Shown here: positions 1 through 64,000 of the stretch, one piece after another
Layout of the letters: the number at the start of each line of letters is the position of its first letter
Numbering within the stretch: the first letter of the stretch is position 1
Source of the DNA: Clostridia bacterium
GTDB lineage: Bacteria > Bacillota > Clostridia > Oscillospirales > QAKW01
NCBI GenBank assembly: GCA_017464525.1
Contig: JAFTZM010000041.1
Coordinates: 12,435 to 76,434 of the forward strand
Length of the DNA: 64,000 nt
Direction: 5' to 3'
Made by a program: the position numbers and the translations under genes
Notes under the pieces: generated by a model
Told to the model about the DNA's origin: nothing
Database searches by the model: none
What the model saw: the letters and a program-made list of their open reading frames with translations, nothing else

Positions 1-3000
1 AGGCAGTCGCCATGGTTTTAGAGGCGATGAAGCCCACATTAATGCGAACCTGATCCACCGCAGTATTGATCCGGCTATCGCTGACGGTGCAGTTCCGCAG
101 GGTAAAGTTTCCATCGTTGAAGCGAGGCTGCGCCACGATGATGCCGATGCCGTTATTGGTACCGGTCTTATTAAAGGTACTGTTTTTTACATGGACATTT
201 TCGATCAGGCTTTCGGTACCGTAGGTATTGCCCGCCACGATGGCGCTCCAGCCGTTGGCGGTGACCTCCGCATTTTCAACGGTAAAATTCTTAAGAGTAC
301 CGCTCAGCATGGGGAACAGCGCCGTTCTATCGGCGGAGTCGTTGATCACCATATTCCGGATAGTATAGTTTTGACCGTCGTAGGTCATAGCAAAGGGTGC
401 CAGAACGCCGATCCGGAGATTGGGCTCTTCTTTCAGATCGAGATCCACCGTTTGCAAAGCTGTTGCATCAGTGGTAAACAGCTGGTGATCCACCGCCGTG
501 GACAGCGCCGAAAGATCCTCGGCATTCGATACCGTGAAGGTCTTTTGCGCGCGGTACCACAGGTTCTTTACCGCCACGGAAACCGGAATTTCCTTAGCCT
601 GGGCCAGCAATGCTGCAGCTGCCTCCAGGGCTGCTGGATCCTCCCCTGCAGCGGCCACGGCACTTTGGAAGGCGGCATAGGATTCAGCGGTAAAGTAGAC
701 GGCATCCAGGGTATTGGCATCCGCCTTCAAAGCGGCCGCTTTTGCGGCAACATAGTTGCTGCCTTCATAAGCAGTCATCGTTTGCATAAAGGCGGCGATA
801 TAAGGCGTCAGAATATCATAGCCTGCCGCATTGGGATGCAGGTTATCCGGCAGGTAGGTGCTGGTGGTGACCTGAAGCGCTTCGTTCAAAGCGGCATCGT
901 CGTACATACTATAGAAGGCCACATCCCATTTTTTGCAGATCTCTTTAGCGATGGCCGCATAGGCCGACATATCCCGGCCGCCTTTATACGGACAGTTGGG
1001 CACCTGGAAATTAAAGAGATAGCCGATGGCCGCCTGATCGCCGTAAAGGGTAACAGCATGATAAATGGTCTGCTCCAATGCACCTGCATAGGTGGTAATA
1101 TCAAAGGTAATCGGATCAAAGGAATCGGAGACCGCGCCGGTTGCCACATATTTATTGGCATCATTGACGCCGCCGTGCAGCATCACATAATCAAAATCCA
1201 TGCCCTCTGCCGCCTGCAGTTGGCTCAGAATACGGCCCGGCGCCGTTGTAACGCCGACTGTAGAGATGGTACTGCCGCTGACGCCGTTGTTGGCGGAGAT
1301 CATGCCATAATCATCGGCAAGTCTGCCTGCCCATGCGCGGCGGTTATTGGCATCGTCCTTGGCACCGAAGGTGATGGAATCGCCCACAAACAGTGCGGTT
1401 TTTCCGTAAAGTCCGGTCAAGGGACCAAATTGCGCCGTGAGAACCGTATCGGCGGTATAGGTCTCCGCCCCGTTCTCCCAGCCCTTAAAGAACATATTTT
1501 CCGCCGGAATGGGGTCTGTTACCGTGCCGATGGGCTTGCCCTCGTAATCGGTATAGAGGGTGGCCACCGTTGCGCCGTCCTGCTGATAGGTCAGCTGAAC
1601 CGGGGCGTTCTGACCCAGCATGAGCCTGCCATCCTTCATGCACCATTCTGCTGCCGCCACATTGCCGTCCACGCCGTTTTTAGAAAGCAGATAGGCGGCC
1701 TTGCCGCCGGTAACATCAGCTGCGGCGATCTGGGTGCCGTAAGAGGAGGTGCCGGTGACATAATAGCAATTTTTGATGTTTTGAGCCAACGTATTGGTCA
1801 ACGTATTGACCGTGGTTCCGGAAACGGTGCCGGTATTGATGCAATTCAGCAAAGAGGTTTTTGCATTATTCGTCATGGTACCGGCGATTCCGCCCGCCTT
1901 CACTCCGGTCACATCGCCGCCGTTATAGCAATTAACGATCTGATAGTTGGCTGCTGTACTCGTACCGAAACCGCCAACGATTCCGCCCATGTTCACCTTT
2001 CCCACACCGGTAACGGAAGCCATGTTCCAGCAATTATAAATATTCGCTCTCCAGGTGCCGCCAACGATGGCACCTCCCGCAACGGTCCCGCCGGTACTGG
2101 TCAGGCGGATACTGCCGCTGGCTACGCCCAGGTTCTGAACCACGCCGCCGGTTTGCAGTGCGGAGATCACGCCTGCCGACACATCGGTAACGTCAATATA
2201 CAGATTCTTCAGGGCATGACCCTTACCGTCCAGATTGCCCTTGAAATTCACGATGGGCTCAAAGAGGTTTTCTGATCCGCCCATATCGATATCATTCAGC
2301 AGATAAATATTATATCCGGCGTAATCGTTGGATCCGTGGGTTCCGAATATCCCTTCTTTCCCCATTTCGCGCAGCAGATCCATTCCCGCCCGGTCGGAAA
2401 CGCCAAAGCTCTTTCCGCCGAAGGATTGATACAGATCGTAGTCCTTGATGTTAGGAACATGGGGGTAGGTATTTTTCAGGGTGAGGTTTTCTGCGAAATC
2501 GCTCAAGGCGTCAATATAGGAGCCATAGACGGTTTCATCGCCCTTTTGATAAGCGGCAGAAGCCTCCTCATAGGTCTTCTTGCCTTCATCGCCGCCCACA
2601 AACAGGGAGAGATCATATTGACCCAATTCCTCCAGCAGTTCTGCCAGCTTTTCCTCTTCGGCAGAAACGCTGAACACGGGATGGGCGGCACCCTGCTCCA
2701 TCAGCAGGGCATCTGCCACCGTGCCGTCGGTAAATGCGGCGGCAGTAGCGGAGGAGGTGCCGGTCCATTGGGTGCTGCTGCCGGCATAGGTATCTAAGTA
2801 GAAGCAATTCTCTGTTTTGGCCGAGGTCGTATTGCCATAGTGAACGATGGACATGGTGATCCCGTCACTATTGATCGCGATCAGCTCACCCATATTATAG
2901 CAATCGGTCACAACTGCGGCATTTGCATTGCTCTGCCCCCAGGAGCAGATTCCCGCCGAGCCGCTCAGGCTGGCAATGGTACCCACGTTATAGCAATGGC

Positions 3001-6000
3001 GGATGGTGCCGCTGTTCCGCAGATTTCCTGCAATACCGGCCGCACCGTCGGTGGTTTTGATTCCGGAAATGCGGGCTTCATTCCAGCAGTATTCGATCAG
3101 CGTGCCGCCATCGGCATAGCCGGCAATACCGCCCGCCACGCTGGAGCCGGTAACGCTACCGCTGACCCCGAGCCGACGGATGGTTGCACCATAGGTGACA
3201 TCAAAGACGCCGGAGCCCTTATCGGCGTTTACGATATTGACGTTTTTCAGCATATAATAGTTGCCCTCAAAGGTGCCTTTGAAGGCACGGCTATAGTCCG
3301 AGGTGCTTATATAAGCACCCACGCCGGACATTTTCAGCCCCTGAAAATCCAGGTCGTTTTTCAGGCAGACCGTCACCCCGGTAAAGGTCACGCCGCTTTC
3401 CACCAGCTCCGCAAAATACAGCCATTCGGAAACGGTGGTGATCTGGTATGCTTTAGAGGTAGGATCGGTGGCGTAATCCTTCATGGCCACCGTTCCCTCT
3501 TCGGCCTCTGCGCCCTTCACCGTCAGAGCGTCCATGGCACTCTCCAATGCGGCGATATGCTCTGCGGTCTGCGCATCGGTATAAGCGTATTCCTTCAGGT
3601 AATCGGTTGCATTCTGATAAGCCGTTTCCAAGGCATCGGTGTTGCCAAACTGATCCTGATAAAATTCCGGATCGATCTCGTTGACCTTATCTGCCAGCAA
3701 AGAGGCATCCTGAGACAGCCCACCGGTAAAGACATAGGTGCCGCTCATGATCTCATAGACATTGGCACTCTCCTCGCTGCCCTTGGCAGTCACGCAGGTC
3801 ATATCGGCAGGTACGCCGTTGCCGGGGGCATAAACGGTGGCGGTAGCGTTGGCAGGAACGGTGACCGTCCAGGTATAGGTGCCGTCTTTAATGCTCCAGT
3901 TGCTGGTGATCTTGCCGTATGGGCTGTCGTAGGAGGCGTTGATATGCTCCAAAGCGTCGTTGATCAGCGGCTTCATGATCAAATGATGGTAGCCGGGATC
4001 AGCCGGATCCGGCTGAATACCCGCCGCCTCTTCAAAGATCCATTCCACAATGGAGCCCCGGGCATAATGGTTATAGGAATTCATGGTAGAGCCCAGCTGA
4101 GAGTTGGCGCCCAATCCGCCGCCGGCGATATAGGCATTCCAGCGTTCCCAGATGGTGGTAGCACCGTTGACTACCGAATACCCCCAGGAGGGATACTCGG
4201 TCTGCAGCAGCAACGCATAAGCCAGATCCTCGCAGCCATGCTGTGCCAGGGTGGTGCAGATGAAGTTGGTACCCAAAAAGCCGGTGGTCAGCTTATTGCC
4301 GTTGGCGCGGATCTTTTCGGCCAACCGGGCGGCAGCCTTTTGCTCCAGCACCGGATCCTCCAGGAGATCGAAGGAAAGGGAAAGGATATAGGCAGTCTGC
4401 GTATCCCCCAAAATCATTCCGTTTTCGGCAACAAACTCATTCTTATATTGCTCCCGGATCTGAAGGAACAGATCTTCATAATATTCTGCATCCTCGGTTT
4501 CCCCGATGATCGCCGCCATCTTCGCCAACAGCTTGGTGGAATAGGCGAAATAGGCCGTAGAGGTCACGGGGATCGGGGTGGTCTCGCCCACGGGGATCCA
4601 ATCCCCATAGAGATCGCTGCGGATGATCAGGCTGCCGGTTTCCTCATATCCGGCTTTTTGCATCCGGGCGCCGATCCAGCCCTTCATATTTTCAAAATAG
4701 GTTTCGATCACCTCCGTATCCCCATAATTTGTATACAAGATCCAGGGGATCACAACGGCGGCATCTGCATAGCCCGCCGCCCCGGAGGAGGCCTTTTTGA
4801 CGCTGCGGTTGGGAGCATAATCCGAGATCTCACCGTTGGGGCCCTGCTCTTCAAACAGTACGGAAAGATACTGATTCAGGAAGGCGTTCACATCCGCATT
4901 CAGCGTAGCGGTACCGGCAAATACCTGAGCATCACCGGTCCAGCCCAGGCGCTCATCCCGCTGGGGGCAATCAAGCGGAAGGCTCATGTAATTGGAGATC
5001 TGGCTCCAAAGCACGTTGCTATAGATCTGATCCACCAGATCACTGGAGGTATCCAGGGAGGAGGTGATACCGGAAATACTGCTCCATACCACACCGGTCA
5101 GATCCTCCGCCTTGGGCTCATAACCTAAGCCGGTAACCTCCACATAGCGGAAGCCGTGGAAAGTGAAGCTGGGCGTGTACTCCATTTCGCCGTCAGCACC
5201 GAAAATATAATAATCGGTCGCGTGGGCGGTACGGAGATTGGCGGTATACAGCTGGCCTTCCAGCTCACCGTCATTTTCATCATAGAGCATCTCGCCGTAA
5301 CGAAGACGCACCGTTTGCCCCTTTTCGCCGGTGGCTTTCAAGGTTACCACACCGGCAAAGTTCTGGCCCATATCAAAGATATAAGAATCCTCCCCGACCT
5401 TGGTAACAGACTTGGGGGTAAGGGTATCATAAACGCGGATCGGCTCATAGGACTGCGCCTTGAGCTCCACCGCCGCGAGATCAATATTGGTGCGGATGGT
5501 GTCCTCGGTGGCCAGGTTGGCTGCTGACCAGGAAGAGGCATCAAAGCCGGGCAGATTCCAGCCGGTTTGCTCCCGGGCGGCATCATAAGTCTCCCCGTTT
5601 TGAAGATCGGTCACCAGATACGGAGTATCGGTAGTGCATTTCCAGTTATCGTCAGTCTTGATTACCTGCCGGGTACCATCGGTATAGGTAATCACCAACT
5701 GACCCTTGAAGGCTACGTCAACGCCGTAGAACTGATAATTGACGTTACCTTCGCCGATATGGCCGGCATACCAACCGTCGCCCACTACCGCGCCGATGGC
5801 GTTATTGCCGATTTGCAGCAGATCGGTCACGTCATAGGCCTGATAATCGATGCGGTCGAAATATTCCGTCCAGCCGGGAGCCAGCTTATCCTCGCTGACG
5901 GCCTGCCCATTGATATAGGCCAAGTAGGTGCCCAAGGAGGTGGCATACAGCCGCGCCTTGGCAACCGTCTTTCCGCTTTCCAGCGAAAACTCGGTGCGGA

Positions 6001-6985
6001 ACATGGGGGCACCCTTCTGCTCCACGTCTCGGGTAAAGAGGCAGGTTTTTTCCAGATACAGGGCGCCATCCTGGGTGCGGCCGGTGCCGAAGGGATCCAG
6101 GTGATCCTCAAAATCAGCGGCGATCAGCGTATTGCCATCGCTATCCGTTAATTTATAATTATCGATCCAGGCGATCTCACTATCGGCTTTGGTCTGCCGG
6201 AAGCCCACCTGAGTCAAGGTGGCCATTGCATGGGTGCGGGTATCCACCAAAGCGCCATCGATATAGGTTTTGACCTCGCCGCCGCTGCTGACATCAAGCT
6301 TCAGCTTATGCCAATCGTTGCGGGCAGTCCAGGTGATCTGCTCAGTGATATCGATGCTCGCCAGCTGAGAAGCCGCTCCGCTCTCGATGGCATAGGGGCG
6401 CAGATAAACCTTTTCGCCGGAAGCGCCCGTAGCGATATTGATCTGCCAGAACAAAAGGTTGCGCGCGTCGGTTCCGCCGAAAACAAGGGAAAAGGCGGTA
6501 GAATCGATCTTAAAATCCGTTTCAACAGTAAATCCGGAGGAAGGGGCGGCACTCCGCTTTGCGGCACTGATGAGAGGAGCGTCAAATTCCGCGCCATCCA
6601 TAAAAGCGGTTTCAAACCAGGACTTGGCGGTGGCGGTCTCCCCTGACTCATTCCATACCGTTACTTCCCAATCGTAGCGTGAAGTCGATAAAAGGGCATC
6701 GCCGGCATAGGTTACCTTGGCGGAATCTCCTTCCACCTTGCCGGTGTTCCACACCTCGGTATCGCCCAACAGAACCCGCAGCTGATAAGCCGTCTGGTAA
6801 GCCCCCTTGGCCGCAGATTCCATCCGCCAGGTGAAGGAGGGGGTCTGATTATCAACTGTCATGGGGTTCTCCATCTGGTTGACCTTCAGATCGGTCACCA
6901 ACCAGCCGCCTTCTGCGAAGGCAAGCGGGATGGAGGTCAAAATCATTGCTAAAGCCATAATCATACTCCAAATTCTTTTTTTCAT
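1..6985 (-). CDS. Secreted multidomain carbohydrate-active enzyme, 3'-truncated by the window edge: signal peptide + GH78 alpha-L-rhamnosidase + GLUG-like repeat modules + SGNH/GDSL esterase + further GLUG-like repeats
   Basis: Absent from the ORF track because it has no stop inside the window. Reading the reverse complement from the ATG at 6985-6983 (SD GAGGTG 7 nt upstream), the frame stays open to position 2. I spot-checked the frame at 2-190, 2282-2340, 2762-2860, 5102-5170, 5522-5580, 6122-6240 and 6602-6720. Translation gives MKKRIWSMIMALAMILTSIPLAFAEGG (signal peptide), SRYDWEVTVWNESGE, FHGFRYVEVTG, and LPLDCPQRDERLGWTGDAQVF (GH78 catalytic hallmark, about 4940-5000). Repeated GG(I/V)(A/V)G modules follow, then ALFVGDSITFG / NNGVSGST / DNLHPN (SGNH blocks, about 780-1420). 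All plus-strand ORFs at 191-6646 share one phase, as expected for shadow ORFs. Confidence 0.85.
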   Translation of the reverse strand, partial: MKKRIWSMIMALAMILTSIPLAFAEGGWLVTDLKVNQMENPMTVDNQTPSFTWRMESAAKGAYQTAYQLRVLLGDTEVWNTGKVEGDSAKVTYAGDALLSTSRYDWEVTVWNESGETATAKSWFETAFMDGAEFDAPLISAAKRSAAPSSGFTVETDFKIDSTAFSLVFGGTDARNLLFWQINIATGASGEKVYLRPYAIESGAASQLASIDITEQITWTARNDWHKLKLDVSSGGEVKTYIDGALVDTRTHAMATLTQVGFRQTKADSEIAWIDNYKLTDSDGNTLIAADFEDHLDPFGTGRTQDGALYLEKTCLFTRDVEQKGAPMFRTEFSLESGKTVAKARLYATSLGTYLAYINGQAVSEDKLAPGWTEYFDRIDYQAYDVTDLLQIGNNAIGAVVGDGWYAGHIGEGNVNYQFYGVDVAFKGQLVITYTDGTRQVIKTDDNWKCTTDTPYLVTDLQNGETYDAAREQTGWNLPGFDASSWSAANLATEDTIRTNIDLAAVELKAQSYEPIRVYDTLTPKSVTKVGEDSYIFDMGQNFAGVVTLKATGEKGQTVRLRYGEMLYDENDGELEGQLYTANLRTAHATDYYIFGADGEMEYTPSFTFHGFRYVEVTGLGYEPKAEDLTGVVWSSISGITSSLDTSSDLVDQIYSNVLWSQISNYMSLPLDCPQRDERLGWTGDAQVFAGTATLNADVNAFLNQYLSVLFEEQGPNGEISDYAPNRSVKKASSGAAGYADAAVVIPWILYTNYGDTEVIETYFENMKGWIGARMQKAGYEETGSLIIRSDLYGDWIPVGETTPIPVTSTAYFAYSTKLLAKMAAIIGETEDAEYYEDLFLQIREQYKNEFVAENGMILGDTQTAYILSLSFDLLEDPVLEQKAAARLAEKIRANGNKLTTGFLGTNFICTTLAQHGCEDLAYALLLQTEYPSWGYSVVNGATTIWERWNAYIAGGGLGANSQLGSTMNSYNHYARGSIVEWIFEEAAGIQPDPADPGYHHLIMKPLINDALEHINASYDSPYGKITSNWSIKDGTYTWTVTVPANATATVYAPGNGVPADMTCVTAKGSEESANVYEIMSGTYVFTGGLSQDASLLADKVNEIDPEFYQDQFGNTDALETAYQNATDYLKEYAYTDAQTAEHIAALESAMDALTVKGAEAEEGTVAMKDYATDPTSKAYQITTVSEWLYFAELVESGVTFTGVTVCLKNDLDFQGLKMSGVGAYISTSDYSRAFKGTFEGNYYMLKNVNIVNADKGSGVFDVTYGATIRRLGVSGSVTGSSVAGGIAGYADGGTLIEYCWNEARISGIKTTDGAAGIAGNLRNSGTIRHCYNVGTIASLSGSAGICSWGQSNANAAVVTDCYNMGELIAINSDGITMSIVHYGNTTSAKTENCFYLDTYAGSSTQWTGTSSATAAAFTDGTVADALLMEQGAAHPVFSVSAEEEKLAELLEELGQYDLSLFVGGDEGKKTYEEASAAYQKGDETVYGSYIDALSDFAENLTLKNTYPHVPNIKDYDLYQSFGGKSFGVSDRAGMDLLREMGKEGIFGTHGSNDYAGYNIYLLNDIDMGGSENLFEPIVNFKGNLDGKGHALKNLYIDVTDVSAGVISALQTGGVVQNLGVASGSIRLTSTGGTVAGGAIVGGTWRANIYNCWNMASVTGVGKVNMGGIVGGFGTSTAANYQIVNCYNGGDVTGVKAGGIAGTMTNNAKTSLLNCINTGTVSGTTVNTLTNTLAQNIKNCYYVTGTSSYGTQIAAADVTGGKAAYLLSKNGVDGNVAAAEWCMKDGRLMLGQNAPVQLTYQQDGATVATLYTDYEGKPIGTVTDPIPAENMFFKGWENGAETYTADTVLTAQFGPLTGLYGKTALFVGDSITFGAKDDANNRRAWAGRLADDYGMISANNGVSGSTISTVGVTTAPGRILSQLQAAEGMDFDYVMLHGGVNDANKYVATGAVSDSFDPITFDITTYAGALEQTIYHAVTLYGDQAAIGYLFNFQVPNCPYKGGRDMSAYAAIAKEICKKWDVAFYSMYDDAALNEALQVTTSTYLPDNLHPNAAGYDILTPYIAAFMQTMTAYEGSNYVAAKAAALKADANTLDAVYFTAESYAAFQSAVAAAGEDPAALEAAAALLAQAKEIPVSVAVKNLWYRAQKTFTVSNAEDLSALSTAVDHQLFTTDATALQTVDLDLKEEPNLRIGVLAPFAMTYDGQNYTIRNMVINDSADRTALFPMLSGTLKNFTVENAEVTANGWSAIVAGNTYGTESLIENVHVKNSTFNKTGTNNGIGIIVAQPRFNDGNFTLRNCTVSDSRINTAVDQVRINVGFIASKTMATA

Positions 6986-7097
6986 GTTTAGTCACCTCAA
7001 AACATTTACTTGATTTAATTATAAAAAATATGATATAATCATTCAAGCAATCATTTTGATGTTATTATATTATGATCATGATATTTCGGAGGTAATC

Positions 7098-7976
7098 ATG
7101 GAACTTCTATACCCTAGATTAAAGCAAGGCTGGCAATATGCGCTGAAAGCGCGGCGCTATGGCTTTCTGCTCTGCGATAACCCCATCTCCTACAAGCATA
7201 TCGGTAACTTTTTTGTGCTGACTTATGTTTTGCAGGGAGAGATGGATCATACTTATTTAGGAAAATCAACCCACTTCGTGCCCGGGGACTATTTCTTTTT
7301 GGATGTGGGGGTTGAGCGTAGCTATTTCGGCACGCCGGATCTGGTGGTGTTGAATTTCATGTTTTATCCCGAGGCGTTGGATCCATCCTATAAAAAGCAA
7401 ACGAGCCTTTCCCAGATCGCCAACAGCCCCACCTTCCGCTTTAACACACAAACCCTTCCGTTGCTGAACCGCCACAAGTTACACGATCATGATGGCAGCC
7501 TGCTACGCCATTTAGAGCAGATCCAATTAGAGATCCAGGAGAAAAAGCCGGGGCATCACCAAATGGAGCAAGCGCTGATCCAGCAGCTGGTGATCAACCT
7601 GATGCGAATGGACTACACCGCGCAGACCGAGGCTCACAACGACCCGCTGGCGCAGCAACTGCTGCAAGAGCTGGATGCCAACTATGCCGGGCACATCACA
7701 TTAAAAAGCATCGCGGATAAGCTGGGCTATTCCCCGGAACACCTGAGCCGAGAGTTCAAGCGGATCTTTAACACCAACTTCACCGAATATCTGCAATTGC
7801 TCCGATTGGCAAAAAGCTGCCGTTTACTGTTGGAGACCGATTGGGCCATCACGCAGATCGCAGCAGCAGTGGGTTATAATAATGTGCAATTTTATCACCG
7901 TGTATTTAAAAAATACTATCAGCTGACCCCATTGCAATACCGCAAAAAGAAAAGTTCCCATCAGCATCGGTCATAA
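7098..7976 (+). CDS. AraC-family transcriptional regulator, divergent from the GH78 gene
   Basis: The C-terminal double HTH reads ITLKSIADKLGYSPEHLSREFKRIF...ITQIAAAVGYNNVQFYHRVFKKYYQLTPLQYR. I moved the start to the ATG at 7098, which is preceded by GGAGG (7089-7093). The track start at 7056 lies in AT-rich promoter DNA. Confidence 0.85.
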   Translation: MELLYPRLKQGWQYALKARRYGFLLCDNPISYKHIGNFFVLTYVLQGEMDHTYLGKSTHFVPGDYFFLDVGVERSYFGTPDLVVLNFMFYPEALDPSYKKQTSLSQIANSPTFRFNTQTLPLLNRHKLHDHDGSLLRHLEQIQLEIQEKKPGHHQMEQALIQQLVINLMRMDYTAQTEAHNDPLAQQLLQELDANYAGHITLKSIADKLGYSPEHLSREFKRIFNTNFTEYLQLLRLAKSCRLLLETDWAITQIAAAVGYNNVQFYHRVFKKYYQLTPLQYRKKKSSHQHRS

Positions 7977-8065
7977 AAACAAAACAGGAATATACATCGG
8001 GTTGCAGCCACCCTCGGCGGTGATCTCCAGCACACAGCGGTTCTGTGATTGACACCCTTACCCAT

Positions 8066-8096
8066 AAAAAAACAGCGGCTTAGCCGCTGTTTTTTT
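8066..8096. terminator. Bidirectional intrinsic terminator between the araC-like and MATE genes
   Basis: AACAGCGGC-TTA-GCCGCTGTT forms a 9-bp stem. It is flanked by an A-run and a T-run. Confidence 0.75.
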
Positions 8097-9471
8097 ACGT
8101 TATAATATTCTTGACCCAAAAGCCCTGCTTGACCAGCAGCACCCCGAAGATGGCTTTAAAGAAGGCAATGCTCTGGATCACCGTAAAGATCCCCACAAAG
8201 GGAAGGACGGTAAAGTTACTGAGCAGGAACGCCAGCAGCACATTGATCCCCCACATAAAGCCGCAATCGAAGATGAAGGTCACCGCCATTTTGCCGCCGG
8301 ACCGCAGGGTAAAATAGGAGGCGTGGCAGATAGCATCAAAGGGCATGGCGACCGCCGAGATCTGCATAAGGGTGGTGGCCAACGCCCGGATCTCCGGCTC
8401 GGTGTTATAAAGCATCGGAATAAATTCCGCCGCCACCAGATACACCGCGCTGAACCCAATGCAGACCAAACAGGAGAAGGTGATGAGCTTATAGCTGGTC
8501 TCCTTGGCCTCCTTGAGCTTATTGGCGCCCAGCATCTGCCCCAGAATAATCGCGATGGCGGAACCCACCGCCATATAGGCAATGGAAAAGATGTTCCAGA
8601 AGGTCTGGGAGATATTCCCCGCCGCCACTGCATCCAACCCACGGACGGAATAGAACCGGTTGACCATAGCCACCCCGGCCGACCAAAGGGTCTCATTGGC
8701 CATCAGCGGCAGAGCCTTCAGGAACAGCTGCTTCACCAGCGCACCGGGGATATAAAGGCTCCGCAACGCCCCCTTCATAAAGGGATACTTCTTTTTGCGG
8801 AGATGGCTGACCGTCACCACAATGGCCAATTCCACAAACCGGGAAAGCACCGTAGCGATGGCCGCCCCCCGTACCCCCAGCACCGGAGCACCGAATTTAC
8901 CAAAGATCAGAATGTAATTGAAGGTCAGGTTGACCAGAACCGCCGCCACTCCGGCAATCATGGGCAGATTGGGGTGGCCGCTCTCCCGCAGGGTGCCGGA
9001 ATAGCATTGCACCGCCACAAAGGGTACCAGCCCCACCAACATGATCATCAGGTAGTCCTTGGCGCTTTGCATCGTCAGCGTGGGGTCGGTGAGCCCCTGC
9101 TCCCCCTGCATATATTGATTTAAGAGAAAATCTCCGCAAAAAACAAACAATAAGATCCCGGCCAGGGTGATCAGCCCGCCAAACAGCAGCTTGAAGCGGA
9201 AGGTGTAGCGCACCCCTTCATAGTCTCCCTTGCCAAAGAACTGGGCGCCGAAAATTCCTGCACCGCTCACCGCCCCGAAAATACATAGGTTAAACACAAA
9301 GATCAGCTGATTGGTGATGGCCACGCCGGTCATCTCCGGCGTTCCCACCCGGCCGATCATGATATTATCCAGCATATTTACAAAATTTGTGATGCCGTTC
9401 TGCACCATGATGGGCAGCATCAGCACCAAAAGACGCTTGTAAAACGCTTTGTCTCCAAATAATTTCCTCAA
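8095..9471 (-). CDS. MATE-family multidrug/toxin efflux transporter
   Basis: 458 aa and polytopic. The N-terminal LPIMVQNGITNFVNMLDNIMIGRVGTPEMTGVAITNQL pattern is typical of MatE repeats. Confidence 0.85.
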   Translation of the reverse strand: MRKLFGDKAFYKRLLVLMLPIMVQNGITNFVNMLDNIMIGRVGTPEMTGVAITNQLIFVFNLCIFGAVSGAGIFGAQFFGKGDYEGVRYTFRFKLLFGGLITLAGILLFVFCGDFLLNQYMQGEQGLTDPTLTMQSAKDYLMIMLVGLVPFVAVQCYSGTLRESGHPNLPMIAGVAAVLVNLTFNYILIFGKFGAPVLGVRGAAIATVLSRFVELAIVVTVSHLRKKKYPFMKGALRSLYIPGALVKQLFLKALPLMANETLWSAGVAMVNRFYSVRGLDAVAAGNISQTFWNIFSIAYMAVGSAIAIILGQMLGANKLKEAKETSYKLITFSCLVCIGFSAVYLVAAEFIPMLYNTEPEIRALATTLMQISAVAMPFDAICHASYFTLRSGGKMAVTFIFDCGFMWGINVLLAFLLSNFTVLPFVGIFTVIQSIAFFKAIFGVLLVKQGFWVKNIIT

Positions 9472-9486
9472 AAAACGCCTCCTGTT

Positions 9487-9696
9487 TTAAATCTCTGTTC
9501 CGTCTTCTAATACAAACTTGCCTACAAACTTTGCCCCGCAGGCTTCGGCTATCTTCTGAATATCCTTTTCGCAAAGATTATCCCTGGTCAGCTTGCCGCT
9601 GAGGTTTTGCGGAGAGGAATCGATCCTTTGAGCCAACTCAGTCAGTGAAATTTGCTTTGCCGCCATCAGCATCCGAACCTTTATTCCCATTCCCAT
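9487..9696 (-). CDS. Small XRE/Cro-type HTH transcriptional regulator, directly upstream of the MATE gene
   Basis: 69 aa with AAKQISLTELAQRIDSSPQNLSGKLTR (HTH_3-like). AAGGAG sits 8 nt upstream of the ATG. There is a 15-nt gap to the MATE start. Confidence 0.75.
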   Translation of the reverse strand: MGMGIKVRMLMAAKQISLTELAQRIDSSPQNLSGKLTRDNLCEKDIQKIAEACGAKFVGKFVLEDGTEI

Positions 9697-9862
9697 AAAC
9701 TCATCTCCTTTTTGGCCATTATATATGAAAAAAATTTAAAAATCAAATGTAAAATTTATAAATAAACGCTAAAATTAATTTTATATATTGACATTCTTAA
9801 TTTTTAAGTTTAGAATTACTTCGGATGATTAAAATTTATCTTTAAAACTTAAAGGAGTTGCC

Positions 9863-10141
9863 ATGAAAGATTTTTCTGATTATTTTACAGATTCTGTTTC
9901 AGAGCGCATCAATGATTGTTTATATGAGATGTCGTTGCGGGATGAGAGCTTCCGGAAGGCAATGGAGGACTACGACCGGGCGGTGGAGACCCTTCAAAAA
10001 CAGCTGCGCCCCGATTCTCCAAACGCTCTGCTGGAGCTTGAATATTGCCAGAATGCGGTGCGGGCCATGGAAAACGATTTTCTTTATCAGCAGGGGATGA
10101 AGGATTGTATTTTGGCGCTGAAGCTTCTCCGGATATTATAA
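9863..10141 (+). CDS. Hypothetical small helical protein, divergent from the XRE gene
   Basis: 92 aa, with AAAGGAG 6 nt upstream of the ATG. A TTGACA-17-TAGAAT promoter lies at 9789-9817. I recognise no motif. Confidence 0.5.
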   Translation: MKDFSDYFTDSVSERINDCLYEMSLRDESFRKAMEDYDRAVETLQKQLRPDSPNALLELEYCQNAVRAMENDFLYQQGMKDCILALKLLRIL

Positions 10142-10293
10142 CAGACGTGCTCGTATCAAATCAGGGTCGGGCGGCCAATTCAATTGGACGGTAGGATGTG
10201 AAAAAAGAAAGTTCAACGCCCCAACGCACAATTGAATTGTGCATTAGAGTGCAGATTTCCACCTCATCAGGGAGAATCCCCGGCATGGACTCC

Positions 10294-10336
10294 AAAATAA
10301 AACCCTTGGCTCCAAATAAATTGGGGTCAAGGGTTT
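10294..10336 (-). terminator. typA terminator hairpin
   Basis: On the minus strand AAACCCTTG...CAAGGGTTT forms a 9-bp stem followed by TATTTT, starting 14 nt after the typA stop. Confidence 0.55.
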
Positions 10337-10349
10337 CTCAAATACCGGG

Positions 10350-12173
10350 TTATTTTTTCAGTTTAGAAACTTCCTTCAGGCGTTCCGTATTGCTGAGGGT
10401 CTGCTTCCGCAGGCGGATATTGGTGGGGGTCACCTCGATAAATTCATCGGGAGCGATAAACTCGATGGACTCCTCTAGGCTCAGCTTTTTAGGGGGAATA
10501 AGGCGCAGGGCTTCATCGGAGCCGCTGGCACGCATATTGGTCACGTGCTTCTTTTTGCAGACATTCACGGCAATATCATCGCCCTTGGGGTTCATTCCCA
10601 CGATCATCCCTTCATAAACGGGGGTACCGGGCTCGATAAAGAGGGCACCCCGCTCCTGCGCATTAAAGAGGCCGTAGGTCACAGCCTCGCCGGTCTCAAA
10701 GGCAATGAGGGAGCCGGTGGAACGGCCGGGGATCTCTCCCTTATAGGGCTCATAGCCATGGAAAATGGTATTCATAATGCCCTCGCCCCGGGTGGCGGTG
10801 AGGAAATCGCTCTTATAGCCGATCAGGCCCCGGGCGGGCACCAGATACTGCAGCTTCATCCGGCTGCCGTTGGGCTCCATGGAGAGCATTTCGCCCTTAC
10901 GGGAGCCGAGGCGCTCCACGACTGCGCCCACGCAATCCTCCGGTACGTCGATAAACACCTGCTCAATGGGCTCGCATTTCTGGCCGTCGATCTCTTTATA
11001 CAGCACATGGGGCATGGAAACGGCAAATTCATAGCCCTCCCGGCGCATGGTCTCGATGAGGATGGAAAGGTGCATCTCGCCCCGGCCGGCCACCTTGAAG
11101 GTATCAGCGCTTTCGCCCTCCTCTACCCGCAGGGAAACATCCTTCAAAAGCTCCCGCATCAGCCGGTCACGGAGATGGCGGGAGGTCACAAATTTACCCT
11201 CCCGGCCGGCAAAGGGGCTGTTATTGACCATAAAATTCATTTCCAGGGTAGGCTCGCTGATCTTCACAAAGGGTAGCGGATCGGGATGATCCACCGCGCA
11301 GAGGGTCTCACCGATGGTCACATTCTCGATGCCGGAGAAGCAGATGATATCCCCCGCCTTTGCTTCGGTCACCGGCACCCGGTTCAGCCCTTCAATGGCG
11401 AAAAGCGCCTGCACACGGCCCTTGCGGATATTTTCCGGCTCATGGAAGTTACAGACCGCCAGTTCTTCATTCTGGTGGATCACGCCCCGCTCAATGCGGC
11501 CGATGCCGATCCGCCCCACAAAATCGTTATAGTCGATGGAGGAGACCAGCACCTGCAGAGGCTCCTCATCCTCCCCTTCGGGGGCGGGAATCTGATCCAG
11601 GATCTTATCAAAAAGAGGCGCCAGATCGGTGCCCTTCACCTCGGGGCTGAGGGAGGCGGTGCCTTCCCGGCCGGAGCAGAAGAGGATGGGGCTATCCAGC
11701 TGTTCGTCGCTGGCGCCCAGCTCGATCAGCAGCTCCAATACTTCGTCCACCACCTCCAGGGGGCGGGCGTCGGGGCGGTCTACCTTATTGACCACCACAA
11801 TGATCTGATGGCCCATCTCCAGCGCCTTTTCCAGCACAAAGCGGGTCTGGGGCATGGCACCCTCAAAGGCATCCACCAGCAGCAGAACGCCGTTTACCAT
11901 CTTCAGGATCCGCTCCACCTCGCCGCTGAAATCGGCGTGGCCCGGGGTATCCACAATATTGATCTTGGTGCCCTTCCAATGGGCTGCCGTATTTTTCGCC
12001 AGGATGGTGATGCCACGCTCCCGCTCCAGGTCGTTGCTATCCATTACCCGGTCGGCCACCGCCTGGTTATCACGGAACACACCGCCCTGCTTGAGCATCT
12101 CGTCCACCAGGGTGGTCTTGCCGTGGTCAACGTGGGCAATAATGGCAATATTTCTCAAATCTTCTCTTTTCAT
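10350..12173 (-). CDS. typA: Translational GTPase TypA/BipA
   Basis: 607 aa. [29 protein letters not shown] (G1), DTPGHADF (G3), NKVD (G4), and the full-length EF-G-like architecture. Confidence 0.95.
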
Positions 12174-12195
12174 ATTAAACCTTCTTTCTGCATAG

Positions 12196-12465
12196 CCAAA
12201 GCATTGAAACTTGAATCGGCCTGAAAGGGCGGTTTTTCGATGCTTTTCGGCTCATAGTCGCCAATAGGCGCCAGCCTTATTCGCTCCGCTTCACCAAAAG
12301 TCATTCAAAAAACCGCGCCTTTCAGGTCGCAGAATTTTGGAACAACGGATTTTTCGGTGGGCGCGGCGCAAAACGCAGCAAATCCTGGCGGATTTGCGAG
12401 TATTTCAACAAAGCCTCAGCGAAAAATACGTGTTCCAAAATCCGGTTCAAGTATCAATGCTTTGG
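12196..12465 (+). mobile_element. MITE-like non-coding element, family 1, copy A (270 bp, imperfect 24-bp terminal inverted repeats)
   Basis: The ends read CCAAAGCATTGAAACTTGAATCGG ... CCGGTTCAAGTATCAATGCTTTGG. It is about 92% identical, in inverted orientation, to 40331-40599. I see no plausible ORF. It sits 22 nt upstream of the typA start codon. Confidence 0.7.
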
Positions 12466-12577
12466 CCAATAGAAAAATTATAGCAGACAAGCTCTTAAAA
12501 TTCCATATCTATTTTTGCCAAAATTCCGTATTATTTTCATTTGTTTTACGAACAATATAGTAAAAGGAGTGTGAACC

Positions 12578-13354
12578 ATGGTAAAAGGAAAAGATCTGAT
12601 GATGTTTTTAGCGGTGCCGCTGCTGATCGTAAGCCTGCTTTTTATGATGAGCGCCGGCGGAAGTGTGACCTCCACTGAGGGCTTCGAATGGTATTTCAAG
12701 CCCAACGAAACCCACACCCAGCCGGAGGTCATCGGGGAGGTCGATTTTGAGGGCTATGATGTGCTTTATTGCGGGAATGAGAGCGAGAAAAAGGTCTCCA
12801 TCACCTTTGACGCCGGCTTTGAAAACGGCTGCCACACCCCCATTTTAGACACCCTAAAGGAAAAGGGTGTGCAGGCCGCCTTCTTTTTAGACGGTAATTT
12901 TTTGAAGCAGAATGAAGAGATCGTTAAACGGATGGCGGCAGAGGGTCATATTATCGGCAACCACACCCTCAACCATGCGGATATGACCAAGCTGACGGAT
13001 CTGGCCACCTACCGGCAGCAGGTGGAGGGCTGGAACGACATCCTCACCGGCTACGGCCTGACCCCCTCCGGGTACTTCCGCTTTCCCTGCGGCAAATTTT
13101 CGGAGCGGGCGCTGGAATATAACAAGCAATTGGGGCTGACCAGCGTGTTCTGGAGCTTTGCCTATTACGATTGGGTAGAAAACGACCAGCCGGCCCCGGA
13201 GGCGGCGCTGCAGAAGATCATGAGCCGGATGCATAACGGCTGCGTGCTGCTGCTTCATTCCACCTCCAAGACCAATACGGAGATCTTAGGCACCCTCATC
13301 GACCGTCTGCGGGCGGAAGGCTACGAGATCGTGCCGCTGGAGCAGATGAGCTGA
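12578..13354 (+). CDS. pdaA: Polysaccharide deacetylase, PdaA-like (delta-lactam biosynthetic de-N-acetylase type)
   Basis: 258 aa with an N-terminal TM or signal segment. ITFDAGFENGCHTPILDTLKEKGVQAAFF...GHIIGNHTLNHADM...LLLHS aligns by eye with B. subtilis PdaA. Confidence 0.75.
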   Translation: MVKGKDLMMFLAVPLLIVSLLFMMSAGGSVTSTEGFEWYFKPNETHTQPEVIGEVDFEGYDVLYCGNESEKKVSITFDAGFENGCHTPILDTLKEKGVQAAFFLDGNFLKQNEEIVKRMAAEGHIIGNHTLNHADMTKLTDLATYRQQVEGWNDILTGYGLTPSGYFRFPCGKFSERALEYNKQLGLTSVFWSFAYYDWVENDQPAPEAALQKIMSRMHNGCVLLLHSTSKTNTEILGTLIDRLRAEGYEIVPLEQMS

Positions 13355-13390
13355 CAACCGACGGTTGTCAAAATTGCACCCCTTGAACGG

Positions 13391-13419
13391 TTGAACCTGC
13401 TCCGAAGCTCTGCTATAAT
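13391..13419 (+). promoter_or_regulatory. Sigma-A-type promoter for the HTH-ARH gene
   Basis: TTGAAC (13391-13396), a 17-nt spacer, then TATAAT (13414-13419). Confidence 0.6.
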
Positions 13420-13448
13420 GGAAGCATCAAACAACGGAGGTGCTTCTC

Positions 13449-15011
13449 ATGATCGGCAACATGATCGCCAAGCTGCGTACCAACGCCAATTTATCCCAGG
13501 AGCAATTCGGGGCGCTCTTCGGCATTTCCCGTCAATCGGTGCAGAAATGGGAGAGCGGTGCTTCGGTGCCGGAACTGGAAAAGCTCATTAACATCGCAAA
13601 ATATTTCGATGTTTCTCTGGATGCGCTGGTGCTGGAAAGCGACACCCGCATCACCGAGGAACTGCGCTACAACAAAGAGATCAAGCCTAAATACGCCAAC
13701 CTCCACGAATGGGAATCCTACTCCTCCAATCTGCGAACAGAGTATCGGCAATGCATCGAAGAGGGGCTGGATATCGCCGCCTACGGCGATACTTTCGAGG
13801 CGGTCTCACGCCTGCCCAAGGGGGAGATCAAAGAGAAACTGGGCGATACCCTCTTCGAGGTAGTGCTCCACGCCAAAACCGCCGAAGGCTACCGCTACGT
13901 TGAGCCCTCCACCTTAGAGGAAATTCGCGCCCTCTGCAAAGAGCCGGTTGCCCTCCCCGCTCCCACCGATTTGGAAGAAAAGCTCCACGGCGCCTGGCTG
14001 GGGCGAATCTGCGGCTGTATGCTCGGCAAGACAGTGGAAGGAATCCGCACTAACGAGCTGATCCCCTTCCTGCAGGAAACAGGCAACTACCCCATGCACC
14101 GTTACATTCTGAAAAAAGACCTCAACGAAGAAATCCTCAATAAATACAAATTCCGCTTTGCCAAGCGTTGCTATGCCGATGCCATTTGCGGAATGCCCCC
14201 GGACGACGACACCAACTACATGGTGCTGGCGCAAATGCTATTGGGAAAATATGGGCGGGATTTCACCTCCTACGACGTCTCCCGCATCTGGCTCTCCCTC
14301 CAGCCCAAGGATGCCTACTGCACCGCCGAGCGGGTGGCCATCTGCAACTTTGTGAAGGGCTATGAGCCGCCCCAATCGGCGATCTATAAGAACCCCTTCC
14401 GGGAATGGATCGGTGCCCAGATCCGGGGCGACTATTTCGGCTACATCAACCCCGGTGATCCTGCCATGGCCGCCGAAATGGCCTTCCGGGATGCCTCCAT
14501 CTCCCACGTAAAGAACGGCATCTACGGCGAAATGTGGGTAGCCGCCATGCTGGCAGCCGCCGCCTGCACCGGCGATATCAAGACCATCCTTGCCGCAGGG
14601 CTTTCGGAGATTCCCCACACCTCCCGCCTCCACGAAGCCGTCACCGACATCATCAAAGGCTACGAAGCAGGCATCTCCCAAGAGACCTGCTTTGCCGATA
14701 TCCACGCCCGCTACGATGAATACACCTCCCACGGCTGGTGCCACACCATCTCCAATGCCATGATCGTGGCCGCCGCCCTCCTATACGGTGAGGGAGACTA
14801 CGGAAGATCCATCTGCATGGCGGTGGAGACCGGCTTTGATACCGATTGCAACGGCGCAACAGTCGGCTCCATTCTGGGGATGGCCAAGGGTAAAGCCTAC
14901 ATTGGCGCCCAATGGACCGCCCCCATCCAGGATACCCTCCATACCACCATCTTCGGGGTGGATTCCGTCAAAATTTCTGACTGTGTCAAAAAAACATTGG
15001 AGCATATCTAA
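13449..15011 (+). CDS. XRE-type HTH domain fused to an ADP-ribosylglycohydrolase (ARH/DraG-family) domain
   Basis: The start was moved to the ATG at 13449, with GGAGG 8 nt upstream. N-terminus: IAKLRTNANLSQEQFGALFGISRQSVQKWESG. ARH motifs: GAWLGRICGCMLGKTVEG, DDDTNYMVLA, GFDTDCNGATVGSILGM. Confidence 0.8.
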   Translation: MIGNMIAKLRTNANLSQEQFGALFGISRQSVQKWESGASVPELEKLINIAKYFDVSLDALVLESDTRITEELRYNKEIKPKYANLHEWESYSSNLRTEYRQCIEEGLDIAAYGDTFEAVSRLPKGEIKEKLGDTLFEVVLHAKTAEGYRYVEPSTLEEIRALCKEPVALPAPTDLEEKLHGAWLGRICGCMLGKTVEGIRTNELIPFLQETGNYPMHRYILKKDLNEEILNKYKFRFAKRCYADAICGMPPDDDTNYMVLAQMLLGKYGRDFTSYDVSRIWLSLQPKDAYCTAERVAICNFVKGYEPPQSAIYKNPFREWIGAQIRGDYFGYINPGDPAMAAEMAFRDASISHVKNGIYGEMWVAAMLAAAACTGDIKTILAAGLSEIPHTSRLHEAVTDIIKGYEAGISQETCFADIHARYDEYTSHGWCHTISNAMIVAAALLYGEGDYGRSICMAVETGFDTDCNGATVGSILGMAKGKAYIGAQWTAPIQDTLHTTIFGVDSVKISDCVKKTLEHI

Positions 15012-15044
15012 AAGAACCCCCCGCCAAAGGCGGGGGGTTCTTTT
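15010..15044. terminator. Bidirectional terminator between convergent genes
   Basis: AAAAGAACCCCCCGCC-AAA-GGCGGGGGGTTCTTTT forms a perfect 16-bp stem. Confidence 0.85.
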
Positions 15045-16338
15045 AGATCATAATTTCAAGCCCAAGTAAGGCCAAGGCCAGGGCGGGGACCGCCACCGCC
15101 GCACCGTAGCGGGTGAAGCGGCCGAAGGATAATTTCAGGTTATGGGAGCGGAGCAGCTGCATCCACATGATCCCCGCCAGCGCACCGATGGGGGTAAAGA
15201 AAGCCCCTAAATTCGAACCGATGATGCTGGCATAAAGGGCGGCGGCAGGCTCTGCCAGATTGCCGGTGATACCGGAAAAGAGCACGCTCATGGGAATATT
15301 ATTCATCAGATTGGCGGCCAGGAAGGAGGTCACACCATAACCCCAGACAGCAGGAAAAGCACTGAGGGCTTCGGCGATCCGCTCAGTAAGCCCCACCTTC
15401 TCCATGGCCAGCACCAGAACAAACATGGAAAGCACAAAGGGGGCCATCTCCAGCGGCGCCCGTTTCAGGGATTCTGCCACCGTAACCAGGCTGCGGCGCC
15501 GGGCCAGCAGGTAGCCGGTGGCCGAAGCAAACAGACTCAGGCAAGCAACCAATGCAATGATCCACATGGGCAGATCGATATAGGAAGAGAGCACCAAAAA
15601 GAGGATGCAAAGCCCCAGATGCACCACGCCCAGCCCCACCAGCACCCGGTCTACCCGATGGACCGAAGGGGCAGAGGCCGCCAGGGGCTGCCTTAATTTT
15701 TTGCCGAAAAGCAGCAAAAGCACCCCAAGGGAGCCCAGCCCCGCCAGCAGGGTGGGCAGTGCCATGACCGTAACATAATCGAAGAAGGAAAGCCCTGCTC
15801 CGGTGCCCAGATAAATGTTGGTGGGGTTCCCGATGATCAGGATCATGCTCCAGGTATTGGCAGCGATAAATTCACAGAAGAGATACGGCAAGGGGTCAAT
15901 CCCGGCACGCCGGGTGAAGTAACAGATAAAGGGGGTGAAGGTCAGTACAATAATATCATTGGAGGTAAAGACCGTCAGCACCGAAACGGTGAGATAGAGG
16001 GTAAAAAACAGCGAAAGCTGGCTCCCCTTTGCCTTGCTCAGCATCGTTTCTGCCAGATAGCGGAAAAAGCCGGCAGAATCCAAAAACACCGAGATGAGGG
16101 TCATGGAAAAGAAAAGCACCAGGATCTTCAAAGGATTCATGGCGGTAGGAGCGGTCAGGCCTGCGAAGATCTCGCTCCAGCTTAAAGCCCCGCCGAAGGC
16201 CAGCACCAGTGCACCGATCACCGGCGGCAGCCAATAGATGCTGATCTGCTCGTGGCCGATCTGCACCGAGGGCTTGATAAATACCAGAGCGATCAGCCCG
16301 ATGCAGGTGGCGATCCCGACAGTTATAACAAAAGCCAT
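15043..16338 (-). CDS. ArsB/NhaD-superfamily (CitMHS-like) anion permease
   Basis: Polytopic, with IIGNPTNIYLG and NLMNNIPMSVLF motifs. I placed the start at MAFVITV (16338), behind GGAGGG. Confidence 0.7.
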   Translation of the reverse strand: MAFVITVGIATCIGLIALVFIKPSVQIGHEQISIYWLPPVIGALVLAFGGALSWSEIFAGLTAPTAMNPLKILVLFFSMTLISVFLDSAGFFRYLAETMLSKAKGSQLSLFFTLYLTVSVLTVFTSNDIIVLTFTPFICYFTRRAGIDPLPYLFCEFIAANTWSMILIIGNPTNIYLGTGAGLSFFDYVTVMALPTLLAGLGSLGVLLLLFGKKLRQPLAASAPSVHRVDRVLVGLGVVHLGLCILFLVLSSYIDLPMWIIALVACLSLFASATGYLLARRRSLVTVAESLKRAPLEMAPFVLSMFVLVLAMEKVGLTERIAEALSAFPAVWGYGVTSFLAANLMNNIPMSVLFSGITGNLAEPAAALYASIIGSNLGAFFTPIGALAGIMWMQLLRSHNLKLSFGRFTRYGAAVAVPALALALLGLEIMI

Positions 16339-16412
16339 ATTTTTCCCTCCTTTGCCGGAATATTCTATCACATGGGGTTGCAGATTGCAAGAATTGGTGT
16401 TAAAATATTGGT

Positions 16413-16898
16413 ATGAAAATCACCAGAACCAACCGAAAAACCATATCCCTTCGTATCAATCCCCAAGGCGAGCTGGAGGTGCGCGCACCGCTGACCTGTA
16501 CGGACAGCGAGATCCAAAAGGTCGTCCAGCGCCATCAGGAATGGATCGCCAAGCAGCAGGCCGCCCATAAGACCTATACCGAAACAGAGATCGCCATCCT
16601 GCGTTCCCGGGCCAGAACCTATATTCCCGCCCGGGTGGCTTATTATGCCATTTTAATGAATGTAAAGCCCGCCTCGGTGAAGATCACCTCTGCCCGCAGC
16701 CGCTACGGCAGCTGCAGCAGTAAGAAGCGGCTTTGCTTTTCCCTGTACCTGATGGACAATTCCCCCCGGGCCATCGATTATGTAGTGGTGCATGAGCTGG
16801 CCCATCTACGCCATATGAACCATAGCCCCGCCTTTTACCGGGAAGTCGAACGGATCCTGCCCGACTACCGGGAGCGGGAAAAGGAGTTAAGACCGTGA
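16413..16898 (+). CDS. YgjP/DUF45-type (M48-like) metal-dependent hydrolase
   Basis: 161 aa. YVVVHELAHLRHMNHSPAFY contains an HExxH motif, and the N-terminal RKTISLRI pattern is typical of DUF45. Confidence 0.75.
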   Translation: MKITRTNRKTISLRINPQGELEVRAPLTCTDSEIQKVVQRHQEWIAKQQAAHKTYTETEIAILRSRARTYIPARVAYYAILMNVKPASVKITSARSRYGSCSSKKRLCFSLYLMDNSPRAIDYVVVHELAHLRHMNHSPAFYREVERILPDYREREKELRP

Positions 16899-18619
16899 TC
16901 AAAAAATTCATTCCCTACTACAAGCCTCATCAGAAGCTCTTTTGGAGCGATATGTTCTTTGCGGTGCTCAGCGCGGTGGTGACCCTCATCATTCCGCTGA
17001 TGGTGCGAAGGATCACCTCCGATTATATCCTGCGCCCCGCCGATGAAGCCCTGCGGCTGATCCTCTGGATGGCGGCAGGAATGTTGATCCTCATCGGCCT
17101 TGAGGCATTCTGCAACTTTTTCACCGCCTATTGGGGGCATATCATGGGCGCCCGGATGGAGTATTCCATGCGGGAAGAGCTTTTTCACCATTATCAGCAG
17201 CTCTCCTTCAGTTTTTACGATAACCAGAAGGTGGGGCAGCTGATGAGCCGCATCGGCAACGATCTTTTTGATATCGCCGAGCTGGCCCACCATGGCCCGG
17301 AGGATCTCTTTATTTCTGCCATCAAGCTGATCGGCTCCCTGATCATCATGGCCGGCGTCAACTGGAAGTTGGCAGTGGTGGCGTTGCTGATCCTGCCTCC
17401 CATGATCCTTTACGCCGGCTATTGCAACACGAAAATGCGCACCGCCTTTAAGCAGAACCGGGTGCAGATGGGCAATTTTAACGCAGGCATGGAGGATAAT
17501 CTTTCCGGCATCCGGGTGGTGAAATCCTTTGCCAATGAAGCCGAAGAGGGCAAAAAATTCAAGGTCTTAAACGATAATCTGCTGAATGCCAAGCGGTACG
17601 CTTACCGCTGCATGGGGCAGTTCCATTCCGGGCTGGGTGCCTTTACCACCTTTATCACCGTGGCGGTGATCGTGGCGGGGGCGATCCTCATCTCTCAAAA
17701 ACAGCTCCTGGCCACCGACCTGATCACCTTTTTGCTTTATATCAACAACTTCACCGAACCGGTGCGGAAGCTGATCAACTTTACCGAGCAGTTCCAGAAC
17801 GGTGCCACCGCCTTCGGCCGGTTCCGAGAAATGATGGACGTGGAGGTGGAGATCAAGGATCTTCCCGGCGCCGTTCAACCGCCCCGCTTTGAAGGAAGCG
17901 TGACCTTCGACGGCGTCTCCTTCCACTACCCCGAGCATGAAAAAACGGTGCTCTCCCACGTTTCCCTGGATGTGAAGCCCGGGGAATATGTGGCGCTGGT
18001 AGGAGAATCCGGCGCCGGAAAAAGCACCCTTTGCAGCCTGATCCCCCGGTTCTATGAGGTCAGCGACGGCGCCATCCGCATCGACGGCCAGGATATCCGG
18101 GGCTATACCCTCAAGGGCCTCCGGGATCAGATCGGCGTGGTGCAGCAGGATGTGTACCTATTTGCCGGCACCGTAATGGAAAATATCCGCTACGGCCGCC
18201 CGGATGCCACCGATGAAGAGATCATTGAGGCCGCCAAAAAGGCCAACGCCCATAGCTTTATTGAAAACCTGCCCAATGGCTACCATACCGATATCGGCCA
18301 GCGAGGGGTAAAGCTCTCCGGCGGCCAGAAGCAACGGCTTTCCATTGCCCGGGTATTTTTAAAAAATCCCCCTATCCTCATTTTCGATGAAGCCACCTCC
18401 GCGCTGGATAACGAAAGTGAGCGGGTGGTGCAGGAAAGCCTGGAAAAGCTGGCAGAAAACCGCACCACCTTTGTGATCGCCCACCGCCTTTCCACCATCC
18501 GCAATGCAGAACGGATCCTGGTGCTCACCGAGGAGGGCATCGCCGAAGAGGGCAGCCACGCCCAGCTGATGGAAAAGAATGGCATCTATGCCGAACTTTA
18601 TAATATGCAGTTTAGCTAA
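16895..18619 (+). CDS. ABC exporter, fused permease and ATPase (MsbA/type-I exporter fold)
   Basis: 574 aa. GESGAGKST (Walker A), [13 protein letters not shown] (signature), ILIFDEATSALD (Walker B). It overlaps the upstream gene by 4 nt. Confidence 0.9.
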   Translation: MIKKFIPYYKPHQKLFWSDMFFAVLSAVVTLIIPLMVRRITSDYILRPADEALRLILWMAAGMLILIGLEAFCNFFTAYWGHIMGARMEYSMREELFHHYQQLSFSFYDNQKVGQLMSRIGNDLFDIAELAHHGPEDLFISAIKLIGSLIIMAGVNWKLAVVALLILPPMILYAGYCNTKMRTAFKQNRVQMGNFNAGMEDNLSGIRVVKSFANEAEEGKKFKVLNDNLLNAKRYAYRCMGQFHSGLGAFTTFITVAVIVAGAILISQKQLLATDLITFLLYINNFTEPVRKLINFTEQFQNGATAFGRFREMMDVEVEIKDLPGAVQPPRFEGSVTFDGVSFHYPEHEKTVLSHVSLDVKPGEYVALVGESGAGKSTLCSLIPRFYEVSDGAIRIDGQDIRGYTLKGLRDQIGVVQQDVYLFAGTVMENIRYGRPDATDEEIIEAAKKANAHSFIENLPNGYHTDIGQRGVKLSGGQKQRLSIARVFLKNPPILIFDEATSALDNESERVVQESLEKLAENRTTFVIAHRLSTIRNAERILVLTEEGIAEEGSHAQLMEKNGIYAELYNMQFS

Positions 18620-18655
18620 AGCATTGAAACTTGAATCAAGTATCAATGCTCTGGG
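18617..18655. repeat. Collapsed family-1 element: the two TIRs abut with no internal sequence
   Basis: CTAAAGCATTGAAACTTGAATCAAGTATCAATGCTCTGG matches the left TIR joined to the right TIR of the 270-bp element. It forms a 14-bp hairpin with one mismatch and overlaps the ABC exporter stop codon. Confidence 0.65.
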
Positions 18656-18664
18656 TAACTAAAC

Positions 18665-18696
18665 AGAAGCACAGAGCATGATCGCTCTGTGCTTCT
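18665..18696. terminator. Hairpin between convergent genes
   Basis: AGAAGCACAGAGC-ATGATC-GCTCTGTGCTTCT forms a 13-bp stem. The U-tracts are weak. Confidence 0.5.
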
Positions 18697-18697
18697 T

Positions 18698-19030
18698 TCA
18701 CTTTACTTGAAACAATTTATAGGGGGTATTCCGCTCCTTACATTTGGTTACAACAAACCCCGTTCCGGAGGAAACGCCGTCCCAGAAGGCCAGCACCAGA
18801 TCGCTATAGTCGATAATCTGGATATTCCGGCGCAGGGGGGCACTGCGGCCATAGGTATCATAATCCGGCAGAAATTCCGTCAGCTTGATGCCATGCTCCA
18901 AAGCGTAGCGGCGGGCGCACCGATCGATGCCCCGGGCGCCGCCGGAAACGATCTCGGTGGTCTCGGGAGGCAGATATTTTTCCAGGTCGTGCACCTCCAG
19001 GCTGCGGGAGCCGATCACCGCTACCTTCAT
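18698..19030 (-). CDS. SLOG-superfamily (DprA/Smf-like Rossmann) small protein
   Basis: 110 aa. MKVAVIGSRS...IVSGGARGIDRCARRYA resembles the DprA/SLOG GGARGID motif. An ATGA overlap couples it to the upstream gene. Confidence 0.55.
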   Translation of the reverse strand: MKVAVIGSRSLEVHDLEKYLPPETTEIVSGGARGIDRCARRYALEHGIKLTEFLPDYDTYGRSAPLRRNIQIIDYSDLVLAFWDGVSSGTGFVVTKCKERNTPYKLFQVK

Positions 19031-20133
19031 ACCTCTGCCTCCTTTTGGAGAAGGTGCTCCTCTAAGATATTCTTCTCCTTGTCCACAACAGCGAAATGAA
19101 TACCCTCGGGGGTGAAGTGATAGGTGGCAGCCCGAAATTCAGCGCCGTGCTTGCCATCGGGGGAACCGCCGATGCCGATGGGCCAGCGCTGCCCCAGCTG
19201 ATCCAGCTCGCCACCCGGCAAAAAAAGACCGGGGTTGTGGGTATGGCCGCTGATCATGATATCCGGCTGGATCTCCTCCCGCAGAGCCCGGCACCAACTT
19301 CCGTAAAGCTCCTGCTCAATATCAAAGGGCGGGCGGGGCACATGGCAGAAGGGATGGTGCACGATGACCGCCTTATGCCGGATGGCGGGATCATTGTATT
19401 CCCCGGCGGCGACCACCTCCTTGAAGAATTCATCTTCTGCCTCCCGGAACTGATGGAAGCATACGGTGCCGTCGTATTCCTGGCTGGAATCCGGCTTGTC
19501 CTCCCCGCAATCCAGCACCAGCGCCCAGAAGGAGCCGGCCCGAACGGTAAAGTAGGTGCGCCCCTCCCGATGGGGGATATAGCCCCCTAAAATTTCGGCC
19601 CGGCGGCCCCGGGAATCGTGGTTGCCCCGGGCAAAGATCACCGGGATCTCCCCCTTGGTCACGGTGCCGGTCAGTTTCAAAATACGCAGGCAGTGCTCCT
19701 CACGATCCAGAAAATTAGTAATATCCCCGTTCAGGATCAAAGCATCCATATCCGGCAGGATCCCGGCCGCTTCTATGGCAACATCGATGGCGCCGTGCAC
19801 ATCGGAAGCGTGGAAAAACTTAGGGTCTTCCCCGATCTTACGGAAGGAAAGGGTGTATTGCTGCTCCGGCTCCGATTCGGGGAAATAGGGCTTGCGATCG
19901 ATGATGGTGCGCCAGCAAAGGGTATAGCAGCCCGCCTCATCCAGCGCCTGCTGGGGCACGGTGATGCGGTGCACCCCATTATCGGAACGGATGGTGCCGG
20001 CGAAATGGTCATAGTAATTGCGCTCCCCTACCCTGATCCAAAGGAGGGCGGGCTTTTCCATGGGGACCAGGATCTGATACTCCCGGTCGAAGAGATAAAG
20101 AGTCGGATAATAAGTAAAAATTTCTGGCAGCAT
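19027..20133 (-). CDS. Calcineurin-like metallophosphoesterase
   Basis: Motifs DVHG, GDITNF, GNHDSRG and GHTHNPG. I trimmed the start to MLPEIF (20133, SD GAGGAAG). The track's longer N-terminus overlaps the upstream gene. Confidence 0.75.
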   Translation of the reverse strand: MLPEIFTYYPTLYLFDREYQILVPMEKPALLWIRVGERNYYDHFAGTIRSDNGVHRITVPQQALDEAGCYTLCWRTIIDRKPYFPESEPEQQYTLSFRKIGEDPKFFHASDVHGAIDVAIEAAGILPDMDALILNGDITNFLDREEHCLRILKLTGTVTKGEIPVIFARGNHDSRGRRAEILGGYIPHREGRTYFTVRAGSFWALVLDCGEDKPDSSQEYDGTVCFHQFREAEDEFFKEVVAAGEYNDPAIRHKAVIVHHPFCHVPRPPFDIEQELYGSWCRALREEIQPDIMISGHTHNPGLFLPGGELDQLGQRWPIGIGGSPDGKHGAEFRAATYHFTPEGIHFAVVDKEKNILEEHLLQKEAEV

Positions 20134-20144
20134 TTTAAACTTCC

Positions 20145-20846
20145 TCACAAATTTGCTTTTTTCGCTTGGGTGTGCTGATCCTTGCGGGGAATGCGGTAAA
20201 GCTTTCCTTCCTTGATAAAACGGGCGCCGGTCTGCTTGAAATGAAAGGGGATCCCCTTTTCCCGGCATTGATCCCGCAGGGAAAGGATCCATTCAAAATC
20301 ACAGGGGCGCGCGTCGTTGCCGCTTTCGCCCCCTGCGGTCAGCCCTTCGATGGCCTCGGTCAACTTCCCATGAAAATCAATGGGAGAGAGCAGCGGCTCG
20401 CAGATGATCTCCTTATGCCGTGCAGGAAGGGCCAGCAACGCCGGCAGACGCCGATCCGCCTCCTCCTGATTTTCCATAGTAGCCAGGATGGTCACATGAG
20501 GGTATCCTTCCCCCCAATCCGGCGGCAGGCAGTCCTGCACCCGCAGGATGCGCTTGGTGATGATCATGAAATGCAGATCGCTCCGCATCCGGATCATATC
20601 CCATGCCTCCTCTCGCCAGGGATCCGCTTCTTCCAAAAAGAAATCGCTGGTCATGGAGGCAAAGACCACCGTACCGGCAGGAATTTTAAAATCCCCCCGG
20701 CGGTTGATGGCGATGGGCAGATGAAAATCCTTGTTCCGGGTCACCTCCGAAGCATCCCGCCCCACCGAGCCGTCCCGGCGGTAAACGTAGCAATAGCGGC
20801 AGCCTTCGGAATATTTACGGCAACCGTGCCAGGGATTCCATACCAT
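20145..20846 (-). CDS. DUF5131 (phage Gp37/Gp68-type) family protein
   Basis: The N-terminal WNPWHGCRKYSEGCRYCY is the family hallmark as I recall it. The start is at 20846, behind GAGGTG. Confidence 0.6.
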   Translation of the reverse strand: MVWNPWHGCRKYSEGCRYCYVYRRDGSVGRDASEVTRNKDFHLPIAINRRGDFKIPAGTVVFASMTSDFFLEEADPWREEAWDMIRMRSDLHFMIITKRILRVQDCLPPDWGEGYPHVTILATMENQEEADRRLPALLALPARHKEIICEPLLSPIDFHGKLTEAIEGLTAGGESGNDARPCDFEWILSLRDQCREKGIPFHFKQTGARFIKEGKLYRIPRKDQHTQAKKANL

Positions 20847-20882
20847 CCATCTCACCTCTGGCCCAATTATAGCACATCTTTT

Positions 20883-21827
20883 CTAAAATTGGAATAGTAA
20901 AAATAATTTTGTGAGAAAAAATGCCAGCAAGCCGCAGGCGGGAAAGGTGAGGATCCAGGCCAGGAACATGGAGCCGGCAATTTTTCGGTCCACCCGATCG
21001 GCAGCGCCCATCAGGGCGCAGGTCTTGGCGTGGGTGGTGCTCACCGGCAGCCCCTGCATGGTGGAGATAAAAAGGCTGATGGTTCCCGCCAGATCGGCGG
21101 CAAACCCCTCTTTTTGGCCGATCTGTACCATTTCGCTGCCAACAGTACGGATGATCCGCCCGCCCCCCAAAAGGGTCCCCAGCCCCATCATAACGCTGCA
21201 GAGCAGGGCTGCACGAAGATCCATGGAGAAGCCGGTGCCGGCGATGAGCATCAGCATGGAGGCAAATTTCGGGGTATCCTGTAGCCCATGGGCAAAGGCC
21301 ATCAACGCCGCCGAGACCCGCTGCCCCCATTTCCAGAAGGACACCGGAAATTTCACTTCCCGGAACCACCGCGCAAACAGCCAGCCCAGCAGATAGCCCA
21401 GCCCCACCGAGACCGCCAGCCCTACCAGCACCTTGCCGAAGGCGGTCAAGGAGATGCCGCCCTCCCCCAGCCCCATGGCGGCACCCATGATCCCCGCCAT
21501 CAATCCATGGCTTTCGCTGGTGGGAATGCCGAACCGCCAGGCGATCACCGCCCAGAGGATCACTGCCAGCAGAGCAGCGGCCAAGGCGGCGGTTCCCCGG
21601 CGGTCAGGGGAAAAATCCCCTAAAAAAAACACCGTTTTTGCCACCTTTTTCCCCAAAAAAAGGGCAGAAAAACCGCCCAAAATATTCATAAAAGTGGCCA
21701 TTACCACCCCCTGCTTCATGGTCATGGCCCGGGTGGAGACCCCCGCCGCAATGGCATTGGGGGCATCGGTCCAGCCGTTCACAAACAAGACCCCTAATAT
21801 CATGGCGATCAAAAAATACTGCAGCAT
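20883..21827 (-). CDS. PiT-family inorganic phosphate transporter
   Basis: FVNGWTDAPNAIA and GLPVSTTHAKTCALMG are PHO4/PiT signatures. I placed the start at MLQYF (21827). Confidence 0.85.
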   Translation of the reverse strand: MLQYFLIAMILGVLFVNGWTDAPNAIAAGVSTRAMTMKQGVVMATFMNILGGFSALFLGKKVAKTVFFLGDFSPDRRGTAALAAALLAVILWAVIAWRFGIPTSESHGLMAGIMGAAMGLGEGGISLTAFGKVLVGLAVSVGLGYLLGWLFARWFREVKFPVSFWKWGQRVSAALMAFAHGLQDTPKFASMLMLIAGTGFSMDLRAALLCSVMMGLGTLLGGGRIIRTVGSEMVQIGQKEGFAADLAGTISLFISTMQGLPVSTTHAKTCALMGAADRVDRKIAGSMFLAWILTFPACGLLAFFLTKLFLLFQF

Positions 21828-21863
21828 AAAAAAACACCTCATTCCATTTATATCGGAATGAGG
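21828..21863 (-). terminator. Intrinsic terminator of the AAA-protease gene whose 3' arm contains the PiT Shine-Dalgarno
   Basis: On the minus strand CCTCATTCC-GATATAAAT-GGAATGAGG is followed by TGTTTTTTT and then immediately by the PiT ATG. Confidence 0.65.
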
Positions 21864-21881
21864 TATTTTTATGAGTAAAAG

Positions 21882-24800
21882 TCAGGCACCCAGGATCTCA
21901 TCGATCTCCCGACCGGTGAGGTGATTTTTGGAGATGACCGTTTCCACCAACCGATCAATGGCCGGCTTATGGGCGGAAATGATCTCCACCGCCTTTTCCA
22001 GCTGGGCAGCTAAGATCCGGTTGACCGCCCGGCGGATCTCTCCGCTCTGATCAGCCCGGGGATCTGCCACGGCCAGGCCGAATTCCTCGTCCATACCGTA
22101 GGTGCACAGCAACTGCTGGGCCAGATGGGTAGCAGATTGCAGGTCGCCGCTGGGGCCGGTGGAAACACCGTCCTTTTCGCCATAGTAGACCAGCTCTGCC
22201 GCCCGACCGCCCAGAGAGGTACGGATCCGGGCCAACAGCTCATCCTTGGTATAGATGGCCTTGCCCTCGTTATCGCCGTGCTGCATATAGCCGCCATGGT
22301 TGCTGCGGGCGACCACTGTGAGATAAGAGGGGGTCTCGCCGCTGTGCCAGCAGATAAAGGCGTGACCGGCTTCATGGCGTGCCACCCGCTCCAGCTGGGA
22401 GATATCCCAATTTTTCTTTTCGCCGCTGTTGAAGGTTTCGAAGGCCTCCTCCAGAATGGCATCGGTCACCTTCTGGTTTCCGTCCCGGATGGACATTCTG
22501 AGGGCCAGCTCGATCACCGATTCCAGCTCGGCCAGGCTCATACCGGTGGAGCGCACCGCCAAATTATCAAACTTGGCTTCGCTGATCTCAAAGGCCGGAT
22601 TATGGGCGATCTTCAGCTTCAGATACTGCACCCGGTCATCCCGATCGGGCAGGTCGATATACACCCGGCGGTCAAAACGGCGCATCAGAGCAGGATCCAG
22701 GCTCTTTTCCCGGCCCGGCTCAATATCAAAATTGGTAGCAGCCAGCACAAATACTGGCTTGGAGGGATCGTTCTTAAAGCCATCCATTTCGGTCAGGAAG
22801 GCGGTGAGGGTGGCTTCAGCCGCCCCGGCATTATCGCCGCCCCGCCGCTCCTTGGCGATGGCATCGATCTCATCGATAAAGAGGATGGAGGGGGCATACT
22901 TCCGGGCGGTGCGGAAAAGCTCATGCACCTTTTCGGGACCTTCCCCTACATATTTCTTCAAAAATTGATTCCCCTCGGCGGTGATAAAGGTCACATCCGA
23001 CTCGCTGGCCATAGCCTTTGCCAGCAGCGTTTTACCGGTGCCCGGCGGGCCGTAGAGCAGCACGCCCTTGGGTGCCTGAACCCCGGTACGAAGGTACTTT
23101 TTGGGATTTTTCAGGTATTCCACAAAGTATTTCAGTTCTTTTTTGGCATCCTCTGCCCCGATCACCTGATCAAACCGCAGGTTGGGCTTGGATACATTGC
23201 TGAGCACATTTTCGGAATCGCCGGGATCCAGCGCCACCTTTAATGCAAAATCAAAGAGGCGGATCTCGGCACACTTGCCGCCCTCCGAAAGGGACTGGGC
23301 GGTTTCGAAGGTAACGATCTTATTGGATTTAGCCAGGTTGTTCATGCTGTTTTGCTGGTGTAGCTTGCGGCAGATCTCCTGCAGATCCCCCTCAAAGGTA
23401 TCTGTTGCAACGGAGATCACCCCCCGCACCCCCTGGCGCAGGAAGGAGATCCGCTCCTCGCTGTTATAGACCCGCTCGTCAGTCTCCAGCAGATAGATCG
23501 GCAGATCCCGGAATTTTTCCCGCACGAACCAGAAGAAATCCCGAGCCTTGGAGCGCACATCCTCCACATTGAGGACGCCGCCGTCTGCCTCCTCGCCGTT
23601 CAAAAGATCCAGCAGGATCAGCTGAACGTCCTCTTTTTTCAAAAGCTTTGCAGCCTCCTCGGGGTTCTCGGCGGAAAGAATATTGCAGAACCCGGCCTTG
23701 GCCCGGCAGCTCTCGGCGATCTGCTCCGAAGCAAAGACCAGAACCTCCGGCTTCTCCTGATGCCGGAAAAGGCTCATCAGCTCTTCATTCTCCTCCGGCA
23801 GCTCTACCCGGATCCGGATGGACTCGATATCATTCACATCGGTGGCCACGCTATCGGTGGAGACCAGCCGGAACAGCTCGTATAATTCATCATCAAAGAA
23901 GGCTTCGGCCCGGCTGCGCACCGTTCTGGCATCGGCAGCGCCGCCCTCGGCAAAAAGCAGGGCAGTATGTACCGTTTCATCGATCTCTACCTGAATGCCG
24001 ATCTCCTTTTCAAAGTTCCCGGCGTGGCGAAGCACCTCCCGCTTGGCAATATCCCGCAGATTATGAGCAGAGATATGGTTGAACATCACCACATTACCGG
24101 AAGCAAACCGGGAGCAGATGGCTGCCGGGAAGAAGGGGGCGCCGGTGGCGGGATTCACATCCTGCTGCAGAGCCTTCAGGATCACCTTCCGGGAAAGATC
24201 GGAAAAATCACCGGAATCGCTGTTTTCATAAAGGGGGCGCCCGGCATTGGTGGTAAAGATAATGATGGCATCCGAGAAGGAGACCTCCGTATCGGTGAAA
24301 TTATCCCGCAGGCGGCCGGCATCCAGCAACTGTAAAAAGAGGTGGATCACGCTGATATGCGCCTTTTCGATCTCATCGAAGAGCAGCACGCACTTAGGAT
24401 TTTTCTCCACAAACCCGGTGATGTTACCGGCCTTACCGTTTTTATAGACCTTATCGGAGCCGCAGAATTCGATGGTGGCTTCGTTATCGGCATATTCGCT
24501 CATATCTGCCCGCAGGAAGGGAAGCTCCAGAATTTCAGCCGCCTTTTCGGCCAGGAAGGTCTTCCCCACGCCCGGAGGGCCTGCAAAGAGATAGGTGGCC
24601 CGGGGGCGCACCCGCTTTTTATCGGTCATGGAAAGCAGCTCGCCCTGGAAGTAGCCGGTGGTAAAGACACTCACCGCATTATCCTGGCCGAACACCGCTT
24701 CGGAAAGGGCCTTCTGGATCTCCTTCACCCGATGGATGGTGGCAGCAACAGCAGCCTTAGATCCGCCCGGTTCTTCAGCAGGCTTTTCTTCCTTTTTAGC

Positions 24801-25259
24801 AGGCGCTGCTTCCTCTTCCATGATCATCTGCACTTTTTCAGGAGCAGCACCGCCCGCCTTGTTCACGGACAGGCATTGCTTCAAAATAGCGCTGGGCTCC
24901 TGCAGCAGGCAATCCAGCATCAGATCGGCAGTGACCTCTGCAAGCCCCAGCTCTTTGGCACGGCCCTTGGCCACCATCAGCTTGGTCTGGAAGTAAATAT
25001 TATCCCAAGCGCTCATCTGGTGATCTTTGATCTGCGCCAGCAGATCCCGCTGCAGCCGGGGCAGATCCAGATGGGCGGCCTCCGCCATCTTCAAAAAGCC
25101 GGTGAGCTCCTGCTTACTTTCATTTTTATACTTCGGATCGGTCACATAGGTGATCACCGTCACCATCAACTTTTCCGCTGTGATGGTACCGCCCTCTCCG
25201 ATCTTTCTTGCACTTTCGATAAACAGATCCAATAATCTGCTGTTTTGCATTTCAGCCAT
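21882..25259 (-). CDS. Soluble multi-domain AAA+ protease: N-terminal helical domain + ClpA/B-D2-type AAA + REC-like domain + FtsH-type AAA + M41 zinc peptidase, with no TM segment
   Basis: 1125 aa. The first AAA module has GPPGVGKT (aa 227-233) and VLLFDEIEKAHISVIHLFLQLLDAGRLRD (Clp D2 pattern). Residues about 505-600 read VLVFAS...LILLDL...IYLLET (receiver-like). The second AAA module has GPPGTGKT (737-743), ILFIDEIDA and LDPALMRRFDRRV (FtsH-type SRH). The peptidase shows HEAGHA (22362-22376) and GPSGDLQSAT. Confidence 0.8.
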   Translation of the reverse strand: MAEMQNSRLLDLFIESARKIGEGGTITAEKLMVTVITYVTDPKYKNESKQELTGFLKMAEAAHLDLPRLQRDLLAQIKDHQMSAWDNIYFQTKLMVAKGRAKELGLAEVTADLMLDCLLQEPSAILKQCLSVNKAGGAAPEKVQMIMEEEAAPAKKEEKPAEEPGGSKAAVAATIHRVKEIQKALSEAVFGQDNAVSVFTTGYFQGELLSMTDKKRVRPRATYLFAGPPGVGKTFLAEKAAEILELPFLRADMSEYADNEATIEFCGSDKVYKNGKAGNITGFVEKNPKCVLLFDEIEKAHISVIHLFLQLLDAGRLRDNFTDTEVSFSDAIIIFTTNAGRPLYENSDSGDFSDLSRKVILKALQQDVNPATGAPFFPAAICSRFASGNVVMFNHISAHNLRDIAKREVLRHAGNFEKEIGIQVEIDETVHTALLFAEGGAADARTVRSRAEAFFDDELYELFRLVSTDSVATDVNDIESIRIRVELPEENEELMSLFRHQEKPEVLVFASEQIAESCRAKAGFCNILSAENPEEAAKLLKKEDVQLILLDLLNGEEADGGVLNVEDVRSKARDFFWFVREKFRDLPIYLLETDERVYNSEERISFLRQGVRGVISVATDTFEGDLQEICRKLHQQNSMNNLAKSNKIVTFETAQSLSEGGKCAEIRLFDFALKVALDPGDSENVLSNVSKPNLRFDQVIGAEDAKKELKYFVEYLKNPKKYLRTGVQAPKGVLLYGPPGTGKTLLAKAMASESDVTFITAEGNQFLKKYVGEGPEKVHELFRTARKYAPSILFIDEIDAIAKERRGGDNAGAAEATLTAFLTEMDGFKNDPSKPVFVLAATNFDIEPGREKSLDPALMRRFDRRVYIDLPDRDDRVQYLKLKIAHNPAFEISEAKFDNLAVRSTGMSLAELESVIELALRMSIRDGNQKVTDAILEEAFETFNSGEKKNWDISQLERVARHEAGHAFICWHSGETPSYLTVVARSNHGGYMQHGDNEGKAIYTKDELLARIRTSLGGRAAELVYYGEKDGVSTGPSGDLQSATHLAQQLLCTYGMDEEFGLAVADPRADQSGEIRRAVNRILAAQLEKAVEIISAHKPAIDRLVETVISKNHLTGREIDEILGA

Positions 25260-25326
25260 TTTGATTACCCTCGCTATTTATGGTATGATATATTATTATA
25301 TAAACAAAATACGACATTGTCAATTT

Positions 25327-26478
25327 TTAATTGCTCCACAAGGAGCAGATCGCCCGGATCAGCTTTTCTTCGCCGATGGTATCCACCTCGTCCACCACCT
25401 GAATGCCCATATCCTCGGCCCGGGTGTGGATATATTCCCCCTTCAGCTTCATTTTTTCCAGCTCGGAGGCAACAAGAACTCTTTTGGCATATTTTCCGCC
25501 GAACCGGCGGGCAACGGTATTGAGCTTATACAGCTCGTCCACCTCCATCTGCCCGTTTTTGCAGGAAATGAAGATAGGTACCAGCCCCTTCATCAGCAAA
25601 ACATCCACTTCATTGCGCACCTGAGATTCCTCATCCCCGGAAAAGCCATGCCAATCGATCATCCCACCGCACAAAATATCGTTATAAAGCGGGCGCCCTT
25701 TTTTATCAGTCTGCCGTGAAGCAAGAAGGGTGATCTTCAGTTCCAGAATGGTGCCAGCCTTGGAAAGGCAGCGCTGCACCTGCTCATTTTTATAGATGAT
25801 CCGCCCCTCCTCGCAGCGGATCACCGCCGCCAGTTCCAATTCCTTCAATAGCGCCGGATCCGGCATCTGGGGCGGCTGCTCCAGCCCCGCCAGCAGCGTG
25901 ATCTGGCTGTTCCAATGGGTGGCATCCCGGCGGCAAATCTCCCACATATCGTTAATATCTGCGCAGAAATCCTCACTGAAATCCCAGCGATAGGTACCCA
26001 GCGTATCCTCTTCCTCATAAACGATCCGGCCGCCGTAGGCCCAGATGTTCTCTTCAATCGTCATGACAGCCGGCTCCGCCGCCATCAGGTTTCCATCGGC
26101 ATCGCAATCGGTCAGACTACCGTTGCGAATATTAAAGCGGTGCAGCTGCACCCGCTCGCTGCCGAAGTATTCAAATAAAATGCCGATGGCCACTAAGTAA
26201 AGATCATCGCCCCCCGCCAGATCGAAGGTGCAGACTCCATACTTTTCCACCAGCGCCATCAGCTCTTCTATAATATTGGTCAGGTTGTTTTTATTCACCA
26301 CCCGGTGATCAAATTCCACCGGGATCTCCCGGCCCCGGGCGATCCGTTGATAGTTTTCTATGGCCCGCAGCATTTGCTTGCGGTTACTGCCGATGAAGAT
26401 CACATGATCCGGCCGGCAGAGCAGCGTGCTCACGATATTTTCTATGGCATTATCATCAAAAAATTCAATAACGGTCAT
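25327..26478 (-). CDS. CARF-domain protein with a C-terminal PD-(D/E)xK-like nuclease fold (Card1/Can2 / DUF1887-like)
   Basis: 383 aa from MTVIEFFDD. The track's upstream extension lies in AT-rich promoter DNA. The N-terminal Rossmann-like region has HVIFIGSN and FDLAGGDDLYLVA. The C-terminus has EVDVLLMKGLVPIFISCKNG, a D-x13-S-x-K motif. I assign the family from memory of the DUF1887/Card1 architecture. Confidence 0.55.
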   Translation of the reverse strand: MTVIEFFDDNAIENIVSTLLCRPDHVIFIGSNRKQMLRAIENYQRIARGREIPVEFDHRVVNKNNLTNIIEELMALVEKYGVCTFDLAGGDDLYLVAIGILFEYFGSERVQLHRFNIRNGSLTDCDADGNLMAAEPAVMTIEENIWAYGGRIVYEEEDTLGTYRWDFSEDFCADINDMWEICRRDATHWNSQITLLAGLEQPPQMPDPALLKELELAAVIRCEEGRIIYKNEQVQRCLSKAGTILELKITLLASRQTDKKGRPLYNDILCGGMIDWHGFSGDEESQVRNEVDVLLMKGLVPIFISCKNGQMEVDELYKLNTVARRFGGKYAKRVLVASELEKMKLKGEYIHTRAEDMGIQVVDEVDTIGEEKLIRAICSLWSN

Positions 26479-26508
26479 TTTTCTATCCGATCCAACATTT
26501 TTTCTTCT

Positions 26509-26537
26509 ATTATAAAGGTCTTTAGATACAAAATCAA
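26509..26537 (-). promoter_or_regulatory. Promoter of the CARF / AAA-protease operon
   Basis: On the minus strand: TTGATT (26537-26532), a 17-nt spacer, then TATAAT (26514-26509), about 30 nt upstream of the ATG at 26478. Confidence 0.55.
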
Positions 26538-26930
26538 GAAAAAAAATAACCCCTGGCCGGTTGTGTCTTTCACCCACATCCAAGCCAAGGGTCATTGCTG
26601 TTCACTCTTGATATCTAACATCCTTTTAACCTCTCTTTCTACGGTTTTCTGCTGCCTTCTTCATCCGAATGCTCCCACACGTCTTTCTACCTTCCTCTTA
26701 AAGTGAGTTTCTCTCATGCGATAAATACTTCCTTTTGAAGGCTGCAGATGTTGTTCGGTTCTATTTTTTTAGCCCCGAACCGTCAGGCTGCTTACCTGTA
26801 CATTGGTATCACCCTTTCTTTGACTATATAATAGCATAATTTTTATCCACTTTCAATTCGCAATTTGTATAAAATTACCCGTTTTTATTTATATAAAACA
26901 CAGAAATTACGCGCTCCATCCAATTTTTTA

Positions 26931-26959
26931 TTGACACCGCAGTGTTTTTCTGTTATACT
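26931..26959 (+). promoter_or_regulatory. Near-consensus promoter driving a non-coding unit
   Basis: TTGACA (26931-26936), a 17-nt spacer, then TATACT (26954-26959). Confidence 0.65.
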
Positions 26960-26965
26960 GAATAT

Positions 26966-27214
26966 GTTGAGCGTATAAAGACCCCGCCGATGTCATGCAT
27001 CGGCGGGGTCTTTCAGCCTGTCAATGCGAAGTATTGGATGTAATCCACCGTAGGTGGCATGTAATCAATCCGAAGGAAGAAACATACAAAGCTTACGCTT
27101 TGATGACATACAGTTCACAAAGCGAACTGATTACATACTCGCTAACGCGAGATTACATACCAATCCTTCGGATTGGATAAAAAAAGAACGAAGCGATTGC
27201 TTCGTTCTTTTTTT
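26966..27214 (+). ncRNA. Candidate structured small RNA (about 250 nt) with four ATGTAATC/GATTACAT octamers
   Basis: It is bracketed by the promoter at 26931-26959 and the terminator at 27179-27214. A 16-bp hairpin lies at 26977-27013. Octamers occur at 27038, 27059 (ATGTAATC) and at 27129, 27151 (GATTACAT). Short hairpins are interleaved: CCACC-GTA-GGTGG, CAAAGC-TTAC-GCTTTG, CTCGC-TAAC-GCGAG and CAATCC-TTCG-GATTGG. I see no RBS-led ORF. Confidence 0.45.
27179..27214. terminator. Bidirectional terminator shared by the candidate sRNA (+) and the tRNA-Val gene (-)
   Basis: A7, then AGAACGAAGC-GATT-GCTTCGTTCT, then T7. Confidence 0.8.
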
Positions 27215-27290
27215 GGTGGAGACAACTGGAATCGAACCAGTGACCCCTTGCATGTCAAGCAAGTACTCTAACCAGCTGAGCTATGCCTCC
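27214..27290 (-). tRNA. tRNA-Val (anticodon GAC), with CCA encoded
   Basis: The reverse complement is GGAGGCATAGCTCAGCTGGTTAGAGTACTTGCTTGACATGCAAGGGGTCACTGGTTCGATTCCAGTTGTCTCCACCA. I folded the cloverleaf by hand: a 7-bp acceptor stem with one G-U pair, anticodon loop TTGACAT, and T-loop TTCGATT. Confidence 0.9.
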
Positions 27291-27302
27291 ACGGGCTTGT
27301 TT

Positions 27303-27331
27303 ATTATACAATACGGGGGCTGAATTGTCAA
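27303..27331 (-). promoter_or_regulatory. Consensus promoter for tRNA-Val
   Basis: On the minus strand: TTGACA (27331-27326), a 17-nt spacer, then TATAAT (27308-27303). The -10 element ends about 12 nt before the mature tRNA 5' end. Confidence 0.7.
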
Positions 27332-27348
27332 CCCCCGTATTTATTTTT

Positions 27349-28092
27349 TTAAAGAACCTTTGCCAGGAAGTCCTGCAGGCGAGGGCTCTTGGGGTGATTG
27401 AAGATCTCATCGGGAGTCCCCTGCTCGATCAAGGTACCCTCATCCATGAACACCACCCGGCTGCCCACCTCACGGGCAAAGCCCATTTCGTGGGTCACCA
27501 CCACCATGGTCATTCCTTCCTTTGCCAGCTGCTTCATAACATCCAGAACCTCACCTACCATCTCGGGATCCAGGGCGGAGGTGGGCTCATCAAAGAGCAG
27601 CACATCGGGATCCATGCAGAGTGCACGCACGATCGCCACCCGCTGCTTCTGGCCGCCGGAAAGCTGGCTGGGGTATGCACCGGCACGGTCGCCAAGCCCC
27701 ACCCGCTCCAAAAGCTCCAGCGCCTTAGCCTCTGCTTCGGCCTTGGGCACCTTTTTCAGCTTCATGGGAGCGAGGGTCATATTTCTCAGAATAGTCATAT
27801 GGGGAAAGAGGTTAAAATGCTGGAACACCATTCCCATCTTCTGGCGGTGCAGGTTGATATTGACCTTCTTGCCATTGATGTTCACACCGTCTACCGTAAC
27901 GGTGCCTGCGGTGGGAGTCTCCAGCAGGTTGAGGCTGCGCAGCAGGGTGGATTTACCGCTGCCGGAGGGGCCGATAACCACTACCACCTCGCCCCGGGCG
28001 ATCTCGATATCCACACCGTCCAGCGCCTTGATGGCGCCGTTTTTATAGTGCACCTTTAAATTATCAACTTGAATAAGAGGTTCAGCGCTCAC
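27349..28092 (-). CDS. Polar amino-acid ABC transporter ATP-binding protein (GlnQ-like)
   Basis: 247 aa. [37 protein letters not shown]. Confidence 0.9.
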
Positions 28093-28807
28093 TGTTTTTC
28101 AGCCTCCTTTCCAATTTACCGACACACCAGGAGAAGAACATGACCATGATCAGATAAACGGCGGCCACCGCAAAGAGCGGCCAGAAACTCTGATAGGTCA
28201 CGCCCCGGATAATATTGGCGCCCCGGGTAAGATCGGTCACGCCCACATAGCCGGCGATGGCCGTTTCCTTCAGCAACACGATAAATTCATTGGCCAGGGC
28301 AGGCAAAATACTCTTAAAAGCTTGGGGGATCACAATATACCACATGGTTTGGGCATAGCCGAAGCCCAAGGAGCGGCCGGCCTCGCTCTGGCCGGGATCC
28401 ACCCCCATAATACCGCCCCGGATGATCTCTGCCACATAAGCACCGGAATTGATACCAAAGGCGATAACGCCGCAGAGCATCTTATTGTTGGAGCTGGCCA
28501 TGATGATGAAAAAGATGATCAGGATCTGCACCATAGAGGGGGTGCCCCGGATGACGGTAAGGTATACCTTACAGATCCAGTTGCCGATGGCAAGAAAGAT
28601 GCGTCCCGGGCCGCTCATATGCTGATACTGCTTATCGTATGTAGAGCGGATGGCGGCGATGACTACACCCAACACAACACCCAGGATCAAAGAAAGAAAT
28701 GTAAGGATCAGGGTATTCTGGATGCCCTCCACAATATACTTCCAGCGGTTATCCTCGATAAACGCTGTGTGGAAATCCCTCCACAGCGTGAGAAAAAACT
28801 CTTGCAT
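28082..28807 (-). CDS. Amino-acid ABC transporter permease (His/Glu/Gln/Arg/opine family)
   Basis: 241 aa and polytopic. It has an [25 protein letters not shown]-loop and overlaps the ATPase gene by 11 nt. Confidence 0.85.
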
Positions 28808-28886
28808 TATTTTTTACCTTTCAATGCTTTAGTTAGAATTCAAGGGCTGCATAGATACAGCCCTTGATCTTTATTTAGTCATATGA

Positions 28887-29654
28887 TCATTCCTCAGCAG
28901 GAATATACTCGTCGATGATCTTCTGAACCGTACCGTCTGCAATCAGCTCCTTCAGAGCGGTGTTGATCTGCTCCAGCAACTCGGGGTTATTCTTGCCTAC
29001 GGCAGCGGCATAATCCTCGATGATGTACTCAGTCTCCAGGATCTTCAGGCCCTCGTTCTGCTGAACAAAAACCTTAGCGGGCTCGTTATCGATAACCACG
29101 CAATCTACCTTACCGGACTGCAGAGCCATGATGGCATCGGCGCCCTTATTGTAACGCTCAACCGTACCTAAGCCCTCATCCTCAATATCCCAGGTGCAGT
29201 AGAGATCGCCGGTGGTGGCCAGCTGAACGCCGATCTTATGATTGGCGCCCTCTGCAAAAAGATCGTCTGCAGTGGCGATGGCAGAATCGTTCTTCACGAT
29301 GATGACCTGCTTGCCGGTGGCATAAGTATCGGTGAAATCCACCTGCTCCTTACGATCATCCGTAACGGTGAGGCCGGCCATCGCAAAATCATACTTGCCT
29401 TCCTGCACGCCGATGATGATGGAATCGAAGTCCACATTCTCAATCACCAGCTCCTTGCCCAGCTTCTTGGCGATCTCAGCAGCGATCTCGGCATCGATCC
29501 CGACGATCTTGCCGTCTTCCATGTACTCATAGGGCGGAAACTCTGCATTGGTAGCCATTACCAGCTTGGTATCGTCCTTCTTGCCGCAGCCTGCCAGGCA
29601 GGTAACAGCCAGCAGCAGAACGACCACCAGGCACAGAATTTTCTTCATGTTCAT
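28887..29654 (-). CDS. Amino-acid ABC transporter substrate-binding lipoprotein
   Basis: 255 aa. Lipobox LAGCG after the signal peptide, with an SBP_bac_3-like body (FPPYEY, GIDAEIAAEIAKKLG). Confidence 0.85.
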   Translation of the reverse strand: MNMKKILCLVVVLLLAVTCLAGCGKKDDTKLVMATNAEFPPYEYMEDGKIVGIDAEIAAEIAKKLGKELVIENVDFDSIIIGVQEGKYDFAMAGLTVTDDRKEQVDFTDTYATGKQVIIVKNDSAIATADDLFAEGANHKIGVQLATTGDLYCTWDIEDEGLGTVERYNKGADAIMALQSGKVDCVVIDNEPAKVFVQQNEGLKILETEYIIEDYAAAVGKNNPELLEQINTALKELIADGTVQKIIDEYIPAEE

Positions 29655-29698
29655 TGGTTTATTCCTCTTTTCTTATATTTTTGGGGTTTCTATCATGT

Positions 29699-29727
29699 AT
29701 TATAATGTATAATATTCGCATTGTCAA
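29699..29727 (-). promoter_or_regulatory. Consensus promoter of the amino-acid ABC operon
   Basis: On the minus strand: TTGACA (29727-29722), a 17-nt spacer, then TATAAT (29704-29699). Confidence 0.65.
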
Positions 29728-29768
29728 GTATTAAGACAAAATTTCATTTGAATAGTAATGAATATTAT

Positions 29769-30368
29769 TCATAAATATACAGAATTATATTCATCCTTCA
29801 GCCGTTGCTGCTCCTCGATGGACTGGGGAATAAAGGGCAGATTAAAGTAATCCAGGATCCCTTGGGCGATGGCCACCCCGATCTCATAGACATTTCGCAC
29901 GATAAAATCCGCATCCTGAGGATTGCCGTGGCACCCCACCTCCACAATGACCGCCGGCATCCGGGTGCGGCGGAGCTCATAAAAGCCCAAGCCTCCATAG
30001 ACGCTCTGCCCCTCGGAAATGCCCCGGTCCTGGGAAGGGGTCACCAGCGAAAGCCGGGCATAGATATCCTCGGCCAGCCGCTGGCTGTTGGTGCCGGGTT
30101 TGTAATAAAAGATCTTGCTTCCCTGCACCCCTGCATCGCAGTACACCGACCGGATAGCCACATATACATCGGAATTCTGGGCGTTGGCATCGCTGACCAC
30201 CGTTTGCAGATCATAGGCCGGGTTGTTGCGGGCGGTGGTCAGCCCGTTGCGCACCAGCTCCAGCTCCACCACATCGGCAATTAAATTCATCCGTTCCTCT
30301 TCGGTACCGAATGTGCCGTAGCCCCGGTTGAAATGGCGGGGCGAGGGCGATAAGTAAACTTCAGGCAT
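29769..30368 (-). CDS. N-acetylmuramoyl-L-alanine amidase-like (Amidase_3-type) cell-wall hydrolase
   Basis: I trimmed the start to MPEVYLSPSP (30368, SD GGAGGG). YLSPSPRHFNRGYG..GTEEERMN, VYVAIRS and AVIVEVGCHGNPQD resemble the MurNAc-LAA fold pattern. Confidence 0.6.
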   Translation of the reverse strand: MPEVYLSPSPRHFNRGYGTFGTEEERMNLIADVVELELVRNGLTTARNNPAYDLQTVVSDANAQNSDVYVAIRSVYCDAGVQGSKIFYYKPGTNSQRLAEDIYARLSLVTPSQDRGISEGQSVYGGLGFYELRRTRMPAVIVEVGCHGNPQDADFIVRNVYEIGVAIAQGILDYFNLPFIPQSIEEQQRLKDEYNSVYL

Positions 30369-30394
30369 ACAATCCCTCCTTCCCTCCATTATAT

Positions 30395-30429
30395 GCAAAA
30401 AGGAGAGGCCTAAACCTCTCCTTTTTGCA
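30395..30429. repeat. 35-bp hairpin, copy 1 of a direct duplication
   Basis: GCAAAAAGGAGAGGCCTAAACCTCTCCTTTTTGCA is identical to 30708-30742. Confidence 0.8.
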
Positions 30430-30431
30430 TA

Positions 30432-30661
30432 GACTGTCAAAAAAGGCACCGACCGCAGAAAAAGGAAATAACAAATTCAGCACCATCTTGGTCATAGTTT
30501 GTAGGGCAGGGGCTTGCTCCTGCCGTTCCCGGAATAAGGAAAAATCTCAACGCAGCGAGATTGATTTGAATTTTTTCTGCTTTCCGCCGATCCCACCGCT
30601 CGGCGTATCACATACGCCGTCGGGATGGGATCAGCGAAATCTGCGCTCTTTTTTGAAAGTC
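30432..30661 (+). mobile_element. MITE-like non-coding element, family 2, copy 1 (about 230 bp)
   Basis: The ends read GACTGTCAAAAAAGG ... CTCTTTTTTGAAAGTC, which are inverted repeats. It is homologous in inverted orientation to 41011-41226, with long identical blocks such as CCGACCGCAGAAAAA, ACAAATTCAGCACCATCTTGGTCATAG and TTTTTTCTGCTTTCCGCCG. Confidence 0.65.
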
Positions 30662-30664
30662 TCC

Positions 30665-30706
30665 CAGCGTGTCAAAAAATATAAAATGGAATCTTTTGAC
30701 ACGCTG
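30665..30706. repeat. Stand-alone hairpin whose arms resemble the family-2 TIR
   Basis: CAGCGTGTCAAAA-16 nt-TTTTGACACGCTG forms a 13-bp stem. The arms contain the GTCAAAAAA core of the family-2 termini. Confidence 0.5.
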
Positions 30707-30707
30707 C

Positions 30708-30742
30708 GCAAAAAGGAGAGGCCTAAACCTCTCCTTTTTGCA
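30708..30742. repeat. 35-bp hairpin, copy 2; overlaps the stop codon of the CapA-like gene and probably terminates it
   Basis: Identical to 30395-30429. On the minus strand it reads ...CTG CAA AAA GGA GAG GTT TAG within the hairpin. Confidence 0.8.
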
Positions 30743-31847
30743 GTTTTTCAATTTCGGGGATCCATTTTTCCGCTTCCTTTTCCCGTCCTTCAAAAAGGAT
30801 CTTCAGGGTATTGGTCAGCAGCTCGTTATGGGCCTCGCAGGAAAACGCATTTTTCATCCGGGCGTTAACGGTTCCGTCGATAACGTTTTTCAGGTACTTA
30901 TCCCGGCCGGCGATCATGCACCAGGCGTCAAAATAGGCCTGCAGCCCCGCCTCATCCCCGATGGGGGCGCTCAAGGCAGCAAGATAGCGGAGAAACCGCT
31001 CCTTTTCCTCCCCGCTCATGAGCTGATGATGGGTGAAATCGAAGGTATAAGGAAGGATCTCCAGCCGGTCACGGTCCAGATCCAAACAAACCATATAGCC
31101 TTGATACCAGGTGGAGTATTTTTCCCCTTCCGAAGGGAAGAAAAGGTTGCCCATGCTGTAAACAATGGGGCAGCCCTCATACCACTCATAGCCCTGAGGG
31201 CAATGGGTATGCATGGCAATGACCGCCCGAGCGCCCAGATCGATAAAATGGCGGTATAACGCCACCTTTCCCGGGGAGGGAAAGGGGTTATACTCATTCC
31301 CGCCGTGGAAATAGACGATGGGCAGCACCCCCGCTTCCTTTGCGGACAAAATGGCCTTGGTCAGCCGGGTGAGATGATAGCCGGCGGTACCGGCAGAATT
31401 CCTTCCGGCGCAGCCGAATTCATTTTCACAGACGGCGATCACCGCAACCCGCACTCCATCCTTTTCCAGAATGGCGGGGCGGTAGGCTTCCCCGGCATTT
31501 TTCCCCGCACCGATCACGGTGTACCCCTTCTTTTTCAGCAGAGCCGCCGTTTGGAGCAGGGCGCTTTCGCCGTAATCGCCCCCATGGTTATTGGCAAGGC
31601 CCACTACGGTAGGCTTCAAAGCATCCAGATAGGCGCAAAAGCCTTCATGGGAGATCAGATTGGGGCCGCTTTTTTCGATGGGGGTATGGTCGGCGGGATC
31701 TCCGAAGATATTTTCCAGATTGATGACGCTGAAATCCGCCCGCTTGAAATAAGCGGCAGTCTCCCTCATCACGCCGGCCGCCTCCGCCGCAGAGGGCAGG
31801 TTGGGAACATAATTAAAGGACATATCGGCAGCAAAAAGAATTTTCAT
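30723..31847 (-). CDS. CapA/PGA_cap-family metallophosphoesterase-like protein
   Basis: 374 aa. MKILFAADMSFNY, VINLENIF, GLANNHGGDYG and YFHGGNEY. Confidence 0.75.
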   Translation of the reverse strand: MKILFAADMSFNYVPNLPSAAEAAGVMRETAAYFKRADFSVINLENIFGDPADHTPIEKSGPNLISHEGFCAYLDALKPTVVGLANNHGGDYGESALLQTAALLKKKGYTVIGAGKNAGEAYRPAILEKDGVRVAVIAVCENEFGCAGRNSAGTAGYHLTRLTKAILSAKEAGVLPIVYFHGGNEYNPFPSPGKVALYRHFIDLGARAVIAMHTHCPQGYEWYEGCPIVYSMGNLFFPSEGEKYSTWYQGYMVCLDLDRDRLEILPYTFDFTHHQLMSGEEKERFLRYLAALSAPIGDEAGLQAYFDAWCMIAGRDKYLKNVIDGTVNARMKNAFSCEAHNELLTNTLKILFEGREKEAEKWIPEIEKLQKGEV

Positions 31848-33446
31848 TTAATCCTCCCATTTATCAGCCAGCTGATGGACCTGATCGGCAAATTTCGCCA
31901 GATCCTTATTGCTCCGGCCCCGACTGCGCTCGATAATAGCCAGCAGCCGCTTGCCGGCATTGAGCAACCGTTCAAATACCGTATCGTTCCGCTGCTTTTT
32001 GGCGGATCTCCGCTCCAGCCGCACCCGATTGCCCGGCTCCAGCAGCGTGCCGGTCTGCACATCGTACACCGCGCCGTTATAGGGGGCGGTGGCTTCAAAG
32101 CCCAGCCGTTCCCGGATGGTGGCGGCAAATTCATCGCAGACTGTATCATTCCCGTGGTTCACATAGACCCTCGGCTTGCTTTGCAGCGCCCCCAGCCAAT
32201 CCAGCAGGATCTTCTGATCCGCATGGCCGCTGATGCCGTCCATGGTGGCGATGCGTGCCTTGACCTGCACCGTTTCCCCGAAAAGCTTGACAGCCTCGGC
32301 ACCGTCCTGCAGCAGCCGGCCGACAGTCCCCTCCGCCTGATAGCCCACAAACAGCACCGTGCTGTCGGCCCGCCAGAGGTTATGCTTCAGATGATGGCGG
32401 ATCCGCCCCGCCTCGCACATTCCGCTGGCAGAAAGGATGACCTTTGGGCGCTTGTTCTCGTTGATGGCCATGGACTCCTGGGAGGTCACCGCGATCTGCA
32501 GCCCCGGAAATTCCAGCACATTGATCCCCCGGCCCACCAGTTCCAGCATCTCCTCATCGTAATAATCGGTGAGATCACTGTAATAGATCTTGGTTGCCTC
32601 GGCAGCCAGCGGGCTGTCCACAAAGACCAAAAAGCCATCGTGCCCCTGCACCAACTTTTTTTCCTTGATCTCCCGCAGCAGATAAAGAAATTCCTGCGTT
32701 CTGCCCACCGCAAAGGAGGGGATCACCACATTCCCACCCCGGTCAAAGGTATCCTGCAGTACCTCCACCAGCTGGGCGGTATAATCCCGCCGGGGGCCGT
32801 GGAGACGGTTGCCGTAGGTGGATTCAATGACCACCGTATCAGCGTATACAGGCTTTTGCGGATCCCGGATCAGCGGCCGATCCACATTGCCCAGATCCCC
32901 GGAAAAGAGCAAAACATGGCGTTTGCCCTCTTCGGTAACGGTGATCTCAATGCTGGCGGAGCCCATCAGATGCCCCGCATCCAGAAACCGCAGGGTGATC
33001 CCTTCGGCAATATAATATTCCTGCTGATAATTGCAGGGCACAAACAGCTCCATGGTATGCAGCGCATCCTGCACCGTATACAGAGGGATATAGGCCGCCT
33101 CGCCGGAGCGCTGAGCCTTCCGGTTGCGCCAGAGGGCCTCCTGCTCCTGGATATGGGCAGAATCCTGCAGCATGATGCCGCAGAGCTTCACCGTAGCACC
33201 GGTGGCATAAATCGCCCCCCGGAATCCTTGGGCCGCCAGCAGGGGCAGCTTGCCGGAATGATCGATATGGGCATGGGTCAGCAGCACCAGATCTACCTCG
33301 GCGGGGCTGATGGGCATGGCGCAGTTTTCATAGATATCGGCGCCCTGCTCCATCCCGCAATCGATCAGGATCCGCTTGCCGGCCGCCTCCAGCAGGGTGC
33401 AGGAGCCGGTGACCTCATGGGCAGCGCCTAAAAATTTCAGTTTCAT
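31848..33446 (-). CDS. MBL-fold beta-CASP ribonuclease-like hydrolase (CPSF73-like)
   Basis: 532 aa. GSCTLLEAAGKRILIDCG, LLTHAHIDHSGKLP, and beta-CASP and RNA-specificity-domain-like C-terminal motifs (SGHAD). Confidence 0.8.
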   Translation of the reverse strand: MKLKFLGAAHEVTGSCTLLEAAGKRILIDCGMEQGADIYENCAMPISPAEVDLVLLTHAHIDHSGKLPLLAAQGFRGAIYATGATVKLCGIMLQDSAHIQEQEALWRNRKAQRSGEAAYIPLYTVQDALHTMELFVPCNYQQEYYIAEGITLRFLDAGHLMGSASIEITVTEEGKRHVLLFSGDLGNVDRPLIRDPQKPVYADTVVIESTYGNRLHGPRRDYTAQLVEVLQDTFDRGGNVVIPSFAVGRTQEFLYLLREIKEKKLVQGHDGFLVFVDSPLAAEATKIYYSDLTDYYDEEMLELVGRGINVLEFPGLQIAVTSQESMAINENKRPKVILSASGMCEAGRIRHHLKHNLWRADSTVLFVGYQAEGTVGRLLQDGAEAVKLFGETVQVKARIATMDGISGHADQKILLDWLGALQSKPRVYVNHGNDTVCDEFAATIRERLGFEATAPYNGAVYDVQTGTLLEPGNRVRLERRSAKKQRNDTVFERLLNAGKRLLAIIERSRGRSNKDLAKFADQVHQLADKWED

Positions 33447-33455
33447 CTTCTTACC

Positions 33456-34019
33456 TCATTCCATAAACCATACATCCGCATTGGTGGAGGAGATGGCCAC
33501 CGCACCGGCGGATAGGGCATTCATCACATCCTCCTTATCCCGGATCATCCCCCCGGCGATAATGGGGCGGCCGGTGGTCTCGGCCAGATAACGGATGATC
33601 TTGGGCATCACCCCGGGAAGCACCTCAAAAAAATCGGCAGGGGAGGAATTCCTGGCCATATTCTCCAGCACCCGGGAATCCAGCAGAAAATACCGCTGGA
33701 TGGTCAGCAGCCCCTTTTGATGGGCATAGCGGATGAGGGAGTTCTTGGTGGAGATGACCCCATCGGCCTTGGTCTGCTCCGCAATGAAATCCACACTCAC
33801 ATCCTTGGGCGCCAGGCCGTCGATGAGATCCAGATGCACAATGGCGATCTTCTCCGCCGCCTTGACCTTTTCCACCATCGAAGCCACGGTACAGATATCC
33901 CCGAAAAGCAGAAAGATCACCCGGCTTTTACTTTTCAGGCAGCGATCCAGTTCCTCTTCGCTTTTGGCCGCCGCCACAATGGGCACCTCATCGAAGCAAT
34001 CCAGCAGTAGTTGTTTCAT
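33456..34019 (-). CDS. glpP: Glycerol-3-phosphate-responsive antiterminator GlpP
   Basis: 187 aa. It aligns by eye along its full length with B. subtilis GlpP (IQRYFLLDS...DFFEVLPGVMPKII...GRPIIAGGMIRDKEDV...AGAVAISSTN). Confidence 0.85.
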   Translation of the reverse strand: MKQLLLDCFDEVPIVAAAKSEEELDRCLKSKSRVIFLLFGDICTVASMVEKVKAAEKIAIVHLDLIDGLAPKDVSVDFIAEQTKADGVISTKNSLIRYAHQKGLLTIQRYFLLDSRVLENMARNSSPADFFEVLPGVMPKIIRYLAETTGRPIIAGGMIRDKEDVMNALSAGAVAISSTNADVWFME

Positions 34020-35523
34020 GTTTTTTCACTTCCTTTGAATCCTTTGATTTCATTATACTGTTTTTTTCAGGAAGTGTCAACCAATAGAAAAGGAGATAAA
34101 CAGCGCACCAGAAGGCGGTGCCGAGGATCATCCTCCAGATGCTCCCCCGCAACGGCAGCAACGCCCATACAGCGGTGGCCAGCCCCACCGCCGCCAGCGG
34201 CCGGAGCAGCCAATCCTTCCATTGAAAGCTCAGGCGACAGGCCCGGAGCAGCGTGCCCATATTCAGAGAGGCCACTAAGATATTGCTGAACACCATCACC
34301 CCCAAAAAGCCCCGGATGCCGAAGAGCGGCACCGCAAAGGTGATCAGCAGGATCCGGAGGGTGGAATCGATGGTATTATTACGCAGGGCCTTGCTCTGGC
34401 GGTCCAAACCCTTGAGCAGACCGTCTGCAATGGTATCCATATACATAAAGGGGGTAATGGGGGCCAGCACCCGCAGCATCATGCTGACGGTATCGCTCCG
34501 GAAGAGCACCTGCCCCAGCAGATCGCCGTAAAGAAAGAACACCCCGCCGATCATCACCGAAAGGGCCAGGGTGATCCCCAGCGCCCGCCCCACAATGGAG
34601 CGGGTGGAACGCCAATCCTCCCGAGCGGAGGTATCGGTCACCTCCGGCACCAAAAGGGAAGATAAAGCGGTCAAAAAGGAGGCGGGGAAAAAGAGCAGCG
34701 GGATGGCCATTCCCTTCAGGGCGCCAAACTGGGCCAGCCCTATGGAATAATCCCCCGTGTAACGGGCGATGGCCATGGGGATCAGCATATTTTCGGTGGT
34801 ATGGAGCGCGGTAGAAAGGTAGCGGGAGGCTGCCACCGGCAGAGCGATCCGTCGAATACTGCCCCGCTCTGCCTTCTCCGGCGGGACGGTCAGGGGCTTT
34901 TTACGGCTGACCGCCGCCAGAAACAGGCAGGAGACCCCCTCGGAAACGGTATTGGCCAGCACCACCATCCCCAGCAGCATCGAAAAGCCCTGATCTCGGA
35001 AAAGCAGTACCGCCGCCGTGACAATGGCCATCCGCACCGCCTGCTCCAGTAATTGGGAAAGGCAGCCCGGCTTTACCTCCCGGCGGCTGACAAAATAGCC
35101 GTTATAGCAGCCGGAGACCGCCATAAAGGGCAGGGAAAAGGCCAGCATCCGCAAAGCAAAGGCGCAGCCGGGGTTCCCGATCCACCGGGCGGCCAGAAAC
35201 TCGCTGCCGCAGAACAGCACCAGGCAGGCGCCGCCCCCCAAGATCGCCGACCATTTCAGGCAGCCCCGCAGGGCACCCTTGGCTTTCCCCGGCTGCTTTA
35301 AGGCCAGATATTGCGCCACCAGCCGGGTCACCGCCGCGGCGATCCCCGATTGGGCCAAGGTAATAAACAGGTTATAAACGGTGAAGGTCAGGGAATAAAG
35401 ACCCATCCCCTCTTCCCCCAGCACATTGGCCAGCAGCACCCGCAGCAAAAGCCCCGCCGCCCGCAATACCAGCCCGGTACCGGTCATCAATACTGCATTT
35501 TGAAAAAATTTACGATTATTCAT
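33988..35523 (-). CDS. SpoVB-like MOP/MurJ-superfamily flippase
   Basis: Start at MNNRKFF (35523). 511 aa, about 14 TM. The N-terminal LRAAGLLLRVLLANVLGEEGMGLYSL pattern matches SpoVB-type polysaccharide or lipid II flippases. Confidence 0.75.
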   Translation of the reverse strand: MNNRKFFQNAVLMTGTGLVLRAAGLLLRVLLANVLGEEGMGLYSLTFTVYNLFITLAQSGIAAAVTRLVAQYLALKQPGKAKGALRGCLKWSAILGGGACLVLFCGSEFLAARWIGNPGCAFALRMLAFSLPFMAVSGCYNGYFVSRREVKPGCLSQLLEQAVRMAIVTAAVLLFRDQGFSMLLGMVVLANTVSEGVSCLFLAAVSRKKPLTVPPEKAERGSIRRIALPVAASRYLSTALHTTENMLIPMAIARYTGDYSIGLAQFGALKGMAIPLLFFPASFLTALSSLLVPEVTDTSAREDWRSTRSIVGRALGITLALSVMIGGVFFLYGDLLGQVLFRSDTVSMMLRVLAPITPFMYMDTIADGLLKGLDRQSKALRNNTIDSTLRILLITFAVPLFGIRGFLGVMVFSNILVASLNMGTLLRACRLSFQWKDWLLRPLAAVGLATAVWALLPLRGSIWRMILGTAFWCAVYLLFYWLTLPEKNSIMKSKDSKEVKKHETTTAGLLR

Positions 35524-35559
35524 GTATTCACCCCGTATATTTTTATGCAATACTCTCCC

Positions 35560-35588
35560 TTGCAATGCGGGAAGTAATGTGATATAAT
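35560..35588 (+). promoter_or_regulatory. Promoter of the metF-metH operon
   Basis: TTGCAA (35560-35565), a 17-nt spacer, then TATAAT (35583-35588). Confidence 0.6.
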
Positions 35589-35621
35589 AAATTCAACATT
35601 TTAAAGCAAAGAAGTGATAAA

Positions 35622-36482
35622 GTGAAAATTTCTGAAATCATCAACGGCGAAAAGCCCAGTCTTTCCTTTGAGGTATTCCCGCCCAAGACCGATGCCGCCT
35701 ACCGGGATGTGGCGGCGGCAGCCCATGCCATCGCCGCCCTTTCCCCCAGCTATATCAGCGTAACCTACGGAGCAGGCGGCGGTACCTCCCGGTACACCTT
35801 TGATATTGCCAAGAGCCTTTTGGACGGCGGCACCACCCCTCTGGTGCATCTCAGCTGCATCCACGCCTCCAAAGAGACCATCCGGGAGCAGCTGACCGCC
35901 CTCAAAGAGATGGGGATCGAAAATATCCTGGCCCTGCGGGGGGATCTGCCGGCGGGCATGAGTGCCGAAAACCTCTCCTACCGCTATGCCAGCGATCTGA
36001 CCCGGGAGATCCGAGACTTCGGCGGCTTCTGCATCGGCGGAGCCTGCTACCCGGAGGGGCACCCGGAAAGTGCCAACGGCATTGCCGATATCGAAAGCCT
36101 GAAGGTCAAGGTGGAAAGCGGCTGTGAGTTTTTGACCACCCAGATGTTTTTCGATAATAATATTCTTTATAATTTTATCTACAGAATGTATAAAGCCGGG
36201 GTGGATGTACCGGTGGTTGCCGGGATCATGCCGGTGACCAATCCGGCGCAGGTCAAGCGGATCTGCTCCATCTCCGGGAATACCCTGCCCCAGCGCTTTA
36301 TCCGCATTGTGGATCGTTACGGGGATGATCCTGCCGCCATGAAGCAGGCCGGCATCGCCTATGCCACCGAGCAGATCATCGATCTCTATGCCAATGGCAT
36401 CAATGCGGTGCACGTCTACTCCATGAACAAACCGGATGTGGCAGAAGCCATCCGGCGCAACCTTTCGGAGATCCTCAAATGA
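35622..36482 (+). CDS. metF: 5,10-methylenetetrahydrofolate reductase
   Basis: 286 aa with a GTG start. SFEVFPPKT, ISVTYGAGG, ALRGD and the overall MTHFR pattern. Confidence 0.9.
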   Translation: MKISEIINGEKPSLSFEVFPPKTDAAYRDVAAAAHAIAALSPSYISVTYGAGGGTSRYTFDIAKSLLDGGTTPLVHLSCIHASKETIREQLTALKEMGIENILALRGDLPAGMSAENLSYRYASDLTREIRDFGGFCIGGACYPEGHPESANGIADIESLKVKVESGCEFLTTQMFFDNNILYNFIYRMYKAGVDVPVVAGIMPVTNPAQVKRICSISGNTLPQRFIRIVDRYGDDPAAMKQAGIAYATEQIIDLYANGINAVHVYSMNKPDVAEAIRRNLSEILK

Positions 36483-37045
36483 TGGGGGAGCTCCCCACCG
36501 CTGCCCTGCAGGCAAACCCCCGGGAGCTGGCCGCCCGGCTGCAAAGCCGCCTGCCGGTGGAAGGCACCGAGGAATGCTTGGAGGAGCTGCGGAAGGTCGT
36601 TTCCTGCCGCTACAGTTTTTTGCGGATGCCGATCCTTCGCCCGGCAGAAAATACCCTGGATCTGGGCTTCGGTTCGTTTGAAAGCAAAAATCTTACCAAA
36701 AACCTGACCGGCTGCGAAGAGGCCTTCCTCTTTGCCGTCACCTTAGGGGTCGGCGTAGATCGGCTGCTGACCCGCCTTTCTGCCCTCTCTCCGGCCCGGC
36801 ATTTTATTACTGATGCCCTGGCATCTGCCTTGGCCGAGGCCGCCTGCGAGGAAGCAGAGCAGCGCATCAAGGGGGAACTCTGCTGCGCTCCCCGTTTCAG
36901 CCCCGGCTACGGAGATGTCTCTCTGGAGCTGCAAGCCCCCCTTCTGAATCTGCTGCAGGGGCAAAAGCTGGGCATTACTTTAAATCAAAATCTGCTGATG
37001 GTCCCCACCAAGTCCATCACCGCTATCATGGGAATTAAACAATGA
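36479..37045 (+). CDS. Stand-alone methionine synthase activation (AdoMet-binding) domain protein
   Basis: 188 aa. RFSPGYGDVSLELQAPLLNLL...ITLNQNLLMVPTKSITAIMG matches the MetH reactivation module. It overlaps both neighbouring genes by 4 nt. Confidence 0.75.
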   Translation: MMGELPTAALQANPRELAARLQSRLPVEGTEECLEELRKVVSCRYSFLRMPILRPAENTLDLGFGSFESKNLTKNLTGCEEAFLFAVTLGVGVDRLLTRLSALSPARHFITDALASALAEAACEEAEQRIKGELCCAPRFSPGYGDVSLELQAPLLNLLQGQKLGITLNQNLLMVPTKSITAIMGIKQ

Positions 37046-39381
37046 ATTGGAACAAACGACTTTATTTTGACGGCGGCACCGGCACGGTGCTGCAAGCCAT
37101 GGGTCTGGCCGCCGGGGAGACCCCCGAAAGCTGGAACCTGAGCCACCCGGAAAAGATCACCGCCCTGCACACCGCCTATCTGGATGCGGGGGCCAACATC
37201 ATTAAAACCAACACCTTCGGCATCAACCGGGATAAATATGAGAACTACGAGGAACTGATCGCTGCCGCCATGGGCTGTGCCAAAGCGGCGGCCGCCGGCC
37301 GGGAGGAGGCTTATATCGCCTTTGATGTGGGCCCCACCGGGCGGCTGCTGGAGCCCCTGGGAGATCTGCCCTTTGAGGAGGCGGTGGCACTTTTTGCCGC
37401 CAATATGAAGCTGGCAAAAAAATACGGTGCCGATCTCATCCTCATCGAGACCATGAACGATAGCTATGAGACCAAGGCCGCTGTGCTGGCCGCCAAGGAG
37501 CAAACAGATCTGCCGGTTTTTGTGACGAATGTATACGATGGCAGCGGCAAGCTGATGACCGGTGCCGATCCCGCCGCCATGGTCGCCCTTTTAGAGGGCA
37601 TGGGGGTAGATGCCATCGGCATGAACTGCTCCTTGGGCCCCGCCCAGATGGTCCGGCTGGTGGAGCAGTTTGCAGAATATTCCTCTCTGCCTGTTATCGT
37701 CAACCCCAATGCGGGGCTGCCCGAGGTAAAGGGCGGCAAGACCGTATTCACCGTGGGGCCGGAGGAATTTGCCGGCTATATGGAGCAGATCGCCCGGAAG
37801 GGCGGCTGCATCTTGGGAGGCTGCTGTGGCACCACCCCCGATCACATCCGTGCCATGCGGCAGCGGGTAGAAGGGGTTCCCTATGCCCTGCCTGCCCCCA
37901 AGAATAAAACGGTGATCTCCTCCTATACCCATGCGGTGGAGATCGGCCCCGATCCCATCCTCATCGGAGAGCGGATCAACCCCACCGGCAAGCCCAAATT
38001 AAAAGAAGCTCTCCGCAGCGGAGATCTCAATTACATCCTGAATGAAGGCATCCGCCAGGCAGATGCAGGCGTGCAGCTGCTGGATGTCAATGTAGGCCTG
38101 CCGGAGATCAACGAGCAGGAAATGATGAAAAAGGCAGTCGCCGCATTGCAGGCGGTCACCGATCTGCCCCTGCAGCTGGATTCCAACAACCCGGCCGTTC
38201 TGGCCGATGCCATGCGGATCTATAACGGCAAGCCCCTGATCAATTCTGTCAACGGCGAGCAGGAGAGCATGGATGCCGTCTTTTCGTTGGTGCAGAAATA
38301 CGGCGGCGCTGTCATTGCCCTGACCATGGATAAAAGCGGTATTCCCACCACCGCAGAGGGACGGGTCGCCATTGCAGAGCGGATCGCCCGGCGGGCAGCG
38401 GAATTCGGCATCGCCAAAAAGGAACTCATCGTGGATCCCCTGGCGCTGACTGTTTCCTCTGATCAGAATGCGGCGCTGGTGACCCTGGACTCCATCCGCC
38501 TGCTGCGGGAGCGGGGCTTTTATACCAGCCTTGGCGTTTCCAATATCTCCTTCGGGCTGCCTGCCCGGGAAAAGATCAATTCCACCTTCTTTGCCTGTGC
38601 CATGGAAAAGGGGCTCAACTGCGCCATTATGAATCCCTTCACCCCCGGCATGATGGACGCTTGGTATGCCTACAGGGCCCTCCATGGGCTGGATACCGCC
38701 TGCACCGATTACATTGGCTATGCGGATCAGGCAGCCCCCCGGCAGACCGCCGCACCTGCCGCCGTAACGCTGCATGATGCGGTGGTCAAGGGGATGAAGG
38801 AGGCAGCGATGATCACCGCCGGGGAGGCATTGCAAAGCCGGGAGCCCCTGGAGGTGATCAACGGGGAGATCATCCCTGCTCTCAATGAGATCGGGGAGGC
38901 CTTCGAGCAGAAGAAGGCCTACCTGCCCCAGCTGCTGATGAGCGCTGAGGCCGCCAACGCCGCCTTTGAGCTGGTGAAGGAAAAGCTGCCCCCCTCTGCC
39001 GCCACCGGCAAAAGCGTGATCCTGGCTACGGTGAAGGGGGATATCCACGATATCGGCAAAAATATCGTGCGGGTGCTACTGGAAAGCTATGGCTTTAAGG
39101 TCTATGATCTGGGCCGGGATGTGGCCCCGGAGGCCGTCTGGCAGGCGGTGGAGCAGACCGGCTGCAGGCTGGTGGGGCTCAGCGCCTTGATGACCACCAC
39201 TGTTCCCGCCATGGCCGAGACCATTGCCCTGCTCCATGAAAAGGACCCCGCCGTGAAGGTCATGGTGGGCGGCGCTGTACTCACCCCGGATTATGCCGAA
39301 ATGATCCACGCCGATTTCTATGGCAAGGACGCCATGGAGTCCGTACGGATCGCCGAGGAATATTACCGTTCTGTCTGTTAA
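37042..39381 (+). CDS. metH: Cobalamin-dependent methionine synthase (Hcy-binding + pterin-binding + B12-cap/B12-binding domains)
   Basis: 779 aa. GGCCGTTPDHI (Hcy zinc site), a pterin barrel, and GDIHDIGKNIV (DxHxxG) in the B12-binding domain. Confidence 0.9.
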   Translation: MNWNKRLYFDGGTGTVLQAMGLAAGETPESWNLSHPEKITALHTAYLDAGANIIKTNTFGINRDKYENYEELIAAAMGCAKAAAAGREEAYIAFDVGPTGRLLEPLGDLPFEEAVALFAANMKLAKKYGADLILIETMNDSYETKAAVLAAKEQTDLPVFVTNVYDGSGKLMTGADPAAMVALLEGMGVDAIGMNCSLGPAQMVRLVEQFAEYSSLPVIVNPNAGLPEVKGGKTVFTVGPEEFAGYMEQIARKGGCILGGCCGTTPDHIRAMRQRVEGVPYALPAPKNKTVISSYTHAVEIGPDPILIGERINPTGKPKLKEALRSGDLNYILNEGIRQADAGVQLLDVNVGLPEINEQEMMKKAVAALQAVTDLPLQLDSNNPAVLADAMRIYNGKPLINSVNGEQESMDAVFSLVQKYGGAVIALTMDKSGIPTTAEGRVAIAERIARRAAEFGIAKKELIVDPLALTVSSDQNAALVTLDSIRLLRERGFYTSLGVSNISFGLPAREKINSTFFACAMEKGLNCAIMNPFTPGMMDAWYAYRALHGLDTACTDYIGYADQAAPRQTAAPAAVTLHDAVVKGMKEAAMITAGEALQSREPLEVINGEIIPALNEIGEAFEQKKAYLPQLLMSAEAANAAFELVKEKLPPSAATGKSVILATVKGDIHDIGKNIVRVLLESYGFKVYDLGRDVAPEAVWQAVEQTGCRLVGLSALMTTTVPAMAETIALLHEKDPAVKVMVGGAVLTPDYAEMIHADFYGKDAMESVRIAEEYYRSVC

Positions 39382-39421
39382 AAAAAGGTGCGGATTTTTT
39401 TAAAAAAATCCGCACTTTTTT
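39381..39421. terminator. Bidirectional terminator between metH and the lipase-like gene
   Basis: AAAAAAGGTGCGGATTTTTTT / AAAAAAATCCGCACTTTTTT forms a palindrome. Confidence 0.8.
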
Positions 39422-39996
39422 AATTCTTTTAAGTAGTTTTCCGGGCGATGGGCATCGATGGGGGAATAATGCCCCCGCACCCCGATCTCCAGCAGGCTAC
39501 CCACATGGGTATACCCCAATATCCGGGGCGGCAGGTGGGTGATCAGATCATCCCGGTTGCGCACCACCGTGAAGCTCTGCCACCGGTCCTTCGGAGCAAG
39601 CCCCCACACCACCCGGGGGCAACCGAACCCATAGCCGGTGAGGCGATCCCGCAGATCGGGGCGGTGATACCAGGCATACTCATGGCAGAGCACCGCCAGC
39701 GCTGCACCGTGGGAATAGCCCACCACCCGGATCCGGCGTACGGCCGGATCAAGGATCAGCCCGCCGAGGTACCGTTCTGCAGAGCACCACACCCTCACAA
39801 AACCCCGATGGGCAAACCATTTTCCATAGGCTCTGGCAGGAAAGTCCAGATTATTCCGCCAATCGACGGCCCCCTTGGAGGGCTCAAACCAGATCTCAAG
39901 CGCCGAGCCCCGCCGTTCCGCTGCGAAGCTGGCCTCATTTTCCGCGTTGATATACGGCAAAGTGATACACTTCTCGAATAATTCCAAAAGCTTCAT
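39400..39996 (-). CDS. Class-3 lipase-like alpha/beta hydrolase
   Basis: 198 aa. VVGYSHGAALAVL is a GxSxG nucleophile elbow in a lipase_3-like context. Confidence 0.6.
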   Translation of the reverse strand: MKLLELFEKCITLPYINAENEASFAAERRGSALEIWFEPSKGAVDWRNNLDFPARAYGKWFAHRGFVRVWCSAERYLGGLILDPAVRRIRVVGYSHGAALAVLCHEYAWYHRPDLRDRLTGYGFGCPRVVWGLAPKDRWQSFTVVRNRDDLITHLPPRILGYTHVGSLLEIGVRGHYSPIDAHRPENYLKELKKCGFF

Positions 39997-40032
39997 GCCT
40001 CATTATATGAAAAAAATGAGGTGTTTTTCACC

Positions 40033-40308
40033 TCATTTGATCGACTCTATAAAATTCTCATAGGCATCGTTGAAGGACTCATAGGGGGAAGGATTGCCGC
40101 CATTGGTGCTTTTGCACTGATTATCGCAGTATTCCTCTCCCACGGCGAATAACTCGCCGGCATAAAGCTCCACCCCTGCCTCCTGCGCCAGCCGGCAGAA
40201 ATCCCAAAGGGCGTCTGCCGAATTGCGGGTAGCCAGCAACCTTTGCCGCAGGGCTTCATCCCGCTTTGCCAGGGCGGTCAGTTGATCTAATTTTTGAAAT
40301 GTTGTCAT
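40033..40308 (-). CDS. Nif11-domain small protein (Nif11-type leader-like, ends the leader-like part in NGG)
   Basis: 91 aa. LTALAKRDEALRQRLLATRNSADALWDFCRLAQEAGVELYAGEL resembles the Nif11/N11P leader pattern, followed by ...CDNQCKSTNGG-NPSPYESFNDAYENFIESIK. Confidence 0.5.
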   Translation of the reverse strand: MTTFQKLDQLTALAKRDEALRQRLLATRNSADALWDFCRLAQEAGVELYAGELFAVGEEYCDNQCKSTNGGNPSPYESFNDAYENFIESIK

Positions 40309-40330
40309 TCCCTTTTCACCGGTCCTTTAT

Positions 40331-40599
40331 CCAAAGCATTGATACTTGAACCGAATTTTGGAACACGTATTTTCCGCTGAGGCTTTTTTGAAATACTCGC
40401 AAATCCGCCAGGATTTGCTCCGTTTTGCGCCGTGCCCACCGAAAAATCCGTTGTTCCAAAATTCTGCGACCTGAAAGGCGCAGTTTATTGAATAATTTTT
40501 GGTGAAGCGAAGCCACTAAGGCTGGCGCCTATTGGCGACAATGAGCGAAAAGCATCGAAAAACCGCCCTTTCAGGCCGATTCAAGTTTCGATGCTTTGG
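40331..40599 (-). mobile_element. MITE-like element, family 1, copy B (269 bp), inverted relative to copy A
   Basis: About 92% identical to the reverse complement of 12196-12465, with the same TIRs. It begins 22 nt upstream of the Nif11-like start codon. Confidence 0.7.
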
Positions 40600-40694
40600 A
40601 TATGCCCAATGTATTTATTATAGCAAAAAAGGAGCTGGTTGTCAATTCGCAAACAATATAATTTTTTAGGCCGATTTTTATGGAACATTACGGC

Positions 40695-40723
40695 TTGAAA
40701 ATCCATAAAACCTATGCTATACT
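40695..40723 (+). promoter_or_regulatory. Orphan sigma-A-type promoter
   Basis: TTGAAA (40695-40700), a 17-nt spacer, then TATACT (40718-40723). No plus-strand gene lies downstream. Confidence 0.5.
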
Positions 40724-40729
40724 ATAGCC

Positions 40730-40978
40730 AAGGAAAGAGAAGAAAGAATTCCTGAAAGGCTCAGAAAGCTGCCCGCTTTACAGCCACGCCGTAGCGTGGG
40801 AAGACCAAAATTAAAATAGATTTTAGGAACATTCGGAAACAGCCGCAGCGAAAAGAAAAAATGAGCCTGAAAATTGAAGAAAGTGAGGTTAACCATGCTG
40901 GAACCTGCAAGTTCAATGAAATGACCCTCGGTAGTTTACTGTGACGAGAAAGCAGAAACACCGAGGGTTATTTCTATT
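40730..40978 (+). ncRNA. Candidate non-coding transcript (about 250 nt), class unknown
   Basis: It runs from the promoter above to the hairpin ACCCTCGG-29 nt-CCGAGGGT (40924-40968), which is followed by TATTTCTATT. It is purine-rich and has no credible ORF. I could not match it to any riboswitch or RNA family by eye. Confidence 0.3.
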
Positions 40979-41010
40979 ATAGAGGCTACTTTTTTGTTTT
41001 GGCATTGGGG

Positions 41011-41226
41011 GCTCTCAAAAAAGAACGCAGATTTCGCCGATCACGCCCGAAGTTGTATGTGATACTACGAGCGGCGGAAAGCAGAAAAAATTTAAATCAA
41101 TCTCGCCTCGGCGAGATTTTTCCTTATTCAGGGAACGGCGGGAGCGACGCGGTGAGCGAAGCTATGACCAAGATGGTGCTGAATTTGTTATTCCTTTTTT
41201 CTGCGGTCGGTGGCTTTTTTGACAGC
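41011..41226 (-). mobile_element. MITE-like element, family 2, copy 2 (about 216 bp)
   Basis: The inverted homologue of 30432-30661. Its termini read GGGGGCTCTCAAAAAAG ... CTTTTTTGACAGCCCCC. It ends 9 nt from the stop of the RyR-domain gene. Confidence 0.65.
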
Positions 41227-41235
41227 CCCCTTGAT

Positions 41236-42978
41236 TTAATCGTCGTCCTTCATCTTATCCTTTTCGCTCAGAAGGTCGAAGGTTACCAAGCAATGATGGG
41301 TCTTGGCCAGATTATTCCGTTCCGGAGCGTAGACAAAACCTTCCGCACGCATATACGCATTCCAGCGGCGATGCTCCAGCCGGCGCAGGGCCCAGAGCTC
41401 CTTTTCGCCCCTTTTTTCGGGGGGCAGCTCAATGCCGGGCATTCCGCAGGCGATCTTCATCCGTTTATGAAGAGCAGAGGCCACAGAGGAGCGGTAATTA
41501 TATTCATACCGCCAGAAGGACTCCTCATCCCCCCATTTCAGATGGCGGGCCAGACCTTCCTCCTCCAAATCGCAATCCAGCACCACCTCATAGGAATAGG
41601 TGGACTTCAGATCGCCGATAAAGCTGATCTCATAGGATTGGCCGGAATGGTTGGTGATGCCGGTCAGGGCGGCGCTCTTTTCGGAATTATACACGATGGC
41701 CTGAATAATGGGCGTGATCCCCATCTGCTCAAAGAGCACCCGCAGCCGGACAGCCACCTTAATATTCAGCTCATCATTCCCCAATGCCACCATTACATAG
41801 GTCACATCCTTCAGAGAACGGATGGCCTCGGTAAATTCGGCGGTCTCCACATCCATATCGCCATGAACAGTGATCTGGTGCATGGCCTCGCCGTCATCGG
41901 TAAAGTTGCCGTTTTGCGCCATCAACTCGGGGCAGAGAGCCCGGAACTTGGAGGGCGCCTTTTGATCCTTATCGAAGGAATCGATATGGACCTGATAGCC
42001 ATCCATCTGGCAGAACCAGGCCAGGGCCTTGGTCATTTCGGTGCCGTGGTTGCCCATGCCTACCACAACGGCAGAGATCCTGCCATCCTTGGCATTTTCA
42101 AAGATCTTCAGGCCGGTTTCGTTCAGGTTGCGATAGATGAGGGACTGCACCTCATTGATGCGGCGCACCTTGATACAGCCGCTCTCTGCATTGGCCAGCA
42201 GCATTTCCGCCTCCACCTGAGTGGAAAGAACATAAAGATGGGTATTTTCCCGGGTGCGGTATAGCTCCATCAGCTTTAAGGCCTGGGAGATATTCTCCGA
42301 TTGATCGGCGCCCATGGTAAAGAAATGAAGGGGGCTGCTTTTACTGTGCATGGAAAAATTGATGGTCACAATATCCTTTTTAAAGCACACCGCGCCCAGT
42401 TCCCGGGCCTTTTCCACCATCTCATAGCTTTGCTCTTCCTCTTTTTCAAAGACATCGCTGAACACAAACATCCGTTTACCGGGCTGCCGGGAGATGCTTT
42501 CTGCCAGCGCCAGGGTCTTTTCGTTCAGCTCGGAAAAAATATAGGCTTCGGTTCTGAAATTGAATAAAAACTTCTGGTAAGCGGTGATGTTTTTGAAAAA
42601 GGACAGTACAAATCCGAAGGTCAGCACCGGCGCCAGCACAAACAGAATGGATAAAAAGATGCTATAGCCGGAATAAAGGGCCGGGGAAAGTGCCGCGACG
42701 CTTTGGGCGAGAAATTCAAAATCACTGTTCACCACAAAGAGGCAGATCATATTATAGATCGAAAGGAACAGCGCCTCTAAAAGACCGCCGCCGTTGGCCT
42801 TAGTTGTATTAATATAAATAGGAATAAACAGCAGCAGCGCAGATACCAGCACCCCTGCAAAGAGAATATTAGAGGGGGTAAACAGCCGGCCGCTGCGATA
42901 TTTTTTGCCGGTGAGAAATACCCCCGCCAATGCAACCAGCATCACCGCAATGGCAGCAAAAAAGCAAAAATTCCACAT
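41236..42978 (-). CDS. Membrane protein: 4 N-terminal TM helices + Rossmann (TrkA-N-like, GMGNHG) domain + C-terminal RyR domain
   Basis: 580 aa. ISAVVVGMGNHGTEMTKAL (GxGxxG). The C-terminus LEHRRWNAYMRAEGFVYAPERNNLAKTHHCLVTFDLLSEKDKMKD matches the RyR-domain pattern (EHxRW...GW/F.Y....d...K.Hp.Lv.fd.L...eK.kD). Confidence 0.6.
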   Translation of the reverse strand: MWNFCFFAAIAVMLVALAGVFLTGKKYRSGRLFTPSNILFAGVLVSALLLFIPIYINTTKANGGGLLEALFLSIYNMICLFVVNSDFEFLAQSVAALSPALYSGYSIFLSILFVLAPVLTFGFVLSFFKNITAYQKFLFNFRTEAYIFSELNEKTLALAESISRQPGKRMFVFSDVFEKEEEQSYEMVEKARELGAVCFKKDIVTINFSMHSKSSPLHFFTMGADQSENISQALKLMELYRTRENTHLYVLSTQVEAEMLLANAESGCIKVRRINEVQSLIYRNLNETGLKIFENAKDGRISAVVVGMGNHGTEMTKALAWFCQMDGYQVHIDSFDKDQKAPSKFRALCPELMAQNGNFTDDGEAMHQITVHGDMDVETAEFTEAIRSLKDVTYVMVALGNDELNIKVAVRLRVLFEQMGITPIIQAIVYNSEKSAALTGITNHSGQSYEISFIGDLKSTYSYEVVLDCDLEEEGLARHLKWGDEESFWRYEYNYRSSVASALHKRMKIACGMPGIELPPEKRGEKELWALRRLEHRRWNAYMRAEGFVYAPERNNLAKTHHCLVTFDLLSEKDKMKDDD

Positions 42979-42993
42979 ATCCTTTTCCTCCTG

Positions 42994-43203
42994 TTACCGA
43001 TCGATTTCTTTATCGCCGTCGCCGCCGGGGCGAACCTTGGTGCGGGCAAGTGCTTCCTGCACCGCCTGGTAGGCCTGCACCTTTTCCAGGCAGGCATCGC
43101 AGACAGCAATATGGCTATTGACCTTTTTGGCCAATGCAACAGTTTCTTCATTGATCTGATCGATCATCGCAAAGCGGATGATCTCCTCGGTAGTTAAATG
43201 CAT
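42994..43203 (-). CDS. Putative anti-sigma factor (zf-HC2-like H-x3-C-x2-C)
   Basis: 69 aa from MHLTTEEIIRF. It contains SHIAVCDACLEKV. Its start overlaps the sigma gene stop by 10 nt. Confidence 0.5.
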   Translation of the reverse strand: MHLTTEEIIRFAMIDQINEETVALAKKVNSHIAVCDACLEKVQAYQAVQEALARTKVRPGGDGDKEIDR

Positions 43204-43979
43204 GATTTCTTCTCCTTCCGCTTGATGAGCTGATTCATCCGATAGACCCAATCGCTGATGGCGCTTTTGGGTTTGCGGGTACCGTAAAAATCGCCGTAAT
43301 GCAGGCTGCCCCGCCGCACCCCGTTATAGGGTTCATCCAGCCGGCTCCGCAGCGCCTTGATATGGGTGGGATCCAAGGCCAGCCAGGGGATCTCCCGGGA
43401 CATGAGGATCAGCATTTCCAGCATGGTATCCAGCGTCAGGGCGGTGAATTTTTCCACGATCAGATCCGCAGTTTCGATCTTATCGATATCGTGGTAGGCA
43501 ATGAGCAGCATCTGGGCCATCCAGGTAAGGGGGATATGCACCTCCGAATCAGCGGTCATTACCGTGCGGAAGGCACGGTTCAGCCGGTCATCCCCCTGGC
43601 AGCTCTCCTCCTCGGGGGCGGGCTCTGCTTCGGGGATGGGATCCGCCTCATGCCGCAGCTCGGTCTTGCGGTAATCGATGAAGGCATTTTTCGCCACCGT
43701 AAACATCCAGGCCTGAAAGGCATCGGCAGATTTATCGGTATACCGCTCGTTGCGGTAAAAGCCGGTCACGCAATGGGTGAACAGGCTGAGATTGATCCGC
43801 TGCATGATATCCTCTTCATGCTCGCCGCCCTTCATCCGGGGATCGGTGTTGCATTGACGGACGATCCAGCCGAACAACACCCGGCGGGCCACCCGAAACA
43901 TGGTATCATAGCCGCCCTCCGGAGATTCCCATTCCGCCACGATCTTTTCATATTCTTCTTTTGTGAAATAACTACTCAT
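43194..43979 (-). CDS. ECF-like sigma-70 family RNA polymerase sigma factor
   Basis: I trimmed the start to MSSYFTKEEY (43979, SD AAGGAG). Region 2 reads FQAWMFTVAKNAFIDYRK. A region 4.2-like helix reads KSAISDWVYRMNQLIKRK. An acidic, proline-rich linker separates them. Confidence 0.7.
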   Translation of the reverse strand: MSSYFTKEEYEKIVAEWESPEGGYDTMFRVARRVLFGWIVRQCNTDPRMKGGEHEEDIMQRINLSLFTHCVTGFYRNERYTDKSADAFQAWMFTVAKNAFIDYRKTELRHEADPIPEAEPAPEEESCQGDDRLNRAFRTVMTADSEVHIPLTWMAQMLLIAYHDIDKIETADLIVEKFTALTLDTMLEMLILMSREIPWLALDPTHIKALRSRLDEPYNGVRRGSLHYGDFYGTRKPKSAISDWVYRMNQLIKRKEKKSCI

Positions 43980-44001
43980 GACAAAGGCTCCTTTTGCTGC
44001 C

Positions 44002-44030
44002 ATTATATCACAAACCCCCGGCCCTGACAA
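44002..44030 (-). promoter_or_regulatory. Promoter of the sigma / anti-sigma / RyR operon
   Basis: On the minus strand: TTGTCA (44030-44025), a 17-nt spacer, then TATAAT (44007-44002). Confidence 0.6.
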
Positions 44031-44085
44031 GAACCGGATCCTATTATTTAAAACGGAAGCAACGCAAATTTTTTCGCAAGGAAAT

Positions 44086-44157
44086 AAAAAAACGCCCAAG
44101 GGGCACCCTTTGCAAGGAAGAATACTCCTTATGAAGGGTGCCCCAAGGCGTTTTTTT
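44086..44157 (-). terminator. Long imperfect hairpin terminator closing the vWA-tubulin operon
   Basis: A7 (44086-92) and T7 (44151-57) flank the structure. An 11-bp GC-rich stem pairs GGGGCACCCTT (44100-110) with AAGGGTGCCCC (44134-144), and an outer stem extends it imperfectly. It overlaps the stop of the 83-aa gene. Confidence 0.75.
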
Positions 44158-44407
44158 AAAATAGCTTTTTGCGGAAGTCGCTCAGATCTTTTCCTAAGGT
44201 GATGGAAATGCTGTGCTGCTCTTCGGCGCAATTTTCACAGATGGTCTGGGACTCCTTGCTCAGCGCCTCGGACACAAAATTGGCCTCATAGCCGGTGCCG
44301 ATAAAGAACTTATCGCAGCTATCGCAGGTATGCATCAGCTTGGGAACAAAGATCACACCGGCAATAATGACCACAACAGCCGCCGCAAGTGCAATGATTT
44401 TTTTCAT
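44156..44407 (-). CDS. Small membrane-anchored zinc-ribbon protein
   Basis: 83 aa. The N-terminal TM is MKKIIALAAAVVVIIAGVIFV, followed by CDSC...CENC. AAGGAG lies upstream, and there is a 14-nt gap to the 1823-aa gene. Confidence 0.55.
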   Translation of the reverse strand: MKKIIALAAAVVVIIAGVIFVPKLMHTCDSCDKFFIGTGYEANFVSEALSKESQTICENCAEEQHSISITLGKDLSDFRKKLF

Positions 44408-44421
44408 GTTTTTTCTCCTTA

Positions 44422-47400
44422 TTAAATCTTTTTCAGGAAGAAGGTGAGCACCCGGCGATCCGCCGCTGCCCGGTAGGTATAGCGGTTATCGGTACGCACG
44501 CCGGTCTCAAGGGCTGCAAACCGCAAGGCTTCGCCCAGCTTGCCTTCCTCGATCAGCAGTCTTTCTGCCTCGGCAAAGGCCGCATCGGAGCCGAATTTCA
44601 GGGAGATATTCAGCTGACCCCGAGCCAGGCTTTCGCAGATGATACTGCGGATCCGGCCGAGATCACAGTGTTCCAGGAACAGCCCGTGGCGGCGGTGGTA
44701 ATTGCACTTGACCGCCGTACATTCCGGCAGGGTATAGGGAACATCGGGGGTATGAGCATCTATCCGCAGCACCTCTTCGGTAGTGATACAGAAGAGGCTG
44801 TAGTCCACCGCATCGGAGAGGTTCTTTTCCGATTTGGTATCAGAACCGTCCCCCCAGGTAACATCCAGATGATAATAATCTCCCTCCAGCTTCACCAGGT
44901 TCCAGGCATGGGTGGTGCTGGTCACATAGGTACATTCGATGCCCAGCGCATTGAGCAAAAACTGCAGCGCTTTGGCATAGCCGGCGCAGACCGCCTTTTT
45001 ATTCACGAACACGCCGTAGATAGAGCGGAGGTCGTCTGTTACATTTCTGCGGGCCTCCTTGGGGATCTTCCGCTGGCGCTCCAGGCCGAGAGTATCGTAG
45101 TCCACCAAGGTGATGATGTTTTCGAATACCCGCTGCACCACCTCAAAATCGCTCATGGTATCGGTCACGGAATTCAGGAAGGGGCGCACCGCCTCCTCCA
45201 GCTTCTGCTGCCGCTGCTCCACCTCTTCGGGGGGCATACAGTACTCCAGCCGGATCTCCTTCAGCTCCTCGGTCTGGGGATCATAGGAGAAATCCGCATT
45301 ATACTTATACCAATAGATCTCCGGGTGGTCGGTCTCGATGCAATCCAGGATCTTCCGCAGCTGCCCCTGCTTCACCGGCAGGTTGAAGGGAATGACCTTC
45401 TGCTGATTTTCGATGGCATCCAGCAGCAGATCGTAGGCCTCCTGCTCCGGTCCGGCCAGCTGACCATGGGCAAAGGCGGGCAGAGTTTCCGTATTCCGCT
45501 GGATGGGACCCCGGATGGCCTCTTCGGCGGTGGGGATCACCGGTTCTTTCTTGGGGCGCCCGCCGCCGGTGGGCGGGGGAACCTCATCATCGGCGCCGGG
45601 AAGGCCCACGCCGCTATCAAAGGGGGTGATCACCGTCATTGCTCCGCAATATTCAGGGGCCAAGGGGGTCTCGGGATCCATAAAGGGGGTCATCCGGGTA
45701 ATGACCGTGCCGGTGGAGAAGGGATAATTGGCCCGGTAACGCAGGAAGCCGCGGCCGTATTCATCCTCCCGGCAGGCGGTGATGATCTCGGTGCGCTTAG
45801 CCAGGGCGGGCTCATTGATGAGGTAGGCATACTGCACCTCTACCCACTTGGCCATTCCTTCATAGACCTCCAGTTCCAGATCTCCGTATTTCCGGCGGAT
45901 CTTCCGGGCATTCCAATGGGTATACTGCCAGATATGGGTCAGCTCATGAGCCATAGTAAGGATGGATGCCATCCGGGGAGAGCCGTTCTCTACCAGCAAG
46001 GTAAAGTTATTATGCTTATCCCGGATCGCCACACCCAGCACCCGGCCATCCTGCCGGGGGGTGGGGGTAAAGTTATCCCCCAACCGTTTATGAAGGGTTC
46101 TGGCATTGACCATCTCCACCTTCACGCCCACATTCAGGCGGATGCCGAAGAAGGACTCCATATTGCGCTTCACATCGGCAAAGATCTTTTTAAATTCCTC
46201 ACCGGATCGGATGGCGGTCTTACCGCAATGGATACAGCGGTCCCGCCCATCGGCCAGGGTCTCATATTCCACGCCGAAGATCTCGGTGCCGCAGAAATCA
46301 CAATAGCGAGCATCCGGCTTTCCGGGACGGAAGGTGGCCTCGATGAGGGCGGCGATATTCTTGCCCTCTCTGGCTTTCCCTAAGGGATTCACTCCAAGGC
46401 CCAGCTGAGCCAGATATTCCCGGGTAGCCCGGGGATCAATACTGCCCGGCTCATTCACATCGCCGAAGAGCAGATAATACCGCTCATGGTAGGGCTTGCG
46501 GGGTGGGATCACACCAAAAAGCTCCTGCTGCCCATCGGGTGCGGCCTTGGTCTCGCTTTCGCCGGGGGCATTGATCTCGGGATCCACAGGATCTTCGGCC
46601 CCCTCCGGTACCTCGGGGATCTCAGGGGTCTCAGGCGTTTCGGGTGTCTCGGGCGTTTCGGGTGTTTCAGGGGTCTCCGGGATCTCGGGCGTTTCGGGTG
46701 TCTCCTCTTTGGGCTTCCGCTTGAACCAGTTCTTGATCCGCTCCATCAGAGGATTCTTCTTTTTCTTCTTAGGTGTCTCCCCGGCGGGTGTATCCTCAAA
46801 GGTCACCGGCGGCGGAGGCTCAGGAGGCGGATTGAGGCTATTGGCCAGAGTGGTGCCGTGCCAATCCAGATAATCAAACATGATCTCCAGGATCCGCTGC
46901 AGATTCCGCTCCACCGCAATGGTGAGACCCAGATCCAGCTGGCTGTCCTCAATAATATAGATGGATTGGGGCTGCAGGGTACAGCCCTCCCCTTCCAGAG
47001 AATAAGTAAGGGGCATTTCGGCCTGACCGGGCGTTACGGCCACGATAAAGGCCTGATTTTCCGCAAAGAGGGTCTTAAAGATCTCGTTGAAGAGCATGGC
47101 AACGGTCAGCCGCACCTGATCCCCCAGCCCCTCCGCAGGCAGATCGATCCGCAGGATCTCTTTATTCCGATAGAGGCGGACGGGGATGCCCTTGCCCTCG
47201 AAGGAGGTCTTTTTGGCGGTGGTGAAATCGTGGTAACGGTCCATCTGCAGGAAGCCGGGGGTCTCCACCCGGATATCCGCATATTCATGCACCAGCTTCA
47301 CCCCGGCCACATCCTTCACAGCCCCCACCGTATCGGAGGGCTGCAGACCCAGCAGGGTATATTGCCGCAGCTGGCGGTAGGAGGGGCGGCCGTTGATATG

Positions 47401-49893
47401 ATCGGCGGCACGGCGCACCAGCACCTGCCCATCAGCTGTCAGATACTGCATCTCATAATACTTGCCGCCGAAGGTGAAGAACTGGCCCGGCAGGTATCTC
47501 TGATAGACGTGCCCGCTCAGCTCGGCGCCCAGATAATGCTTCTGCCCCTTTTCGTCCTCGGTGACATAGCTGGCAGAGCGCAGCTCAGCCACAAACCCGG
47601 CAAAGAACTGCGGGTTATAGATGGCATAGGTAGTCTCCATCCGGCCCAGTTTCAGATTAAAGGACTCGGCGGTATACAACAGCTTGGCGGTAACGGTAAG
47701 GCCGGCCAGAGAGAGGCTCTTTTCGGCGGCCTCGGCCACCGCCTGCCTATAATCGGTGCTGAGGGCGGCGCTTTCGGCCACCGGCGCATAGCACCGATAG
47801 ATCTCATACCACAGCTGCTTGGGCAGATCGTAGACGGTGATCCCCAGCAGGGAAAGCTCCTTTTTCAGCACCTCTTCCCCCACCGGCCGGGTGCTCATCA
47901 TCAGCAGCAGCCGCAGTACGGTGTTCCGATGGGTACGGGCATAATCCGCCACGATATAGGGGATCGCCTTGGGGTCGGTCTCAAAGATCGAGGCGTTATC
48001 TGCCATATAATCCTTCAGCAGATAATCCTGAGAGATCACATTGATAAAGCCTTGCTCGGAGGTACGGGTGGAAAAATTCCGGAGGATCTCGAACATATTA
48101 AAGGCTTCATCCTCCACGGTGAAGAAGTTGTTCTTCTCCACCCCGGCGCTCCAGAAATTGGGGGAGGTCCGGAAGAATTCATCCATCGCCTCCTGATTGG
48201 TGGGCAGGCCGGCATAGCGGGTAAGCTCGTAATAATACTGCCGGTCGATCCACCGCATATCGGTGACCGGGAAGGCCTCGCCGCCGTACCATTCGGTCTT
48301 GGCGATCTGGTTTTTCAGGGCGGCAAAGGAAAGCTCGGTGCCAAAGCCCAGATAACGGGAGATATTGGGCATCAACCGATGGTGGAGATAATCCTTATCT
48401 GCCTCCCAGCACATATAGGACGAGGTGCCCTTATGCTTATTGGTGGCGCTGACCTCGGTGATGGGGGACATGAGGATATGAGACATGGCATCCACCAGAC
48501 CGTCGCAGTTCTTATCGCACATACAGTAGACGATCTCGGAGCGGCAGCGCTTGATCAGCAGGTTCAGCCCGATCTGGGCGGTGGTGATCAGTTTGGAGGG
48601 CTCGATGATGACTACAAACCCCACCTGCTCCAGAAATTCCGCATTGGCTTCATGGAGGCGGGTATTCAACACATCGGATCGGGTGATAATGCCGATATCG
48701 GGGGTTCCGCCCTCCTGATCCAGCACCTGCACCTCCCACATAAAGGGGATATTGGTCACCGTACCAATGCCCTCCCCGATCCAATCCTTGATATCCTCCT
48801 CGATGGCATGGCGGCCCAGCACCACCAGCACCTTGCGATGGCTGAGCAACGCCCGGTTCATGGGATAAAAGGCATAGGGGATCAGATCCTTATAGAAGGG
48901 GTTATTAAAAAGGATGCTTCTTCCCCGCAGCAGATCCAGAGCGGAATAAAGGTAATTATGATCAATGGCAAAGCCGGTCTGATTCAAGGCCTTGATATAG
49001 GTGGCAAAGCCGGTGATCTTGGGGTCCTCATCCTTTTCCAGCTCCTGCAGGATATCCTCGGTGGTAAGGCTATAGGAGAGGGCGCTGTTCAGCCCGGTGT
49101 TCTCCGCCAGCAGCTTATCCTTGAAAAGATTACGCAGGAACTTGCGCAGCAGGGAATAATTGACCATGCGGAAGGCTTCGTCGTCCTCCCCCATCACGGT
49201 ACCGTATTCCCCTTGGGTCATACCGTCCAGATAGAAGAACAGCTCCCCCAGGATCAGGATGCCGAAAACCGGATAGAACACCGCCTGCAGGATCCCGCTG
49301 CGGAACATCTCGCAGCTGACCAGCATCAGCACCGCAGAGATACAGACTGCTCCGTAATAGAAGGTCTTTAAGAAGCTCCGCACCTGCGCATAGCTATCCT
49401 TCAGGCACCAGAAGTTCCGCTCAAAGAAATACCGGTAAAAGACCGAAGCGATCTTGGTATGCACCTTTCCGTCCGGCTTCACCGCAGAACGGATCATGGC
49501 GATGCAGAATTTCTTTAGCATCAGATAAACAATGATAATGACCGTATTGGCAATAAAGAAGATCCAGAAATTCAGGTTCAGGGATCGGATGATATCCTGG
49601 ATCCCGTTGCTGAGCCATTGGAAGAATTCGGCCAGAAAATCCGGCATCCAGGAAATGGATGCAAGGCCGGCGATCCAGCCGGGGATCTTTTGGATCAGAT
49701 CGATCAGCCAATCATTGATGGGGTGCATCATCAGCATCACCAGCAGCACATACACCAGCGCAATGATGGGCATGGCAAACTGCCGGCTGCGGATATTCTT
49801 TTCAATATTGACCTTTTTGCTTGCAAAGCACAGAATGAAGAAGGGCAGGATGGCAACGATCATTTTCAGAACATTCAGAACCGTATTAATCAT
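44422..49893 (-). CDS. Giant polytopic membrane protein (1823 aa): about 5-6 N-terminal TM + about 900-aa unknown region + (T/I/V)PE repeat linker + zinc ribbon + HExxH metallopeptidase-like module + transglutaminase-like Cys-His-Asp module
   Basis: The TM region spans aa 1-235. The TPETPEIPETPETPETPETPETPETPEIPEVPE linker is at 46603-46707. CDFCG...CIHCG lies at about 46222-46310. MAHELTHIWQ places HELTH at 45934-45948. In AVCAGYAKALQFLLNALGIE...THAWNLV...YYHLDVTWGD, the Cys is at 44986-88, the His at 44908-10 and the Asp at 44863-65. Confidence 0.8.
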   Translation of the reverse strand: MINTVLNVLKMIVAILPFFILCFASKKVNIEKNIRSRQFAMPIIALVYVLLVMLMMHPINDWLIDLIQKIPGWIAGLASISWMPDFLAEFFQWLSNGIQDIIRSLNLNFWIFFIANTVIIIVYLMLKKFCIAMIRSAVKPDGKVHTKIASVFYRYFFERNFWCLKDSYAQVRSFLKTFYYGAVCISAVLMLVSCEMFRSGILQAVFYPVFGILILGELFFYLDGMTQGEYGTVMGEDDEAFRMVNYSLLRKFLRNLFKDKLLAENTGLNSALSYSLTTEDILQELEKDEDPKITGFATYIKALNQTGFAIDHNYLYSALDLLRGRSILFNNPFYKDLIPYAFYPMNRALLSHRKVLVVLGRHAIEEDIKDWIGEGIGTVTNIPFMWEVQVLDQEGGTPDIGIITRSDVLNTRLHEANAEFLEQVGFVVIIEPSKLITTAQIGLNLLIKRCRSEIVYCMCDKNCDGLVDAMSHILMSPITEVSATNKHKGTSSYMCWEADKDYLHHRLMPNISRYLGFGTELSFAALKNQIAKTEWYGGEAFPVTDMRWIDRQYYYELTRYAGLPTNQEAMDEFFRTSPNFWSAGVEKNNFFTVEDEAFNMFEILRNFSTRTSEQGFINVISQDYLLKDYMADNASIFETDPKAIPYIVADYARTHRNTVLRLLLMMSTRPVGEEVLKKELSLLGITVYDLPKQLWYEIYRCYAPVAESAALSTDYRQAVAEAAEKSLSLAGLTVTAKLLYTAESFNLKLGRMETTYAIYNPQFFAGFVAELRSASYVTEDEKGQKHYLGAELSGHVYQRYLPGQFFTFGGKYYEMQYLTADGQVLVRRAADHINGRPSYRQLRQYTLLGLQPSDTVGAVKDVAGVKLVHEYADIRVETPGFLQMDRYHDFTTAKKTSFEGKGIPVRLYRNKEILRIDLPAEGLGDQVRLTVAMLFNEIFKTLFAENQAFIVAVTPGQAEMPLTYSLEGEGCTLQPQSIYIIEDSQLDLGLTIAVERNLQRILEIMFDYLDWHGTTLANSLNPPPEPPPPVTFEDTPAGETPKKKKKNPLMERIKNWFKRKPKEETPETPEIPETPETPETPETPETPETPEIPEVPEGAEDPVDPEINAPGESETKAAPDGQQELFGVIPPRKPYHERYYLLFGDVNEPGSIDPRATREYLAQLGLGVNPLGKAREGKNIAALIEATFRPGKPDARYCDFCGTEIFGVEYETLADGRDRCIHCGKTAIRSGEEFKKIFADVKRNMESFFGIRLNVGVKVEMVNARTLHKRLGDNFTPTPRQDGRVLGVAIRDKHNNFTLLVENGSPRMASILTMAHELTHIWQYTHWNARKIRRKYGDLELEVYEGMAKWVEVQYAYLINEPALAKRTEIITACREDEYGRGFLRYRANYPFSTGTVITRMTPFMDPETPLAPEYCGAMTVITPFDSGVGLPGADDEVPPPTGGGRPKKEPVIPTAEEAIRGPIQRNTETLPAFAHGQLAGPEQEAYDLLLDAIENQQKVIPFNLPVKQGQLRKILDCIETDHPEIYWYKYNADFSYDPQTEELKEIRLEYCMPPEEVEQRQQKLEEAVRPFLNSVTDTMSDFEVVQRVFENIITLVDYDTLGLERQRKIPKEARRNVTDDLRSIYGVFVNKKAVCAGYAKALQFLLNALGIECTYVTSTTHAWNLVKLEGDYYHLDVTWGDGSDTKSEKNLSDAVDYSLFCITTEEVLRIDAHTPDVPYTLPECTAVKCNYHRRHGLFLEHCDLGRIRSIICESLARGQLNISLKFGSDAAFAEAERLLIEEGKLGEALRFAALETGVRTDNRYTYRAAADRRVLTFFLKKI
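46603..46707. repeat. Tandem 9-bp (3-codon) repeat encoding the (T/I/V)PE linker
   Basis: About 11 imperfect units of GGTGTCTCG/GGCGTTTCG/GGGGTCTCA on the plus strand. Confidence 0.8.
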
Positions 49894-52036
49894 ATAACTC
49901 CTCCCTTTCTATAGTAATGCGCTTCACATAGTCGATGGGCGCCGAAACCTCGTTGCCCTGAAAAACAAACTCCACAGAGCTGTTCAGATCCTCATAGGGG
50001 ATCTCATAGATATAATCCTCTGCCTTGGAGAAATCGAAGTTATAGGGCTGCACATCCCCATCGTCCTCCAAGGGATCCAGTGCCATATAAAGGCCGTTGA
50101 TCCCATCGATCTTCCCCTGAATATCATGGATATGCTTTTTCAGGATGTTGGCTTTGGAATCATAGGATCTTTGCAGAAAATTAAAGATGGAGAATTCCCG
50201 CATCACATTGCAGGCGTGGCTGAGATACCGGGAAAAGGCCTTGAGGCCGTTTTCGATATCGTCCATAATATCCAGCATGGTGGCGTTGAAGAAGCGGATC
50301 AGCTTTTTAAGCTTAGCCCGCATCACGATCAAAAAGATCAGCCCGATCAGCGCCAGGGAGTCGATGGCAATCCCGGTAACAGAAAGGGAGGCGGTAAAAT
50401 TTTCCACACTCTGAAGATTTCCCACCAGCAGCGGGATAAACCCGAAGAAGAAGGCGGCCAGCGCAATAAGCGCGGTGATGAGGGTCTTTTTCCGGGTCAT
50501 CCGCCGGAAAATGGTGGCTCGCACCTTTTTATCCGCTTTTTCCATACGGTCGGTATATTCCTTTGTCTTGAAGAGGCGGGTGGTGGTGGTCTCCACCATC
50601 TTCTGCTCTTCCTCCTGCAGGTGGTAATCGATATCCTCCAGCCGCTCCTCACTGAGCAGCAGGATCCGCTCGTCCTCGATCACCGACCGATCCTTGAAAT
50701 CATACCGCACGGCGTGCTTCAGGGCACGGCGGGGCTCCCGCAGGTAGCGGATGAATTTTTTGGTGATCTCTGCCATCTGCCGGTACCAGTAATCATATTC
50801 ATCCTGGGGACAATCCTTGGCCAGGCCGATATCGCCGGCGGCCATGAAATCCTTTCGATCCTGATCGGCCCGGGTAGTGACCGGGATCCGCACATCCGAT
50901 TCAAAAAGTTTGATCGCCTCTTCCTCGGAGACCTCTTCGATATCCATCCGCTTTTCCCGGCGGCGCAGATGGCCCTGCAGCAGCTTTTTGGTCATCTCCA
51001 GCTTCCGCAGATATTTGGTAAAGAAGCGCCGGGCCTTGGCATGATCCAGAACCGCTTCGCCGGAATAGACCCGGTGGGCGCGGAGGGCACCGTCCGGCAC
51101 CGGATGGCTGATCATCATGAACAAAAAGGTCATAAATGACATATAAGAGGCCGGGGTACGCAGCCGGTTCTCATACTCCACATCGCAAAGCACAAAGCGC
51201 AGAGGATCGGGGTAGAGATTATCGTCGCAGAAATTATCGTATTCCAGTTCTTCGTGGGGTGTACCGGCGGTGCGGAAGATATCCTCCGCCCGCTTGCCCA
51301 GCCGCTCCGCCAGCACCAGCACCTCGGCGGGCTTTTTCTGCAGCAGAGAACCGGAAAGGAACCATTCCTGCAGGGCGTTATACTTATAGCGGCAGACCCG
51401 AAGCTGCTCCAGCTCGGTGGGCAGCAGACCGCAGGCTGCCAGGCGATCGTAATACTGCCGATCCACGGCAGCCTCCTCCCCCAGCAGCTCTGCCGGCCAG
51501 CTTTCCGGCTGCTCCGGCTCCTCCGGAACAGGGGAGCCCAGCATCCAGATGGCCAGGCGGGTCAGGGGATTACGGGGTGCCTGCAGATAATTATTCTTCT
51601 TCAGCGCCCGGAATTGCTCAATTTTTTCAGCGCTTTGGGGGATCTTTTCTGCCAGCAGCCCTTCCAGCCGCTGCTCCTCCTCCGGCTGGGGGGTCTTACT
51701 TTTTTGGACCATCGCCAGCTCATCCATCAGGGCGAGGATCTCCTCCTCCCCGAAATCGTGAAGTACCTTTACGGAACCCACCGCATCAAAGGGGTTGCGC
51801 CGATCGATACATTCATAACCGAAGGTCTCCCCCTCCTGAATGATGACCGCCCGCCACTCCGGTTTGCCGGCGGTGAGGGCATCCAGCCCCGGCACCGCCT
51901 CCTCCAGCGTGGCAGCATCGAGATTCCAGGGGCAGATGGCCACCTCAGAATTCCGCATCAGCAGATCCAGAAGGTGGGAATGATTCTCCCGCATACTTCT
52001 GATCAGCGCATTTCCGCAAATTACTACTGTAAACAA
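49886..52036 (-). CDS. Hypothetical 716-aa protein with two C-proximal TM helices; no recognisable domain
   Basis: TTG start with GGAGGAGGTG 8 nt upstream. The TM pair is at aa about 527-585 (LITALIALAAFFFGFIPLLV / IAIDSLALIGLIFLIVM). It overlaps the downstream 1823-aa gene by 8 nt. Confidence 0.7.
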   Translation of the reverse strand: MFTVVICGNALIRSMRENHSHLLDLLMRNSEVAICPWNLDAATLEEAVPGLDALTAGKPEWRAVIIQEGETFGYECIDRRNPFDAVGSVKVLHDFGEEEILALMDELAMVQKSKTPQPEEEQRLEGLLAEKIPQSAEKIEQFRALKKNNYLQAPRNPLTRLAIWMLGSPVPEEPEQPESWPAELLGEEAAVDRQYYDRLAACGLLPTELEQLRVCRYKYNALQEWFLSGSLLQKKPAEVLVLAERLGKRAEDIFRTAGTPHEELEYDNFCDDNLYPDPLRFVLCDVEYENRLRTPASYMSFMTFLFMMISHPVPDGALRAHRVYSGEAVLDHAKARRFFTKYLRKLEMTKKLLQGHLRRREKRMDIEEVSEEEAIKLFESDVRIPVTTRADQDRKDFMAAGDIGLAKDCPQDEYDYWYRQMAEITKKFIRYLREPRRALKHAVRYDFKDRSVIEDERILLLSEERLEDIDYHLQEEEQKMVETTTTRLFKTKEYTDRMEKADKKVRATIFRRMTRKKTLITALIALAAFFFGFIPLLVGNLQSVENFTASLSVTGIAIDSLALIGLIFLIVMRAKLKKLIRFFNATMLDIMDDIENGLKAFSRYLSHACNVMREFSIFNFLQRSYDSKANILKKHIHDIQGKIDGINGLYMALDPLEDDGDVQPYNFDFSKAEDYIYEIPYEDLNSSVEFVFQGNEVSAPIDYVKRITIEREELYD

Positions 52037-52075
52037 CCTGTTTTCACCTCCTCCGCAGCGTGGCTGCGGACTCTA

Positions 52076-55000
52076 TTATACAAACAGCGCATCTCTCTTG
52101 GTCTGATCCACCAGGCCGAAATCCTCGCCGCCGGAAACATCCAGATCGTCGATCTTCTCCAGCACCTTCTTACGGATCACCTTCACAGCGGGGTTCTCCT
52201 TGATGCCGATCCGGTCGCTGCCGGTGTAAACGGCGGGGCAAAGATTATAGTTTTCATAGAGCATATTATAATGATCCCGGATGGTCTTGGCGATCAGAGG
52301 ATTGGCATCATCCGCATCCACAAAGGTGGAAATCTCCAGCTCGATGATCTCGAAAATAGCATCCACCATGATCTCCAGCTCAGCGGCATCCTTCTTGGGC
52401 AGGGAGTTCCAATAGAGCAGGGGGATCTCAAAGAGGGAGACCTGCTTATCCTGCAGCTTTTCGGCCGCCAGAGCCCGGCGATCCATGGAATCTACCAGCA
52501 TCATTCTGTCCATCTCAGGCAGGTAGCGGGCAAAGGTGGTCTCCTCATAGAGGGTACTGGCTTCAAATTCCTTCTTGCGCTTCTTATCTGCCACCCCGTG
52601 GATGGAATGGACAGCGTAACGGTCGAAATAGAGGGAATCCAGAACCTCAAAGAGGCGGTCGCACTTGGTGTGGTTGGAAACGATGAACTTCTTGGTGCCG
52701 TTTCTGCCGTCGATGTACTCATACACCAGCTTATTAGGATCGTGGACAGAGCTCATTCTCTTTTCAATGAGCTGGAAGATAAAGCCATAGAGCATCGCCT
52801 TATGGATCCGCTTCATCAGCACCCGCTGATAGCCCTGAGGATCCAGCTCGGGCAGCACGGTGATGGAGTTCCAACGCTTATCGATATGAGGCGTGATCAC
52901 CGGATTCAGCCGGTTATCGGGGCCGATCTTGGCCATATAATCCTGATAAGCGGTAAAGTAGATGCCCACCATACCGGCCTCGCCGGAATCCACACACTCA
53001 TTCAGCTTGCCGGGATCGGCCTGCGGAGAGCAGAGCTTCTGCAGCTGGATGGGGGTGATATTATAAACAGAGCGGAAGAACCGCAGTTCATATTTGGACA
53101 CTGTATCAGAGGCGTTATCGGCAACAAAGTATTCCTCCGGCATCTGCATTCCATCGCCCTCCTCCATGTAGATGTTATAGGCCATGGCGTTAACCGTACG
53201 GCTTTCCTCGAAATCCTTGCGGATGATGCTGGGGCTGGCAAAGGCACGGCCCATCTCGATCAGTTTAGCCATATGGGCGTTCTTCGCCTTAGGATCGGAG
53301 GCCAGCTTGCGGAGCTCCTCCTCCTTCTGAGGATCCTTTTCGGCCATGCAGAGGCACTTGATCCGGTGCTCCATGCCGCAGGCACGCACGATATCCACAT
53401 CAATATAATCGCCGCACCATTCCTCCACGATCTTCTTATACTGCTCGATGATCACCGTCTCGAACACATCGTCCAGCGTTTCATCGGCAAAGGAATCGTG
53501 GCGGAGCCGCTCTGCCTTCTTGGCGTTTTCCTTGATGGCGCCGTAGATGCCGGCGAAGAGATCGCTCTCCTGGCGGGTGCCTCCGGAGGGCATGGTCTGC
53601 TCTTCCACCAGCTTATTCAGATGCTCGGGGTTATTGAAGAGGTTATATTCACAGTTGCCGGGCTTGAAGGCGATCTTGGAAAGAACGGTCTTTTTCCGCT
53701 TCTCCAGACCCACTACCTTGGTCTCAAACTTATCATAGAAGCCTTCGAACTGAGCGATGAGGCGCTCCACAAAGGGCTTGGCCTCCTGGCACACATAATA
53801 GCGCACGAATTTTTCGTACCATTCCTCCACGGTCACCGCAAAGTTATCCAGCTTCTTATTGCAACGGAGCTTAGCATCCTCGGAGGCCAGAGAGGACTCG
53901 GCGCAGGAATTACACATGGATTCCAGCCCGGTCTCGGTGCCGTTGCCCAGCACCTGGAAGCCGGAGATATCCCGCTGATCGCCCTTCTTGCTATCCACCT
54001 TCATGGGGCCTCGCTTGATGGTGGCGATCTCCTGCTCGAAGATGGCATACTCCGGCTCATTCTTGGTTTCCACTGCCAGCTGATCCATCAGCTTATAAAG
54101 CAGATACCGCATGGCGTTGGGATGCAGCGCTTTGCCGTCCAGAGAAAGGAAGGCCTCCATCATGTAGGGCTCGTTGCCGGCGTTGATCTGCTCATTGCCG
54201 TTGAAGGCACGGTCCACAAAGGAGCGTACGGTCTTTTTGATCCGGGCGGGATCCACAAAATCCAGCGCCTTATTGATATTTCTGTATCTGACCTTGAACT
54301 TCTTGCCGGTAGCAGAGTTGCTCTTATAATTATCGAAGCCCTCACGGGTCTCCTCAGCCCCCTGCTCGCACAGCTCATAGGCACGGAGCACCATCTGCTG
54401 GATGTAGTGCTCTACGGCTGCAATGGAGGTGCTGCCGAAGGCCTGATCGTCGGCCGCAGCCAGCGCATTCTTATGCTTAGCATTCTTGGGATCGATATGA
54501 TCCTCCACCAGGCGGGTGGTGAACCGCTCGGAGCCGGTCTCCACATCGGCCATATAGACGGTGGCACGGTCGGGAGCCTTTTCGGTGGAATGGGGGTTAT
54601 CCAGGAAGGCCTTCTCCTTATTACGGAAGTCCTTATCATAGATCAGCCAGCTTTCGGTGACCATCTTCTCCCGGCCGGCCTCATCCACATCCTTGCTGGA
54701 ATAGCCGATCAATGCCTTTTCGATCCAATCGAAGGCGATGTAATCCCGGATCTGCTCGTAAGGATAGCGGAGCACCGAAGCGCCGGCGCCGCCGAAACGG
54801 TTACGGCTGAGTTTCTTATCATCCAGGAATTCACGGTGGATATTATCCTCCTTGCTGGAGGCCTTGGCGCTCATGGGGCCGATGCACTGCTCATAGATGC
54901 TATGGGCCACATAGGAGCGATACTGGCTCATCTGGGACATATTGCAGACATTTTCGTCGGTACGGTCGAAGAGGAAGCAGAAATCAAAGGGGGTGCAACG

Positions 55001-55765
55001 CAGGGAATCGGTACCGCCGGCGGGGTTGGGCACATCCACATGAAGATCCATATAACGGCGCAGCTCGGGAACGGCCTCAAAGAAGGGGCGCATCATGAAG
55101 GCGTTGATCTCCTTGATGGTGGCATAGCCGTTTCTCTGGAGGCTGAGCTGCTCGCTGGTGGCAGGGCCGAAGGTATCCATCACGCCGGGCATCACCAAAA
55201 AGCCCCGGATAATGGCAGAGGAATCGGGGTAGCGCTCTGCAATATAGTTGCGGATCAGCATGGCCACGATCATGGCAATACCGGAGCCGGTACCGCCGGC
55301 CACGGTGGAGGCCACGATGACCTTGACGGTCTGGCGCTTATCGGAGCCGTCTTTATTATAAAGCTCATCGATGGCCCGGTAGAGCGCTTTGATCCGGCCG
55401 GTCTTGATGGTGGCATTCAGGGCCAGGCGGGAGATGGCACGCACCTGCCCGGCACCCTCCGAAACGGTCTTGCCGTTGATGATCATATTATTGGGGAACC
55501 ACTCGTTGCGGGCATCCTCATCCTGCAGCAGGTAATCCCGGATGGTACGGGGAGAGGAGGTCTGGATAGAGGTGATGTTGATGCCGTCCTCGGATTTGCT
55601 CAGGTCGTTTACGTCGGTATCCAGGATCACAAAGCGGGCCTTGGTCAGGTCGTCGTTCTTTGCCAGATCGCATACCTCACGGATGATCTTGGAGCCAATA
55701 CCGCCCACACCCACATAAAGGGATGCGGCTACCTTATTGCCCCGCGTCTTTTCATGCTTGCTCAT
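52076..55765 (-). CDS. FtsZ/tubulin-superfamily GTPase domain protein (1229 aa; N-terminal about 400-aa tubulin-like domain plus a long helical C-terminal region)
   Basis: LYVGVGGIGSKII (aa 16-28, GxGGxG). ILDTDVN. SEGAGQVRAISR. VIVASTVAGGTGSGIAMIVA carries the tubulin signature AGGTGSG (aa 156-162, nt 55280-55300). I see no TM segments. Confidence 0.8.
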   Translation of the reverse strand: MSKHEKTRGNKVAASLYVGVGGIGSKIIREVCDLAKNDDLTKARFVILDTDVNDLSKSEDGINITSIQTSSPRTIRDYLLQDEDARNEWFPNNMIINGKTVSEGAGQVRAISRLALNATIKTGRIKALYRAIDELYNKDGSDKRQTVKVIVASTVAGGTGSGIAMIVAMLIRNYIAERYPDSSAIIRGFLVMPGVMDTFGPATSEQLSLQRNGYATIKEINAFMMRPFFEAVPELRRYMDLHVDVPNPAGGTDSLRCTPFDFCFLFDRTDENVCNMSQMSQYRSYVAHSIYEQCIGPMSAKASSKEDNIHREFLDDKKLSRNRFGGAGASVLRYPYEQIRDYIAFDWIEKALIGYSSKDVDEAGREKMVTESWLIYDKDFRNKEKAFLDNPHSTEKAPDRATVYMADVETGSERFTTRLVEDHIDPKNAKHKNALAAADDQAFGSTSIAAVEHYIQQMVLRAYELCEQGAEETREGFDNYKSNSATGKKFKVRYRNINKALDFVDPARIKKTVRSFVDRAFNGNEQINAGNEPYMMEAFLSLDGKALHPNAMRYLLYKLMDQLAVETKNEPEYAIFEQEIATIKRGPMKVDSKKGDQRDISGFQVLGNGTETGLESMCNSCAESSLASEDAKLRCNKKLDNFAVTVEEWYEKFVRYYVCQEAKPFVERLIAQFEGFYDKFETKVVGLEKRKKTVLSKIAFKPGNCEYNLFNNPEHLNKLVEEQTMPSGGTRQESDLFAGIYGAIKENAKKAERLRHDSFADETLDDVFETVIIEQYKKIVEEWCGDYIDVDIVRACGMEHRIKCLCMAEKDPQKEEELRKLASDPKAKNAHMAKLIEMGRAFASPSIIRKDFEESRTVNAMAYNIYMEEGDGMQMPEEYFVADNASDTVSKYELRFFRSVYNITPIQLQKLCSPQADPGKLNECVDSGEAGMVGIYFTAYQDYMAKIGPDNRLNPVITPHIDKRWNSITVLPELDPQGYQRVLMKRIHKAMLYGFIFQLIEKRMSSVHDPNKLVYEYIDGRNGTKKFIVSNHTKCDRLFEVLDSLYFDRYAVHSIHGVADKKRKKEFEASTLYEETTFARYLPEMDRMMLVDSMDRRALAAEKLQDKQVSLFEIPLLYWNSLPKKDAAELEIMVDAIFEIIELEISTFVDADDANPLIAKTIRDHYNMLYENYNLCPAVYTGSDRIGIKENPAVKVIRKKVLEKIDDLDVSGGEDFGLVDQTKRDALFV

Positions 55766-55786
55766 AATCTGTTTCTCCTTTATTCG

Positions 55787-58003
55787 TTATTCTTTGTTGA
55801 TATAGATTTTTCCGCTGAACCGATAGAGAGAGCGATCCCGGCCGTGGACCTCTTCCCAGCTGATGGCACAGCCGTTATAGAGGACAAAATACGGCTTATC
55901 GGAATTGGCACCCACGATCTGGCCGTTCTGCAGCTTGCAGCGCTCATTATCGATCCGCAGATTGGTTACTTTATCGGAAAAGCCCACATCGGATAGCAGG
56001 AAGGTCATGGACTGGGCTTTCAGAAGATTCTTGATCCAGGAATTCTTTCCCCACTTGAAGCGCAGCTTGGCAGAGCCGGTCACAGCGCTTTCATCGGGGC
56101 TCTTTCTGCAGGCGATCTCCACGCCCCGTTTCAGCTTGATGGGGCCGTCGGTATCGTCGGCGTCCCGGTCGTTGGTCACATAGATTCGGCTGGGACGTAC
56201 CGGGAAGCCCAGCAGGAAGATGATCACCGCAAGGATGATCAGCGCAATGAGGATCCACAGCCAAAGGGGCAGGTTCCGGATGCCGAAGCTGACATCCTCT
56301 GCCTTGGACTGGACCTCCTTGCCGTATTCATCGGGGGCAGAGGCCTTCAGCTCCAGCGTATAGCTGCCGGCGGCGGGCTTCAGGTAATTGCCCCCCTCAT
56401 CGGTGCCGAGCCAGATATTGAAGGCAGATTCACCGGTCAGCTTCTCCATCCGGAAGGGAAGGGTTTCCTCCCCCTTAATGACCTGAACGGTCAGAGCCGC
56501 TGCCTCCAGCTGGCTTTCGGTCAGGGGCTGGCCGTTCATGGTCAGCTCTGCCCGGATGGGCTTCCAGCTTTCATGGGCCGAAAGCAGATACCATTTATTC
56601 TTCTGCTCCACCGTGGCAGAGATCTTCAGCTTGGCCTCGGGATCGGGCACCTTGATGGAATTGGGGAAGATAGAGGGATCATCCTGATTGGTGATCTTAT
56701 AATCGGTGAGGTAGGTACCGGTGATATCCACCTGGATCCCTTCCCCGGGGGCAAAGGAAACGGTGCCGCCGTTTTCCACCGCAATAGGCTTCTGGCCCTC
56801 ATAGGTCACGGTGGTATCGATCTGCACATTGCCGCCCAGCAGTTCATGCTCCGTTACATCCTTGCCGGTCACCGCATCCACCATTCTGGCGTGATAGATG
56901 TAATCCCCGGCCGGGATCTCTCCATCGGAAAAATCCTCCGGCTGGTTATCGCCGTTCAGCAATTCCACCTCCAACCGGACATCCGGCTCATAGAACACCT
57001 GGATCTTATCCGCATCGCTGTATTCCAAGGTATATTCCCCGGCGGGGCAGGCACCGAAGGTCACCACCTGGCCGGAAAGGCTGGTATCCACTGCTGCGGT
57101 CCCTTTGACCCATGCGGAGCCGAAGCTCAATTCGCTGTACTTCCGCTGGCCGCTGTTCATGGTAACGGGGATCTCGGTACCGTTACTGTCCTTCAAAGAG
57201 GTGATCTTTGCGTTCTGCCCTTGGGCAAACACAATGACCTTGCTCATGGAGATATCCAGCGCGAGAGCCTTGCCCTTCAGCCGATCCTTCAGCTCATTGC
57301 GCTGGAAGATCTTATTGCAGATGCTGATCAGCTCATTCTGCAGCGCCCCGGACTCGGAGACCGCCGCAGCATAAAAGCCCTTGGCTTCGTTGCTTTGCAG
57401 GGCATACTGGCTGCCCAGCGCCAGATACTGCACCTTGATCCCGCTGCCGGCCATGGCCTGCAGCTTCTTCTGGGTCTCGCTCAGCTGCATGGGCGTACCG
57501 TTGGTAGCGCTGGGCTGAAAAGCACCGTCGGTAAGCACCACCAGCCACTTTTCCTTGGCAGAAGAGGATTTGATATAATTATAGGCCCGCTCCACAGCGG
57601 TGAAGGGCGTACCGTTTGCCAGAGGGGTATACATATTATGGATCTTATCGATATCCTTCTGGCTCTGGATGGTGATGGGGCTGGTACATTCCACCGGATT
57701 TTCGGCAGCAGGCCGGGAACCGTCGGTGGCCACCTCCCACATGGGGAATACCGTCAGCTTGTCCCCATTGCTGTAATCCAGCATGGAAGCAAAGATCTCC
57801 ATGGCGTACTTGGCATGGCACCAGGCTGTATTGGGCACATTCTCCCCCAGCAGATACATGGAGCCGGAATTATCGTAGACCACAGCGATCTCATAGGTCT
57901 TTTGCGGCCCGTTCCCGGCAAATACCGGCAGCAGCCCGCTCACCAGCAGCACCGCAGCGGTCACCAGCAGCAAAAGCCTGCGGAGCGCTTTTCTCTCTTT
58001 CAT
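55787..58003 (-). CDS. Exported vWA-domain protein with beta-rich (Ig-like) repeats, one C-proximal TM helix and a cytoplasmic tail of about 135 aa
   Basis: I prefer the ATG at 58003 as the start (AAGGAG 7 nt upstream). The signal or anchor segment is LLLLVTAAVLLVSGLLPVFAG. The MIDAS motif DNSGS is at 57860-57874, followed by T (TPFTAV) and VLTDGA. The TM helix is LWLWILIALIILAVIIFLLGF. Confidence 0.85.
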   Translation of the reverse strand: MKERKALRRLLLLVTAAVLLVSGLLPVFAGNGPQKTYEIAVVYDNSGSMYLLGENVPNTAWCHAKYAMEIFASMLDYSNGDKLTVFPMWEVATDGSRPAAENPVECTSPITIQSQKDIDKIHNMYTPLANGTPFTAVERAYNYIKSSSAKEKWLVVLTDGAFQPSATNGTPMQLSETQKKLQAMAGSGIKVQYLALGSQYALQSNEAKGFYAAAVSESGALQNELISICNKIFQRNELKDRLKGKALALDISMSKVIVFAQGQNAKITSLKDSNGTEIPVTMNSGQRKYSELSFGSAWVKGTAAVDTSLSGQVVTFGACPAGEYTLEYSDADKIQVFYEPDVRLEVELLNGDNQPEDFSDGEIPAGDYIYHARMVDAVTGKDVTEHELLGGNVQIDTTVTYEGQKPIAVENGGTVSFAPGEGIQVDITGTYLTDYKITNQDDPSIFPNSIKVPDPEAKLKISATVEQKNKWYLLSAHESWKPIRAELTMNGQPLTESQLEAAALTVQVIKGEETLPFRMEKLTGESAFNIWLGTDEGGNYLKPAAGSYTLELKASAPDEYGKEVQSKAEDVSFGIRNLPLWLWILIALIILAVIIFLLGFPVRPSRIYVTNDRDADDTDGPIKLKRGVEIACRKSPDESAVTGSAKLRFKWGKNSWIKNLLKAQSMTFLLSDVGFSDKVTNLRIDNERCKLQNGQIVGANSDKPYFVLYNGCAISWEEVHGRDRSLYRFSGKIYINKE

Positions 58004-58086
58004 GAACATTCTCCTTTGCTGTTTTAAAATAAAACGGACGCCCTACTCATTTTTTCGCAAGGATCCGATTTTATTTGTATTTAATT

Positions 58087-58115
58087 ATTATATATTTATA
58101 TTAATACTAAGTCAA
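58087..58115 (-). promoter_or_regulatory. Promoter of the vWA-tubulin operon
   Basis: On the minus strand: TTGACT (58115-58110), a 17-nt spacer, then TATAAT (58092-58087). It lies in a very AT-rich 150-bp gap. Confidence 0.6.
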
Positions 58116-58135
58116 TATAAAATGTCGATTTAAGC

Positions 58136-58159
58136 AACAAAAAAGCCCCCGAAGAGGCT
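58136..58159 (-). terminator. Strand-specific terminator of the gltS-phosphatase unit
   Basis: On the minus strand AGCCTC-TTCG-GGGGCT (one G-U pair) is followed by TTTTTGTT, directly after the stop at 58160. The plus-strand version has a C-A mismatch. Confidence 0.65.
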
Positions 58160-58867
58160 TTAAATGTAATATGTTTCCTTGGTTTCCAGGCAAAGGCACC
58201 CCAGCCGGCCGCCGTATTCGGGATAGCCCGCCCCACAATCCAGATCGATCACATTCCCTCTGCCGAAAAAGATCTCCGGCCGGCGGCCGCCCAGATGGAG
58301 TGTCGGGGTATGGCCAATCAGAAATTTCACCCCCTCCGGCTGCCCTTTCAGCCGGAAGGTCTGATCAAAATTCTTGGGACGTTCCCACAGAAAATCCCGA
58401 TCCTCATAGGCGGTGATGGAATAATTGGCGCTGAACAGCTCCGAGAGGGTATGCATCAGCAGATAGGGCTGCCCCGCCACCGTCAGTTCCAGATAAAGGG
58501 GGCTTTTTTTCATAAATGCCAGGATCCTCTGCCGGTCGGCCTCAGCCAGAGCCATCAGGGAACGGTAGGTCTCCTCCCCGCCGTTGGCATACCAGCGGCG
58601 CACGGCGGCGGTGCCCAAGGGGCCTAAATTTCCGGGATCACGGAAGAGATAGGGCAGACTCTTGCAGGCCATATCCTCGTGGTTTCCCTTCAAACAGACC
58701 GTATTTTTCCGGTCCATCACATCCAGCAAAAGAGCGGCGCTCTCCGGCCCCCGATCGCACAGATCTCCCAAAAGATATAACTGATCCTCCCCGGAAAAAC
58801 AGATCAGCTCCAGCATCTGCCGGTATTCCGCAAATCGGCCGTGAAGGTCAGCCATTACATAAGTCAT
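58160..58867 (-). CDS. PPP-family metallophosphatase (Ser/Thr phosphatase / ApaH-PrpE-like)
   Basis: Start at MTYVMADLHGRF (58867). Motifs ADLHG, GDLCDRG, GNHE and GHTP. An ATGA overlap couples it to the gltS-like stop. Confidence 0.8.
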   Translation of the reverse strand: MTYVMADLHGRFAEYRQMLELICFSGEDQLYLLGDLCDRGPESAALLLDVMDRKNTVCLKGNHEDMACKSLPYLFRDPGNLGPLGTAAVRRWYANGGEETYRSLMALAEADRQRILAFMKKSPLYLELTVAGQPYLLMHTLSELFSANYSITAYEDRDFLWERPKNFDQTFRLKGQPEGVKFLIGHTPTLHLGGRRPEIFFGRGNVIDLDCGAGYPEYGGRLGCLCLETKETYYI

Positions 58868-60246
58868 TTTGCCGCCTTTCTGAAGATCTTCGACCGGAAA
58901 AGAATGACATTCATCACAATAAAGAACAACAGCAGGATCCCCCAAGTGAGCAGCGGCTTTTGGGGTGCCAGCGTTGCCAGCAGCATCAAGGGGAAGCCAA
59001 AGACAATGGCAGGAAAATTCTGATAGACCAGATTATCCGCCGCAGGGGTCTCAAAGCCGTTATCGATCTCCCGCAGCAGGATGATACCGGTGCTGGCGGT
59101 ACCGGTGAGCATTCCGTACATGGTGAGGAACTGCTCCTCGGAATACTCCTTGAAGAGGACACGGGCGGTGAGCAGATTATAGGCATAGGTAATCACCAGG
59201 CCCACCACGCCGAGGATCAGGATCACGCCCCAGTACTTTTCCAGAATTCCCAAGCGGATGGCGGCGATGCCGGCCACCACCATGATATCAAAGAAGAAAT
59301 TGCTGCAACGGGTCATCAGGAAATCATTGGCATATTTCCGGTTGATGATCTTCTTTTTTTGCAGAAAATTCACCGCCGCCTTGACCAAGGTGGCAGCGAT
59401 CACGCCCAGCAGGAAGTTAAAGCCATAGATCACCGATTTCATCCCGGGCAGCAGCAGCCCTAAGCCGTACATCATCAGATAGGCCAGAAAATAGGCTCCG
59501 GCAACAAAGGCCAGTTGCACCGTCAGTTTATCCATACTGCCCTGCATGGGGATCTCATTTTCTCCTTGCACCTGCTCGGTGCTGATGGCGGCTTCTTCCC
59601 GTTTGGCCACCTTGATCTTTCCCTGACGTTTCAGGATATTCAGATGGATCACGCCGCCCACGCTGGCGCTGATAAAGCCCAGAGCGGCGATGGTCAGCCC
59701 GAAGCTCTTGCCGCCTTCGAAGCCGAAATCGTTTTCATAAATGCCGCCGTAATTCATGGCCTGGCCGGTGCCCTGGCCGTAGCCGAAGGGCAGCAGCACC
59801 CCGGCTGCGGAAAAGAAATCCTTGATCACCAGCGCAGCGATGATGGTAATGCCGAAGCCCACCACCGCCTGCAGCAGATAGGTAGCCACCGTATTTACGC
59901 CGGTATTGAAGATCTCAACGGTACGTTTTTTGGTCAGCTTGCCCTTGCCGCTCTTAAAGGCAGAGGCGATAAAGCCCAGCGCCAGCGTATGATAAGTAAT
60001 AATTTCCAGGCCGGCCATGCCGTTGGCGCCGAAAAAGGCGGTATCGAAAAAGAGGTCGCCGGTGATCAGCTTATAGATCCCCGCCACCGCCAGCAGCATG
60101 GCGCCGCCCAGCACCGAGGTGGGGATCAGAGAGGCCTCCAGCCACCGCACCGAGCGCTTGAGCATATTGGCGGCGATCAGAGCGATCAGCAAAACGATCA
60201 GCAGATTAATGCTTCCCCAGACATTAGAGTCCCAGAAATTCTCCAT
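58864..60246 (-). CDS. gltS: Sodium/glutamate symporter (GltS family)
   Basis: About 460 aa and polytopic. The N-terminal LKRSVRWLEASLIPTSVLGGAMLLA pattern resembles GltS. I prefer the second ATG (60246) as the start, based on spacing from GAGGG. Confidence 0.6.
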   Translation of the reverse strand: MENFWDSNVWGSINLLIVLLIALIAANMLKRSVRWLEASLIPTSVLGGAMLLAVAGIYKLITGDLFFDTAFFGANGMAGLEIITYHTLALGFIASAFKSGKGKLTKKRTVEIFNTGVNTVATYLLQAVVGFGITIIAALVIKDFFSAAGVLLPFGYGQGTGQAMNYGGIYENDFGFEGGKSFGLTIAALGFISASVGGVIHLNILKRQGKIKVAKREEAAISTEQVQGENEIPMQGSMDKLTVQLAFVAGAYFLAYLMMYGLGLLLPGMKSVIYGFNFLLGVIAATLVKAAVNFLQKKKIINRKYANDFLMTRCSNFFFDIMVVAGIAAIRLGILEKYWGVILILGVVGLVITYAYNLLTARVLFKEYSEEQFLTMYGMLTGTASTGIILLREIDNGFETPAADNLVYQNFPAIVFGFPLMLLATLAPQKPLLTWGILLLFFIVMNVILFRSKIFRKAAK

Positions 60247-61417
60247 TTTCATTTCCCTCGCTTTTATTTTTATAGTGATGATAGAAATTTACATATTTCA
60301 GGGCGTTGAACCGTTTGCCGCCCTTCAACTGATAGACATGATCCTGATAATAGATATTCAGCTTATTCCGCCCCAATACCGTAACAGCGGCGGTCTCCCC
60401 GAAGGGAAACACCATCCCGTCAGCGGTGATACGGTCGCTGTAAAGGGCCAGCTGAACTTCCTTCCGCAGGGGAACCTTTCTTTGATAAAGAAGGACCTCC
60501 GAAAGATCAGCGGTGTCCCGGAAGGCCGGCTCCTTTTCATAGGCAGAAAGGGGCAGTTTTCTCACATAATCTGCCTGATATTCATACCAATCGGCCACGA
60601 ACCGAAAGGGGAAGGAATGGCCGATCCCTGCCAGTTCCCTGGTGGGCAGATACCGGATCTGGCGGCCGCATTTTTTGCAGGTAAAGACATCGCCGCAGCT
60701 TTCAAACTCTGCCAGCCCGCAATGGGGGCAGACATAGATGGCCCGTTCCAGATACTGGGCCAGATTTTTATGGCGAAATTCGCCGCTCAGCGCCGCTTCA
60801 TCCACCCCTAATTCTTTGGTAATGAGGGCCATCATCTCCTCGTCGGTGAGGGCCTGATACTCCTCCGGCTCCACCACCCGGGAAACATAGGTGCGCATCT
60901 TCCCTTTACGGATATCATCTGCCCAGCGGGGCTGCACCCCATAGCCTCCCTCGATCCGAAAGATGGCAAGGGGCAGCTTCAGCACCCGCATCAGCTTCAC
61001 AATGGAGGGCTTGATATAGCAAAGCCGGCCGCTGTAGGTACGGTTTCCCTCGGGGGCCAGGGCGATGGTGCCGCCCTCCTTCACCACCCGGATGCAGGTC
61101 TTTACTGCCTTCAGATCGTTGGTCTGCTTTTTGATGGGGATGGGATTGACTAGAAACCGGATCAGCTTGGAGATCCAGCCCATGGAAAAGATATCCTCAG
61201 TGGCGATATAGTATACCGGCCCCTTGAAGGCACAGCCCACCATGAACTGATCAAATACCGTCTGGTGATTCATGATGATCAGGTACTGCCGGCCGCCCTG
61301 CTCTTTGAATTTTTCAATGGCAACGCCGCATTTCCATTTCATATACGGGTACATCACCAGATAGGCCAGATCCCGCACCACCTTATGCCGGGGCTTGATC
61401 CATTTCTCTTTCTTCAT
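60224..61417 (-). CDS. Lysophospholipid (PlsC-type) acyltransferase with a C-terminal zinc-ribbon extension
   Basis: NHQTVFD (HX4D), APEGNRT, then CPHCG...CKKCG. Start at MKKEKW (61417). Confidence 0.7.
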   Translation of the reverse strand: MKKEKWIKPRHKVVRDLAYLVMYPYMKWKCGVAIEKFKEQGGRQYLIIMNHQTVFDQFMVGCAFKGPVYYIATEDIFSMGWISKLIRFLVNPIPIKKQTNDLKAVKTCIRVVKEGGTIALAPEGNRTYSGRLCYIKPSIVKLMRVLKLPLAIFRIEGGYGVQPRWADDIRKGKMRTYVSRVVEPEEYQALTDEEMMALITKELGVDEAALSGEFRHKNLAQYLERAIYVCPHCGLAEFESCGDVFTCKKCGRQIRYLPTRELAGIGHSFPFRFVADWYEYQADYVRKLPLSAYEKEPAFRDTADLSEVLLYQRKVPLRKEVQLALYSDRITADGMVFPFGETAAVTVLGRNKLNIYYQDHVYQLKGGKRFNALKYVNFYHHYKNKSEGNENGEFLGL

Positions 61418-61554
61418 ACGCACCCTCAATTCTTAATATTTTATTCATATTTTAACATTTTCATAGGGTTTGTCAAGTTCGTTGACCCTTGCATCCTTCT
61501 GCCGACTGTGTTATGATAAATAATACCATAAATTTGTGATGCGCAGGTGAATCT

Positions 61555-63255
61555 ATGAAAACAAAGCATTCCGGACGTTTCTGGCCAGTTCTGGAGACCC
61601 CCTTTGAAAAGGAATTTAATCGGGATCAGCCCTTCGGCACTTATCCCCGCCAGCAGATGAAACGGGATTCCTACCTCTGCCTCAACGGCCGGTGGGATCT
61701 CTTGCTGAACGGAGAACCCCTCGGCAAGGTTACCGTTCCCTATCCCCCGGAAAGCCGCCTTTCCGGCATCGGCAGGAGTTTTAAAAAGACCGATATCCTG
61801 ACCTACCGCCGCAGCTTTACCCTTCCCTCAGGCTTCCGTAAGGAGCGTGTGCTGCTGCATTTCGGGGCGGTGGATCAATATGCAGAGGTTTTCCTCAACG
61901 GCCAAAGTGCCGGCAAAAATGCCGGCGGCTACCTGCCCTTCACCCTGGATATCACCGACCTGCTGATCCCCGGCCAAAACCGGCTGGAGGTGGAGGTGAC
62001 CGATCCCCTGGACCCCGATATGCCCTACGGAAAGCAGCGGGTCAAACGGGGAGGAATGTGGTATACCCCCATCAGCGGCATCTGGCAGACGGTCTGGATG
62101 GAAAGCGTGCCCCAAAACTATATTGAAGACATCCGGATCACCCCCTCCTTAGATCGGGTGAAGGTGGAAGTCACCGGCGGCGAGGGAGAAAAGGTACTGA
62201 TCTTTAAGCAGAAGGGCTACCGCTTCACCGACTCGCTGGAGCTAAAGATCGAGGATCCCCATCTCTGGAGCCCGGAGGATCCCTATCTATACCGGTTCAC
62301 TGTCGTCTCCGGGGAAGATCAGATCACCTCCTATTTCGCCTTAAGGACCATCGAAGTGCAGGGGGAACGGTTGCTGCTCAACGGCAAGCCCTACTTCTTC
62401 CACGGCCTGCTGGATCAGGGCTATTTCAGCGACGGCATCTACCTGCCCGCCACTGAGGAGGGCTTTGAAAACGACATCCTGCAGATGAAGGCCTGCGGCT
62501 TCAATATGCTACGCAAGCACATCAAGCTGGAGCCGGATCTCTTTTACTTCTATTGCGATAAATACGGCATGATCGTATTCCAGGATCTGATCAACAGCGG
62601 CCGCTACAGCTTTTTGCGGGATACGGCCATCCCCACAGTACTCACCAAAAAATGGCGCACCCGCCGGGCATCCAAGCGGCGGGAAGCGGAATTCTACCGC
62701 CACGCCGAGGGGATCCTCCGGCAGCTATACAGCCACCCCAGCGTCTGCTACTACACCATCTTCAATGAAGGCTGGGGGCAGTTCGAGGCCGACCGTGTCT
62801 ATCAGGACATCAAGGCCATGGATCCCACCCGTATCTATGACACCACCTCCGGCTGGTTCAAGGAAACGGCCAGCGATGTGGAAAGCGAGCATATTTATTT
62901 CAAGCCTATCCGGATCAAGCCCGCCGGCCGCCCGGTGGTGCTTTCGGAATTCGGCGGCTATTCCTGCCGGGTGAAGGATCACACCTTTAATCCGAAAAGA
63001 AACAGCGGCTACCACTTTTTCACCGAGGACCCCAAGGAATTCGAGCAAGAGCTCATTGCCCTTTACGACCGGGAGATTCTCCCTGCCGCAGAAAACGGAC
63101 TCTGCGCCGCGGTGCTGACGCAGGTGAGCGATGTGGAGGATGAAACCAACGGCCTGCTCACCTACGACCGGGCAGTATTAAAGGTAGATTCCGGCGCCAT
63201 GCAGGAGCTGGCAGAGCGGCTGAAAAATTCTTTTCAAAAAAGTATTGACAAATAG
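61555..63255 (+). CDS. Glycoside hydrolase family 2 enzyme
   Basis: 566 aa. LHFGAVDQYAEVFLNGQSAGKNAGGYLPFTLDITDLL (sugar-binding domain), NMLRKH and FNEGWGQ (acid/base NE). Confidence 0.8.
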   Translation: MKTKHSGRFWPVLETPFEKEFNRDQPFGTYPRQQMKRDSYLCLNGRWDLLLNGEPLGKVTVPYPPESRLSGIGRSFKKTDILTYRRSFTLPSGFRKERVLLHFGAVDQYAEVFLNGQSAGKNAGGYLPFTLDITDLLIPGQNRLEVEVTDPLDPDMPYGKQRVKRGGMWYTPISGIWQTVWMESVPQNYIEDIRITPSLDRVKVEVTGGEGEKVLIFKQKGYRFTDSLELKIEDPHLWSPEDPYLYRFTVVSGEDQITSYFALRTIEVQGERLLLNGKPYFFHGLLDQGYFSDGIYLPATEEGFENDILQMKACGFNMLRKHIKLEPDLFYFYCDKYGMIVFQDLINSGRYSFLRDTAIPTVLTKKWRTRRASKRREAEFYRHAEGILRQLYSHPSVCYYTIFNEGWGQFEADRVYQDIKAMDPTRIYDTTSGWFKETASDVESEHIYFKPIRIKPAGRPVVLSEFGGYSCRVKDHTFNPKRNSGYHFFTEDPKEFEQELIALYDREILPAAENGLCAAVLTQVSDVEDETNGLLTYDRAVLKVDSGAMQELAERLKNSFQKSIDK

Positions 63256-63275
63256 CCGAATATCGGTTATCATGT

Positions 63276-63306
63276 AGTCGGTTAGCAAACGCTAACCGAC
63301 TTTTTA
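63276..63306 (+). terminator. GH2 terminator
   Basis: AGTCGGTTAGC-AAAC-GCTAACCGACT followed by TTTTT. Confidence 0.75.
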
Positions 63307-63358
63307 ACTCATAAGTTAGCACACGCTAACCAGTAACCTCCTCCGAAAGGAAACCACC

Positions 63359-63904
63359 ATGTCCGAGGAACTGATCATTCGCCATTGTTCCCCCACATTG
63401 GCGGGAATGAAAACTGCCAATATGTTCAGCTGCCCCTGCGAAAATGCGGAAGAAATGAAGGAAAAGCTGCGCTTTTTTAACCGTATTTTAAGCAAAAAAG
63501 GGTTGCGTTTGCTGCCCCTGCGGCTGCAAAAGGGCCGAGCACTGATCTATCTTTATCGCCCGGCGCAGCTGGGCCGGGATCTGCAGCACCGGGATGCCTT
63601 CCGCCTGCTGCAGGAGCGGGGCTACTGCTGCCGCACCCCCGAACGGTGCATCTTCCACCTGCGGCAGCGGCTGGCAGAAACGGAAGATTTTCCCCATGAG
63701 ATCGGCCTCTTTTTGGGCTATCCCCCGGAGGATGTGGAGGGCTTTATCCAGCATAAAAGCCCCACCTTATCCGGTCCCTGGAAGGTCTACGGAGATCCTC
63801 TGCCTGCCCAAAAGCGTTTCGATCAATATAAAAAATGCACCGCCGTTTACTGCGCCAAGTGGCAAAAGGGCAGATCCCTTGAAAAATTAACGGTTGCATC
63901 ATAA
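63359..63904 (+). CDS. DUF3793-family protein
   Basis: 181 aa. I recall the N-terminal HCSPTLAGMKTANMF and the FPHEIGLFLGYPPEDVEGFI patterns from DUF3793 proteins of Clostridia. Confidence 0.55.
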   Translation: MSEELIIRHCSPTLAGMKTANMFSCPCENAEEMKEKLRFFNRILSKKGLRLLPLRLQKGRALIYLYRPAQLGRDLQHRDAFRLLQERGYCCRTPERCIFHLRQRLAETEDFPHEIGLFLGYPPEDVEGFIQHKSPTLSGPWKVYGDPLPAQKRFDQYKKCTAVYCAKWQKGRSLEKLTVAS

Positions 63905-64000
63905 AAAAACAGCAGCCACCCCACCATCGCCCCGACTTTCAAAATTGTTGTTCTCCTTGAATGTAAATCCTTTTATCTTCCTTTCACGGGGCGATGCTGG

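Follow-up and report, generated by a model that had tools for sequence, protein, structure and literature searches.

A predicted soluble fusion of Clp-type and FtsH-type AAA+ modules, a receiver-like domain, and an M41 peptidase in gut Clostridia

The 64,000-nucleotide stretch of a Clostridia bacterium contig (JAFTZM010000041.1) analysed here, hereafter called the window, contains an open reading frame (ORF) at positions 21882..25259 that, like the other features given with coordinates below, lies on the minus strand. It starts with ATG and encodes a protein of 1125 amino acids (aa), in which a Clp_N-like domain, a Clp-D2 AAA module, a pseudo-receiver, an FtsH-type AAA module, and an M41 peptidase follow one another. 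A ribosome-binding site, GAGGG (25268..25272), is located 8 nt 5' of the ATG, and a predicted promoter (25295..25323; TTGACA-17-TATAAT) that agrees with the sigma-70 consensus at 12/12 positions lies within the 67-nt gap that separates the ORF from the preceding gene. Judged by this consensus promoter of its own, the fusion gene is independently promoted. The preceding, co-directional gene (25327..26478, counted from M40 as the likely start within an ORF at 25327..26595) encodes a Card1/Can2-like protein that combines a CARF domain with a PD-(D/E)xK nuclease and has no PDB sequence match at E 0.01. At 41236..42978, a 580-aa protein with three to four transmembrane (TM) helices, a GxGxxG region, and an RyR-like C-terminus is encoded; it is a possible distal partner, since in other genomes the fusion gene has an orthologue of it as its immediate neighbour. 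The surroundings of the fusion gene in the window also include an ABC transporter, a tRNA gene, and other housekeeping genes, and no kinase, TIR, small RyR, or YbjN gene was found near it there.

A first-pass annotation, made from the sequence by eye, had described a soluble 1125-aa fusion of a Clp-type AAA module, a receiver-like domain, and an FtsH-type AAA module with an M41 protease, and the ORF, profile searches, and structure prediction bear this out. Every motif it had quoted is present in the translated ORF: GPPGVGKT at residue 227, LLFDEIEKAH at 292, and LLDAGRLRD at 311 in the first half; and GPPGTGKT at 737, ILFIDEID at 792, the second region of homology (SRH) segment LDPALMRRFDRRV at 854, and HEAGH at 962 in the second. 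Neither profile searches nor structure prediction gave any sign that the first ATPase or the M41 domain had been misread. No TM helix was found in the protein, as the annotation had claimed: the highest 19-residue Kyte-Doolittle mean is 1.21, located on a Walker B strand, and a TM-like segment occurs in only 1 of 107 relatives. Among the Pfam families to which the annotation had pointed, AAA_2, AAA, and Peptidase_M41 match, but ClpB_D2-small and Response_reg do not. The predicted model of the whole protein has a pLDDT of 80 and a pTM of 0.47, and thus does not fix the inter-domain geometry. Conservation was assessed in a close set of 41 relatives and a diverse set of 107 representatives at 33-54% identity.

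Residues 1-132 (24864..25259) form an N-domain that had been noted simply as helical. Eight helices are predicted, and the family profile finds its best PDB matches in the N-domains of ClpA (E 1e-3) and then ClpC and Hsp104. Pfam Clp_N matches 2 of 20 family members (best E 2.5e-6) and not the window protein itself. We therefore refine the description to a putative divergent Clp_N-like domain, possibly of two repeats. An acidic and Lys-rich linker (residues 133-166; 24762..24863) follows, predicted to be disordered (pLDDT <50 at residues 135-164). Residues 167-466 (23862..24761) constitute a Clp/Hsp100 D2-type AAA+ module with large and small subdomains, recognised by profile scans and conservation: Pfam AAA_2 matches residues 218-350 (E 2.6e-32), and the NCBIfam ClpA D2 region (model positions 445-689) matches residues 175-434 (E 3.5e-44), in agreement with the Clp-type first AAA of the annotation. 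Pfam ClpB_D2-small found no match in the fusion protein, although the ClpA alignment extends through the small subdomain. The key residues of the module are K233, D295/E296, the pore residues V271-Y272, N338, R384, and R445.

The segment between the two ATPases, annotated as degenerate and CheY-like, has no Pfam Response_reg match, but in the AlphaFold model it is a (beta-alpha)5 CheY fold with a degenerate active site. Residues 468-692 were modelled with a pLDDT of 86, and the top 50 PDB matches (Foldseek) are all receivers, with target TM-scores of up to 0.76 and LuxO, NtrC1, NtrX, and HupR as the closest. The domain itself spans residues 480-644 (23328..23822). D551, at the phospho-acceptor position, is kept as Asp in 39/41 close and 93/107 diverse relatives; at the other receiver active-site positions, the acidic pair is A/S-S here, Thr is found in 22/41 close relatives, and the Lys is absent. 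Within the close clade, its active-site residues mark the domain as a pseudo-receiver, and canonical phosphotransfer is unlikely because the acidic pair and the Lys are missing. A conserved motif, L563-N564-x-E566-D567...R573, sits on a long beta3-alpha3 loop, and a highly conserved long beta-hairpin (FETAQ...IRLFDF) with a linker (residues 645-690; 23190..23327) leads into the second ATPase.

That ATPase, an FtsH-type classical AAA module (residues 691-948; 22416..23189), and the M41 zinc peptidase (residues 949-1125 plus stop codon; 21882..22415) are each identified by profiles, structural matches, and conservation. Pfam AAA matches residues 733-869 (E 3.7e-51), Pfam Peptidase_M41 residues 957-1122 (E 3.5e-28), and NCBIfam FtsH_fam residues 680-1119 (E 7.9e-106), and Foldseek places the C-terminal half with FtsH, AFG3L2, and YME1 (E about 1e-29). 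These results uphold the complete FtsH cassette (AAA, SRH, and HEAGH) that had been proposed. Key residues are K743, D796/E797, the pore residues Y770-V771-G772, N843, and the SRH arginines R860/R861/R864 in the ATPase and, in the peptidase, the zinc ligands H962 and H966, the catalytic E963, and the third ligand D1039, 73 residues past H966.

Such an arrangement could in principle reflect an assembly chimera or a decaying, functionless gene fusion, a notion for which only the unusual architecture speaks. It is refuted, and we give it practically no credence: the identical protein is found on seven independent contigs, there are >120 full-length clusters about 60% identical, and the same domain order and intact active sites are common to the 107 representatives. 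The Walker A/B, sensor-1, Arg-finger, sensor-2, and pore-loop aromatic residues of both modules, together with HExxH...D, are invariant in the 41 close relatives, and the catalytic and pore-loop residues of both ATPases and the zinc site are essentially invariant among the 107 diverse ones. The family is large; among the matches listed, it is patchy across phyla, with most members in gut and rumen Clostridia and some elsewhere, including Bacteroidota, Victivallales, and Vulcanimicrobiota. Metagenome-assembled genomes of Oscillospiraceae type carry it widely, and it is abundant in human and animal gut Clostridia. Relatives with N-terminal domain swaps and relatives fused directly to a kinase core exist. 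Database annotation of its members reads merely 'AAA family ATPase', no dedicated family model was found, and our literature searches returned no description of the fusion architecture or its neighbourhood. Deposited phage and plasmid collections contained no family member, only generic Clp-D2 matches over residues 177-463. We confirm the architecture as real, widely conserved, and previously undescribed.

The motifs and their conservation show catalytically intact Clp-D2 and FtsH-type AAA+ modules, as predicted from sequence, and an intact M41 domain on one chain, and fit the reading of a two-tier unfoldase-protease. The protein might instead serve chiefly as an unfoldase or remodeller without degradation, acting on partner effectors to assemble, disassemble, or activate them, with M41 as an accessory. 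In relatives from Tannerella (934 and 963 aa), both AAA modules and the middle domain are retained, but the chain ends before M41 and has no HExxH, so that proteolysis may not be the core activity; moreover, AAA+ ATPases have been proposed as chaperone-type switches in described conflict systems (PMC7159879). However, 106/107 diverse relatives retain HExxH together with the third zinc ligand. This argues for selection on proteolysis almost throughout the family, the window protein included, and we consider the remodeller decidedly unlikely.

Comparison with known systems delimits the two-tier protease further. Residues 690-1122 of the fusion form a single alignment with the cytosolic regions of FtsH (E about 1e-76; 35-37% identity in Foldseek) and contain Walker A/B, the aromatic-hydrophobic-Gly pore loop, the SRH arginines, HExxH, and an Asp as third ligand. 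Canonical FtsH has an N-terminal membrane anchor with two TM helices and a periplasmic domain, and a single classical AAA module. The fusion, in contrast, lacks TM helices and a periplasmic domain and has about 690 extra N-terminal residues comprising a second, Clp-type ATPase and the receiver domain; the Pro-Gly found in the usual RPGRFDR is also missing from its SRH. With the FtsH equivalog TIGR01241 (cutoff 600) its score is 355 bits, and with PRK10733 (cutoff 1008) it is 225. With ClpA/ClpC-ClpP it shares the D2-type AAA, a TTN sensor-1, the Arg finger, a DAR sensor-2 (cf. GAR), the predicted logic of two ATPase tiers feeding a proteolytic chamber, and perhaps a Clp_N-type N-domain. The differences are that the D1 module of ClpA/B/C is absent, leaving only a D2-type module, with curated cutoffs far from reached; that an FtsH ATPase of the classical clade forms the second tier; that the peptidase is a fused M41 domain rather than a separate ClpP; and that a receiver stands between the tiers. 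NtrC1, LuxO, and NtrX, whose receivers are among the closest structural matches to the middle domain, likewise have a CheY-fold domain immediately N-terminal to an AAA+ module, and it is well established that receivers can control AAA+ assembly or the delivery of substrates (NtrC1-type activators; the ClpXP adaptors RssB and CpdR). Unlike in these proteins, the receiver of the fusion has neither the acidic pair nor the Lys and is embedded within a protease, and no histidine kinase partner is evident.

The genomic context was counted in 10 diverged relatives whose fusion copies are 57-70% identical to one another. An orthologue of the CARF nuclease is found upstream of the fusion gene in five of them, and their contexts contain the TM-RyR protein (7/10), small RyR proteins (6/10), TIR proteins (4/10), and YbjN-like pairs (4/10). 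In more distant relatives, Ser/Thr kinase-WD40/TPR proteins occur as flanking genes or fused, and such genes lie <=10 kb from the family gene in 14-15 of 44 loci. An artefact of single-linkage clustering had made the large genes beside distant relatives look like tandem AAA paralogues; Walker motifs are absent from them, and they are these kinase-WD40/TPR proteins, and true tandem family paralogues are present only at loci L023 and L024. No neighbour is universal. A homologue of the CARF nuclease was found in 0 of 27 loci from species genomes, which would suit a coincidental neighbour but is countered by the orthologues in 5/10 closer relatives.

The position of the Card1/Can2-like nuclease 67 nt upstream, recurring in those five relatives, could indicate an ancillary effector of type III CRISPR cyclic-oligoadenylate signalling that works with the adjacent nuclease. 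We regard this as improbable: neither a CRISPR array (tandem and direct repeat scans) nor Cas10 was found in the 64-kb window, no cas genes were seen in other annotated loci, neither a CARF nor a SAVED sensor domain is present in the fusion protein, its gene is apparently promoted independently, and the nuclease is missing from half of the close contexts and all distant ones. The alternative of a protease for general quality control in the cytosol of Clostridia, a soluble equivalent of FtsH/ClpCP beside which immune-type neighbours are coincidental, would account for the intact and strongly conserved catalytic machinery, the strong promoter and housekeeping surroundings in the window, the wide occurrence in Oscillospiraceae-type genomes, and the many family loci without a recognisable defence neighbour. 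Nonetheless, rare genes (those of the Card1-like nuclease, RyR proteins, TIR proteins, and YbjN pairs) recur beside the 57-70% identical copies, and this recurrence, the domain swaps and kinase fusions among relatives, and the patchy spread are typical of conflict systems and not of housekeeping proteases; we consider quality control rather unlikely. It is solely from the gene neighbourhood, which the first-pass annotation had not considered, that we infer a defence role, the CARF, TIR, RyR, and kinase neighbours suggesting conflict or defence rather than general quality control. Against such a role stand the lack of a universal neighbour, the housekeeping surroundings and separate promoter in the window, and the absence of family members from the deposited phages and plasmids.

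Described conflict systems offer partial parallels. The FtsH ternary system of actinobacteria and deltaproteobacteria has two FtsH-type AAA domains, the first of which is catalytically dead, and MoxR and vWA partners (Kaur et al. 2020, PMC7159879). The fusion resembles it in that an FtsH-type AAA+ protein has two ATPase domains and occurs in conflict-type neighbourhoods that diversify and contain TIR and other effectors. A match to the FtsH-MoxR-vWA system is nevertheless ruled out: the first ATPase is Clp-D2-type with intact, predicted active Walker A/B, M41 is present, and no MoxR neighbour was seen in the family loci inspected. IetAS similarly pairs a classical AAA ATPase with protease activity, and the FtsH-type module matches IetA/IteA models (PADLOC 2.3e-48; NCBIfam 1.5e-44); this match is limited to the generic AAA module (152.6 bits against a cutoff of 510), and no IetS subtilase partner was found among the neighbours of the fusion gene. 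The PADLOC matches to IetA, DolB, and TRIP13 were rejected as generic AAA similarity only.

Our preferred reading, to which we assign a probability of roughly 55%, is that the protein is a soluble, self-contained, signal-gated two-tier AAA+ metalloprotease of modular conflict/defence loci. By analogy with ClpA/ClpC-ClpP and FtsH, it would hexamerise with the Clp-D2 ring above the FtsH ring, and the aromatic pore loops of both rings would draw substrate into the M41 chamber. A crown of the Clp_N-like domains may select substrates or adaptors, and the recurrent YbjN-like small proteins are candidate adaptors. ClpC N-domains dock adaptors and phospho-arginine marks, a parallel to the kinase and YbjN associations of the fusion family. 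As in NtrC1-type activators, RssB, and CpdR, the pseudo-receiver between the tiers could be an allosteric gate that couples its input, either phosphorylation by flanking or fused Ser/Thr kinases or partner binding, to ring assembly or ring-to-ring hand-over. The neighbourhoods suggest that the protease is the conserved engine of their loci, where it would either destroy targets upon activation or restrain toxic partners (e.g. the adjacent Card1-like CARF nuclease or TIR proteins). More tentatively, and in our view less likely than not, it may be the engine of an undescribed modular immune/conflict class in gut Firmicutes, in which a range of interchangeable sensor and signalling modules would all act through one receiver-gated protease of two tiers. 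The modules would include the Card1-like CARF nuclease, TIR and TIR-STAND proteins, RyR proteins, and Ser/Thr kinase-WD40/TPR sensors, the last of which are in some cases part of the protease chain itself.

The textbook list of bacterial energy-dependent proteases comprises ClpXP/ClpAP/ClpCP, HslUV, Lon, FtsH, and the proteasome. The fusion would add to it a distinct, self-contained architecture, a soluble FtsH in which a Clp-type ring and an embedded receiver come before the FtsH ATPase ring, and would provide a natural model for ring-to-ring substrate hand-over between two different AAA+ clades. Its recurrent linkage to CARF, TIR, RyR, and kinase-WD40 proteins offers a testable entry into regulated proteolysis within bacterial immune signalling. 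If the wider immune-class reading were true, the family would represent a bacterial counterpart to signal-licensed degradation by the proteasome, perhaps with phospho-marks used as ClpC uses phospho-arginine.

The fusion gene occupies 21882..25259 of the minus strand and encodes 1125 aa from an ATG start, exactly as the first-pass annotation had it, and all motif strings quoted there were located in the protein. The Clp-type AAA module proposed from sequence was borne out by Pfam AAA_2 (residues 218-350, E 2.6e-32) and by the D2 part of NCBIfam ClpA (residues 175-434, E 3.5e-44). The complete FtsH cassette was likewise recovered by Pfam AAA (residues 733-869, E 3.7e-51) and Peptidase_M41 (residues 957-1122, E 3.5e-28), by NCBIfam FtsH (residues 680-1119, E 7.9e-106; 355 bits, well under the equivalog cutoff of 600 bits), and by the cytosolic regions of FtsH among PDB sequences, which match residues 690-1122 as a single stretch (E ~1e-76). 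The claimed lack of a transmembrane (TM) helix also held, since no 19-residue Kyte-Doolittle window averages above 1.21; a TM-like segment occurs in just 1 of 107 representatives of the family (relatives with the same domain order).

An AlphaFold2 model of the whole protein, built on an alignment of 41 family members (mean pLDDT 80, pTM 0.47), begins with an eight-helix N-domain (residues 1-132), which a disordered linker (135-164) joins to the Clp-type module (167-466). Next come a (beta-alpha)5 domain (~505-644), with one extra strand before it (480-485), and a long beta-hairpin (647-675); the FtsH AAA module and the M41 domain complete the chain. Foldseek matched the whole model to FtsH, AFG3L2, YME1, and Ycf2-FtsHi (E ~1e-29). 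For a separate model of the middle region (residues 468-692; pLDDT 86, pTM 0.77), the best 50 of 50 PDB structure matches were response-regulator receiver domains, the top ones from the AAA+ activators LuxO, NtrC1, NtrX, and HupR (target TM-score <=0.76). The N-domain, first described simply as helical, is predicted to be a divergent Clp_N domain, because the best PDB matches of its profile are Clp N-domains (ClpA at E 1e-3, then ClpC2, ClpC, and Hsp104) and 2 of 20 family members match Pfam Clp_N directly.

Conservation was assessed in 41 close relatives and in 107 representatives at 33-54% identity. Across both samples, K233, D295/E296, N338, R384, and R445 of the Clp-type module, K743, D796/E797, N843, R860/R861, and the pore residues (an aromatic at 770 and G772) of the FtsH-type module, and H962, E963, H966, and D1039 of the M41 domain are invariant or nearly so; Clp-type pore position 272 is aromatic (Y/W/F in 97/107 representatives). 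Because these catalytic and pore residues are so conserved, both motors and the peptidase look active. The receiver of this clade is degenerate, as the CheY-like reading had proposed: the phospho-acceptor position D551 remains Asp in 39/41 close and 93/107 distant relatives, and the domain lacks both the acidic pair expected after beta1 and the Lys expected after beta5. Asp is present at position 511 in 39 of the 107. Its long beta3-alpha3 loop carries a conserved L-N-x-E-D...R motif, and the beta-hairpin (FETAQ, IRLFDF) is very conserved.

The molecular reading, a soluble AAA+ metalloprotease that has two motors, a Clp_N crown, and a pseudo-receiver embedded in the chain, is well supported. 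By analogy with ClpAP/ClpCP, FtsH, and NtrC1-type systems, the protein would form a stacked hexamer, substrate would pass from ring to ring, and the receiver would gate the machine. The FtsH ternary system, an FtsH-containing MoxR-vWA conflict system (Kaur et al. 2020; PMC7159879), differs in architecture and was ruled out on that ground as the identity of the fusion; our literature search found no description of the fusion architecture.

Full-length clusters at ~60% identity number >120, all from Clostridia/Oscillospiraceae-type MAGs and annotated at source only as 'AAA family ATPase'. Residues 1-690 retrieved 462 representatives (50%-identity level) at E <= 1e-30, mostly of 1100-1200 aa, with some of 1500-2100 aa. 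Of five long members scanned, three have a Ser/Thr kinase at the N-terminus, and some of the five give weak TPR or beta-propeller signals; kinase and family protein form one polypeptide in the family proteins P0205, P0210, and P0222. Among the matches listed in genome scans, full-architecture members occur in Oscillospiraceae, Acutalibacteraceae, Ruminococcus, Christensenellaceae, and Lachnospiraceae, and members also occur in Tannerella, Victivallales, and Vulcanimicrobiota MAGs. The Tannerella proteins (934 and 963 aa; L018 9500-12304 and L022 9443-12334, L-numbers denoting loci of relatives in other genomes) retain the middle domain along with the two AAA modules and end just past the second ATPase; as neither has an M41 domain or HExxH, they are natural protease-less variants. 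The phage and plasmid collections searched yielded no family member.

Directly upstream of the fusion lies a Card1/Can2-like CARF protein with a PD-(D/E)xK nuclease (ORF 25327-26595, minus strand), whose true start is probably M40, giving 25327..26478. It is matched by PADLOC (2.8e-30) and by Pfam Card1_endonuc (1.3e-5, under that model's cutoff), had no match among PDB sequences at E 0.01, and has D...S-C-K in place of D...E-x-K as its nuclease motif. It is an orphan: the whole 64-kb window contains neither a CRISPR array nor Cas10. A tRNA-Val(GAC) gene (27214-27331, minus strand) that has a perfect sigma-70 consensus promoter of its own lies ~620 nt upstream of the nuclease ORF and might mark an integration boundary of the CARF/fusion segment.

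The nuclease was found at none of 27 species-genome loci, a negative that we revised because the annotated surroundings of ten close relatives (fusion proteins 57-70% identical to each other) differ. Five of the ten have a Card1-like orthologue (39-45% identical) upstream and co-directional; seven have a protein that combines TM helices at the N-terminus with a GxGxxG region and an RyR-like C-terminus; six have small RyR proteins; four have TIR or TIR-STAND proteins; and four, plus five further loci, have pairs of YbjN-like proteins (~158 aa). In a Pfam count over 131 co-directional neighbours, YbjN came first (7), ahead of RyR, TIR_2, and AAA_21. In a clade at <=47% identity, the fusion gene is flanked by genes for Ser/Thr kinases joined to WD40 or TPR repeats, and kinase genes lie within 10 kb at 14-15 of 44 loci; L014, L015, L016, L017, L020, L094, L099, and L104 each have one to four such co-directional genes (Hanks-type kinases with WD40 beta-propellers or TPR, 930-1370 aa). 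No neighbour is obligate. At L171, genes for a T4SS coupling protein (TraG/VirD4-like), a stand-alone ClpP, and an HTH protein (2264-4785) lie just upstream of a block of CARF nuclease, YbjN pair, and fusion, which hints at a mobile-element setting. At L089, a stand-alone ADP-ribosylglycohydrolase immediately precedes the fusion gene, beside a TIR protein; the window encodes an XRE-type HTH domain fused to an ADP-ribosylglycohydrolase (13440-15011, plus strand).

Some neighbours found elsewhere lie farther off here. A 580-aa TM-RyR protein (41236..42978, minus strand), 16 kb from the fusion, has three to four N-terminal TM helices, a Rossmann-like VVVGMGNHG (GxGxxG) region, and an RyR-like C-terminus; orthologues (42-49% identity) adjoin the fusion gene directly in L084, L172, and L173, and longer paralogues follow it in five loci. 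The 580-aa protein is a candidate membrane partner for the soluble protease. Its gene adjoins that of a transglutaminase-like giant protein, a relative of which abuts the fusion locus in L173. The run of large co-directional genes at 43194-58945 (minus strand) encodes a 1823-aa transglutaminase-core protein, whose (T/I/V)PE tripeptide repeat linker is specified by a 9-nt tandem repeat (46586-46711), a weak sigma-70-r2-like protein, a Tubulin_2 (FtsZ-like) protein of 1229 aa, and an unknown of 716 aa. Also in the run are genes for a protein of 740 aa that resembles a vWA-like neighbour in L089 and for a metallophosphoesterase that resembles one in L084. Relatives of several genes of this run adjoin the fusion gene in other genomes.

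The fusion ATG is preceded by a GAGGG ribosome-binding site (8 nt 5') and, inside the 67-nt upstream gap, by a perfect consensus sigma-70 promoter (TTGACA-17-TATAAT, 25323-25295), so transcription is predicted to be independent of the upstream gene. The nearest strong terminator past the fusion is at 18665-18696; co-transcription may therefore extend to the PHO4-type transporter, DUF5131, metallophosphoesterase, and SLOG/YAcAr genes. The last three, downstream of the transporter, form a tightly coupled trio (18698-20855, minus strand) ending at this bidirectional terminator: the DUF5131 protein matches PADLOC candidate families PDC-M30B and PDC-M41B (E ~1e-28), and the metallophosphoesterase gene overlaps that of the 110-aa SLOG/YAcAr (DprA-like) protein by 4 nt. 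The trio, not seen beside the fusion gene in other loci, may represent a candidate nucleotide-centred system in its own right.

The main rival reading is that the fusion is a general quality-control protease. Because rare signalling and effector genes recur beside it, and because the family shows N-terminal domain swaps, kinase fusions, and a patchy phyletic spread, we favour a role in conflict or defence systems, where the fusion would either be an effector itself or keep toxic partners under proteolytic control.

What the first reader, a model, noticed from the sequence alone, without database searches (positions are those of the whole stretch)
25327..26537. Orphan CARF/Card1-like protein co-transcribed with the AAA-protease: possible cyclic-oligonucleotide-gated nuclease/protease pair without CRISPR
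The gene has its own TTGATT-17-TATAAT promoter. It is followed after 67 nt, with no terminator, by the ClpB/FtsH-fusion gene. Its architecture is a Rossmann-like N-domain plus a C-terminal D-x13-S-x-K restriction-endonuclease-like motif. This matches Card1/Can2 (DUF1887) cA4-activated effectors of type III CRISPR systems. No cas genes, CRISPR array or cyclase are in the window. The acidic residue of the (D/E)xK triad is replaced by Ser, so the nuclease may be attenuated and the protein may act mainly as a sensor. CARF/SAVED sensors linked to proteases are established in other systems such as Lon-SAVED CalpL. A CARF-AAA-M41 pairing would be a new variant.
Basis: inference. Interest (0 to 1): 0.6.

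Follow-up and report, generated by a model that had tools for sequence, protein, structure and literature searches.

The report
Orphan Can2-like nuclease beside AAA protease
The gene encodes a real Can2/Card1-type sensor-nuclease with an intact catalytic site but an altered, acidic ligand pocket, and it lies next to, though with its own promoter apart from, a soluble ClpB-FtsH protease, a pairing that recurs in about a quarter of related gut Clostridia.

Summary
Window 25327..26478 (-) encodes a 383-aa protein.

- The Ser in "SCK" is a published Can2 variant, E-ExD-(E/S)CK, and it occurs in active enzymes. E246, E290, D292 and K307 are invariant here, so the nuclease is probably live.
- The pocket is what has changed. 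The cOA-binding signature NxTGGTK is replaced by D-L-(T/S)-G-G-(D/E)-(D/E).
- The 67-nt gap contains a perfect TTGACA-17-TATAAT promoter for the AAA-M41 gene. This promoter is conserved in other species, so obligate co-transcription is unsupported.

The AAA-M41 gene lies within 10 kb of the CARF gene in 22 of 80 species-level loci. The arrangements vary and the cases fall in at least 10 lineages. However, AAA-M41 mostly occurs without the CARF gene. Its usual partners are YbjN-like pairs, TM-TrkA-RyR, RyR, FHA/kinase and TIR-STAND genes.

Relatives about 50% identical to the window protein sit as the last gene of type III-B Cmr operons, right after a CorA-like effector.

Verdict: this is an orphan member of a divergent Can2 clade. 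It is a new variant of a known kind. CalpL-like gating of the protease is unlikely.

The parts
25327..26478 (-). Gene for a 383-aa Can2/Card1-like protein (CARF + helical insertion + PD-(D/E)xK REase), stop codon included
   Evidence: ORF and start by alignment with 13 homologs. PADLOC CARF4--CARF_PDDEXK, E 2.4e-30, full length. AF2 pLDDT 92.7. Foldseek hits VC1899 (E 5e-22, TM 0.73), SthCan2 (TM 0.72-0.80), Cdn1, Card1, TbrCan2 and Can1.
26071..26478 (-). CARF (Rossmann) domain, residues 1-136
   Evidence: Secondary structure b1-a1-b2-a2-b3-a3-b4-a4 plus a beta-meander. Invariant residues E5, N14, G90, R114, D126 and G129.
26203..26214 (-). G89-G90-D91-D92: the position of the canonical Can2 'GGTK' of NxTGGTK, here with an acidic pair
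   Evidence: Translation checked. Family counts: GG 77/77, first acidic position D/E 71/77, second D/E 75/77. Canonical motif from PMC10783487.
25558..25611 (-). REase catalytic strand pair E290-V-D292 ... S305-C306-K307
   Evidence: Translation EVDVLLMKGLVPIFISCK. E290, D292, S305, C306 and K307 invariant in 63 homologs. Ser present in 77/77.
26509..26537 (-). Promoter-like site TTGATT-17-TATAAT upstream of the CARF gene
   Evidence: 10 of 12 matches. This is a consensus match only.
25295..25323 (-). Perfect sigma-70 consensus TTGACA-17-TATAAT inside the 67-nt gap, upstream of AAA-M41; GAGGG RBS follows
   Evidence: 12 of 12 matches. Perfect or 11/12 sites in the same place in L050, L073, L048 and L055.
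21882..25259 (-). Gene for a 1125-aa soluble AAA-M41 protein: alpha-helical N-domain, Clp-D2-like AAA, REC-like domain, FtsH AAA, M41 Zn-protease
   Evidence: Pfam AAA, AAA_2 and Peptidase_M41. NCBIfam FtsH_fam 355 bits, below the 600 cutoff. No TM segment, two Walker A/B sets, HEAGH. AF2 domain map. Foldseek matches FtsH cytosolic regions at 34-37% identity.
41236..42978 (-). 4-TM + TrkA_N-like + RyR-like membrane protein. Same family as the commonest neighbour of the CARF and AAA-M41 genes in other genomes, here 16 kb away
   Evidence: HMM built from 23 neighbour proteins scores E 4e-189. TM segments. TrkA_N weak hit in a family member.

Best explanation
The gene encodes a self-contained, ligand-gated Can2/Card1-type nuclease from a divergent clade found mainly in Oscillospirales.

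Shown:
- The protein has the Can2 fold.
- The catalytic constellation E-ExD-SCK is fully conserved.
- The CARF pocket is conserved but remodelled: D-L-(T/S)-GG-(D/E)-(D/E) replaces NxTGGTK.

Inferred:
- A dimer binds a small adenine-nucleotide-type signal that is not cA4. The ligand probably carries positive charge or is metal-bridged. Binding switches on metal-dependent cleavage of nucleic acid.
- The clade derives from, or exchanges with, type III-B CRISPR loci. There it is the last gene, directly after a CorA-like membrane effector.
- The window copy is an orphan.

The window copy lies beside a soluble ClpB-D2/REC-like/FtsH-M41 unfoldase-protease. That gene has its own perfect promoter. In other genomes it is the hub of a variable conflict-type neighbourhood containing a YbjN-like pair, TM-TrkA-RyR, RyR, FHA plus Ser/Thr kinase, TIR-STAND-TPR, NUDIX, HD and ClpP genes.

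The two proteins most likely act in the same stress or defence pathway, either as parallel effectors or with the protease turning over pathway components. The CARF protein probably does not serve as the protease's sensor.
For: Fold and family:
- establish the Can2/Card1 fold and profile match.

Catalytic site:
- E246, E290, D292, S305, C306 and K307 are invariant.
- (E/S)CK is a described Can2 motif, and TbrCan2, which has Ser at that position, is active (PMC10783487).
- Cdn1 uses the same E/ExD/ExK network (PMC12825302).

Pocket:
- The pocket is remodelled yet conserved.

CRISPR-linked relatives:
- L001 and L058 are arranged Cas6-Cmr1-Cas10-Cmr3-4-5(-6)-CorA-like-CARF-Cas6-array (PADLOC). The L001 Cas10 carries GGDD.
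- L133 and L135 have the same layout for proteins 50% identical to the window protein.

Linkage to AAA-M41:
- 22 of 80 loci have it within 10 kb.
- Spacers of 10-18 nt occur in L036 and L047. The order is reversed, with about 42-44-nt gaps, in L006 and L015. Elsewhere there are intervening genes or the opposite strand.
- These cases are spread over the family tree.

AAA-M41 as hub:
-.

Separate promoter:
-.
Against: - There is no biochemical evidence; the ligand and substrate are unknown.
- About half of the CARF loci (39 of 80) contain none of the module genes. One clade sits in stable housekeeping synteny, PHP-GHMP kinase-CARF-YgjV-YfhO-SpoIIIA. This fits a non-defence role as well.
- Both proteins are unusually well conserved for defence genes: 40-50% identity for the CARF protein and about 60% for AAA-M41 across families.
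- No hit in phage or plasmid collections, and no PADLOC system matches the pair.
- The loci are not phylogenetically independent. No genome-wide co-occurrence test could be run.
Confidence: 0.5

Rival explanations
1. First reader's model. The CARF protein is mainly a cyclic-oligonucleotide sensor with a crippled nuclease, and it gates the co-transcribed AAA-M41 protease. This would be a two-protein analogue of CalpL.
For: - The two genes are adjacent and on the same strand, with no terminator in the gap.
- They are tightly coupled (10-18 nt) in L036 and L047 and closely spaced in the reversed order (about 42-44 nt) in L006 and L015.
- ClpP and AAA-M41 recur near the CARF gene.
Against: - The catalytic residues are invariant, and the Ser variant is active in TbrCan2.
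- The cOA motif NxTGGTK is not met.
- A perfect independent promoter precedes AAA-M41 here and in 3-4 other species.
- AAA-M41 lacks a CARF neighbour in 45 of 47 AAA-centred loci and in its 3 nearest homologs.
- No cyclase is present in the window.
Confidence: 0.1
2. Housekeeping reading. The protein is a domesticated, metabolite-regulated nuclease in nucleic-acid metabolism or sporulation-stage physiology of Oscillospirales. Its proximity to AAA-M41, a proteostasis enzyme expressed from a strong constitutive promoter, reflects inherited synteny rather than a shared pathway.
For: - The window flanks are housekeeping genes: tRNA-Val, an amino-acid ABC transporter, PHO4, an amidase and RNase J-like genes.
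- One clade shows conserved PHP-GHMP kinase-CARF-SpoIIIA synteny, with the CARF gene abutting or overlapping the kinase gene.
- Sequence conservation is high.
- 39 of 80 loci contain no module gene.
- The gene is absent from the plasmid and phage collections.
Against: - Gene order around the CARF gene is otherwise poorly conserved. The top recurrent neighbours are the module genes, and they appear in shuffled orders across at least 10 lineages.
- Relatives lie inside Cmr/CorA loci.
- AAA-M41 neighbourhoods contain TIR-NACHT-TPR, NUDIX, HD and RyR genes.
Confidence: 0.2
3. Signal off-switch. In this clade the protein binds and degrades, or sequesters, the immune signal, taking the role that NrN, DEDD or SAM-AMP lyase play next to CorA. 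Orphan copies would buffer or terminate signalling.
For: - In L001, L058, L133 and L135 the gene occupies the position next to CorA. No NrN, DEDD or lyase gene was found in the sequence available.
- Chi et al. report that CorA is obligately paired with a degradative enzyme (PMC10600005).
- The acidic pocket parallels the acidic substitutions that let Cas10 bind the cationic methionine moiety of SAM.
Against: - There is no homology to the known degraders.
- The contigs are short, so a degrader may lie outside the sequence held.
- A PD-(D/E)xK site facing a nucleic-acid channel is not an obvious dinucleotide hydrolase.
- The idea is untested.
Confidence: 0.15

Closest known systems
Can2/Card1 (DUF1887, CARF4 CARF-PD-(D/E)xK) type III CRISPR ancillary nucleases, e.g. 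SthCan2 7BDV, TresuCard1 6WXW, TbrCan2 8Q3Y, Cdn1 9U49
   Same: - Same three-part fold: CARF, insertion domain, REase.
- Same E-ExD-(E/S)CK catalytic motif.
- Some family members are encoded in type III-B loci.
   Different: - The CARF motif NxTGGTK is replaced by D-L-(T/S)-GG-(D/E)-(D/E).
- Sequence similarity is very low: phmmer E 0.01-0.6, and profile E 2e-5 to VC1899 only.
- The window copy has no cas genes nearby.
- The CRISPR-linked relatives accompany CorA, a SAM-AMP-type effector, rather than cA4 effectors.
VC1899 of Vibrio cholerae (PDB 1XMX), the founding orphan DUF1887 protein
   Same: - Best structural and sequence match.
- It is an orphan, not CRISPR-linked.
- Its ligand site is reported as acidic/hydrophobic and unresponsive to cA4 (PMC7969007).
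   Different: - VC1899 has ECK where this protein has SCK.
- Identity is only 19%.
- The taxon and gene neighbourhood differ.
CalpL (SAVED-Lon) and other signal-gated protease effectors of type III systems
   Same: A nucleotide-sensor protein and an ATP-dependent-type protease are genomically associated.
   Different: - In CalpL the sensor and protease are one polypeptide, with a defined adjacent substrate.
- Here the sensor carries its own nuclease.
- The protease is a separate, independently promoted gene that mostly occurs without the sensor.
[quoted passage not shown] 2023)
   Same: Relatives of the window protein sit directly after a CorA-like gene in Cmr operons whose Cas10 carries GGDD.
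   Different: - The partner here is a Can2-like protein, not a known degrader.
- The window itself has neither Cmr nor CorA.
FtsH (AAA + M41 membrane protease) and ClpB/ClpA D2, for the neighbouring gene
   Same: - The C-terminal 445 aa match the FtsH cytosolic region at 34-37% identity, with HEAGH.
- The N-terminal AAA matches Clp D2.
   Different: - No TM anchor is present.
- There is an extra N-domain and a REC-like middle domain.
- The scores fall below the NCBIfam FtsH and ClpB cutoffs.

Membership tests
Can2/Card1 (DUF1887; CARF4 CARF-PD-(D/E)xK) | N-terminal CARF + insertion + C-terminal PD-(D/E)xK fold | tested here: met
   AF2 pLDDT 92.7. Foldseek: 1xmx E 5e-22, TM 0.73; 7bdv TM 0.72-0.80; 6xl1, 8q3y and 9u49 also match.
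Can2/Card1 (DUF1887; CARF4 CARF-PD-(D/E)xK) | Profile match to family models | tested here: met
   PADLOC CARF4--CARF_PDDEXK, E 2.4e-30 over residues 2-375. Pfam PF09002 scores 25.5 bits, just under the gathering cutoff of 26.4 for the window protein, but is recorded for many homologs.
Can2/Card1 (DUF1887; CARF4 CARF-PD-(D/E)xK) | REase motif E-ExD-(E/S)CK (PMC10783487) | tested here: met
   E246, E290-x-D292 and S305-C-K307 are invariant in 63 homologs; Ser is present in 77/77.
Can2/Card1 (DUF1887; CARF4 CARF-PD-(D/E)xK) | CARF motif NxTGGTK that binds cOA ('in all clades', PMC10783487) | tested here: not met
   The window has D-L-A-G-G-D-D. The family has D71/77-L-(T/S)67/77-GG-(D/E)71/77-(D/E)75/77.
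Can2/Card1 (DUF1887; CARF4 CARF-PD-(D/E)xK) | Encoded in or next to a type III CRISPR-Cas locus | tested here: not met
   The window has no array and no cas or cyclase hit among 44 ORFs. The feature is met for relatives L001, L058, L133 and L135 only.
Can2/Card1 (DUF1887; CARF4 CARF-PD-(D/E)xK) | cA4-activated DNase/RNase activity | not testable with these tools
   Requires biochemistry.
CalpL-like signal-gated protease systems | Sensor domain fused to, or obligately paired with, the protease | tested here: not met
   The genes are separate and each has its own promoter. A CARF gene is next to AAA-M41 in 2 of 47 AAA-centred loci and in 0 of 3 nearest homologs.
CalpL-like signal-gated protease systems | Cognate cOA synthase in the system | tested here: not met
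   No Cas10 or CD-NTase hit in the window. The rest of the genome was not available.
FtsH (for the neighbouring gene) | AAA + M41 with HExxH | tested here: met
FtsH (for the neighbouring gene) | N-terminal membrane anchor; equivalog score | tested here: not met
   Maximum 19-residue hydropathy is 1.2. TIGR01241 scores 355 bits against a cutoff of 600.
CorA-partner signal degraders (NrN / DEDD / SAM-AMP lyase) | Gene directly adjacent to CRISPR-associated CorA | tested here: inconclusive
   True for relatives L001, L058, L133 and L135, but not for the window gene. There is no homology to the known degraders, and no activity test was possible.

The most novel reading that the evidence does not exclude
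This Can2-like clade has swapped the cA4 pocket for an acidic one that recognises a non-cOA adenine-nucleotide signal. Candidate signals are SAM-AMP in the Cmr/CorA loci and a TIR-derived ADPR-type signal in the RyR/TIR loci. Orphan copies such as the window's, together with the soluble ClpB-FtsH protease and the TM-TrkA-RyR membrane protein, would then form a CRISPR-independent nucleotide-signalling defence module in gut Oscillospirales.
Probability: 0.2. Interest if true: 0.8.

Novelty: new variant of a known kind. Interest (0 to 1): 0.55.

Why it matters
CARF-nuclease effectors are so far understood as cA4/cA6-gated. This clade keeps the nuclease but rebuilds the pocket. It sits beside CorA in type III-B loci and beside RyR, TIR and AAA-protease genes elsewhere. 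That would extend CARF sensing to other immune signals.

The finding also offers a tractable candidate for a second SAM-AMP-responsive protein, or for a new kind of CorA partner. In addition, it flags a widespread, uncharacterised soluble ClpB-FtsH protease family in abundant gut Clostridia as a likely component of conflict systems.

If the housekeeping reading is right instead, the finding is an ordinary orphan DUF1887 gene.

Tried and rejected
- **Sequence-only PDB searches.** These gave only weak hits: phmmer E 0.01, profile E 2e-5. Fold comparison was needed.
- **Longer ORF.** The 422-aa ORF starting at 26595 was rejected because all homologs start at MTVIEF.
- **Rfam.** Only tRNA-Val was found. 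Nothing was detected in the roughly 650-nt upstream spacer.
- **Mobile-element origin.** tblastn against plasmids and phages found no match.
- **Defence-system lookup.** PADLOC on 44 window ORFs gave only generic ABC/AAA hits.
- **Known CorA partners.** A search for NrN, DEDD or SAM-AMP lyase around L001 found IS66, EndoU, integrase and RHS genes instead.
- **Literature.**
  - No paper joins CARF with the RyR domain.
  - No paper joins Can2 with CorA adjacency.
  - A search on RyR/TrkA was unproductive.
- **'Dead nuclease' idea.** Rejected after reading PMC10783487.
- **Model coordinates.** These were not available to scripts. Pocket electrostatics and the distance of E315 to the active site could therefore not be measured.
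Full report
**What is in the sequence**

The minus strand carries an ORF ending at 25327. Alignment with 13 homologs shows that translation starts at the ATG at 26478 (MTVIEFFDD...). The product is 383 aa.

A TTGATT-17-TATAAT site lies at 26537..26509, matching 10 of 12 positions. Sixty-seven nucleotides after the stop codon comes the ATG of a 1125-aa ORF, 21882..25259 (-). The scan found no terminator-like hairpin in this gap.

The gap does contain a perfect TTGACA-17-TATAAT at 25323..25295, followed by a GAGGG ribosome-binding site. Wherever a long spacer separates the two genes in other species, the same perfect promoter precedes the AAA-M41 gene: 12/12 in L050, L073 and L048, and 11/12 in L055. 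In L073 and L048 the spacer also contains terminator-like hairpins after the CARF gene. The AAA-M41 gene is therefore its own transcription unit. Read-through from the CARF gene is possible but not required.

**What the protein is**

- PADLOC places it full-length in CARF4--CARF_PDDEXK, E 2.4e-30.
- Pfam Card1_endonuc scores 25.5 bits, just under the 26.4 cutoff.
- An AlphaFold2 model built on 63 homologs has pLDDT 92.7 and pTM 0.90.
- Foldseek against the PDB returns only Can2-family structures at the top:
  - VC1899, E 5e-22, TM 0.73
  - SthCan2 with cA4, TM 0.72-0.80
  - Cdn1, DysCan2, Card1, TbrCan2 and Can1

At sequence level the family is remote from the solved members: 14-19% identity, and profile E 2e-5 to VC1899 only.

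**The nuclease site**

The motif reads E290-V-D292-x12-S305-C306-K307. E246 lies on the first REase helix.

- All of these residues are invariant in 63 homologs, and Ser is present in 77 of 77.
- Jungfer et al. define the Can2 REase motif as E-ExD-(E/S)CK. They show that in TbrCan2 the Ser equivalent to Glu308 of Card1 and Glu291 of SthCan2 takes part in outer-sphere Mn2+ coordination, while the ExD pair binds the two metals. TbrCan2 is an active DNase and RNase (PMC10783487).
- Cdn1 uses the same network of E274, E308, D310, E323 and K325 (PMC12825302).

The Ser is therefore a known variant and not evidence of attenuation. Strict conservation of the other ligands argues for a working active site.

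**The sensor site**

The same paper states that all Can2 clades carry NxTGGTK in the CARF domain for cOA binding. This family has (F/I)-D-(L/I)-(T/S)-G-G-(D/E)-(D/E)-L. GG is present in 77/77 members. The 'TK' positions are D/E in 71/77 and 75/77. The window protein reads FDLAGGDDL.

The b1-a1 loop is also conserved and acidic: E5 in 77/77, F6, and D8 in 70/77. A pocket this conserved is under selection, but it is not a canonical cA4 pocket. This resembles the orphan VC1899, whose site is acidic/hydrophobic and unresponsive to cA4 (PMC7969007).

I could not measure pocket geometry because model coordinates were not exposed to scripts.

**Distribution and context of the CARF gene**

The big protein database holds 722 homologs. 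At least 439 GTDB species encode one, nearly all of them Oscillospirales MAGs from animal guts.

I clustered ORFs in 80 species-level loci (±10 kb) and built HMMs for the recurrent neighbours. Counts of loci containing each neighbour:

| Neighbour | Loci (of 80) |
|---|---|
| AAA-M41 fusion | 22, after removing two generic FtsH hits |
| 4-TM + TrkA_N-like + RyR-like membrane protein | 20 |
| YbjN-like proteins, usually a tandem pair | 14 |
| Small RyR-domain proteins (PF02026, E 4e-37) | 10 |
| TIR-TPR proteins | 9 |
| ClpP | 6 |

Forty-one of the 80 loci hold at least one of these genes.

AAA-M41 is directly adjacent to the CARF gene in 8 loci.
- It lies downstream with 10-18-nt spacers in L036 and L047.
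- It lies downstream with about 190-225-nt spacers in L048, L050, L055 and L073.
- It lies upstream, about 42-44 nt before the CARF gene, in L006 and L015.
- Elsewhere it is separated by YbjN, TM-TrkA-RyR or TIR-TPR genes, or it lies on the opposite strand.

On a neighbour-joining tree these cases fall in at least 10 separate lineages. Chance placement of a single-copy gene within 20 kb of a 2-3 Mb genome would be below about 1%. The linkage is therefore real, although the loci are not independent.

**The reverse view**

Forty-seven metagenome loci were found with the unique middle region of AAA-M41. They show a CARF neighbour in only 2, L088 and L126. A YbjN-like pair lies upstream in about 12, and TM-TrkA-RyR or RyR genes occur in about 8. 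Many copies, including an abundant human-gut lineage, stand alone.

The three nearest homologs of the window's AAA-M41, at 64% identity, lie in two kinds of context:
- FHA – Ser/Thr kinase – AAA-M41 – TM-TrkA-RyR – HTH – RyR – TIR-NACHT-TPR – NUDIX – HD – TIR (L128; L129 has the same core through TIR-NACHT-TPR)
- YbjN pair – AAA-M41 (L130)

AAA-M41 is thus a hub with many alternative partners, and the CARF nuclease is one optional partner. The window also encodes a TM-TrkA-RyR family member at 41236..42978 (-), 16 kb away. A 2026 preprint shows that PF02026 RyR domains bind or cleave TIR-made cADPR signals. This gives the RyR/TIR/NUDIX neighbourhoods a nucleotide-signalling flavour. That link is an inference by association only.

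**CRISPR-linked relatives**

A k-mer scan found genuine CRISPR arrays next to the CARF homolog in L001, L058 and L026.

In L001, PADLOC identifies Cas6, Cmr1, Cas10, Cmr3, Cmr4 and Cmr5, then a CorA-like protein (E 6e-77), then the CARF homolog, a second Cas6 and a 9-repeat array. The Cas10 is 491 aa, carries a GGDD motif and has no HD domain.

L058, L133 (P0005) and L135 (P0004) have the same layout. Their CARF proteins are 49-50% identical to the window protein and rank among its best hits. On the tree, L001 and L058 form one small clade next to the window's clade.

CorA-type III-B systems signal with SAM-AMP. Chi et al. report that CorA is obligately paired with NrN, DEDD or a SAM-AMP lyase (PMC10600005). 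None of these was found in the sequence available around L001.

Chi et al. also note that SAM-binding Cas10s replace basic residues with acidic ones, because the methionine moiety is cationic. The TK to (D/E)(D/E) change in this CARF pocket follows the same logic. This is a lead, not a test.

**Other contexts of top homologs**

- TraG/VirD4 (– ClpP) – CARF in L132 and L136.
- A stable housekeeping block, PHP – GHMP kinase – CARF – YgjV – YfhO – SpoIIIA, in L134 and L137.

**The neighbouring protein**

The AF2 model has mean pLDDT 79. It gives the following domain map:

| Residues | Feature |
|---|---|
| 1-132 | all-alpha N-domain |
| 135-165 | disordered linker |
| 167-466 | Clp-D2-like AAA |
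| 480-644 | five-stranded REC-like alpha/beta domain, with D551 nearly invariant |
| 647-675 | beta-hairpin |
| 700-1124 | FtsH AAA plus M41 |

Both Walker A/B sets and HEAGH are intact, and there is no TM segment. The C-terminal part matches FtsH cytosolic structures at 34-37% identity. It scores below the NCBIfam FtsH and ClpB equivalog cutoffs. It is therefore a soluble FtsH-like fusion and not FtsH proper.

**Window-wide check**

The window holds no CRISPR array. No Cas, CD-NTase or other cyclase hit was found among 44 ORFs. The only hits were generic ABC/AAA matches. The flanks are housekeeping genes.

**Conclusion**

The mechanistic reading, however, needs to be inverted. The nuclease looks intact and the sensor pocket is the part that has diverged.

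The protease is separately promoted and mostly independent of the CARF gene. A CalpL-like sensor-protease pair is therefore unlikely; I put it at about 0.1.

The best-supported reading, at about 0.5, is an orphan, self-contained, ligand-gated Can2-like nuclease. It belongs to a clade that also serves CorA-type III-B systems. It is co-localised with a ClpB-FtsH protease that belongs to a variable RyR/TIR/YbjN conflict neighbourhood. A housekeeping role (about 0.2) and a signal-degrading role (about 0.15) remain open.

Noticed in passing
window 44422..58009 (-): Four large co-directional ORFs of 740, 1229, 716 and 1823 aa. The 1229-aa protein has a Tubulin_2 (PF13809) domain, E 6e-54. The other three have no Pfam or PADLOC hit. 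This may be an uncharacterised tubulin-like system.
   Followed up: no
window 41236..42978 (-): 580-aa protein with 4 N-terminal TM helices and a C-terminal RyR-like region. It belongs to the family that most often neighbours the CARF and AAA-M41 genes elsewhere (HMM E 4e-189). Here it is unlinked, 16 kb away.
   Followed up: partly
window 13440..15011 (+): A 523-aa fusion of an HTH_3 domain with an ADP-ribosylglycohydrolase. This is an unusual regulator-enzyme fusion, and it is of interest given the ADPR-signalling flavour of the RyR/TIR neighbourhoods.
   Followed up: no
window 26540..27213: About 650 nt between the tRNA-Val terminator and the CARF promoter, with no convincing ORF and no Rfam hit. 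The stretch contains promoter-like sites (26856..26828, TG-extended) and GC-rich hairpins near 27010-26975 and 26790-26755.
   Followed up: no
window 27303..27331 (-) and 25295..25323 (-); L050, L073, L048: The region holds two perfect 12/12 sigma-70 consensus promoters, one before tRNA-Val and one before AAA-M41. The AAA-M41 promoter is conserved as a perfect consensus in three other species. This suggests very strong or repressor-controlled expression.
   Followed up: partly
window 21882..25259 (-), residues 480-644: The middle domain of AAA-M41 models as a REC-like alpha/beta fold with a nearly invariant Asp551, but it lacks the other receiver signature residues. The nearest homologs are preceded by FHA and Ser/Thr kinase genes.
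   Followed up: partly
L001 25..1602; L130 6730..7717: YbjN-like proteins of about 160 aa, often in tandem pairs, accompany AAA+ genes. They occur upstream of AAA-M41 in many loci. One occurs next to a SpoVK-like AAA ATPase beside the L001 Cmr locus.
   Followed up: partly
L026 292..6933: Several short CRISPR-like arrays (repeat ...CACTACACACCGAGAGGTGTCTAAAAC) lie between a 1141-aa protein, whose only Pfam hit is a cold-shock domain, and a 496-aa protein of unknown function. They sit directly upstream of a CARF homolog. The CRISPR type was not determined.
   Followed up: no
window 25759..26070 (-), residues ~197-207: The window protein lacks about 26 aa of the helical insertion domain present in most homologs (383 aa against about 410). 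The frame is intact, and other lineages also have short variants.
   Followed up: partly
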